A stretch of 51,743 bases of DNA, filler included, from Bipalium vagum (lineage: Eukaryota), in NCBI GenBank assembly GCA_037834085.1. It is 3 parts of 3 records of this genome, joined end to end, with 100 filler letters (N's around TTAATTAATTAA, not from the genome) between each part and the next. Parts side by side here need not be neighbours in the genome. Positions count along the whole stretch, not along the records: positions 33,049 to 51,743 come from JBBMKC010022593.1; 2 more parts are not named here. One strand, given 5' to 3'. The position numbers and the translations under genes were made by a program. Positions 1-51,743 of this stretch are shown piece by piece; the stretch's first letter is position 1, and every line of letters begins with the position of its first letter. The notes beneath the pieces are model-generated. The model was not told the origin of the DNA, did not search any database, and worked only from the letters and a program-made list of their open reading frames with translations.

Positions 1-77
1 TTCAACCGTTGAGACCTAAGTTAATTTTAAGCTCCAACCTTTAACATCATCTTAACCACCCTCTTAGGATCTTAACA
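1..77 (+). mobile_element. 3' end of a putative LTR (family also at 15856-16178 and, inverted, at 50536-50700)
   Basis: ttcaaccgtt..cctaag..taagctcc..cttagg..cttaaca matches the reverse complement of 50536-50620 and resembles 16130-16178; ends in ..aaca like a TG..CA LTR. Confidence 0.5.
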
Positions 78-371
78 TATTCATAGATATGTATGAAAAA
101 GATATGATGTCAGACAACAGAAAAAGACTTTCAGATTACAGATCGGTTAGACGCTTGACTGTAAAAAAAATTAGTTTATAAGTTGCCATTAAAATTAGCC
201 TTGATTGTTAGAACTAGATTGGATTTTACGAAAAGGTGCAAGTAGATTTGATTTAAGCAGTAAATTAACTGGATGGAAATTTGGTAAATAAATGTATAAA
301 GTTCGACGAGCAATTTTTAATAAAAAGGTTAGATCTTATCTTTTTTTACCGAAATGACAATCAAGTCTCTT

Positions 372-1386
372 TTGACCGATCTTTTATATATATAAAAAAT
401 CAATTTTTTGATAATAAAGATATTAAATAAATAAACAGCACAGTGATGGGTGTTCCATCCAATGCAATTGTTTGTTATTACTATCAGGTAATTCATGATA
501 ATAATATTACTATTATCATTAATTTTAGATAAATGTGATGGTTGAGGCACGATATTCAAGGAATGCACATCAAAAAGAAACATTGATTGTGTTCCTTGGT
601 GCTGCTACACGAAAAATTGTAAAAATTACAATAGTTATTTTTTATATTAGAAGAAAATCCTTTTTGGAGAAATTCAAAGTATCTCTAAATAAATGTTTCC
701 ATTTATTACATCTATGGGCCGTTTGCAGATCACAAAAATCAGTTACTGAAGACATGTGTTTCAAAATCGGTCTTTATTAATTTCTATGCAGAAATGTGAG
801 ATTTTTTCTTGAAAATCCAGTAAAAACGGGCGGGCCCGAACGAGTGATTCGAATAGACGACTCATTATTTCGGTAATTTTATTTTGTCTTTATTTATTTT
901 CATACTAATTTATTTAATTAAGATACAAACACAAAAATCATAATGGATGTGCTCCTGATTATGAGTTATGGGTTTTTGGCATGGTTGACGACTCCAAGAA
1001 TGCAAAAATATTTTTAGAAGTTAGTAGGAGACAGAAAATCCGCCACTTTACTGCCCCATTATAAGGGGCATCGTTGAACGTGGCTCCGTTTTAATGAGTG
1101 ATGAATGGAGAGCCTATTCTCAGCTGTCCAAAGATGAAAATTATGTTCATCGATTTGTCAACCACAAGATGAATTTTGTTGACGGAGACTGGTGCTCACA
1201 TGAAAAGAATAGAATCAATTTGGGGGAAACTGAAGATCAAAATCGTGTCAATGAAGGGTGTCTATGGTGATCTCTTGGAATCATATCTAAATGAATGAAT
1301 GTGGCACCAGAATATTCAATCAAGAAATTTATTTAATAAATTTTTAAGAAAATTATTTGCTTTTGTTACTTTTTCTGATCGGTCAA
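372..1386 (+). mobile_element. Merlin (IS1016/IS1595-like, ISXO2-type DDE) DNA transposon, decayed, with a 50-nt intron at 873-922
   Basis: Translation gives GGPERVIRIDDSLFR^YKHKNHNG..ELWVFGMVD..SATLLP..GSVLMSDEWRAY..FVNHKMNFVD..IESIWGKLK..LLESYLNE; ttgaccgatc (372-381) and gatcggtcaa (1377-1386) are inverted repeats; frameshifts and stops present. Confidence 0.88.
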
Positions 1387-1412
1387 TCGGATCAAGTCTC
1401 TTTTCTGACATA

Positions 1413-1900
1413 TTAGGTGTATGCATTAATTTTAAAGGGTTTACAAAATACCTCATAATAAGTGTTCTATGACATAAAGACAATGTTTTTGTATTTTTTA
1501 ATTAAATAATAGTTTGCTATTTATAGATTTTACTATGAATCATAATCTATTAGTAATAATAACATTTCTAATTTTAGACTCAAACATGTCTGGATTTGTC
1601 CCATCAAAACGTCATTTGCGGGAAGCTTTACTGTTTTGCTTCCATCTGAAAAAAGGTACTAGAAAAAGTCAAGAAATGTTGATGGAGGCTTATGGCAGTC
1701 ATAGTCCATCAATTTCAACTTGCGAATATTGGTTTCGCCGCTTTAAAAGTGGTGATTTTGGCACTGAAGATAAAGAACGTCCAGGACAACCACAAAAATT
1801 AGAGACCACCGAATTGGAGTCCTTACTGAAGCAGGACCAAACCCAAGCACAAGAACAACTGGCGAGATCATTAGAAGTAGATCAATCAACAATTTCTAGG
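1413..1900 (+). mobile_element. mariner (Mos1/mauritiana-like) 5' fragment: TIR plus HTH domains, 3' truncated
   Basis: TA+ttaggtgtatgcattaa TIR at 1411; ATG at 1586 gives MSGFVPSKRHLREALLFCFHLKK..TCEYWFRRFKSGDF..EDKERPGQP, similar to the Mos1 N-terminus. Confidence 0.9.
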
Positions 1901-2673
1901 ACTTTAGAACTAATTTTCTTTTTGTAAGGTATTTCTACTGACCAGAATATATCGATGAGTATTTCTGATGACAGAATTTTCAAATTATGAATTTGTCAAT
2001 ATCTCCATGACTACCTATAATAGTGATATTAGTTTAATAAAACAAAACATCAATAACGTAATTTAGACGTGAGATAATTTTCCGGATACAGAATTGGAAC
2101 ATCATATTTTATAAATATTAACACTCATTTATAACATGGATTACAGATTTTAACTTTGAAATAATCGTTTATGGAATAAACTTAAAATCAAATTGGTGCG
2201 GAAAACAAATTATGGTCAATAAAAATTTGACTCATTTTAACAAATTAAAATAAGTTAAATTAAAATATTAGACTGTTGATAAAATATGCTGTAAGAACAT
2301 TTCCTATCATTACATTAAATAAAATTAAACTTTAAATGCCTTGTAGAATAATCAGGATTTCTTAATTGTATACGGTGCGGCAACTGATTTGTGTCGCACT
2401 GTAATAAATCTTTAATAATTATAGAAATATAAATGACTACGGAAAATATGTCGACAAATCCACAAGAATGAAGCATTCGTTTATATGATAATATTTTACT
2501 GGAAATCAGGACATTTTCAAAGGTACATAATCGAATAAATTCAGATCATAAAAGATTTAAAAAATTGCAATGGATGTCTCGTCGACACATTTAATAATGG
2601 ATAATAACAACATGTAAAATGGGAATAAAAAATAATTTAATTTTCACAATTTAATCATTTTATTCTCATTATA

Positions 2674-2677
<4 letters not shown>

Positions 2678-2724
<47 letters not shown>
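2678..2724. repeat. (TTA)n microsatellite
   Basis: Direct reading. Confidence 0.95.
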
Positions 2725-2725
<1 letters not shown>

Positions 2726-2879
2726 AAAAATCAAAAAAATATAATCGTTGCCCTATTATTAAATTAGAACACTAAAATGTGTTTCAAAATATGATTTAGT
2801 AAAGGTTATCTTGTTTTTTCACCCATGAATGAATGATGTCTTTTTTCTCACTTAAAACTTTTTATCATGTTCTTCTCAA

Positions 2880-3225
2880 CCAGAAAAATAACAGTTATTA
2901 TTGTTTTAATTAAACAAATATTGCGTTTGAAGTACTTCAAATAAGAATTGAGAACAGTTCCACAAATCCGTTCATTCTCTTGATCTTCAGCTTCAGTTCT
3001 TCCCAAAATTATTAAATATTTTGGTGTTGGCGATGGTCCCATTATTTACAAAATATAATTTGTGATTGATTGTACAAAACACGCCTACCATTCATCAATC
3101 ATTATAATAGACCCTTAACAACCCAGTCTTTATAATGGGTAATAGATATTTAGAACTTCTATAATGGACTAATTGCAAATGTAATTTCCCAATAATCGAG
3201 TCATCCACAATATCAAAGACAATCT
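2880..3225 (-). mobile_element. Second, more decayed Merlin transposase remnant
   Basis: Minus-strand pieces VFDIVDDS..LLPIIK..GSIIMIDEW*A..TINHKLYFVN..WEELKLKIKRMNG..LNSYL are colinear with the 372-1386 Merlin. Confidence 0.75.
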
Positions 3226-4315
3226 TTTTGTAATTTTATCATGCTTTACATTCACCCACATTGATTAAAAAATGATGACCCTTTTAGTAACATGAAAACT
3301 ATTATATCCAATATATATCTGAGGACGGATCAAATTACGCCATGGAACATTTTTCGTAGGATCTCATTTAAATTTTGTGTGTTGGTTATTAAGTTCATAC
3401 TTTATTCAGATTACGGGTTTCATTAACTTTTGTCAATATAGACCTAAAAGTAGTATCGAATAACAGAATTCACTTAACTTCTAGTCAGATTAAATCTCAC
3501 ATACCAGAGAATTTGACTAAATATGTGTTCAAAAAGTGGTTCAATATATACAATGTGGGCATAACAGAGGAGCTTTTAAAAATTCTCTAATCAAATGATA
3601 AGGATATGACCAAACTACATGGCGATATTGAAGAAGATTTTATTCGGCTATGGTATAGTATCTGTGTAGTATATAATTCCTTATTTTATGATGTATTCCA
3701 TCAGTGGAATATATTAATCGAAGCCTACGAAAGTTTACAAGGGTTTGTAGAAAAAAATTAACTGCAAGCCTAGGTAAAAATCCTGATGACAAAGAATTGG
3801 TATATGAAAAAAAATCCAGAAATTCGACATAAGACACAGTGGACACCTTTAGTGTCTGTTGACCTTGAATGCTTTTTTTCAACATAAATTAATGTGTTCT
3901 GATCGAAGGCTGAATTTGACAATGGAGAATAAACAATATTTGAATGTTATGGCATATAATAAATTCTTATTGATTAGTATTTGTTTTAATTTGTGTTGCA
4001 CATAGTGTAGCACATAATCCACAAAAACCTATCACATTGTTATGCATATAATTCACGAATTTCTAGCGCATAAAAAGTCGGTATCTAATTATTACATTAG
4101 TACCACATAATCAACAGCCATCAGCTTTCAGCAATTATTATATTACGTTCTTAGGACAATACCGTACGCGCACGTTATACAAACAAAAATCTTTCATTTT
4201 TGTGATAAAACTAGAAAGCGCGGTATGCAATAGGAATTATGATTGTGCAAACAATCATTACGTCATTATAAATATAAAATTAAAAACCAAATGATATAAA
4301 TTTATTAATTAAAAT

Positions 4316-4923
4316 TCACTCTCTAAACCCGTCATCATGATCACCTGTACAATTTGCTTTTTCGTGGCCAGTTGTAGCAACTGTGATCTCTTTCGCGCCT
4401 TTAAAATTAACCGTTCCTGACTTGAGAAGGCCAAAACTAATGGTCACTTCGACCATGTTCCCTATGTTATACAATTCTGCATCATGTGATTTATCAATAA
4501 TAAATTTACGAAAAATGTCTACTTTTGCTGCCCAATCGATTGGAGGTTTTTGACCAATACTGGTTATGCATCTGTTTGATAGATATAGATTGTTTCTTTT
4601 CATGAAATTATAACTTCACGAAGGTTGTCCAACAAAATTGATTAAACCGAGATTATTTGCTAATATTTTTGCTTGTCTGATTATTCGAACAGTAGAAGCT
4701 CTTGAAAACACTTCTCATGTCAACGACCCATCCTTTCAATTTGAGTTCAAGTTCAGGAAATTTAACTGAACTATATCTCAGGTTCTTTTGACAACCACTC
4801 ACGAACTATACTTTCGGCAATGCTGAAAAATCTTCCTGTTTCCCGATAGTTATTGATTGATTTATAATGTTTAATGACTTCTTATTTTTTGCTGGCAGTA
4901 TAAGATTTCCGATTTCTTGACAT
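4316..4923 (-). mobile_element. pogo (POGK-like) transposase remnant: Brinker-type DBD, CENP-B HTH, start of DDE
   Basis: MSRNRKSYTA..; KFPELELKLKGWV; MKRNNL..IGQKPPIDW..IGNMVE..TVNFKGAKEITVATTGHEK. Confidence 0.85.
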
Positions 4924-5529
4924 GCCAAAAACTGAAATCGGCTTTAGGTAACATAATTGTTAACATTTTCTGTTGTTTTAAATTTAAAGATGCTGTATTA
5001 GTATTGTATTAACATTTCTCCCTCAATCCATTTTACTTCACTTTAGTTCTATGGTCAATTATTTATATTATTGACCGTGCTATTTGAGTGAAACTGTTCA
5101 AGACCATTTAGATATATTCGTGTGGCACATTGTCATATGTGAGTGTGAAGAGTTGTGAACAGAGATTTTTGTCATACATTCGAAAACCTTAATATTTTAT
5201 GATATAACGTGATCATCGTTGTTGTGTTGTTCATCGATTTAATAAAGGTTTCTGATTGGCTTAGTTTTATCTTTATTAAAGTTTCAGTTTAGTCTTAATT
5301 GATTTAAAGATTAAAGAAAGTGCTTTTCGCGTTATATAATATTAAAGGGTACTGTGATATAGATTTTCCAGAGACATCCGAAATTTCTGAAAATGGATAC
5401 CTATCACCTATATTGGAACAGACTATCAAAGTTTTCACCAGAAGGAGCAGGAAGGAGAGCTCAACTGTTGTGGATCAAATCAACTTTAAGATGATTCTCT
5501 ATAAAAAAAAAGATCACTCTGGCACCTAA

Positions 5530-6300
5530 TCATTTAGAATAATATGAGATATTCACTAAACACTTCATAACAACAGTCTCCCAGCCTTCTAGATAGCTGA
5601 ATTTAGCTGAACTCCGTTGAGCACTACTCTCTCTACGACCATAATTGGACAAGCCAGCTAAATCCAAGAACGAACAATGTTATGCTTGATGACAATAATA
5701 ACAATTATAATAATAATAATTTTGGAACTGACGCAGCAGGACCAACAGTCAACCTAGCCTGTTCCTCTCTCAGAATCCTAATGGACTGCCATGCCCGACT
5801 CTCAGCAATTAGATTAAATGAAATTAACTCCTTTATTTCAATAACGTTCGGTAATTGCTTGTTTCCTCCTTCAAAGAATCGTTTAGAGACATTAAAAATT
5901 TTCTCTTGCTCCCTGCGTTACTCTATTAGAACGGATTTTATGTGCAGCATTCATATGGACAGATAACAGTTAGGGAATTTCTTAATAATTGAAACATTTA
6001 AGTCTCCCTTCTTAGTTTATGCTCCGCATAGAACTCATTTCAATTTATTTATATTGTTCTGCTTTGGGAAATGGGTTTGTGTATAAAGATTTTCGGATAT
6101 TTACTCTATCAGACCTTCCACATTTGTGGCTATTTAAGACATACCCTAAGGGGGTCTCAACTTTCGGGTCAGTTTAGAGGGTCTCGAGTGAGTATAGTCT
6201 TTTCCTTCTACGTTTTCAAGGCAGATATCATGACATTGCCTCATCATTTTGAATGACGACGTCCTTTGAGGATGGGTTCCTCAACTTTGAATAAAATTAT
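5530..6300 (-). mobile_element. Possible decayed 5' part of a non-LTR retroelement (zinc-finger-like remnant)
   Basis: Raised GC; minus-strand LKCFNY*..LSVHMNAAH resembles a broken C2H2 finger; many stops. Confidence 0.25.
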
Positions 6301-7629
6301 CTTATATATTAAAACTAAGATGAACATTTTGTAACACGTCTCCTTGCAAATCAATTACATGGTAACACTGAGATGTTCCTTCAACTTTTATTGAAAAGAA
6401 AATTAATTAATTAAAGTTCTTTTAACTCTCGTATTTGTTTTAATGTACTGCTTTGATTTTTGTAAATTGTCTTTTTAGTTTGCATTAAAACAAACTATAA
6501 AATTAATATACTTCCTGTGTAAAAACTATCTGGAATTCTTCAATGAAATCTTGACAAAATCTGCTTATCGAAATTTATTTTATCGCCCTCACAATAAGCA
6601 TCATCCGTTACATTACAATCATGACAGTGTCTAATATGTGTCTTATCTGCATCGATATTTTGATATTTAAAAATGTATCTAGCAAAGATATTATTTAGAA
6701 AAATAATCGATTAAATATCCGCTTGATAATTAAATCGAATTTTATTTATAAACAACTAATTTAATAATAATAATTTAATATCAAATAAGTGCAATTAAAA
6801 TGGTAGTTGCAAAATCGTGGGTTTCTTTACGGGGCACATTAATAATAGAATGAACCTTAGATAGTAAGATAGACCTAAAGACAGGATATTTTGAGGTAAT
6901 CGATCTACAAAGGCAAAAGCATGTTTAACCCTTTCGTAAGCCTGAGTCTTTGGTTCAAATACGTTTCAATTTTGGAAGTGATAAATAAGTGCCTCGCAAA
7001 TATGAAATGGTCAATTAAGGTATTGAAATATATTAAACTAACTTTTGATTAGTAAAGAGGTCAACATTAATTAAGATAGCGACTTTTGATAGAGACCCAT
7101 GATAATTACGGATAAGAGAGTCTTGTCAGCCGAAAATGAAGAACCCAAACGTCGCTCCATCTCACGAAATGGGAAAATGGCTACAGAGACGTCTTAGTGA
7201 AAATAATAATATTATATTTTAATATTATTTTTCAGTAATGGATTTGAAACCCGTTTTCCTCAGTTTTCATCAGACGCTGTGTCGGCGCTGTAAAAGTGCT
7301 CATGTCAGAGACTTTATATCATTTATATAGTATCATTAAAACAAATTAAACTGATTTTGAAAATGGGGACATTTCGATAATTTATTTTACCTCTTTCAAT
7401 ATTGAATTTAACTGGTGAAAAAAGTTAAATGTCACCTCCAAAAAAAGTTGAATTTTCATTTTATTAACATTGAAAAAATCGAAATAACGTTTTTTTTTAT
7501 AAAATTTTGGTAAAAAAAGTATATTTAAATTTTGATTATTTACTGTATTAATTTTATATTTGAAGATATTTATTATTATTAATATTATCAATGAAATTAA
7601 ACTAAATTTAATAGATAAACAATAATATC

Positions 7630-7631
<2 letters not shown>

Positions 7632-7705
<74 letters not shown>
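7632..7705. repeat. (TTA)n microsatellite
   Basis: Direct reading. Confidence 0.95.
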
Positions 7706-7879
7706 TCTTCCGGTCAATGAACATTTACATAAAGGCCTATTTTAAATAAAATTAAAAATATTTTCAATGAAAACGGAGTTAAAATTGTAAAACTTCAAAA
7801 GACTTTTTTATTATTATTTTTATTTTTATTATTATTAATATTTGAATCAAAATATTAAATGTCTGCGGAATACATTAAT

Positions 7880-8080
7880 CCCTCTTACGCAATGAAGCAG
7901 CTAAATTGTTCACTTTGTTCTTATATATATTGTTGTTTTTGATTATGTAAAAAGACATTGTGTAGTTATGGAATCCTCATATATTAATAATTTATAATAA
8001 TTTACAAAAAATATAATCCCAAGATATCGTCCAGGCCAGCCGATGAAGTATACCTTGGAAAATGTACTTGGATGAGGACT
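7880..8080 (-). mobile_element. IS630/Tc1-mariner C-terminal remnant
   Basis: Minus-strand fragments TFPR..WPGR..WDY..NNIYKNKVNNLAASLRKR resemble the WPPRSPDL..LWGY..VY..L.R end of these transposases. Confidence 0.35.
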
Positions 8081-8750
8081 GAGAATTATTCAACTGAATA
8101 TGTCTGAAGAAATCTCCGCGCTATTCACAGAAACCTTGTATCTTAACGTTCGGAAATGAAGGAAGATCGAGATTAAGTTTACTGGGGTCTGCTATCTTCC
8201 ATTGTTGTTGGAAAAGCTGACACCTTTTTTACAATCATCAGCTCTAAAATGTCAGAGGATACAAAACTAAGAAATTTGGAATTTTATTAGCCAATATATA
8301 GGGTCATTTTCTGAGTGAAATGGTAAGGTTTTTCTTCGAAATATTATTGATTGGTTCGAAGATTGACATATGAGAGGTAATATCGGTTTAAATCAATATT
8401 TTTTAATTTTTGGAAGGAAGGTGGAACTGCATTATGATTTATTTATCAATCCTTTGAGATTTCAAATCGATGATTCCTTCGACAAATCGTCACTGAAGAC
8501 ATTCCATTAATTCAAATGTTTACATTTAACAAATAGCCAAACTGAATAATAAAATTTCATCAAAATTTGAAAAATTGTCTGTCATCACAAAAATGTTAGG
8601 TCATTGCCATTTTGATTTGGAGCCTGGTATTATTAAAGAAGGATTGAAAGATCGTTTTTTTAATAATATTTAATACCGTTGTTTGAATATTGTTTATATC
8701 TTTCATAATAATAAGCAAAACTTTTAAAATCAATCTAAAATTAAAGATCG

Positions 8751-9180
8751 ATGTTGAATATAATCAATAAATTACGAAATGTCCCAAATGTCGCTCATAT
8801 TCGGCATTGTGTGCTGTATACGTTTAAGCGGGGATCAAATGCTACAGCTGCCTTCAAAAATATTAACAATGTTTACGGTAAGATGCTTGATGTTCACAAA
8901 TGCCAAAAGTGGTTCGACCGATTTCGCAGTCAGTTTGGAAAACAAACCATGAGGGTATCGAAAATCTGTGGTGGATAATGATATGTCAAAGACTATGTCA
9001 AAACAGATCTTAGACAAACATTTGAAGAATTGTCTGTTCTATTAAACTGTAGTGTCAGAAGTGTATGGAACTACATTAAAGAGATAGGCAAAAGCAATAA
9101 GTTCGGTGTTTGGATTCCTCGTGATTTAACCCCAGAACATAAGAATAATCGAGTCCAGATCTGTCACTCGATTAACGAAT
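8751..9180 (+). mobile_element. mariner transposase N-terminal remnant
   Basis: HIRHCVLYTFKRGSNATAA..KWFDRFRS; downstream WIPRDLT (WVPHEL motif)..NRVQICHS. Confidence 0.85.
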
Positions 9181-11204
9181 AAGAATGCTTGGCTCCATTA
9201 AAACAAAAAAACGTTTTAATTTTAAATAAAAATTGTTTACGAAACATCAATGATCGAATTCAATTAAATTTGCATCTGGGCTCATGATGAAATTGCAATC
9301 AGCCGTTCCCATCTAGAATTAATGAGAATGGAGCAGAATCAATTTCAGATAAGACAGCGAATATCACAGATTTCATTTTTGCAAATCTTCAGATTTCGCG
9401 CTCAAATCTCAGGCAAACGAAACGGAGAAAATGTTCGACGTCAACGTGGCCGGGAAATGGAAGCCACGAAATTACTTGGTTCACATTCACTGTATTAACT
9501 TTCCAATGTGTTAATGGCAGGGAATAATTGGGTATCAGGTTCTGCTGGCCGTACCGGATACGGTGGCGGGCCAATGTTATAATCGCCAAGCGCTGATAAT
9601 TATGCAGATATGTTTCCCCAAAGTTCGGGAATAAATTAATTTTTCTCTCATTGAAAAAATTTTCATCGCCTTTTTCCATTAAGGAATTGCCGACGAAATT
9701 ATCGCTCGGGCTCTTCGTTTCCAATTATCATCGTTTTGAATTTCACTGAGTCTGGAGTTACGGTAATTATCAGGCTTGAAAGAGTTCGTTGGGGTCATGG
9801 GTCCACAAACCCTACACCCTCGGTAGTGGCTGTGAGATTTGGATTAGGCCAACCTTAGGTTTCACCACGAACCAGGGAAAGCGATTCTGATTTTAGCGGA
9901 AATTGATTCGTGTTTGAAAATTGAATGATTATAACAAAAGATTATTATGCTTTGTTTTAATTATTACATTCATTTTGACAATGATTTGCCATTGTAAAAT
10001 TATATATTATATTATTATCAATTATTATTACCATCATTATAATAATAATGATTATTAATATTTATTATTATTATCATTATTTTTTATAGTAATATTTTGA
10101 AATTATTAATAAAGTACGTGAAAGGAAAATATTCAGAAGCATTATATTATTAAAATCATAAGAATTGTTTGTTTTAATTAATGACTTGAAGAAATATTTA
10201 TGTTGATTGTTTCCTTTTAAGTTGAGACTAATTCCCTTTTACAGTCTTCTTTCTATTTATTTTTTATATTTATTTAATTTTTTATTTGTTTAAATAATGC
10301 AGAATATTAAGTGAACATTGAAATGCATAGACATAATACCAAACTGTTATTAGTAAAATCTTAAACAAGGAATTATGGAATAAAGCGTTTTTAATATTTC
10401 CCGTCGGCATTAAGACACTTTATATTATAATTTCTTTTTTTCCAAATTCCCGGAAAACTGTATAATATTAAATAAATAATTATTAATATTATATAAATTT
10501 TTGTCTTAATTCATTTTTTAAAATTTTCCGGTTCCGACAGAATATTAAAACAAGAACTATTAATTTACAATAAAATTTGCATAAATAATCAAGTACAAAA
10601 GACCCAGATAAAATTATGCATTTCATTTACTTTACGATCTGATAAACGCTTGTTGATCTCTTTTATTGATTATCCATATTGAATAATAGGCAACTCCAAA
10701 CACCCCTAACAGAAGACTCAAAATCCCTTTCGGTTTTAGGGATTTTCAACAAAAAGAAGAATGTGTGAAGTGTTAAAAATGGGAAAATTTTAATTGAAAT
10801 AAATTTATGTTAAATTCATTTTCAAAAAAGAATCGGTCTAAAACAAATCACTGACTTAAATATATATTTTAAAAAATTAATTTAATTCAATTCAATTTTA
10901 ATCTTAACTGATGGCTCAAAAAATAATCTCACATTATTTTTTTCATTAAATTTATAAATAAAAGAATATAAAGGAAAAAATTATCAATTACTAATTAAAT
11001 TTAATCAATTAAATTAACCAAAAAATTAAATTAGATTAATTAAATTAATCAATAAGGTTTAATTTAATAAATTAAAATAATTAATTAATTGATTTTTAAT
11101 AAATTAATCAATAAAATTAAATTTTTATCAATTAAATTAATTAAACAATTAATAATTAATTAATAAAACGAGGTTTTCTTTTTTGTCAATATAAAAATCA
11201 TAAT

Positions 11205-11310
11205 AAATTATTAATAAATTATTAATAAATTAATAATATTAATAATAATATTAATAATAATATTAATAATAATATTAATAATAATATTAATAATAATATT
11301 AATTAATAAT
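11205..11310. repeat. 12-bp AT-only minisatellite (aataataatatt)n
   Basis: Direct reading, about 6 perfect units plus variants. Confidence 0.9.
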
Positions 11311-13699
11311 ATAATAATAAATTATTAAATTATTATAAGTTATTAATATAAAAAAATATTAATAGGGAGATGATTTTATAATTATCGCCCTCCCCCACTC
11401 CTTTCTGAAATGTCCCTTCAAAGGATATATAGTGCTGAAATACTATTAAAACGTATTTGATGGTTTTGCGTTCCTAAATGTGTGCAGCAGCGTCGGTTGA
11501 CGCAAAGTATATTTCTCAACCTAAAAATTGACGTTGCGTAGAAATTTTTGCAAAAATAATTTCCCTCCTTTTTGAGCATTGGACAAACATCCATTTGCTT
11601 ATTTATGATAATGAATATAATTTCTGAATAATTAAATCTTAATTAAATGTTAATTACATTTAATTATTTCGTTTCTGCCTCGTTTCATCGGAGGCTGTTC
11701 GAAGAATTATCACCAAAGGGATCGATGCGTTTGGAAAGGAAACCAGTGGGGATAGTAAACCACATTGTTCATTTTCCCAAATATATAAATATCAAATTTG
11801 ATATTTACTTTTTTTATTATTTATTATTTATATTATATATATAATAGTGAGAGAATCTTTTGTTATTCTCAAATATTTAAGATTCCTTATTTTTGGTATT
11901 CCACGAATAAATATAATTTAATCGTGGAATAAAATTAATTAAAATTTTTATATAAAATTATTAATAAAGGGACAAGGGATTATGCTTAAAGAAGATGGGA
12001 CTTTAATAAGAATTATTTCCTCGAAATCTTTCATTCAATTCTTTCAACTTTGGAAGATCTATGAAAATATTATTATTAAATAATATTAAAGGATAAGTGA
12101 AGTTTTTAATCTTTCACGTTAATTTTGCAATTATCTGAAATAAAATGTTTAATGAGATATTCCAACTTTTATCTGAAGATATTTCAAATAAATCCATAAA
12201 TTGAATATCTGTTTTAATGATTGATAACTTGTTTACATTAATGGAATGTAAAATTTGAAAAAATTGATTATTTATTGAGTTCTTACAGGATTTGACAGGT
12301 TATTTTTAAATTTGGCCAACCAATATTTGAAATTAGACATCTTTTTAAAATTATACTTTCTTTTATATTCATAATCTTATTTAAATATCTCTGTTTATGC
12401 AGCGATGTCTGAGAATGTGTTATTAAAATAAAATGTCTAAACTGAAGCTTTTAAGATCGTTATCTTCGCAAATTTTATTGAAGAATTTTTTGTGGACATT
12501 GGTTGACTGAGAATTCATAAATCTGTTGAAATAATTGATACGCGGTTTTTTGGTTAATTTCAAATAGAGCATTTTTACATTGAAATCGTTATTTTGAGAC
12601 AACTTTTTGAAATACTACTTTAAGGAAATGGAAGACTAAATCTTTTAAAATCAATAATATTAGTACAGATGAAAAGTCTACGCTGAAGCGACCGAATGGT
12701 TTTTTAATGATATAATATTTGTTTTAAATAATCAATTGACTAAATAAAATGAAAGGTTTATTTAAAAACTGTCCATCCTGAATATTTTACTAATAATAAT
12801 TAATCAAATTTAGGAATGGACGAAGAAAGTAGATGTTCACTTTTAGAGATATTAGAGTAGTAGTGAGTTATTGCTTCAAAAAGAAAGCGCATTTGAGGAA
12901 TCACCATGACTGCGGCTTACCATAACCTTTATCTTATGGAATATAATGTTGCTTGATTGACTCCCATGATTTGAGATATTTGAACAATGCTATGATTTCG
13001 TTGTCTTGTTTCATCAGAGATTTTTTCATATCTTCCTTGAATACTCCATTTCCTTCTTAATTTCTACATATTTATACAAATGAATAACACATAAATAAAG
13101 GATATGTACCTTCCATTACAAAACAATGTATACATGTATACATGAGATGATCAAATCTAAAATTTAAAAAATTGAAATTAACCTAAATATCCTATAATAT
13201 TCTATTTCATAAGCATAAAGAAATAAAATCGAAATTTGAAGATCCAAATCATAGGCTAATATTTCTTCTACCTTATTATCCATTCTTAAATCTCATTGAG
13301 AACGTCTCTAAATTGAAGATCAAACAACAAACCTCAGTCGCTACATCTAATAAGAACTGGATGTCGCCAAATTATAACACAAGACTACATAGGATTCTTC
13401 AGGAATGTATTTTCATTCTTTCCAAAATGCCGCAACAAAGTTGAAATTATCGATCGTTGATGTGATTGCAATGTTGATTCAAATACACTTTATTGTTTGT
13501 TTCTAATTTTAATGAATAAATCAGTGACATATTTAAAAAACAAACAATTAAAAATTAAATGTTTGAATTTAAAAATGACTTTAAAAATGTCACAGTCAAA
13601 AGTTGATTGGCTGCTTTAAAATACGGTTGACAACAAATATTATTGATGAAATAATTGACATTGTTAGTAAAACACTAGGTATACTTATCAATTTACCTA

Positions 13700-14400
13700 T
13701 ACCAGGAAAGATTATGACTACCGTCTTCTGGGATGCGAGAGGTATTTCGATTATCGGTTATCTTGGAGCAGATAAAACAGTCAACTTCGACTATTATGTT
13801 AAGCTATTGGTTCAGTTGAATGAAGAACAAAATCTGATCCAGGCTGTCCGTAAAATACATGAGTGGTTTGAAAAGTTTGCGAAATGAAGTATAAAGAAAT
13901 TTGTATAACCAAGGCATCATCTTTATCGTAAAACTGAATTATTAATATTAATATTAATTTCAAATATCAAATCAATTGGTAGTATTTGTTTTCCTACACA
14001 AATTTAAATTAACTAATTTTAACTATTTTAGAAAATGGACAAATTTGAAATCCAAGCAGTGATCAAATATTAGGTAAAAAAATATTTAATTACCGAAATC
14101 CAACTATTAATTACGTGTACAATGGCAAAAATAAATGAATTAAAGTAAAGTTTTTAAAAATATCCAATATTCACCGATTTGGCTCCCTTTAACTTTCACT
14201 TGATCATGAAAATATTTCTTGGTGGAAAGTGCTTTTCCACAACAGAGGAGATTCCAATTTTGGGAGGGCATAATGGCCCTTAAATTATCGTTGGCAGAAG
14301 TGCATTGATCTAAATGCAGTTTATATTAAAATATAATTTAATTTTGTTAAAATAAAATTTTTTTTTCTTTTTCATTTCGTGAACTTTTTAAATCATCCTT
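13700..14400 (+). mobile_element. Scrambled, internally deleted mariner remnants
   Basis: GKIMTTVFWDARG..KTVNFDYYVKLL; MDKFEIQAVIKY at about 14035; frameshifted YSPDLAP-like motif at about 14170; RWQKCIDLNA terminus; TIR-like tttcatttcgtgaactttt. Confidence 0.8.
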
Positions 14401-14653
14401 GGTCATTTAATGAAATATTTTAATTAAAAATTGTTCCATCATTTAATGGATTAAAATGTTTAATTTCGAATATTAATGACTGAAAAAAATTCGAAACACT
14501 TTCATAAAAAAATTATTATTATTTAAAAAATTTTGTTGCCAATTAATAAAAAGCGTTTGTTGGAAAAATAAATTGATTATGTCCACAAGATTAAAATTTA
14601 AACATTTTCAACGTAATAATATTGTTACGCAATTATTTTACTATGAACGCTAT

Positions 14654-14975
14654 TGTAACACGTAGCTCGTAAAGTTTACTGACCCCTTCACTTTTGTCAA
14701 AATGTATACGTAAATGAATGAATCACAGCAACTACAAACAACACTTTATTAACGAAGTAACAAAGAAATGTCTCGAATGATCAAATCAAATGAGCAATAA
14801 AAATGTCTGCAAATTACGCAATCAAATAACTCTACAAAATCAAAATAAATAAAAAGAATCAATCAATAATCGAATACTATTAAATCACAATGTTAATCAA
14901 ATGTCTTAATTTAAAACAGAAAATCTAAAAAGAAATAATAATAATAATAATAATAATAAAAAGAAATAATAAATC
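14654..14975 (-). mobile_element. Putative LTR with adjacent structured internal sequence
   Basis: Begins tgtaaca; strong strand skew; AATAAA on the minus strand; no coding support. Confidence 0.3.
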
Positions 14976-15625
14976 CTCTCACCGATCTGTCGACGACAGA
15001 TTCAAAGGGTGGTTTGCTGAGCCCAATCCAGTTCGCTCAGAAAACCCCTAATACCACTGGACCCGTCGTAAGCTATGCCCCTCCTGTCGCATAGAGGTCA
15101 TAAAGATTGATATACCAAGTAAAATTTGAATTTCTTCTGGCGTAGTTTTGTTAAATTGTTTCGCAGTAATTTCTTCTGACTTGGTTTCCTTCGAAGAATT
15201 TTGTGGCCATCCACTGCGGATTCCAATTTTTAAATACTATTCTGTTCAGATGACTAATCAGTCATAGACCAGCTTGATTAATGGGGAATGTCAATTCCCT
15301 TTTTAGATAATAAATTACTAAATCGGTCCCTCCTTGCGGACCCTGATTTAATCTTGGTAATATAGGTTCGCCCTTGTCAAGATTAGATGCCTAAAAAAAA
15401 TAAATAGTTGTCTTTTTTCTTTTTAATTAACTTTTCATTATTATTTTAATATTATTATTTTTATTATTACTGAACCTTTTGTGGTCTCAATAATTAATTA
15501 ATAATAATAAATAATCTAGACTCTTTGCAGTCGTTGTCATTTAATTTGTAAAGCTTGTCCACGATGAAATTGTCGCATTTTAAAACTTAAATAATATCAA
15601 CACCAAACAATATATTTGCAAACAA

Positions 15626-15725
15626 NNNNNNNNNNNNNNNNNNNNNNNNNNNNNNNNNNNNNNNNNNNNTTAATTAATTAANNNNNNNNNNNNNNNNNNN
15701 NNNNNNNNNNNNNNNNNNNNNNNNN
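15626..15725. other. Artificial assembly linker (N44-TTAATTAATTAA-N44)
   Basis: Exactly 100 nt with a six-frame stop cassette; identical to 32949-33048. Confidence 0.98.
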
Positions 15726-15855
15726 TTTTAAAGAATTAGACAATCTTTATTATTATAAATAATTTTAAAACTATAATTGGTAATTCTATTGAATTACACA
15801 ATAAAAAAAAATATATTTTAAACTCAAAGTTTTAATTAATATTCTTGAAATTAAG

Positions 15856-16178
15856 TGTTAGGGTTAAGCCCTAAAATCAATTAACTTATTAAGGTGGTGA
15901 ATTATCTTCTAGAGGGCTTTTCAGACGTTGATATTTTAATCAACGCGAAAAGATTCTGTTCGTTAATTAATCGTAAAATAAGGGAAAAGATTTCTTGTAG
16001 CGGATTGTCGTAAAAGCAATCACTCTTTAAATTGTAAAAACTAATTTGTAGTCTCAATAAAATTTGTAAAGATAATAGTTATCTCAGTTAATTTAAATTC
16101 ATTCAATCGAACACATATAAAAGTCAACCTTCTACTCGTTAAGCTCTTCGTCTTTGCTCCACTTTAAGAGACTTAACA
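15856..16178 (+). mobile_element. Putative solo LTR (about 320 bp)
   Basis: tgtta..taaca termini; internal AATAAA; gttatctcagtt.atttaaat shared with the inverted copy at 50650-50680; no clear TSD. Confidence 0.5.
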
Positions 16179-17184
16179 ATTTTTTGATTTAAAAATTCTT
16201 ATTGGTTTTCTATTAATGGTAACTTGATGTTATCATATTATTATTTTTCTTTAAAATATAATTTACAGGTAGTATTAATAATAATTCCTACATAAAAATA
16301 AATAAATATAATCGCTACTAATACTAATACATGTTATTACTATATCTTATCTTATTTATTAATACTAATATTCATACATGTCATTACTATACCTTTATCA
16401 TGCTATTTCACTTCTTTTTGTTTATTAATTTTTATTATTTAATTATCGTTTTATTATTTACAAATCAGTCAAAATCGATTTTTCTTTAATACATATATTA
16501 TATCAAATAAAAAAGGCAATACAATGCTATGATTATAGAAGTACAATACAGCATTAAGCATCACTTGATTATAGAAGTTCAAAACAACATTAAGAATCAC
16601 AATATATAAAAAGGTTAATACAATGTCAAATGTTTCAATTATGGATTTATTGATCACTTGGAGGGATTGGGACTGATGGTTTTAGTAGATTGGGTGGGTT
16701 TGGTCGTAGTCTCCACAATACTAATACTCGTTTTAGTCTATATCTAAAATTTGTTATTGGTTTATCTATATATTAAATGTTGTACAAATTTTATTATCCA
16801 ATGGCGGAATAATTTTAACACTATCTTATTTTTTCTCAAAAAAATCTTTTTTCTCTATTTCTTTCTTGATCACTTAATAATTATTTACAAGAATGAAAAT
16901 AATATTCATAATGAAATTTTCTAAAATTTTCAATGAGATTTTTCACATTTTTTACATTTTCTGAGATTAATTTTTAGCTGTGCATTTTAACTTTAAAAAC
17001 TAACAGACTTCTTTGAAAGATTCACTTGAGCCCATTTGACACTTAAATTGGTGCACAACATTTGTTTTATTAAAAGGGTTTAAGAATTTTAAATGTAATT
17101 CTCCCGGATGTTTTCTTCTTGCATTTTTAGAAAATAACCTGGACAAACAATAATAGATAATAAAAGTGAAGAAAGAATTCCTGA

Positions 17185-17350
17185 ATCGACTGATTTATTA
17201 CAATGGAGGAAAAAAACTTAATGAACGTTTCCCAAAAACAATCTACTTTGGCAAAGAGAACTTTGTGCCTTCAGGCAACTTTGGTTTCAAGTGAAAGAAT
17301 CTTTAGCTCTGTTAGTTTCATTGCTACAAGACGCGTTTATTACTCGAATC
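17185..17350 (+). mobile_element. hAT transposase C-terminal dimerization-domain remnant
   Basis: DLLQWRKKLNERFPK..LAKRTLCLQATLVSSERIFSSVSFIAT (one frameshift) matches WW..FP.L..LA..L.IPATS..SER.FS. Confidence 0.8.
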
Positions 17351-17687
17351 TAATTCCGTTAACTCGCAAACTTTTTTTTTAATAATTGGTTATTCGAATA
17401 TATGTATTTAATAAAATGTTTTAAAATAAATGTATATTATTTATGATTGCTTTGATTTTCATTTTGAAAGTTAACCTTTAATTAATTATTATTTTTCATA
17501 AAGCTAAATATTAAATTTTTTAGTCGTTAACAACCATAATAAATAAATATTTTAAAATGTATATTATTTTAGATTAACATTCTAAATTAATATTTTAAAA
17601 TTTAAATATTGTTTTAATAATTGTTTAAATAATATGAAATACATCTTTCAAATTTTATCTTAAGCAATTAATTTTAAATTTCAAGTT

Positions 17688-19820
17688 ATGAGGACCAGAC
17701 AATCAAACAAAAGTTTAAAGCTGAACAAAAATAAACCAAAATTACAAACGAGTAACAGTTTGATGTCTAAACAGGACTCATCATATGAATGTATAATACA
17801 AAATTCTGAATATATTCAAATGGTTCCAAAATTAATTATTAAAAAAAAGAAAAAACCCAGTCTTTCAAAGCAGAATTCAATTAAAAATTTTTTATGTGAA
17901 AATAAAATAAATCACTTTAATAAGGAACAGACAAAAAATGATACAGAAATGGATAGTTCATTGTCAAAATCAAGTAATATTGATTATATTGAAGAAGAAT
18001 CCAAGTCATTTTTACCCGAAGATATTGTTAAAATGCACATTCTAAAATGCTCAAATTATTCAAAAATTATTAATTGTAAGGATATTTATGAAAACTTGTG
18101 TAAAGTGACAGATGATAGATCGAAGTGCTGGAATGAACTATATTCTCCAGATAGTATTATAAGATTTTTATCAAGGAATTCCGAAGAGGTTTCTAAATTA
18201 AAAAAATGGTTGAAAAGTTGGAAAATCAAGAAATGCGTAAAGAAACAGAAGAAATGTCGTTATTCCAAAGACAGTGATTTCGAGTCCGATTCATTTGAAG
18301 ATAATATAGTCTATAAGAGCTTACCACCAGTTTGTATCATTGAAGGATCCTGTGGATCAGGTAAGTCCAGTCTTGTCTATATTGCAGCTACTGAATTAAA
18401 TTACAAAGTATTCGAAATGAATTGTAGCAGTAAGCGAGCAAGTGTTAATTTTGAAAAAATGAGAAATGCAGCTGAAAATAAATTTGTTACTCTTAACGGA
18501 GTTGGAAGTCATTCTAATATTGAACAGGCTTCTAACACACGAAAAAGAAAAATGCCAATTACATCTGAAGCCGTTTCAAAGAAATTCAAGTCAATGCAAT
18601 ATGATTCCACAAACACTCTTAGTCCAAAATTGGAACTCGGAAATTGTTCTCTGTTTCTATTTGATGACGCAGATGTTGTGATGGAGGAAGACAAGGGATT
18701 TTGGGCGAGTGTGTGTGATTTAGCGCGTAAAGAGACTCGTCCAATAATTCTTACAGGTACCGATTCTATTGAAATCCAGAAATTAGTTCACAAACTCCGA
18801 AAAAAGTCACATATAACTGTAAAACTCGATAAGAATTTGTTCTCAGATGTGGCAGTTTATTTGCAATTAATTCTGTTGTCAAGGGGGCATGTTGTGGAAC
18901 ATGAAGATATGCTTCAATGGATTCTAGGGTTTTCAGGTCCAATACCAGATATTCGGTCATGCTTAAACAATCTTCAATTTTCTTTTGTAAATAATCAGCT
19001 AAATTTTCAACATAAACTTCAATTTTATCATTGGAGTCATTCTATGGACTTTCAAATGTTGTTGGAACAAGATAGAGACAGTTCTATCAAAGTTTCAAAT
19101 ATAAAATCAGTATCAGAGGAAAAAAAAGAAAATCAGGTAAATTTCTGGTCATTAATTAATTCATGTTTTACTTTTTTAATGAAAATCAAAAATTTATTAT
19201 AAATTTTAGAATATCGTCAATAAACGAGATCTTCGTTCTATAGCTTTGCAGTTGGACAAAGTTTGCAGTATCGATTCTCTATCGAATTTTAAATCCAGAA
19301 CAAAAAACACTAATTTAAAAGTCATTGAAAGAAATACAACATTTAATCGACTGGGTAAATCGTACCATAACAGCAGTGTGGAAACATTGTCAGAAATATC
19401 AGACACTTTGAAATCGTTGTACAATTCCTGCTTACCAATCTCTCCTACCATAACCAGTACCGACTATGGGAACTTTGCTAAAAAATACTTTCTATCGCAA
19501 TTGAAGCATAATCAGAAATGGATAGACGACGTCGAATCGCCAGCAGATATTGAGAAACGCTTGACCAAATCGATTTATCTCAAGTCAGCTGTGAGTGATG
19601 TAAGAGATCGGTTGGACAGGTTTTACACTCTGAAAACGATTGCTCGTTACGAAAACAAACGGAAAATCAATTTCCCTCGACGGAAGTAAGGCTATTATTA
19701 TTTTTTAAATGGTAATGTTTATGAAATATTTCAAGATTTTTTCATTACTTTAGGCGTGCTCGGATGAATTTTACGGAATCTGATCTCAGTTATTTGTCAA
19801 AACAGTTTGAAGATCTCTGA
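17688..19820 (+). CDS. ATAD5: ATAD5/Elg1, large subunit of the PCNA-unloading RFC-like complex; join(17688..19136,19210..19685,19736..19820), 669 aa
   Basis: WNELYSP..LKKWLKSWK; Walker A GSCGSGKS; ATELNYKVFEMNCSSKR; LFLFDDAD..EEDKGFW..TRPIILT; C-terminal RRKFFHYF after splicing; GT-AG introns of 73 and 50 nt keep frame; AATAAA at about 19835. Confidence 0.92.
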
Positions 19821-20480
19821 ATCTTTGGTTCATTAATAAATTTTTATATTTTCGAGAATTCAGAATCATTCTTAATTTATTTTCATTGTTTGTTTACAAA
19901 CATTTAATGTAAAGTCGAATTTTGTAAAATCAAAAATTATTATTTAATCACACTTAATAATTCGTTTCGTGTTGAGTAGCTGAGCCAGTTTCTATTTTGA
20001 TTGATCCTAAATATCCCATTTTTTGCAAATGGGACCAGGGAATTAATAAGAGGGCGGTAAAAATGAAAGGTTCCATAGTAAAATATTACACAATAGCTAT
20101 ATATAATTTATAAAAATATAAATTTTGAAAAAAATTTTTAATAAACCTAAAAATATAGGTTTATATATTAAGCAAAAATTTAGTCTCTTCGGTTATTTTT
20201 GGCAGGTTACCAAAATGTGACTTGCTTGTAAAAATAAATTAACACATGAAAAGATCATTTTTCAACATTTTCTGTCACTGTTTATAAATCGTTGAAGGAC
20301 CATTTCGGATTGAATTTCTGTTAAAGTAACTATACGATTAAAAAGTCAATCCTCAATGGTCAAATCCAAATCGAACACTTCATCATGGCTAATTTTATCT
20401 ATTAGATCTACCTCATTTGTTAATTTTTCATAATTTGCCATTTCAATGGGTACTATTGTGTGGGTTTGTTTAAAGATTAT

Positions 20481-21444
20481 TATGGAGGGTGATTAAGAAC
20501 TTACTAACCTAGTTCATGTACCTTCCGATGGGTTTTGATTGAAACGTTTTTCCTTGCATTGTCATGGTGTAGAATAACACCCTTTCGATTGGCTAAATTC
20601 GGATATTTATTTTGTATTTCATATGATAATCGTGTCAATTGTTCACAGTACAGATCTCGTGTAATTGTTTCACCAGGTAACAATTCGAAATGTACAATTC
20701 CCTTGCAATTCCACCAAATAGAAATCATGGTCTTTTTTGCATGGATATTCGGTTTTGATGTGGTAGGAACTGGTTCACCTGGTAAAACATAGACTTTTTT
20801 ACGCGTGACATTACTGTAACGAATCCATTTTTCGTCTCCGGTTATCAACCTGTCTTAAAATGCATCGTTTTCATATCGTAAAAGAGAAGAACATGCAAAA
20901 ACCCGATCCATTTTATTTTTTTCTGTGAGATCATGTACCCATTTAGACCACTTTTGAATAAATACTAGTTTATGTATTGGTTGTAATAGCTGTTTGTGAA
21001 ACCTGGAGTCTCCTCGCTTATTCCCTTGTAGTAGAAAAAGGGTCTGGTTTTAATTCAGACTTTAAGGTGGAGTCATAAACAACAGCCTGAACGTGGTTTA
21101 TCTTCCAAGCTGAAATTTTCATTTTTGGAATTTTTGAAACCAGAACCGAACTGTTCTTTTTTACAGTTTCCTTTCCGAATACCTCTTACAAATTTCTGGT
21201 TGCCTCAGTCGCACTGTTCTTCTTCTGAAATTCGTACAAGATACAATGTCTTATATCTTCTTTATCATAATTCATTTTAGCGCTTATAAAATAGAAAGAT
21301 AATTCAGATAATCAAATGATTTCTTTGTTAATATAATTTTATATATTACTCAAATGATAATATTTATTGTAATGCATCAAGATATTTTTTATTTGAGTTA
21401 TAACATAATATTAAAAATTGGCAAGAACTTTACGTTCAACCTAA
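20481..21444 (-). mobile_element. mariner (cecropia/Hsmar1-like), 3' truncated pseudogene
   Basis: TIR ttaggttgaacgtaaagttcttgcc preceded by TA; ATG at 21275 MNYDKEDIRHCILYEF; ITGDEKWIRY, ISIWWNCKG, LHHDNAR, HPP. Confidence 0.93.
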
Positions 21445-21449
21445 TAGAA

Positions 21450-22445
21450 GCTGAGATCGGTGATAAAATGAGAAACATTACTTTCAGGATAGTGGACCAT
21501 ATCATATACAACATAATCGGAGGTGTAGAAATTATCGAAGGAACTACAGCAAAAATTTGGATTGGCTGATATTGGGTGCACGGACCTGTTGAAATAAAAG
21601 ATTTTTACGAAAGGAAACCATTAATGTGAAACCATGGAGACAACCGGTTCATTTGAAAAAAAATAGTTGAGGCTATTTCAAACTTGGATAAAAATAAAAT
21701 CATAAAAAGATGTAATTCTCCTTGGAATACGCCGCTCAGAGAAAGTGAAGAAATATATTTCCGAAAATTTTGACATGGAAAGATTGTCTAGTACGGTTGG
21801 GGTAAATATAAGACAGTTCAAGACGTGTCAAAGAGTCAAGACGGTTACAACACCACGAAGTCAAAACCCAGTAAAAATCTCATCGATAGAACCATTCGAA
21901 AAAGTATACGTGGATATTTGTGGACCACTATAAGAAAAATTTCACAAAAAAGGTATATCCTGGCAATCATAGATCGTTTAGTACGTACATAATGCTTTTG
22001 GCTGTAGCAAGAGAAGACGACTATACAGTCGTCGAGATTTTCCGAAATAACTGGATCCTAAAGTTTGGTGCTCCAAAAGAGTTACATGCTGATTGCGGGA
22101 AATGTTTGATTCCCAAGAATTTCAGAAGCTGGCAGTAGACATACGAGCAGACCTGATCTTCTCTAATCCGCTTAACGGCAATTTCGTGCCATTAGAGAGT
22201 ATGTAAACGCAACTCTAAAAGATAAAAAGAAAACCGATTGGGCAAATATTTTACAAAAAATAGAGTATACTAAACGCATCTGTACAGAGGGACACACATA
22301 TGAGTCCGGTGGAGTTAGTTTTGGGCCGGAAAGTAAATAGAGAAAGATGGTTCAGTAGGAATCAAATAGCTAGAGAGGAGGCCATTCAGAAAATCAGAGA
22401 AGAATCACGAGAGTTGGGAAATCAAGAAACTAGAAGGAAGTTTAC
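21450..22445 (+). mobile_element. Ty3/gypsy pol remnant (start of RT joined by deletion to integrase)
   Basis: PWRQPVHL..IIKRCNSPWNTP; TCQRVK..PFEKVYVDICGPL..WILKFGAPKELHAD..SPVELVLGRK. Confidence 0.88.
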
Positions 22446-23004
22446 AGTCTTGTTCAGCTGTGTAATGTATTGTGTAATATACACATGCGAAATTGGAGGA
22501 TTCCTATTTGATGACATAGGACCAACCAGATTCAAGCTTGGTATTACATGGAAATGCAAAAAATTTCCAAATCGAGAAAATCACCAATTCAAGAACCGAT
22601 CCAAATGATGATGTCCCAGATAGATTTCCGGAAAATTCTCAACCGTGCAACAGTGGATATGCACCAGAACATCTATGATGACCTTTTTTCTTCCATTGGA
22701 AAAAAATTTTACAGCATGTGGGCTTTATTCTTTGCTGAGGGAGTTTTACTTCATGCAGAATGGGCTAAATTTGATTTCCTGAGATACTGTTTGCCGAAAT
22801 TGCTCCAGATGCAAATCTTGAATTATGGACCATTTTTATATATGTGGAATGATATTTTTTTACTTGTATTATGCCTGTTTTTTCGCCATCTCCTCTGGGT
22901 TTTTTTACTACAAAACTTGCTTTTTACACTAAATGTTCAATTATTGAGGCTCATTACTCTTTTTTCACTATTTTTAAACTATTCAACCTTTCGCCATGAA
23001 ATCT

Positions 23005-23064
23005 GTGACAGGGACCCATTCGTCTCCTGCGAGATCTCGTCTGGCAAAGGTGGCAAAAATCGGT
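23005..23064 (+). ncRNA. Degenerate HDV-like self-cleaving ribozyme candidate at the 5' end of the R2-like element
   Basis: P1 tgacagg/ctcgtct, P2 acccatt/aatcggt, P3 gtc/gat, L3 tcctgcga, GG for P1.1, short P4, J4/2 gCaaa; several mismatches. Confidence 0.45.
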
Positions 23065-24117
23065 TGGGAGTTAACAGTTGATACCACCATTAAACCTCCA
23101 GGGATTGTTGACAGACCTTCACAGGGCCCTCTGTCCTCCGGGTGATCTTGAACCCCCGGAATCCCCCTGTGTTGATCTTGATCCGGGGGTTGATATAGAT
23201 GACAACGTCAGAGTCGTTGTTCCCTCTGGTGGAATACTCACTCATTTATAGTGATCCGTTTCTGCCATTGAAAAGTAAGGTTGCTTGTCAGATGGATATA
23301 TCTTTGCCTCCTATCACTTGTGACCAATGTGTCCAAACGGAGGATTGTATCCGTTCCGCGGGGCCCTCCACAATCAAAGGTACATCCAGCCAACGTACAT
23401 TTCACATCAACACACTTCAGAGATTCGGACCTCTGTTCAGTCTTTTCAGCAACTCCGCGATGATTTCTCAATCGTCAACTCCTCTCTTCAGTATGAGCTC
23501 GAGTAAATTGACTCCCTCTGCTTCCGAATGAGGGCCCCCTTTCATCCTTCATTGGACTTCCTAATCAAAAAACAATTTCGCCTGTGATCTCCCACCGTTC
23601 CCCAGACGGCTCTGATATTTCTTCGCTCCTCGAGTGATCTCCATCGCGTCAAACCCGGCTTCCCCGGAAATTCTGGAAGTTGAAGTGGACAGTCACGATT
23701 CGTATTTCCTTTCTCCGAACCAGACAATTGATCTTGGTGCCATTAACGTCTTTGGTAGCACAGATCAAGAAATGCCGATCATTAAGGCTGCCCTCTCTGT
23801 CGACCTGCTTAACCAGAAAGAGCTTCACGTGTGCTTCCTGGATGTTGCGGAGGCAATTCCCAGCCTGCCACACGAGCTCATCTGGCTCACTCTTCTTATG
23901 TCTTGAATGGCGCACATTGACGTTAACCTTTTAAAGAAAATCTATAACGACAACTCGACCTTCTATGTATGCCACCATTTCACCACGTCATCCAGAGCCA
24001 TACATAGAGAGGTTAAACAGAGCTGTCCGTTGTCCATGTCCCTATTTTATTTGGCAATCAATTTTCTGCTGAACCACTTTATCAACTATCCTGGTCGCCT
24101 TCAGGTCTCCGATGATA

Positions 24118-25607
24118 TACTGATCGTCATAATTTTCTAACATTACATATTTTAGTATTATACAAATAAAATGTTTAATTTTTGTCAAATTGTGCCAGTA
24201 TGATAGAAGTAGTTTTGTAAGCCACATATGTCATATTTTCCATGCAATTATTATAATGTGCTATAAATAAAATAACTAAGGTAAATAATGTACATTTTTA
24301 AAAAAAGCATAATTTTTTTTAAAACACCTAATATTTATTAAGAGCATATTATTTGTTAAATAAGGAACCTCTTTTTAATAAAACTGTACATAAACGTCTT
24401 ATATAAGATTTATACAAATCTGTGATTTTTGCACGTTGGTATTTTTTAATGTCATACACAACATGTTTCAGTTTTGCTGACAATTCTTTGATATTTTGAA
24501 ATTGTGGACCGTCTTAGACCTGATCTGAAATTAATTTCCAAATATCCTCAGCAATGTTCAAATCAGGACTTTTAGCTGGTCAAATTAAAATATTAATACC
24601 ATTAGATTTCATAAATTCTTTGACTTTGGCGGATTTGTGAACAGGAGATATGTCCTCTTGTAGCCAAAAATCTGTACCAAAATTTTATTTTAAAATTGTA
24701 CTTGTTCTTAGCAGTTCTATATATGAATCTAAATTAAATTTCCCTTTGATAACATTATAGGACAGTAAGTCATTGGGTAGTGTCTTCATCCAAACGATAA
24801 TACCGCCACCCCTGCATTGTCTGCGCTGTCGACTTATATCTTCATTTTTTGAAATATATGTTCGCCAATCATTACGGCCATCTAAACTAAATCATTTTTC
24901 GTCCGTAAAAAAAGTTTTTTCCCATAGATGATTTTTACTTAGATGATTTTTACTTACTTTCGCTAATCAGTCTTCCTTATGCTTCTTACTTAAATAAATC
25001 ATTGATGATATTTTTTTAATATCTCATTCCAATTCTTTTCATGTGCCTTTGAATAGTTGAAACAGAAATACTCAAATCACATTCATTTTTCAATTTCATT
25101 GCATTTACCTTCTTCTTGCTTTCTTTTAATAAGTAATTTCTCTCCCTTATTTATTGTAAATTTTAGTCCACGTTTCTTGCAGACATCCTTCTTTACATAG
25201 GCACATAAATTAATTGCGGAATTTCTTGATATCTTCATAATTTTCGCAATTTGACAGTAACTGAAACCGTCTTCTTTCAAAGCCAAGGCTTTTGTTTTTT
25301 CAGACAAACTTTTCATTTAATTACTAAAATTTAAAACATATAATGCACAAATGTTAAATAATTACATTTGGTTTAATTAAATATTATTAAATGCATAATA
25401 AGTAACTGTTTTAAAAATTATGATTTATTTTAAAATGTTTATTTCAACAAAAACTTAATATATATTATTTAAACAATTAATATTTCTATTAAAATAAAAT
25501 ATATATTACTTTGAAGTGATATACAATACATTTGACCTAGAAATTATACTTTAATAAAATTATATAACATGAATTATGTAGTGTTAGAAAAATTATGACG
25601 ATCAGTA
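24118..25607 (-). mobile_element. Tc1 (DD34E-type) transposon with both TIRs and TA target duplication; transposase decayed
   Basis: TIRs tactgatcgtcataattttctaaca / tgttagaaaaattatgacgatcagta, each flanked by TA; MKSLSEKT..GFSYCQIAK; FTDEK.FSLDG; GGGIIVW; LQED.SPVH; PAKSPDLNIAE. Confidence 0.93.
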
Positions 25608-28443
25608 TACCTTTGATTGCCTAGCGTAAGCCGATGATATTGCTGTTATTGGTCCTTCTCATGAGAAATTACAAACCATGATTGACGAGCTCAGCTGCTT
25701 GACTCGGGCCATCCATCTGTATTTCCGTCCGCTTAAATGCGGATATCTATGTCAGAGTGCACCTCCGGCTCCTTTCTTTGTCCATGGGGAACCGATTCCA
25801 CCGGTGTTCCCCACCCATGTCTAATCCTATCTTGGAGTTACACATGGAGCCGACCTACGTATCTCGACCGATGAGATCCTGGAGTGGAACCTCTCGAACT
25901 TCTCACAAATTATCCTATCTAATCTTCATCCGGCTCAGACGATCTACCTCTACAAGACCTTCCTGCGTTCGCGTCTCCTCTTTCACTTTGCGAATCGGGT
26001 AGTGGATCATCTTATTCTGGCGTCGAAACAATCCCGCAAATCTCTTTATCGCGAACAACAGAAGGGTTACGATGAGCGGCTTCGGGAGATGTTCCGCCAG
26101 GTTACGGACACCGGCCACCTCTTGGCCTTCCTTTACGCTCCCTAGGGGGTTTGTGTTAACACGGGCCTTTGATGATTACCACATCGGCTTCGATACATTA
26201 CCAGCTCGGACACCATCTTTCGTACCTTTACCACCACCCACCTGCTGCTTGTGGTGAGAATACATTCACATGTCACAGCACACACGGACCTTACCATAGG
26301 TCTTTCATGGATCTCCAACCGTAATAACTTCACTTTATTCGGCCAGGCCACTTGATGGACCAAAATTCGGAAGGCCTGCAAAGCATTGAAGATGCAGGGC
26401 ATTGAATGTACCTTTATGATGACCGGCCAATCCTTGGCCCTTACCGTCATTGTCTGTACTTCTAATGAGACTCTACAGTACGTTTTTGAATTGAGACAAC
26501 ATCCATGGAGCTTCAACATTATACTGAATGACTTTCCTATAAGTCACAGGGTCTCTGGTCTCTTATTTCAGCCTGAGCCTTCTTTCCTATTTCGTACTTC
26601 ATAAGTTTCACCTTCTGCCGACCACCTGACATTTCCTTCTTAAGGCCCGTAGCAATAATCTAAGCCATAAATGCCGCCTTTTTAACCTTGTTAAAGGCCG
26701 CTTCATTCTTTGTCAGCGCTGTAATGATCACCCGGAGACAAGCCCATATACTGAACCACTACAATATCCGGCCCTTTGTGCACACAGCAAACATAAAGCT
26801 GTCTTGCATGTGACTGTCGAGTATCTCTCAGCACTCGGGTTTGATGTGGAGTGCCGATATGGTTCTACCTGAGTTACAATCGACACTCCGCCTGGACCTG
26901 GTCATTCGCCAGCCAACAGAAGCTTATTATAATTCTAGACATCAAAGTCCCTTATGACTCCGTCAAGAACTTTACCATCACCAGGGAGGGAAACGCGCCA
27001 AATATACCTCCTTTGCAGACCGTCTTGCTGCAGAAAATCGCTCGAAAGTCATTTTAGGTGTCCTCAATGTGAGCTCCTTGGATCTTGGGATATTGCAAAC
27101 GAGGCTCCTCTAAAAAATTGAGCCTCTCCAAGAATCAGAGATGTGCTGTAGTCCACAATCTCTTAACTGCGGCTGTCAGGGAGTCTTATTACACATATAT
27201 CACTTCTCCCTTAGAGACGGTACTTCACCTTGCCCAGGAATAATATTGCTTGTATATATATGTATCTATTATCTTATCATTATTTTCCAACTTATTATTA
27301 TTATTCTCTTTATACTCTGAATCCTCAATCTTATTACAATCTCGTCTTCGTGCACAGTTCCTTTCTTAATATCTCCCATGATTTTTGTAATCTCAACTTT
27401 CAATCGTATGTGTTTATATGTGTTCTCTATATATATTAAAAAAATCAACATTTATTTTATATAACACTTTACTGCCGTCTTCTTCGCTTATTTTCTAATA
27501 TTCTAGTTTCTTTAATATTGTCTTGTTCATCATCTAATTGTTTCCTGTGTTCTTTCTTGTCATCATCGGCCCGGTGTGTTGAACTTAATATAAAACAGCA
27601 ATATATATGTTTCCTTTTTCTGTCTTTCTTCGGTCTCGTTGTTCTTCTTTCCCCAGTACTGCAGAAAAAACCCAAACATAGAAAACAAAACTTATCTGAG
27701 TCTAAAGAGTGTATTCCCTGACTCTCTCCACACATCACCAATTCGTTTATTCCGAGAAAACAACCATATGCCTTACGTTAAATAATAAATATCACAGAAA
27801 CAGGACAACAACCACAAAAAGACGTTAAAAATTCTTTCTCTGAATTTACAAAGGGTATTGGAAAATGTGCAGGGTTCTCAAAAATTACCCCCTCAGGAAA
27901 ATTAAAATTACTTTTTATTAAAAATTTTATACAATTCTACCCTTCACCATAAAAAGATATCTCTTTAACACTTTAAAAATAAAAGATGTAGCTATACCAT
28001 ATAATGTTTCCTAATTCTTATTTTCTTTTTGCCATCAAACTATTGAGCCTTAGTATTTCAGGCTACTCAGGCGATAAGAGTTAGGAATAAGTAACATTCC
28101 TTGGGAGATTATATCATCCAATATACCGTGAGCAGCGGATATTGAACTGTTTCATCAACCTTGGTTTGTTCGTGAGATCTTTATGTATCATTTTTGTTCA
28201 CGTCCGCTGAGTCTTGGGATGTCAAACTACTCATGACATATTATGATCTCGGTGTAAAAATTATCATGAGCCTAGATAATTTTACGTGGGAAAGTTATAA
28301 ATAGAATAAAAAATAAAAATTTTTAAAAATTGAAAGATTATTTAGACAGTTGAATTATTTTTTAAAAATAAGGTAAATAAGAAAGCTTTTTTATGGAGTA
28401 TAATTTAAAGTTAAATTTAGAGCATTTTAAGAAATTTAAGGTA

Positions 28444-29601
28444 CAGTTAAACCTGCATAAATGAACACCTTTGTTAGCTGAACACCTCTTTTTTTTGAAC
28501 ATTTAATTCCGTACACTGTAAATATAAGTTATTATCACCTGTGTTAATTGAAAACTTGTGTACTTTAAAATTTGAACACTTTTTAAAAATTTTGTTTAAA
28601 TAATAAAAAATGACATAAATTTCAATTTAAATTAAAACTATATTTACTATGCACTTAAGTATTTTAGAGAAAATAAAATGTCACCATGATTTGAAGAACG
28701 GTTTGTCCGTACGAGCTGTTGCTAAGAAATTTATAATCTCAAGGCACTGCATCTAGTTTGAAAAATGTAGGGGACGAAATAACAAATAAAATTAACAGAA
28801 ATGAGTCATAAAATAAAAGTGGTTAAAAGTTTATCAGTCCATAATTTTAAAGCTTCAAATGGATGGCTTCAAGCTTTTCGAAATAGGCATACTATATGTT
28901 TTCGAGCACTCTGTGGTGAAAGTGCAAATCTAGACCGAAAAATTGTCCAAAACTGGAAACACTGCTTGCCAAATATTACACATGGGTATAAACCATGCAA
29001 CATTTGAAATGTAGACGAAACAGGATTGTTTTGGCATGGATTACCCCAGAAAGCCTTATCTTAAAAGGAAAAAAAGCAAAAGGAGGTAAATTAGCAAAAG
29101 GAGGTAAATTAGCAAAAGGAGGTAAATTAGCAAAAGAGCGGATTACTATTTGCTTACTTTGTACTTCCACCGGGGAAAAATTTAAGCCTTTAATAATTGA
29201 GATGAACCAAGCTTGCAAATAAAATCATCAATGACTAATGCAATAAGATGTCTAAAAATCTTATCCGATTATATAATTTTTAATGACTTGGATTCAGCAA
29301 TACATTCTTTATCTGAATTACAACAAATAATATTATCTAAAAAGATAACTGTATTGAAAACAACCATCATTGATCAAAGAATAAATGTTTACATATTCGT
29401 TATTTAATTTTGTAGTACTTTAAGTTTTTAAATTTAATTACCTTACTTTTATTTTTCAAAAACCTTGTAAAATTGAACAAAAGTGTAAACAGATGTGTAA
29501 TGTAACCTGTTAAACTTGAACACCTTGATTATCTGAACACCTCTCTAATTTTAACTTTTCAGCAAGGACACTATGGTGTTCAATTTAAGCAGGTTTTACT
29601 G
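28444..29601 (+). mobile_element. Tigger/pogo element, internally deleted, both TIRs present
   Basis: TA+cagttaaacctgc..gaacacc and ggtgttcaatttaagcaggttttactg+TA; FKASNGWL..LCGESA; NVDETGLF; GGKLAKERIT. Confidence 0.92.
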
Positions 29602-30989
29602 TAATTAGAAGTTTGCAGTTATTAGTTATTATACAATTTTTAATTAAAGTTTAAATTATTAACTATTGTTTATTACATATTTATTATGTTTTAGAGTTTT
29701 AGATATTAATACTATTTAGGAAATTTGAATTTATGCTAAAGTTGCGATTTATTTATTGGATAAAATTTAGTTATATAAATTAGTATTTTTTATTTTTTAA
29801 AGTTATTTTTATGAAGTTATTAATTTAATATATTGAGATTAATTATTAATAGATTAAAAGCAATTTTTAAGGTAATTAGATTAATATAATAATAATTTAT
29901 TTATATGTATATAAGGGTTTATTTGATTTTATGTTTATGAGAGATAAGTTATTCTTGAGTTAAAAGCAATATTTAAAGCCAATTAAAATTACATTATAAA
30001 GATGTCAATTTTACATGAAAGTTGCCCATTGAGTTACCAAAGAAATAAAATTATAGATATAAAATTACAAATAGAAAGTACAATGAAAAACCCGCAATCT
30101 CCATTTCTGAATTGCTGAGGCAAAACTTTTTTGGAGGATGCTGGGCTCCAGTCTGAGATTTTGTTGAGGAATACTGAGATATTTTATGACTTTCGTTAAT
30201 TGTAGACCCCTCTCACCATAGTGACAGTTTCCTGTCATGGGATCCAGCAGATATGCAGCACCAGAAGATCTGTCGACCAGAAAAATCAACCAGTGCTACG
30301 CATTCCAGTGCACAGGCCAGACTATTTTTTGCCATTTAAATAGACTAGCAAAGGGGAATAGACGATAGAATTCTCCTAGCTTTTTATTTATTAAAGCTGT
30401 GGCCGGTCTGGGTTGAATGTAGGTGATGTTGTTAACATCTTCTAAGTTTGCCCGGATGAAGATCTCTATCGCCCTCCCTACTAGTCATTCCATATTATTA
30501 TATGCTTCCGTAACTGCCATTTCTAGTAGGGGAGCAGTAGGCTTGCTAGTGGGTGCATCCTGATGCGATTCCAAGTGATGGAAGAACACATCTCTCTTTA
30601 GAATCATCCCACATAGGCACTGATACATTGATTGAGTGCGAATTGATGAAAATTAATCATGTTTTTATCATTATTAATGCTTTTTCGTGTCCTGACTTGA
30701 TACTCTTTAGTGCATTTAGCGCATCGCAACTTGAGTTTTGATATCATTTTAGCCACGACGTCGTTCTCGCCTCCTCAGGCGAAGAATTCAATCCACACAA
30801 GAGGAGTTTGACGATCCATCGGATATTAAGTCAAGAGATCTTTCGAAATCCTTCTCAAAGATCCAGGATAGGTTACCATCGGATAGGATCTTTGGACCTT
30901 TGACATGATCTTCCAGATTACCCTGTCCTATAGTCGTTCACCTTTTCGAACTACCAGTATTTCGGTTGTTGACCGCTCCGCTGGTTTCA

Positions 30990-31155
30990 GAGGAATTTTT
31001 CTTCCTTTTTACGGGACTCCCGAATGCGCCAAGTGTGGCAACCCCATCGGTATCGGACTTTATTTTTGTCCCTTTTACAGGACTACCGAATTGACCTTTT
31101 ACGATACCTCCATCGGTATCGGAGTTTGGTGTCGTCCGTTTTACGGGAATACCGA
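30990..31155 (-). repeat. 66-bp coding tandem repeat (22-aa unit G(S/I)PVK..SDTDG..)
   Basis: ORF 30938-31198: GIPVKRTTPNSDTDGGIVKGQF GSPVKGTKIKSDTDGVATLGAF GSPVKRKK. Confidence 0.85.
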
Positions 31156-31337
31156 CTTTTTTGTCTCTCTCGGTGTTGGAGATTGATGGATTAATCATTA
31201 ATTGGATTATTATTATTTACCTGTTTAGTAAGTGAGTATGGAATTCGCTTTTCGCCTTCTGTCTATTAGGTTTACTATATAGTTATAATTAATTATCTCA
31301 AAGTTGGCACTATTTAAAGAATTCAAAAAGGTACCTG

Positions 31338-31339
<2 letters not shown>

Positions 31340-31392
<53 letters not shown>
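31340..31392. repeat. (TTA)n microsatellite (poly-Asn on the minus strand of the element)
   Basis: Direct reading. Confidence 0.9.
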
Positions 31393-31393
<1 letters not shown>

Positions 31394-32449
31394 TTAATGG
31401 TACTATTTTCAATTTTTTCTTTATTTATCTTATTATCGCTGTTATTCAGAAGTTTATTATTATCCTTATTATTAGTGATTTCAGTATTATTATAGGTAAT
31501 TTTATTTGATATTTTTGAGTTATTATTTCTTAGTTTATTGATAACCAGTGAGTAATCTAAGACCTCATTTTTAAATTTTGAGTCTATTAATTATATATTT
31601 TTTATAATCAGAGTGCCGTAGGGTCTTGATCTTTGGTGGAGGTATGGATTAGTTACTGTGGGTAGCGGAGGGGGAGGAAAGTTCGGGTTAAAAATAGGAG
31701 CTAAACCAGGGTCGGTTGGATATTGTAGTAAAAGTTAGGATTATTATTATGAGGAATCACAGGATAAACAGAGTGAAGATTATGATAAGGGGGAAAGTAG
31801 AAAAAAGAAGGATAAAGATCTGTACTATAATTATTATTTAGGTTCCTATTAAGTGATTTTAAAGAAAAAAAGCTATTCCTGTGATTATGCATTACTGTGC
31901 TATATTTTGGCCTTAGAATTTTACTGAAAATATTATATTTATTTGAATAATTATTTAGTACATTAATTAAGTTTAGATACAAGATATGAAAAATGAAAAT
32001 AAAACCATCACGGTATCCATCCTCAGATCCACACAGGGCTCATTCTGAAGTGGCTGGGCTTTGGATCCATGGTCAATCGGGAGGGAATAAGTGCTCATTG
32101 GGGGTGCTCATTTACTGAGAGTAATAGATCCTGGGCATTACTGCAGGACCAAGACTGGACTATCACTGGATTATGTCCTTATATCCCTTTATTGTGGTTT
32201 GAGTTTGGTGTTTTTCCTGTCCATCATTGGTAGGTATCGACTGCAATGGGGGCAGAGATCAATTTACTCTCGATGGTGCACAGAGTGATTTGGCCCGACC
32301 CCTAACGTGCATTAAATTTTATATTTAGTGTCGTTTTGGACTCCAGGATCCGTCACACTGCCATCACCTAGATACTATGTGAATATGTCACTTATTCATT
32401 TGACATAATTGTCTCTACCGATGTACTTGATACAGATGTATGTGTATAT

Positions 32450-32700
32450 GAAAAATAAAAAATTTATTTATAAAACAAAAGATCAAGATCAATACGAGGG
32501 GCCCTACGAAATCAAAAGAAAATCCATGACAGATACGAATAGGAAGAAAGTTGTTAGAAATATTGAAAAGATCAAGAAATTCTTTAAAAAAAGGGGGATG
32601 TGAGGATAAAAAAGTTCAAAATAATTTTAATTTGTTTAAATAACTTATTATTTAAACTTCTTAATTAATTTACTTAAATAATTGTTTTATTCAAATAAAT
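32450..32700 (+). mobile_element. Ty3/gypsy 3' end: integrase GPY tail, polypurine tract, start of 3' LTR
   Basis: KDQDQYEGPYEIK..RNIEKIKKF; aaaaaaaggggga followed by TGT at 32599. Confidence 0.75.
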
Positions 32701-32745
32701 AATTTGATGAGTCTTCATAACTTGTCAATCAATATTTATGTAACT

Positions 32746-32948
32746 ATACTCATGGAAAAAAGTAAAAAGCACCCTAAAATTCTAAATAATTGTTAATAAA
32801 TTAAAAAATTTCTATACTATTTTTTATTGTTTAAATTTTTCAAATCTATTTACTTATAAGGTAAATTAATTAAAAATATATCAATAATATTTAAATCATT
32901 ATTTCATAGCTATTTTTCAATGACAAGATCAAAAGGTACCCCTGAATT
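32746..32948 (+). mobile_element. Tc1-like left end cut by the contig gap
   Basis: tatactcatggaaaaaagtaaaaagcacc TIR-like start; MTRSKGTPE runs into the Ns. Confidence 0.4.
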
Positions 32949-33048
32949 NNNNNNNNNNNNNNNNNNNNNNNNNNNNNNNNNNNNNNNNNNNNTTAATTAA
33001 TTAANNNNNNNNNNNNNNNNNNNNNNNNNNNNNNNNNNNNNNNNNNNN
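32949..33048. other. Artificial assembly linker (N44-TTAATTAATTAA-N44)
   Basis: Same 100-nt cassette as 15626-15725. Confidence 0.98.
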
Positions 33049-33479
33049 TGAAGCTGATGATGATAATGATGAACCAAGCTTGCAAATAAAACCATCAATG
33101 ACTAATGCAATGGGATGTCTAAAAACCTTATCCGATTACATAATTTTTAATGACTTGGATTCAGCAATACCTTCTTTATCTGAATTATAACGAATAATAT
33201 TATCTAAAAAGAAAACTGTATTGAAAACAACCACCATTGATCAATATTTTAATGAAGAATCAATGTTTACATATTTGTTATTTAATTTTTTACTACTTTA
33301 AGTTGTTAAATTTAATTACCTCATTTTTATTTTTCAAAAACGTTGTAAAATTGAACAAAAGTGTAAACAGATGTGTAATGTAACCTGTTTAACTTGAACA
33401 CCTTGAATATCTGAACACCTCTCTAATTTGAACTTTTCAGCAAGGACACTGTGGTGTTCAATTTAAGCAGGTTTCACTG
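33049..33479 (+). mobile_element. Right end of a second copy of the 28444-29601 Tigger
   Basis: Closely matches 29200-29601, including the TIR ggtgttcaatttaagcaggtttcactg+TA. Confidence 0.92.
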
Positions 33480-33534
33480 TAGTTATTATTTGTTGAAAAA
33501 AAAACAAAGTCACATTTCAAATGTAATATCTTAT

Positions 33535-33910
33535 TTAAAGATTCAATCAATGTTCTTTGTTTCAGTGTCGGCTGCTAAGTAATTCTGATTTTTCTTCAAA
33601 CTTTAGAAAATTGCTTAGGAGGTTTTCGTCAGCTCCTGCAATAATCTCCTAATATTATCAAGATAATCAATAACTTTTTTTACTTGGAATATGCACTAGT
33701 TCATTGACAGATTCCTCCTCATCTGAAGATAAATTATTCGTTGATTTATCAATTCCAACAATCTCTACCGTATTCAGCTCCTCTCAAATGTCTATATCAC
33801 CATCAAGGCACACATATTCGTCGGCTGATAACGGAGATTCCCAAACGCATCGGGAGATTTAGATTCACCGATTGCAGTAAGTTTCTTTTTAACGTTACCA
33901 GTCGCATTGC
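33535..33910 (-). mobile_element. Tigger-type transposase acidic C-terminal remnant (different family)
   Basis: ADEYVCLDGDI..EELNTVEIV..SSDEEES..IPSKK..DYLDNIRR..KQRTL. Confidence 0.55.
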
Positions 33911-34281
33911 AACAGCAAATCGTACTTTTCAATTTTATTTCTCTTCTATATTTATATTATATTTCTTTAATTTTTTCATCGGTTATATTATTTTATATTT
34001 TATTTATATTTATTTATATTTTATTTTATTTATATTTTATTTTATTTATATTTTATTTATATTTTATTATTTTTAGATTTTATTTATATTTTTAAGTTTA
34101 ATTTTTTATTCGTTTTTGTTACGAAATTTATTATTTATTATTTTCATTAAATAATAACCACTTTTAATATGAAATTCAGAACGTGACTCAAAAAAAATTG
34201 TGTGACTTTTTTGTAAAATATAAAACAACAAGACTGGGAGTCAGAGATCAATTTTATTTCAAAGGGTTTTATTTATTTCCA

Positions 34282-34905
34282 TCACCTCACCAGCTTACAG
34301 ACCTCTTCAATTGGCTTGTGAGAACTGCAAACGATGAATCGTCTTTGGTTGCATGGCAGGGTATTCCACTTTCCTTTCCAGTCTCTGGAGACCTCGACGC
34401 ACCTTTCTTTCTTCTTCGGAGATACCGGTTTCGGATTGCCGTAGCCCCAATTTCTGAAAAATAATATTTGTGAAATAACTTCCTTTACTTCAAATGGTGT
34501 CATACAAGAAGTTAACTTTCTCTCCATCGCTGTCTCTGTAGTCTCCTGGTGTCTCTATGTCATTGACATCAATCCAAAAGTCTCTTAAGCCTTTTTTCGC
34601 AACCGCCAAATGCGCGACATCCTGACCATTTATAAAATCATTTCTACTATATCTGAATCAAATTTACATTGGCTGTCTGATTGGTGATCTTGAGAAGCTT
34701 CCATCCTCTCATCTTACAAAACTTGATAGCGTCGCAGAAAGTACCCTTGTCCTTATGGATTTGAAGATCTTTCTCTGACCAACCTGTTTGAAAATGAGTG
34801 ACAATATCAAATTAACAATGCCAGTAGACATTTGTTAAAACTACCATTGATCATGGGCACCATCGTCACCACCGCCAATATTGAAAACATAACGATCATT
34901 GTCAT
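34282..34905 (-). CDS. Secreted single-domain C-type lectin; complement(join(34282..34453,34506..34621,34668..34783,34845..34905)), 154 aa
   Basis: Signal peptide MTMIVMFSILAVVTMVPMING; TFCDAIKFCKMRGWKL; FWIDVND; NWGYGNPK..ERCVE..GKWNTLPC..RFIVC; three GT-AG introns (61, 46, 52 nt) keep frame; AATAAA after the stop. Confidence 0.93.
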
Positions 34906-34935
34906 TTTTACATTTCTCCAGATCTTCTACTATCC

Positions 34936-34942
34936 TTTTATA
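34936..34942 (-). promoter_or_regulatory. TATA box of the C-type lectin gene
   Basis: TATAAAA starting 37 nt upstream of the ATG. Confidence 0.6.
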
Positions 34943-35315
34943 TTGATCCTATCAGAAGTCCCAACACCATCTGGTCTCGGACTTGAAGCAATAACGTTAC
35001 TAAAACATTGCAAGGGTTGTTGACATTGGAGTCAGGAATTAATTAAGTTAAAAGCTTTCGCAAACAAGGACGTCCAAAATCCATTATTATTAATATTTAT
35101 TTTACTTCATTTTTATTATTTATTATTTTTTCACAAAAATAAATAATTTCATTTATAATGGAGAAATCACTTACACTATTAAAAAAAAATTTGTGAAATA
35201 ATGGAATTTTTAATTTTTTTTAAATAAATTAAGAAATATTTTTTTGAATAAATTAATTTAAGTAAATATTTTATAATAATTTTATTTTTATTATAAATTA
35301 TTATTCCATAATTTT

Positions 35316-35352
<37 letters not shown>

Positions 35353-35399
35353 CGGGTGCGTGGTATAATCGCGGATTATTTTGAATCAGTCAACCAAAT

Positions 35400-35820
35400 C
35401 AAACAGAAAATAAGCTCTGTCTATTTGTTGATATTTTTGTATTGATTGGAATTTGATATATAATTGATTAAAAATTTTTTTATAGATTTCATATTTTAGA
35501 TGAACATAAACCTGTGCATATTTTTCAGTGTACACATCTCCAAAATGGTACATTTTCCCGATTCTGTGTATTAAATACAAAAACCTTCATGTAATACTTT
35601 CTTGCCTCCGCGAGATGTTTTTACAATACGTCGTTTCATGAGAAATGCAATTTTACAAGAAGAAATGTGATTATTCCAAAAATGCTTATGATGTCATGTC
35701 CATGTGTCATATTTTTAATGTGATAAATTATCTGTGTAACGAATTTCCTTTTGGTAAATAAAAGTGTGACAAAATATCAATGTGACAATAAATTTATGAC
35801 GAAATGTCAGTGAACTATTT
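35400..35820 (-). mobile_element. MULE-like remnant with FLYWCH zinc finger and TIR-like end
   Basis: LHEGFLYLIHRIGK..FWRCVH*KICTG (frameshifted); gttcactgacatttcgtcat terminus with short internal repeats. Confidence 0.55.
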
Positions 35821-35839
35821 TAACCCCAGGTAATCTTTT

Positions 35840-36550
35840 ACTATCTTCTGGTGACATTAAATAGCAGCATGGGGATTTCTTTCTTTGATATCTTGAGGAT
35901 GTGGTCCTATTACCTTTCGAAGGCTTTCTAATTCCACAATCTTCTTATAAAATATTTTTGCTTTTTTATTTGCTTTCTTCATTTTCAATTTATCTTCACT
36001 TTAATCCATGGTTTTGTGTTGGACCAATAATAATTGATCACACAGTTTCATTGATTTATTATCGAGGCTATAAAACAGTTGAAATGGGATGTTTTACCCC
36101 GCCTGCCATACTCTCCAGACATTGGTCCGTCGGATGATCATTTATTTCATTCGATGGCATATGGTCTGTCAGAGCACAGCTTTATGACTTATGAGGATGT
36201 AAAAAAAATGGCTAGACCAGTGGATTGCCTCTTAATCAAATAATTTTTTCTATGATGGCATACATAAACATTGGGAAAACGTTGTCATGAGCGAAGGAAA
36301 TTATTTTTCATAAAAATCTTTTATAAATTTTCATTGGTTGTTTTTTATTTATTTTATTTTAAATAAGGGTAAAAACGACGGAGTTATATTTGTAGACCTA
36401 ATAATTGATTGAGTTCATTTTGTGAGAATGGCATTTGTTAATTTTAATAATCACCGTTTTCTTGCTTATCCTCTTTTGTATCAGTATTTTATTGGTAACG
36501 TATTGTTGATTGAAACGTGGGCACGGGACACTGTTGACGTTATCTTAGTG
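35840..36550 (-). mobile_element. Fragment of the same non-LTR family as 38340-40200
   Basis: 35845-36065 and 36415-36550 match 39085-39445 (ctggtgacattaaatagc.., gcacgggacac..gacgttatcttag). Confidence 0.75.
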
Positions 36551-36760
36551 CAGAAGATTTTTTTACCATGTTCATGAGCTTAAACATTTAAGAAAATATC
36601 AGTTCTAACGATGAAGTTGACACTGAAAATGAATTATACCAATTAGGAGATGCTTAACAAAGTGAATTGATTTTGAAGACCGTTGCTAAGGTTTGCTTTT
36701 TACTTGACATTGAAATTATCACATTTCATCAAAATATTACTGTTTTTTCATCACTTTTAA

Positions 36761-37700
36761 TCAGTTTGGGACAAGTATATAGAGCCCCGCAATATTATCA
36801 TGGAGAAAGCAGTTTCCGTTCCCTTCCAGTGACCATGATAGACAGAACAGATTTTCGTTGCAGAGCGCTGCACATTCTACCAAAGAACCTGCTTGCATCT
36901 TTTGAGAATGAGTTTTATTTTTCTTTGCACTGTTTGATCGTGCAATAAAGTCTGAGACATTTTCGTTAGAAAGAAACATTAATAGAAATGCTCACAATTG
37001 GATCCCATTGACTTTTGAAACGGATGACCATAAACATCGAATTCACATACCATGATGGAATATTTAGCATAGTTCTTTGACATAACCAGAGTTCTTGCAA
37101 TCTGAAAACAAAGGAATTAACTCTTCTTAACTTCAAAATAAATAATAAGTGCCAGTCTCGTAAAATTGAACTGAGTTTTCATTTCTCCTTCCGGTGGAGG
37201 TCCGCAATAATAAAAGAGAAAGGAAAATGGTGACAGTTTCGAAGAAAACGTTTTCTGTCCATCATAGCTGGCGTAAAATGAGAGAGAGTTTGTATGACGT
37301 TCTAATACATTATTTATAAGGAAAATTATATAAAAGTGTCCAACCCGCTTTCACCCGATTGTATAATCTAAATTTCCTGATGACGTACACATTGCCAAGA
37401 TCAATCAGCCACCATTTGATTTTATTCAGTCCTTTACTTTCATGACAAGAATCTGTGTAAATGAAATAACACTGTCATTCTCAACCAAAAAATATTACTC
37501 TTTCGCATCTCGTTATCGTAATTTCCGTCCACTGCAAGAGATAAATACCATTGATTGTAAAAGTTTGCAGAGTTTGTAAACTTCTTCCGCGATATCAGAA
37601 CATCTAAACCAAATCAATGATTAAAATTACTTTAATGGTTCTTGGTAACTTTAGAGGCTGTATTCGTTAAAATCAGATAAATAAAATATGCGAGTTTAAT
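36761..37700 (-). pseudogene. F-type lectin + PAN/apple gene, copy 1; exons 2-6 open, start codon ATG>ATT and first donor GT>TT
   Basis: Colinear with copy 2: LAVDGNYDN, SCHES..WWLIDLG..LYNR, MVCEFDVYG, SLVECAALCNENLFCLSW; exon 1 reads att aaa ctc gca..tct aaa g|ttacca. Confidence 0.75.
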
Positions 37701-38339
37701 CGTAACATTTGCAAGTAAAAGTAAAATGTCCCTCAACAAATTTGTTTTAAATATCATTGTAACTCCCTCCACATTCCCCCCATTGTTTCGTTGATATATC
37801 AGTGATAGTCGCAGATGTGTTACAATTTGAACCACCTCTTTAATGCATGATGTTTTACCATCCAAATTAACACCATTTACTCTCAACTTCATTACACAAG
37901 ACCAGGCCTTCATAATCCTATTTGTGTACAATGTATGGCAGGGATAGTTTCAGGAATATTGTACATACTGTGAGGAAGTAAACATTTATGACGGAGTTAA
38001 TATTTTAATGGCCTATACCCCGGAACTATTTTTAATGGTGATACTATTTTCTTTTACTTAAGTGGTATCGCAGTAGCAGAATGGTTTCCGTAAGGTTTAA
38101 CACATTTTCAGAGGCTGACCATTAACCCCTTCACTAAGCAATATGTTCCAATATGAAATCATTGGTTTTCACTCAGTAAAACAGTGATATATTTTTATGA
38201 AATTTTCTCTGTATTATTTTCCTGCTGTAACCCAGGTTATTTAATGTGATATCAGATATAAATTATAATAATATTATTTTTATTAAATTACATTATTATT
38301 ATTATGATTATGATTATTATTATTACTAAATTTTATTTA

Positions 38340-40200
38340 TAAAACAAATATGTCGTGCGCCAGACTCATAAATTAAATAAATAAGCACAAGTGCCACAGA
38401 TATAATCAACCTGCATGGGCCTATGATAAATTTCATCCAATAATTGGCTTGTTTCACTCTCCAATGATCAGCGTCTTCAGTTGGATATTATAATCAGGTT
38501 TTGTCAGTTTAATTTTTCTCTTCAAGTCCGAATACTTTACGATATTTCAATTATCACTTATATCACAGCTTCGTAAAAAGTCAATTGGACATTTTAAATC
38601 AACCAAGTAAATAATATTCTTCTCTACCTTTGAAATGATCAAATCTACTCTCTCTTTTGAGTCTTGGACCTATTGATATTGCATTTTATTCTGTACAACG
38701 AGTTCTGGTTTTTGAAAGACATTGAAGATTTTTTCCAGAAAAATATCATGTCTTTGTCCAATAAGGGAAAGATTGCTCTTGCAAACCTGCACCACATAAG
38801 TCATTGATTCATTCTCAGAATGGCAGCGTTTGCATAGGCGTGCCTGGTTTTCCTTAAGAAATGGGGAATGATTTATTGCCAATGTGTTGGTTCTGGCTTT
38901 GTGAATAAATTTGAAGCTAAAAATTCCCGGTACGGCGAGAAAAATGCTCTTGATTGTTGATGGACATAGATTAAAGAAATTGTGTGTGGCGGGGCCAAAA
39001 GTGTCATCTTTACTTTGAGCTGCTCCAACTCAGTGAATTTATTACGGACATTCAGTACAGGCTCCAATTAATACACTTTTATGATCCTCTGGTGACATTA
39101 AATAGCAACATAGATGTTTTTTCTTTGATATCTTGAGAATGTTGATCTATTACCTTTTGCAGATTTTTTAATTGCTTTCTTAGGATATTTTTGCTTTTAT
39201 ATTTGCTTTATCGTTTTAAATGTATTTTCACTTTAATCCATTCTTTTGTATTGGACCAATAATAATTGATCACACAGTTTTATTGATTTATTATCGTAAT
39301 TGATTGACTTTGTTTTGTGAGAATGGCATTTGTTAATTTTAATAATCACCGTTTTCTTTTGACTCCTTTTCACTATTTCATTGGTCGCGTATTGTTGGAA
39401 GTTGATTGAAGCGTGTGCACGGGACACGGTTGACGTTATCTTAGGGAGAATGAATATTTTCTTTCCATTCCGAAGTTAAGTCGTTTCTTTATACTGTATT
39501 TTCCTTCATTTTTGATTGCTTCAATAGTGGTTTTTCATATTTCTCTGAATGAAACCGGAAAAATCGGGGTTTAGATTAGAGTACAGATAGAAATAAGAAT
39601 TATTTTCATAAGGGATAGAAAGTTTAGATTCGTTGGCTTTATTTTATTTCCTGGTCGTAGAAATATGTTCGTTTGCTGAGTTCATTCGTCAAAGAAAATA
39701 ATTTTTTAAAGGTTTTTTTGTCTCTGACAGCCTTGTATTTATTATGTTATATAATTATTTGTTGAGATACTCGATGATTCGTTCTGTTCTTCTTTTCTTT
39801 TGTAAACCTTTTGCTCAGAAATATTTACCTTTAATGGGACTGAAAGGTTTTCTTTGAAGGGTGACACACAAAGACATTAATGAAGTTTCATTGGAAAATG
39901 ATTCAGAATATACCCGGTTTTATATTGGTTTATATGGCAAAGATGCTATGGGATTTTCATAAAAGGGATTCAAGGTGCTCCTCCTCCGGGTGAACAAGTT
40001 TCTATTTAACCTTCCTGTCTTTGAAGTTCCCTTGTAGCCTCGAACACTGACATTGATTCTCCGGTATTTAAGTCTTGAATTTTGGCTTTTATAGGGGTCG
40101 AAAGTTTTTCAGATTTTTCTGGAAAAGACCGGGCTGAGATGTCAGACTGTTGTTTGCTATTTTGCTTTGCTAATTGTTCTTCTTGTCGTCAGTTGATTTA
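38340..40200 (-). mobile_element. R2-superfamily (RLE) non-LTR element with the RT region deleted
   Basis: FIHKARTNTLAIN..CKRCHSENESMTYVVQVC..RHD..RVDLII..YLVDLKCP; 3' end abuts a degenerate TAA repeat. Confidence 0.85.
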
Positions 40201-40738
40201 AAGGCAAACCTGGCGTATTCTTCAAATTTTCTAAGTTTAATCAAAACTAATATCCCTGTAACATTATTATATATAATATATAAAATAAATTATCATTTTT
40301 CTATTTTAAGAATTCATTTCATTGTTTCATTTGCAGAGAGAAACAGGATAAAACTTACCATTGTCCCCATTCTTTGAAAATGATTGAAAGGAGTTATATT
40401 TATCATGAACATGTAGATGTTTCATGTAGCTGGTCTTATGAAGGACTGCCTTGCGTGATAAATGGGTGGGATAAAGCAGGCCTTTATGTGCGAATAGAAA
40501 AACAGATGATGGACATTGTAATATTATCTGCAATCATCACTGAAATGGCTCTGAAAAGAAAACTGGAAAATAGTTTCATGCATCACTGGGCCCAAGAAAG
40601 TTAGAAGAATTGATTGACACAAATATTATATGCGATATCATCGAAGCAGTGGAATGAATGAGGTGGGATGTTTTCCTTGCAATGGTATTTAAAACAAAAT
40701 ACAGGGGCACCTTACATTTTTCAATTGCAAATACGAAA

Positions 40739-41677
40739 ATGAAGCTCGCACAGTGCATTTTTCTCATCATGAGGTTTTCAGTCTCTAAGGGTACCAGAAC
40801 CATTTTATTACGTTTGATATAACATTTGGTTTAGATGTTCTGATATCAAGGAAGACGTTTACAAACTCTGCAAACTTTCACAGTTCTCGGTATTCATCTC
40901 TGGCAGTGGACGGAAATTACGATAACGAGATCCTCCACAGTAATATTGCTTGATTGACAATGACAGTGTTACTTCATTTACACAGATTCGTGTCATGAAA
41001 GCGAAGAACGGAATAAAATCAAATGGTGGCTGATTGATCTTGGCAGTGTGTACGTCATTAGGAAATTTATATTATACAATCGTTTGAACGCCGGTTGGAA
41101 ACTTTAATGTATTTTTCTCTATAAAAGATGTTTTAGAATTTCATACGAATTCTCTCTCATTTTACGCCAGCGTTGAAGGACAGAAAACGTTTTCTTCGAA
41201 AATATCAACATTTTACTTTCTCTTTTATTACGGTGGACCTCCACCGAAAGGAGAAATGAAAACTCAGTTCAATTTTACGAGACTGGCACTTATTATTTAT
41301 TTTGAAGTTAAGAAGAGTTAATACCTTTGTTTTCAGATTGCAAGAACTCTGGTTATGTCAAAGGACTATGCTAAATATTCCATATTGTTATGTGAATTCG
41401 ATGTTTATGGTCATCCGTTTCAAAAGTCAATGGGATCCAATTGTGAGCATTTCTATTAATGTTATTGTCTAACGAAAATGTCTTAGACTTTATTGCAAGA
41501 TCAAACAGTGCAAAGGAAAATAAAACTCATTCTCAAAAGATGCAAGCAGGTTCTTTGGTAGAATGCGCAGTGCTCTGCAACGAAAATCTCTTTTGTATGT
41601 CATGGTCATTGGGATGGAGCGGAGATTGTTTTCTCTTTGATAACACTGGAGGTCGTTATCGTCTTGCTGTAGAGTGA
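40739..41677 (+). CDS. Secreted F-type lectin (fucolectin/FTP) + PAN/apple protein, copy 2, intact; join(40739..40790,40835..40939,40986..41093,41137..41285,41337..41442,41487..41677), 236 aa
   Basis: Signal-like MKLAQCIFLIMRFSVSK; SLAVDGNYDN, SCH..KWWLIDLG..ILYNR, LLCEFDVYG; PAN SLVECAVLCNENLFCMSW..DCFL; introns of 44/46/43/51/44 nt keep frame; intron 4 probably GC-AG; tatttaaa upstream. Confidence 0.88.
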
Positions 41678-41977
41678 CTGAGCTGTGACAACATCGAAAC
41701 AATATTTAAATAAAATTTGAAGCCATAGAACGATCTTCTACATAAATTTTACTTTTTAAAACTACTTTGGTACTTTTTCTCAATTTCATTTATAGAGTCA
41801 CCATTATTCATAGTGCCATCTTTTTTAAATGTTAACGTTAATGAATATGGTAGAAAAGAGAGAGAACCATACAAAAAACCTACATATATGTACGATTGTG
41901 AATTAAAGGAATACGCATGATAATGTTCGTTTTTGGTGTTCGGTTGAAGATCAAACACCCTTTGAAAATCAACCTTT

Positions 41978-44780
41978 TGTTGGCTCAACTCTTGCTTAGC
42001 TCACTGACCTATACTGAGGTTGCTGTGGGCTTACCTAAAGAGCTTACCCTCTAACAAAACTCAAAAACAAACATTCAAAAAATTTTCTTAAATAAAATGA
42101 GGGTGAAATCATTTTTATTTACAGCAATCAAACTTCTCAATGAGTCTCTCAAGCACACTCTAGTTAAAAGCTGTGCCAGGGAAAACCCTAGTCAGCAAAA
42201 TTAAAATTACAAAAAACTATACTTGTAGTCTCCTGATAAGACTTACAAGGCAAAAAGAAAAGACTGAAAGAAGAGATCTCTAAAAGTAGAGGAATAAATA
42301 AGGTCTTAAAAATAAAAAATGCACTAAACTACTTTAGAAGAAATGGAGATATTATGTTCAAAATTGATCACTTTCAGAAAAGTTCTCAAAAACAGATTAG
42401 GCAAAATAAAATTAGGGAATCTAGGAGTGGTAGATACCTTAAAAAACCAATAAAACAGGTCGAAACGAAAAAATCTTCCCATGATGAGGTTCCTCACAAA
42501 AATGTTACCAAGTATGTGGAAATAGAAACTTATCAAAATACATGTACTTCAAATGGTAGAAAATCTATGAAAAGAGACTCTACAAGAAATGACAACGTTA
42601 CCAGGAAGTTTAATTTTAGAGAGTACAAAACACTCTTGCGAAACATGGAAAGAACAGACAAGTGATAATAAACAACCCCTGAAATCAGCTTCAACTGCTA
42701 CTCAGTTCCCAGGCATAACTGGATTGTCAAAAATAAAATTCTTTAACAATAAATTCCATTTGATTATCAAAAAGAGTGAAGGACATACAAGATGTAATTC
42801 GAACTATAAAAAGCGGTCGGATCACAACGTTTGGCTCGGAGAAATAAACTTAAATTTGCAGTCTGTATCATTAGGACTGATCAAGATAAATATAGAAAAA
42901 AGAAATACATACCAACTCATCCAAATATCATAAAGCTTTTATTATTCTTCTGTCCTGTTTTGCAGAACTCAATCTCGTGGAAGATCAAGAAATGAGATCG
43001 ATGAAAATAAACAACCTCCTACTAAACATAATGGAACAGAATAAACTTCCAAATATACTTGAGAAACTCAATTTTAAATTTCATAACGGCGAATTCTTAT
43101 GCCTTGATTCTTCTGGTCTTTCCGATTTTTCATGACAAAGACATCACCAGAATATACTTATTTTCTCTTATTGTCTCTGGTAGTGAACCTACTACATTCA
43201 TTCCTGTTTGCTCCGTTGGTTTTGATGGAACTGATATTGGCTGTAATGGTACTTCATTTCTAGCGCATGTTCCTCGTCTGGTTTGATATAATGCGCATGA
43301 TTGACACCAATTTCTTATTTCTGCTTCCATTCTATTCCAGTAATACTTTCTCGCCATTCTAGAAAGAGTTATTCTGGCTGACAAATACCCTCCTAAGGAT
43401 GCATCATGATATTGCATCCTTACTGCTGTCCAAATGTTCCTTGGTAGGACATATCTTGGCTCATGTTTTCCTTCATAAAACAGTATTCTTTTTACAAGTT
43501 TAAATTTATCCTTATATTTCGGCCATCTTGTCCATCCTTCTTGTACCATTCCTTCTGTTAAGGATCTGATAATTAGACGAATCTCTTCATCTTCTTCTTG
43601 ATCACTCTGTCTGGTATCAATGTTGCGAATTCTCCGTATGACTGTAAGCACGGTCTTGTCTTCTTCCGTAAAATCTTCATCTGGTTCTTCTTGCTCTATT
43701 CTTGACAATGCGTTAGCATTGGTATTTGCTCTGCCAATTTTATATTTGATTTCTATGTCATATTCTTGCAATGTTAGAGCCCATCTGATTAATCTACTTC
43801 AATACCCATTGCAAAGTAAAAAGAACGATTTTATGCCCTCATAGATAATGTCTAAATTTCTTTACTGCAAAAAATACTGCTAAGCTTCTTTTTTCAATGA
43901 TAGCGTAATTTTTCTCGTGTCTCTTTAAGACTCTACTTGCGTATGCAATAACATGATCTATTTCGCCTTCCTCTTGCTGAGCTAAAATAGCACCTAATGC
44001 ATATCCGTCAGCGTCTGTCATTAAGAGAAATGGTTTGACCATATTTGGATATCTTAAAAATGGTTTTTAACTAATTGTTCTTTTATCGTTTCAAAAGTTT
44101 GCTACTTGATTGTATCTCTTCTGTAGGTCCATTATTGTAAAAATTGTAACCATTTTAATTTTATCGATCATCATCTCTATAACTGGTATGAGATATGTCT
44201 TTTCATGTTACTTCATTCATTTTTCTGTAATCGATGCACATTCTGATTGATCCATCTTTTTTATTACAATCACAACTGGTGAAGCCTATGGTGATGAACT
44301 TGTTTCAATTATTTCCGTGTAACATGTTCTTAATTTCTTAATCTATTTCGTTTTCAAAAGTATATGGATAGCAATACGCTGTTTCATCGGTAAGCGTTAT
44401 GCTATACCTTAGAATATGAGTACATCCAAGGTCGTAATTGTTTTTCGCAAATATTTTATGAATATGAATCATTCTGGCATCATTGTAACCGAAAGCTTCA
44501 GCCATTCGTTTGTACTCAACCATGAAATCAGAAAACTCCGTTAGTTCACCATTAAAATCTTCTATGGGCAAACTATAATAAGATTCACTTTCAAATAACT
44601 CTAATTAGCCTTTAATGAAAACAAATACTTTTAAAAGCCTTGATTCAAATCTAGCCACTAGGACCTCACAACTTCACGTACAGCTTCCTCAGATTTTATA
44701 TAATATAGCCTCAAAGGCTCACAAATACTCCCTAGCCTCGTATATTTAGCTCACCAATTATATGTTGGTGCAACTCTTGG
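41978..44780 (-). mobile_element. Ty3/gypsy retrotransposon remnant (PBS, gag start, RNase H, integrase)
   Basis: tgttgg..caactcttg LTR ends at 41978 and 44763; tggtgagc PBS; PIEDFNG..MAEAFGY; TDADGYALGAIL..IAYASR..NY..EK; LQEYDIEIKY..NANALSR; HDASLGG..YYW..CQSC. Confidence 0.88.
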
Positions 44781-45632
44781 TCAAAATACTTTTCTGGGTG
44801 CTTTTATTTTGTGACAGATTTATTGGGATAGTCTAAAGAATCATTAACTGCTTTTGAAGAATGAATATTCGAAATATTTGTATGATATACGAATTAAGAG
44901 GAAGGCAGACACTGTTTCAGTTGAGTTATCTGACGCAGACTGAAGATGGTGAGAGAGGTATTTCTGATTCCTGCTGCACTATAACTACGAAAAATACAAA
45001 TAAAATTTCCCGAAAGTTTGAAAAACTCACAACAGTTCCAAGAAGAACTCAATGTGAGAGACATGGTCTGCATTTCAGAATTCTTTTAAGGTTTGAAGAG
45101 ATTGTAACCCCTGTAACCAATTCTGTGTTTTTCCATTCCTCATTAATTTCATGACAATGAGGCTCCAATTGAAGAATGAGTTAAGGGTCATATTTTGAAC
45201 TGAGGCTTTAAAATCCGTTCAATCAGAATGATAACTTTCAGCCCTGGTGATATGAAAAGTTCAGATACATCCAAAAAACATCAAGTGATGATCCAAAAAA
45301 AAGCTTTAAAAGACTGATTTTCAAAGAGTAATTTATGTTCAAATAAATTGGATAAATTTGAGGGGTCGAGATAACTAAATGGAATAATCAATAAAATATA
45401 TTATAAATAATATTTTAATTAACACTCGTACATATATGATCGGATTCCAAAATGGTTCTCTACTCTTTGTACCATGTTCATTAACATTAGCATTTAAGGA
45501 AAGGTACTTCTATTGATGATGACACTAAAAATGGATTTTAGAACATATACCTAAGGATTTTAACAAGGTAAAACTGATGTTCTATGGCTTCAAATTTTAT
45601 TTAAGTATTGTTTCTTTGTTGTCACAGCTCAG

Positions 45633-46570
45633 TCACTCTACAGCAAAAAGATAGCGACCTCCATTGTTATCAAAGAGAAAACAATCTCGTTCCATCCCAA
45701 TGACCATGACAGACAAAACTGACGTTCGTTGCAGAGCACTGCGCATTCTACCAAAGAGCCTACTTGTATCTTTTGAGAATGAGTTGCATTTTCCTTCACA
45801 TTGTTTGATTGTGCAATGAAATCTAAGACATTTTCGTGAGATAGTAACATTAATAGAAATGCTCACAATTGGATCCCATTGACTTTTGAAACAGATGACC
45901 ATAAACATCGAATTCACATAACATGATGGAGTATTGAGAATAGTCCTTTGACATAACGAGAGTTCTTGCAATCTGAAAACAAAGGAATTAACTCTTCTTA
46001 ACTTTAAAATAAATAATAAGTGCCAGTCTCATAAAATTGAACTGATTTTTCATTTCTCCTTTCGTTGGAGGTCCACCATAATAAAGGAGAAAGTAAAATG
46101 TTGACAGTTTCGAAGAAAATGTTTTCTGTCCTCTATAGCTGGCGTAAAATGAGAGAGAATTCGTTTGACGTTCTAAAACATTATTCATAGAGAAAAATGA
46201 AGGAAGGTTTCCAACCGTTGTTCACCCGATTGTATAATATCAATTTCCTGATGACGTACACATTGCCAAGATCAATCAGCCACCATTTGGTTGTATTCCA
46301 TCATTTGCTTTCATAACACGAATCTGTGTAAATGAAGTAACACTGTCATTCTCAATGAGACAATATTACTGTGGAGCATGTCGTTATCGTAATTTCCGTC
46401 CACTGCAAGAGATGAATACCAACGATTGTAAAAGTTTGCAGAGTTTGTAAACTTCTCCCTTGATATCAGAATATCTAAGCCAAATTTTATATCAAAATTA
46501 ATAAAAGGTTTTTGATACCTATAGAGGCTGAAATCCTCATGATGAGAAAAATAAAATGTGTGAGCCTCAT
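45633..46570 (-). pseudogene. F-type lectin + PAN/apple gene, copy 3; nonsense codon and frameshift
   Basis: Same six exons (MRLTHFIFLIMRISASI|DILISREKF..); in-frame TGA at 46301-46303; 1-nt deletion in the last exon near 45690. Confidence 0.88.
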
Positions 46571-47670
46571 TGAGAATTGCAATTGTGAATGAAAGGTCCC
46601 TCATCAATTTGTTTAAATATTAATGCCAAGAAGCAACGCCGTTTCAATAAAATCCTAGTGACTAGGTTCTACTGTGTCCATGGTAATGTATATATTTGCA
46701 TTATGTGATTCCATTGTTTTCCGTCATGGGCCACCACTGTGTAAAACTAACAATGGAACCATTTCAATGATGATTGCAGAAAATATCACAATGCCCATCA
46801 TCTGTTTCATTAATGAAGTCTTCCTATCCCAATGTAAAGCTTATTTTATCCCACCCATTTTCGTATTAGCAATCCCTTCTCAAGATTCACACTAAGGAAA
46901 ATTATACATATTCTTCGTAATGATGATAACGGTACCCTTGTCAATCATTTAGACAGAATGAGAATAATTAAAACATCTCCTTCCGGGTCACGAAACAACA
47001 GCGAATTATTAAAATAGAACAATGATAAATATATTTCGCTTATTATTTATATATTGGTGTGAAAGCGAAAGTATTCTTAATTATGGTAATATTTTAATAT
47101 TATTAATAATAATGCCAATAATAAAAATAATAATGATAAAAGTGTTCTTTCCCTTTTTTCTACACTACATATTGGAACACCAGTACGATTCAAAATACAA
47201 AATTCCAAAGAGGAAGGATGGTTCGAATGCACATTCACCTTGAAAGAGGCTCGTTTTTTTATAAATAAATTTTGCTTAAACAAAATTAATTTATTTCATT
47301 GGACAATATTTTATTTATTATTGAATATATTTCCTTCATTTTATTCTTATACTCTTATCCTTCCTCCTTCTTTAAAACAGTTTTCATTGAGTCTACAAAT
47401 TAGTTCAGTCCGTTTTTACAAGTCAAAAATGTATTAAGTAAATGTATATATTTATTTTACAACAACATCAATGAACAAAATAATGTCCATCGCTGCCAAC
47501 TGCATTTTCCAACGTCTCAGATAATTCTCAAAATCCATCTTGAAAAAAATTCTCGTCTTTTTTTAGGTGATCCAAGTTAGGACCCATTGGTCGATTTATT
47601 TGAAAGAAATTACAATAATGTCAATATTTATGTTTAAATGTTAAAAAGAAAACAAATAACAAACTCTTAC

Positions 47671-47897
47671 CAATTGAGAACATTGTGTCCTAAGGTCGTG
47701 TGATGATGTCGATCCGGTACGCTCATAAACACCCTAAGAGTGAAGGAACCATAGTTGGCTCTTGTGGCATAAAAACTGGTATAATCATAATAATAAACAT
47801 TTACCAATAGTTTTCTTTCGTGCAACAGACGCTTCTTCCGACTCAAATACTTTAACAAAATAAAACTGATTTGTGGCAGTCTCTTGTGTCATTTATA
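47671..47897 (-). pseudogene. Core promoter plus first two exons of a decayed, probably secreted-protein gene
   Basis: TATAAAT (47897) exactly 30 nt before the A of Inr TCAGTT (47867); 44-nt GT-AG intron 47804-47761; ATG at 47752 MVPSLLGCL*AYRIDIITRP*DTMFSI; donor gtaaga at 47670. Confidence 0.5.
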
Positions 47898-48021
47898 CTG
47901 ATCAGATGACTTAATTGGGAATGTTAGATACATATTACAAAATCGATCCTTAAATGCTGACTGTGATCTAATCTTGGGACTTCGAAATTCGCCATTGTGA
48001 AGATTAGATCATTCAAAACAA

Positions 48022-48023
48022 AA

Positions 48024-48086
<63 letters not shown>

Positions 48087-48093
48087 TATTATT
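48022..48093. repeat. Head-to-head (AAT)n/(ATT)n palindromic microsatellite
   Basis: Direct reading; symmetry centre at about 48048. Confidence 0.9.
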
Positions 48094-48382
48094 CTGACTC
48101 TTCTGCGATCTTTAAACCCTTTTAGAAAGACAATTCAAAGAAATAAAGGGATGTACCATTGGTAACCAAACAGAATTACTATTTTTAAATCTATCCAACC
48201 AGCTCGCATGTCTTTTCAGATGGAGATTTTACGCAATGATACGATAACTCTCAGCTGCTTTTTTGCACTTCTTATAATAACTAAAACTTTGAACGGTTCT
48301 GTAAGAATGATAGGAAGGAACCGTCTAAACTACTTTTACTAATATTTAGAAAAGGTGCTCTTCTACAAATCAGGCTCTAGAT

Positions 48383-49815
48383 CAGGGATGAACGTGTAAT
48401 GATTTTCTCCTGCCCAAAAAAATTTTTCATATAAAAATTAAAAAAATTTTCAATTATTTAAAATAAATTGTCTCAAATAAAAATAACGTGTGTATAAGTG
48501 ATTTGTAGAATTTTTTTATGTTCTTATTTCTATGATTTCCATGTGATACACATACATCACTAAAATATATTCGAATAGTAGTATTTATATCGGTTGTTAT
48601 AGCAAATCATTAAAATCAAAATTATATGGTTTCATTTTTTTAGTCATGAGTAATGAAATGCATTCACTGAATATAGCCAACAGCATTCTTATTTCAATTA
48701 GTCTATCTTTGCAAGAAAGACAGACTTTGCGCAACAATGGATTTAGTCAATCGGGCGCATATAAAGTTCTAAAACAGTTTGATACTCTCGAAAGTACATT
48801 TGATGGAAGGCGGTTTAATGGATCTCAATGTAAGATTACTGGAACAGCTGCTGGTGGACTTGTCAGCAGTTTCAACAATAGCACGCACAAAAGCCTACGT
48901 AAAGCAGCCAAAAATTTCAATGTCTGCCACACAACATTTTTTAACACATTGAAGAGATATGGTGTTATGTGCTACAAGCGAAAAAAGGCGCCTATGTACA
49001 ATTCATCTATAAATAAACAGATTAAAAAAACTCTGGGTCGACTCTATCGTGAGCATCTAACAATGGGACAAGATGGTTTGCCTTTTATCATTATGGATGA
49101 TGAAACATATATAACCCAAAATGATGAAGGAAAAGTTTTTTAGTAGAACGTTTTATGCCAAAGAAATCAACACCACCCCAGAAGAAATCAAAACCTATGG
49201 TCGCACAAAATTTCCTTTCAAAGTGGGTTTGTGGTATGCAATGTCTGCACATAGTATTTATTATTATATCTGGTTCCAGGGGATGGAAATTAATGCACAA
49301 AATTACAAGATTCATTGTCTTCAACAAAGGCTAGTTCCTTTTATTGAAAAACACTATCCAGGGCGAAACTGCATTTTCTGGCCAGACAAAGCATCCTCCA
49401 TTATGCTGCTTCGACTTTGCATTATCTTGAATTCAAACAAATACCTGTTGTGAAGAAGTGCAATAATCCGACTAACGTTCCACAATGCTGTCCCATTGAG
49501 TTTTTACATGCAGAGATAAAGAGAAGAGTTTTCGACAACAAGTTTCATCCACAATCTGCTGCTCAACTTGAGTTACGTCTTCGTACAATCCAAGGATGAC
49601 TTGATACTCCATGCTCCTCCTCATTGTGACAACTTCTGCAGCAAAGTACGAGTGTTAGTTGATAAGGAATATAGATGTGGATTGTTGTCTGTTCATAAAT
49701 GAGTTGTTCATATCTTTTTATTTATAAATATATTATTTAATCTTGGATTTTTAATACTTATCATTTTAAAATTTGTCAAAACAAAATTCTACGAATCAAT
49801 TATACACATGTTACT
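48383..49815 (+). mobile_element. ITmD37E (DD37E) Tc1/mariner-superfamily transposon, near full length, two frameshifts
   Basis: IIMDDETY; KFPFKVGLW; FWPDKASSHYA..NPTNVPQCCPIE with 37 residues between D and E after fixing a 1-nt deletion; inverted repeats at 48484-48517 and 49782-49814. Confidence 0.88.
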
Positions 49816-49821
49816 AATAAA

Positions 49822-50480
49822 TCTTAAGCAACCAGCAGAAATCCGCCATCATGCGCTCATCCGACTGGTCCTGGTATCGCTTTTCGATGATACTTATTGT
49901 TTGGTGAAATCTTTCACCACGTTCATCAATAATTCAGCCCAAATTTTGTGGGGAAAAGTTCAGATGGCACTTCAATAGTGCATTTTAAGGAAAATTTTAT
50001 TATTCATCTCTTGAAAACATCTAATAATTCAAAAATAGTTTTCTGGTAATCCATGGAACGGTGTTTATCCTGTTAAGATTAAATATTTACTTCATTTAGA
50101 TATGGTAGCAACAAGACAAACCTTAAAGGTTGTTCACGGTGTCTAGCAAGGCTTCTTATGCCCGGCATTAAGTTTTACTTAAGCTCCTTTTGAAATACAT
50201 ATTTCTCATTTGTGGTCCAACCAAAATCCCTTCTTTGATTTTAGCCCTTGATAATTTCAGGAAATATACTTTTAATATTTGAAACGGCTGGCCTTCGGGT
50301 TATAAAGCTTTAATAAGGTTCCTGAGAATGCCTAACTTGATAGCTGGTAATAGAATATTCTTTACACTGAAAAGTGCTTCATGCTTGATATTGCATTGGC
50401 CGGGTGTTCAGTTCTAACGACTTAGCCATTCTTTGCTGTATAGTGCTGATCACATGTCCTATTATCCCATAAATTATTGT
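49822..50480 (-). mobile_element. Chapaev3-like (CMC) transposase C-terminal remnant
   Basis: LWDNR..HY..EW; ILLPA.IKLG..LIKAL; AKIKEGILVGPQMR; LKMHY..FPQNLG..DERGERFHQTISIIEKRYQ..MMADFCW. Confidence 0.75.
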
Positions 50481-50535
50481 AGGATTGATGGAAATTTATT
50501 GGATCATACAAAATAGAAAAATATAATGGAGCTGA

Positions 50536-50700
50536 TGTTAAGTTTTCCTAAGATTTGGATGATATTAAAAAATGTTAATTATCGGAGCTTAATTAACTCT
50601 TAGGACTTAACGGTTGAAGGTTGCTTACAGTTGTGTTCGTCAAAATATAAATTGATTTAAATGAACTGAGATAACGCTGTAAGTTAAATACTTTTATTAA
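50536..50700 (-). mobile_element. LTR 3' end, same family as 1-77 and 15856-16178
   Basis: Reverse complement matches window positions 1-77; far boundary not determined. Confidence 0.5.
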
Positions 50701-51743
50701 AATCGAATTAAAGTTTGATAATACAAATGAATGATACCAACGTTGACCGATTAAAGTGAGTTTATTAATTATGGTTATTATTTATAAAAAAATCCTCTCG
50801 CACTTAGGCTCAGAGGTCCTCAATAAAGAAAAACAAGTATACCTCACCGCCCTACTTAGCGTGTGAAATATGAACAAAAAGAAACAAAAGGTAACGAGAA
50901 AAAGGAATTCAAAAAGTTACTTTATCCTCAGGTCCTGGCCTGAGTATTTAATTATTATTAAGTTATAAAAACTGTGTCTTGTCTAACAAGACACGCCTGT
51001 TTAATTAAAAATGTAAATGATTACAAAACAATAAATATTATTAAGAATCGAGACAAGTCTTGTGAATCTTAGATTTCAAGCCGGTATTATATTATATTAT
51101 TAAGATGTATAAAAACTTGCTACAGATACTATTAAAATTTTTATTATCACTTATGATCAAACTAATGAAAATAATGCAATTAAGAAAAATAACACCTTTA
51201 TTTAAACTAAACTGATACTATTCAGTATCAAGTAAACACAAAAATATAAAAGAAAGTTTACTCTATCAACAATTTTGGTGCATATAATTTTGAATTTGAT
51301 GAGCGGCGTTCTCTAAGTCATTCTGATACCAATTGATGAATTTGTCGTTGTAGGATAGGTTTAGAATATAACACGCTTTTGAGGTTCGAAGCACCTTTAT
51401 CTATTCGTCTAGCTTAGTGAATTCTTGCTTGAGTTTAATCTTTCCTTCTCTCTTGTCGAAATCTTGATTCTATATATACTTTCTTATCGTAGTTATTCGC
51501 GACTTGTTTGATTTTGTTTTAATTGTTATTATTGAAAAATGATACTGTTGACTTTAATTTTCCTTTTGAAATTAATCTAGATGTCTGCTACTTCCGTTAA
51601 ACTCTAACGGAGATCGCACTTGTAGTTGAAATTTAAAATCTTGTTTTATTTTGATTAATTAATTTTTTATTGATGAAAATTGAAGTTGATTATCTTGAAT
51701 TGGAATGTTGCTTGCTCTTGTTGCGTCGCTCACTGTGTTCGAT

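Follow-up and report, generated by a model that had tools for sequence, protein, structure and literature searches.

An expanded F-type lectin-PAN gene family with variable pocket loops in the land planarian Bipalium vagum

Among described F-type lectins, the closest parallels to the locus analyzed here include the eel fucolectins (Anguilla anguilla agglutinin, 1k12; A. japonica eFL-1 to eFL-7), which have one secreted F-type lectin domain (FTLD). According to excerpts of PMC5712786, variation among eel isoforms concentrates in CDR1 and CDR2, and in oyster bindin the FTLDs are positively selected around the pocket, recombine, and include isoforms that lack the basic triad. The pattern described below (birth-and-death, loop selection, and recombination) has been described before, for oyster bindin and for fish fucolectins. 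The FTLD repertoire of Branchiostoma floridae exceeds 70 clusters; the amphioxus and hemichordate expansions are large and lineage specific, as here, but architecturally diverse, whereas a single six-exon architecture dominates our family. FTLD-PAN fusions have reportedly been seen in other invertebrates.

In land planarians, lectin-like expansions reach 19 copies in Obama nungara and 26 in Bipalium kewense, and the proteins are found in mucus, according to excerpts of bioRxiv 2025.01.09.632098, which also cites Shagin et al. (2002) on C-type lectin-like proteins from planarian glands. In these excerpts, the expanded proteins carry lectin or scavenger-receptor annotations, with neither F-type nor PAN naming; the expansion of secreted lectin-like proteins in geoplanids is nevertheless of the same kind as that of the FTLD-PAN family. 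Searches of the literature on planarian F-type lectins and fucolectins, FTLD plus PAN/apple, and selection on planarian gland lectins, outside which most subscription papers fell, returned no published description of the family analyzed here.

We analyzed a stretch of 51,743 nucleotides (the window) from the B. vagum assembly GCA_037834085.1, which is fragmented (272,664 contigs). The assembly contains one COX1 with no difference from that of Platydemus manokwari, a land planarian that preys on snails, and the source of the DNA is most likely a land flatworm of this habit. Three six-exon genes for proteins with a putative signal peptide, an FTLD, and PAN, here called copies A, B, and C, lie within 34282..46570 in minus, plus, minus orientation and are ∼85% identical in DNA; a four-exon C-type lectin gene adjoins the trio. 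The features are as follows.

34282..34905, minus strand: C-type lectin-like gene, ∼154 amino acids; exons 34905-34845, 34783-34668, 34621-34506, 34453-34282
35835..36564, no strand given: downstream flank of copy A, duplicated at 39076-39460, 81-83% identical (self-BLAST)
36761..37700, minus strand: copy A, probable pseudogene; exons 2-6 open (37603-37499, 37452-37345, 37301-37153, 37101-36996, 36951-36761)
40739..41677, plus strand: copy B, intact, 236 amino acids; exons 40739-40790, 40835-40939, 40986-41093, 41137-41285, 41337-41442, 41487-41677
40835..41030, plus strand: exons 2-3 of copy B, which encode CDR1-CDR3 as well as AVDGN, the Ca motif; codons under positive selection are 35, 36, 51, 59, and 61 (B numbering)
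41020..41189, plus strand: tract across the CDR4 loop with no difference from paralogue L003, which lies on another contig; the run covers 55 polymorphic sites (permutation p=0.0005; Bonferroni 0.02)
41286..41336, plus strand: GC-AG intron 4 of copy B; GC donor also in A and C
43130..43798, minus strand: between B and C, a decayed fragment of LTR-retrotransposon pol (Pfam Integrase_H2C2, E=4.7e-13)
45633..46570, minus strand: copy C, pseudogene; exon 3 holds a premature stop (46303-46301), and exon 6 is frameshifted near 45688

The original prediction, made by reading the window, had proposed these alternately oriented six-exon paralogues with introns of 43-51 nt, and the spliced models bear it out: introns 1-5 of copy B measure 44, 46, 43, 51, and 44 nt, every single-exon motif quoted lies at the place and on the strand given, and the motif RVKAERHT/RLNAEFHT/RVNNERQT appears across the exon 3/4 junction. 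The stop in copy C had also been recognized; overlooked were its frameshift and, in copy A, the lack of a start codon at the corresponding position, together with the loss of the first intron donor. Copy B is the sole intact member of the trio. The GC-AG call for intron 4 is supported by the homologous donor position in 94 family units, which reads GT in 45, GC in 38, and GA in 1 (10 unread). A 30-nt GT-AG alternative was rejected (its GT is absent from copy C and most paralogues), and variable length and an in-frame stop rule out a coding intron 4. Splicing of the FTLD-PAN genes is predicted from these sequence features.

Domain identity was assessed exon by exon. The exon-3 profile found eel fucolectin 1k12 as its best PDB match (E=6e-4), its 8 matches including further F-type lectins, and the exon-5 profile found FBP32 (3cqo; E=0.024). 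Within the genome, exon 2 matches, at 97.6%, an FTLD family whose genes have a single exon and which itself matches FBP32 (8e-18). The exon 2 and exon 4 profiles retrieved no lectin from PDB, and exon 4 did not align to the single-exon family. Pfam F5_F8_type_C_2 was matched by 21 of 21 exon-3 sequences (copy B, E=1.5e-4) and PAN_1 by 12 of 19 copies (copy B exon 6, E=6.9e-4, 19.9 bits against a cut-off of 21.4); the proposed domains were recovered, with per-exon scores below the curated cut-offs. The top ESM Atlas matches were PAN at 0.95, and four cysteines, the PAN core, are invariant.

Copies A, B, and C all carry the cation motif h2DGx (AVDGN) and the ligand sites S-C and L-C-E, in keeping with a site defined, in excerpts of PMC5712786, by h2DGx plus the ligands Ser49, Cys146, and Glu147. 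The Cys50-Cys146 pair corresponds to Cys55 and Cys157 of copy B, which are invariant in our alignments and presumably form a disulfide bond. Across the family, the Ca motif, this pair, and Arg79 vary little or not at all, and all three are shared with the eel fucolectins; a Ca-stabilized jelly-roll fold is predicted. A fold model made for the natural read-through frame of one paralogue, from a 5-row alignment, had low confidence (pLDDT 47); Foldseek with this model gave nothing at E≤0.001, and its top rows were mostly F5/8, discoidin, and F-lectin structures at E values of 1e-3 to 1e-2. The N-terminus is short, hydrophobic, and encoded by its own exon (Kyte-Doolittle 9-mer maximum, 2.5), and no transmembrane-length segment follows it; FTLD-PAN proteins are predicted to be secreted. 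We infer a role for PAN as a second module, for binding or oligomerization.

Unlike the eel isoforms, all of which keep His52-Arg79-Arg86, the 11-member clade of the window copies retains only Arg79 of this triad: it has Glu at His52, His or Gln at Arg86, no Asp81, and no Cys-Cys. Copies A, B, and C, with Asn or Lys at Asp81 and a motif spacing one residue short, deviate from the canonical His-X26-Arg-X-Asp-X4-Arg/Lys, as the original prediction had held. Relative to the eel fucolectins, the clade also lacks both other disulfides (Cys82-Cys83 and Cys108-Cys124; the copy B domain has only two cysteines), has a CDR4 one residue shorter, and carries an additional C-terminal PAN. Elsewhere in the family, His-Arg-Arg is kept in 36 of 88 copies, Cys-Cys in 16 of 88, and the full motif (His, RxDCC, last Arg) in up to 13 of 88; the X4 spacing is unambiguous in 8 CC-bearing units and ambiguous in some others, because automatic donor calling takes GT inside Cys codons. 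On a fast, midpoint-rooted tree with SH-aLRT, the triad is lost stepwise; support is moderate for the window clade (82) and weak for a 39-member clade that has lost Arg86 (42). Since the classic fucose-gripping residues are gone, the window branch likely no longer binds fucose in the classic way and likely recognizes other, varied surface molecules.

Differences among A, B, and C concentrate in the loops, as had been noticed: with CDR boundaries taken from the description of the eel lectin and placed once the alignment had been seen, 22 of 38 CDR positions vary, compared with 17 of 95 in the core (Fisher p=1.3e-5). AVDGN is constant in all three copies; the core strands, described earlier as fixed, are not. 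Outside the lectin domain, 12 of 17 signal-exon and 19 of 58 PAN positions vary. In 16 intact family copies, site models detected positive selection (M1a/M2a, p=1.3e-5; M8a/M8, p=1e-6), located in CDR1-3, and substitutions were not evenly spread over loops and core: dN/dS is 0.21 in the core, 1.58 in CDR1 (>1, p=0.003), 0.65 in CDR2, 0.89 in CDR3, 0.84 in CDR4, and 0.57 in CDR5 (CDR versus core, p=6e-37). The signal holds with exon-specific trees and after removal of indel-bearing copies; the observed statistic, 31.7, compares with recombination-null simulations of which 0 of 24 exceeded 3.7. Positive selection was not detected in exons 4-5 (the end of CDR4, and CDR5), and the PAN test was borderline (p=0.07). 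The SYDG/SVEG/SYRG segment, originally counted among the sugar-site loops, is under purifying selection (dN/dS, 0.42) and is placed by alignment after the strand that follows CDR4, so it probably lies outside the sugar site.

Loop-focused diversification, as first proposed for the window trio, is supported, with the selection signal coming from the wider family; in the window clade alone (7 intact copies), positive selection was not significant (p=0.06). This null result, the dN/dS at or below 1 at most loop sites (pooled CDR value, 0.89, which relaxed constraint could also yield), and the one third of close copies that are broken would all suit a bulk secreted protein amplified for dosage, with loops drifting after the loss of fucose binding and no arms race. 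We consider such drift very improbable, given that CDR1 exceeds 1 and that a strongly supported site class with dN/dS of ∼3 in exons 2-3 survives the recombination control.

The original prediction treated the locus as a cluster of three genes, which are indeed present but belong to a far larger family. One exon-3 query gave 140 genomic matches at E≤0.01, and 94 of 137 exon-3 units examined carry a downstream PAN exon, so the family has at least 94 members. Exons 2-6 are present, with conserved intron positions, in 88 units. Identity to copy B spans 34 to 84%, and only 3 paralogue pairs exceed 90% (maximum, 0.92), so few copies are alleles. Birth-and-death, proposed from the trio, is borne out by duplicates and by broken copies (8 of 24 full-length close copies; 11 of 88 units with an in-exon stop). 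The downstream flank of copy A, also common to paralogue L009 over 2.3 kb, appears to be a relic of segmental duplication. AU tests reject the trees of other gene segments, and identical tracts are significant in 4 of 45 pairs. Copy B and L003 differ by 31-39% in exon 1 and intron 1, outside their identical tract; from this sequence pattern we read 41020..41189 as a gene-conversion tract, and the family copies are mosaics from gene conversion.

In so fragmented an assembly, which contains more than one COX1, mosaic tracts could be mis-joins and the copies could be alleles, chimeras, or prey DNA. That the family is an assembly artefact or foreign is barely credible and largely refuted: the window copies differ by 15% in DNA, lie on one contig, and alternate in orientation, and the spread of identities, the strong purifying selection on the core, and the conserved introns all speak against it. 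A full HMMER search with a broader exon-4 alignment returned 12 proteins (11 family-like open frames and 1 long repetitive protein), and a word-indexed homologue search with a close exon-4 alignment found nothing. Relatives of the same architecture are present in metagenome and Logan records.

The neighboring C-type gene, called atypical from the outset, proved so. Its product has a hydrophobic N-terminus, and exon 4 matches Pfam Lectin_C (E=6e-5; 24.1 bits, above the cut-off of 22.6); no such match was found for its other exons. Ca-dependent sugar-binding C-type lectins carry EPN or QPD plus WND. These motifs are absent here: in the alignment to the best PDB match, conglutinin (6ryg), NPK and WNT occupy the EPN and WND places. 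The genome contains 4 close and 3 distant copies. The gene fits the expanded secreted lectin-like class of geoplanids.

Together, these observations lead us to favor, with some confidence, a secreted germline repertoire that arose by birth-and-death, tract swapping, and pocket-loop selection and that likely binds varied foreign surfaces in mucus. In it, duplication and decay turn over a family of at least 94 genes, gene conversion exchanges tracts between copies, and the pocket loops show positive selection. The proteins, likely secreted into the worm's mucus, would bind microbes, parasites, and possibly prey, and the window's branch would have shifted its ligand, likely away from classic fucose binding. 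The shift, the tissue, and an immune or host-interaction role are inferred.

Pocket-loop selection is consistent with an arms race, whatever the external partner, and the COX1-matching species is a snail predator; the proteins might then be adhesive or subduing parts of predatory mucus or of a pharyngeal secretion that track gastropod prey glycans. We regard this as unlikely: the proteins contain neither a pore-forming nor an enzymatic domain, relatives in other records mean that the family is not confined to this genome, and land-planarian mucus predictions are computational, with no mention of PAN, fucose, or discoidin in excerpts of bioRxiv 2025.01.09.632098. Less likely still is a reproductive role as sperm, seminal, or cocoon proteins under sexual conflict. 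Pacific oyster bindin does share the three signatures seen here, namely selection around the pocket, inter-copy recombination, and triad-less variants (excerpts of PMC5712786). However, bindin is sperm specific and is encoded by few genes with one to five tandem FTLDs, alternative splicing, and no PAN, whereas all 94 units combine a single FTLD with PAN, and the ∼100 genes are dispersed.

The repertoire that we favor would be a first candidate variable-recognition family in land planarians, among them an invasive snail predator. A bolder version, which we offer as speculation, is that in a predatory land flatworm the F-type scaffold became an antibody-like germline repertoire of ∼100 genes, reshuffled by gene conversion, whose youngest branches left fucose for new targets, whether glycans or proteins, on snail prey or microbes, each step of the switch being preserved in one genome. 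The genome analyzed here holds a graded series from the textbook fucose site to one of three basic residues, with the scaffold otherwise fixed and selection measurable. This series makes the ligands of motif-deviant F-type lectins directly testable with few recombinant proteins, and the family is a potential source of new glycan probes.

The third part of the window (33049-51743), which is the entire 18.7-kb contig C22593, holds three copies (A, B, and C) of a gene encoding an F-type lectin domain (FTLD) and a PAN domain. They lie in the predicted minus, plus, minus order, at ~85% DNA identity, beside a C-type lectin-like gene. These and other features of the window are as follows.

34905-34282, minus strand: C-type lectin-like gene, four exons
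36761..37700, minus strand: copy A
40739..41677, plus strand: copy B
45633..46570, minus strand: copy C
1502-1927, 13585-13887, 20504-20854, and 48547-49600: Mariner/Tc1-type transposase fragments (HTH_48, Transposase_1, HTH_50)
17664-19689, another part: long AAA-ATPase gene nearly without introns (Pfam AAA, E=4.7e-4), resembling ATAD5/Elg1
29201-29607 and 33068-33485, separate parts: a 418-bp repeat, 92% identical, likely an interspersed element

The single-exon motifs quoted in the original prediction were all located where it placed them. Copy B has the six exons and short introns (44, 46, 43, 51, and 44 nt) anticipated, and encodes 236 amino acids (aa): a short hydrophobic leader, the FTLD, a linker, and the PAN domain. 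It is the only intact window copy; in copy A the start codon is absent from the homologous position and the first splice donor is gone, and copy C is interrupted by a stop (exon 3) and a frameshift (exon 6). Intron 4 of copy B (41286-41336) has a GC donor, and its boundary was fixed by comparison across 94 family units, where this position is GT 45 times, GC 38 times, and GA once, with 10 unread. The GC-AG intron, which has a weak donor context, is kept in those 38 paralogues; GC donors were also found in three distant copies, and thus GT and GC have switched more than once. Within the branch holding the window copies (the window clade), intron 4 has diverged less than the other four introns (0.06 versus 0.10 to 0.26).

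The proposed FTL and PAN domains are supported by homology, and the N-terminal leader is a putative signal peptide. Single-exon Pfam matches stayed below cut-off for exon 3 (F5_F8_type_C_2, E=1.5e-4) and exon 6 (PAN_1, E=6.9e-4), recurring in 21/21 and 12/19 sequences, respectively. The best PDB match of an exon 3 profile was eel fucolectin 1k12 (E=6e-4), with S-C-x-x-S aligned on Ser49-Ser53 and an invariant Arg on Arg79; an exon 5 profile matched FBP32 best. For exon 2, the link is to a distinct family of single-exon FTLDs in this genome (97.6%), which matches FBP32 at 8e-18, and exon 6 was grouped with PAN domains by ESM Atlas. The cation motif with its ligands and the Cys50-Cys146 pair, described for F-type lectins in passages of PMC5712786, are retained. 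Judged by homology, this is an FTLD-PAN protein family. One paralogue (L069:658-1365) can be read without a stop across introns 3 to 5, none of which breaks the frame, so that exon 3 to PAN forms a single 235-aa open frame. For a paralogue with in-frame introns, the predicted fold was poor (pLDDT 47), and Foldseek returned weak rows, mostly F5/8, discoidin, and F-lectin domains.

The assembly comprises 441 Mb in 272,664 contigs. Its best COX1, translated with the flatworm mitochondrial code, has 100% identity across 434 aa with that of Platydemus manokwari, a snail predator; other land planarians are the next named matches. Further COX1 sequences (L032 and L033) include one flatworm-like, a candidate nuclear copy or second worm, and one not flatworm-like, a candidate prey, parasite, or contaminant, so foreign DNA may be present. 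Because the family is spread over about a hundred contigs, we take the window to be the planarian's own nuclear DNA.

Family size, which the original prediction left to a genome-wide search, is large: a DNA search returned 42 matches, and a protein search with one exon 3 sequence returned 140 (E≤0.01). Loci fetched for nearly all matches (a few short contig-end matches were left out) yielded 137 exon 3 units (one spurious), 94 with a downstream PAN exon and 88 with exons 2 to 6; the remainder are partial, truncated where a contig or fetched region ends, or single-exon FTLDs, and all counts are lower bounds. Since only 3 pairs exceed 90% identity, most copies are paralogues, not alleles. Among 25 near-full copies modeled, one runs off its contig, and a third of the rest (8 of 24) are broken, the turnover expected of a birth-and-death family. 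Other contigs also carry two copies 2 to 9 kb apart, tandem or opposed (L057 on C245430, L068 on C222834, C68890, and C213600), so small clusters are the rule. A 34-sequence exon 4 profile searched with HMMER against 1.84 billion proteins had 12 matches, of which 11 are open frames in ENA, JGI, and Logan records that continue across short introns at matching positions (PAN in one, RADCC..R in one); the family is thus older than this genome. A second FTLD family has its domain on one exon, no PAN exon detected nearby, and a mostly degenerate fucose triad (L071, L072, L132, L133, L138, L140, L145, L147, L151, and L154), with three tandem copies on C134343.

Differences among A, B, and C are indeed concentrated in the sugar-site loops (22/38 pocket-loop versus 17/95 core positions, p=1.3e-5), and those 17 positions contradict the claim of fixed core strands; 19/58 PAN and 12/17 leader positions also differ. 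GY94 codon models were fitted to 16 open copies with purpose-written code, whose M0 log-likelihood agrees with IQ-TREE. M0 dN/dS was 0.40, and site models supported positive selection (M1a versus M2a, p=1.3e-5; M8a versus M8, p=1e-6) at copy B codons 35 and 36 (pocket loop CDR1), 51 (CDR2), 59 and 61 (CDR3), and 230 (PAN). With loop limits set by analogy with the eel lectin, dN/dS rose from core (0.21), linker (0.29), leader (0.41), SVEG loop (0.42), and PAN (0.48) to CDR5 (0.57), CDR2 (0.65), CDR4 (0.84), CDR3 (0.89), and CDR1 (1.58; >1, p=0.003). Segment trees conflict, and significant identical tracts link 4/45 pairs drawn from ten close copies, one such tract covering 170 bp of copy B over CDR4, so recombination had to be controlled. 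Tested with their own trees, exons 1 to 3 remained significant (p=3e-7), exon 6 was borderline, and exons 4 and 5 gave no positive-selection signal; exon 2 alone, exon 3 alone, and the set minus three indel-bearing copies were each significant. Null simulations that switched trees (24 runs) gave a maximum statistic of 3.7 versus 31.7 observed. The predicted site-wise signal holds in the 16-copy set and in a 9-copy sister group, and is not significant in the 7-copy window clade alone (p=0.06).

The fucose motif is HX26RXDX4R/K (PMC5297725); PMC5712786 prints X24 beside residue numbers that give X26. The window copies fail this motif, as predicted, and judging from these residues should not be classed with fucose-binding lectins. 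Among 88 units, His, RxDCC, and the final Arg persist in 13, His..Arg..Arg in 36, and Cys-Cys in 16. With midpoint rooting of the tree, Cys-Cys is missing from a 65-member clade (SH-aLRT 91), whose members mostly have a CDR4 shorter by one residue, a 39-member group inside it lacks the final Arg (weak support, SH-aLRT 42), and the 11-member window clade (SH-aLRT 82) has Glu at His52 besides other losses; the direction of decay assumes that this rooting holds and that the motif is ancestral among F-type lectins. Glu at His52 arose separately in four canonical-type copies. In RxDCC copies (L068, L085, L109, L114, L124, and others), TGT Cys codons close to the intron at the exon 3 end are potential in-frame alternative donors; donor sliding could explain the shorter CDR4 of the derived clade or yield loop splice variants.

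The neighboring gene exceeds the Lectin_C cut-off in exon 4 and is atypical as described, with NPK and WNT where conglutinin has EPN and WND. It has four close copies, one on contig C201428 together with L009, an FTLD-PAN locus with 2.3 kb in common with copy A and its flanks; we infer that both gene types were duplicated together at least once. The C-type copies (34282-34905; L157-L159) encode strongly basic proteins that differ in the long loop and in the segment preceding the WID motif (4 copies).

In this family the scaffold is fixed and the pocket rim variable, copies turn over and exchange tracts, and the fucose triad (His52, Arg79, and Arg86) is lost stepwise, a pattern that repeats those of oyster bindin and eel fucolectin. 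Planarian F-type lectins are not new as such, since Schmidtea "Fucolectin-4" is listed in an ECM proteome (bioRxiv 2020.09.11.293936); our literature searches found no flatworm precedent for a family on this scale with one architecture and a complete series of decay steps. As an evolving family the finding is real and well supported. The proteins would be secreted, with a Ca-stabilized fold, and their PAN domain may provide a second module for binding or assembly. Because Arg79 is invariant and the rim is under selection, the pocket is probably still used, with some other ligand in place of terminal fucose. So many genes under rim selection suggest that the target is external and changing; prey binding or a bindin-like reproductive role would be a less likely alternative. 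Of the candidate roles, we favor recognition of microbes and parasites in mucus, given the reports of lectins in planarian mucus and of lectin expansions in land species (bioRxiv 2025.01.09.632098; PMC13034038).
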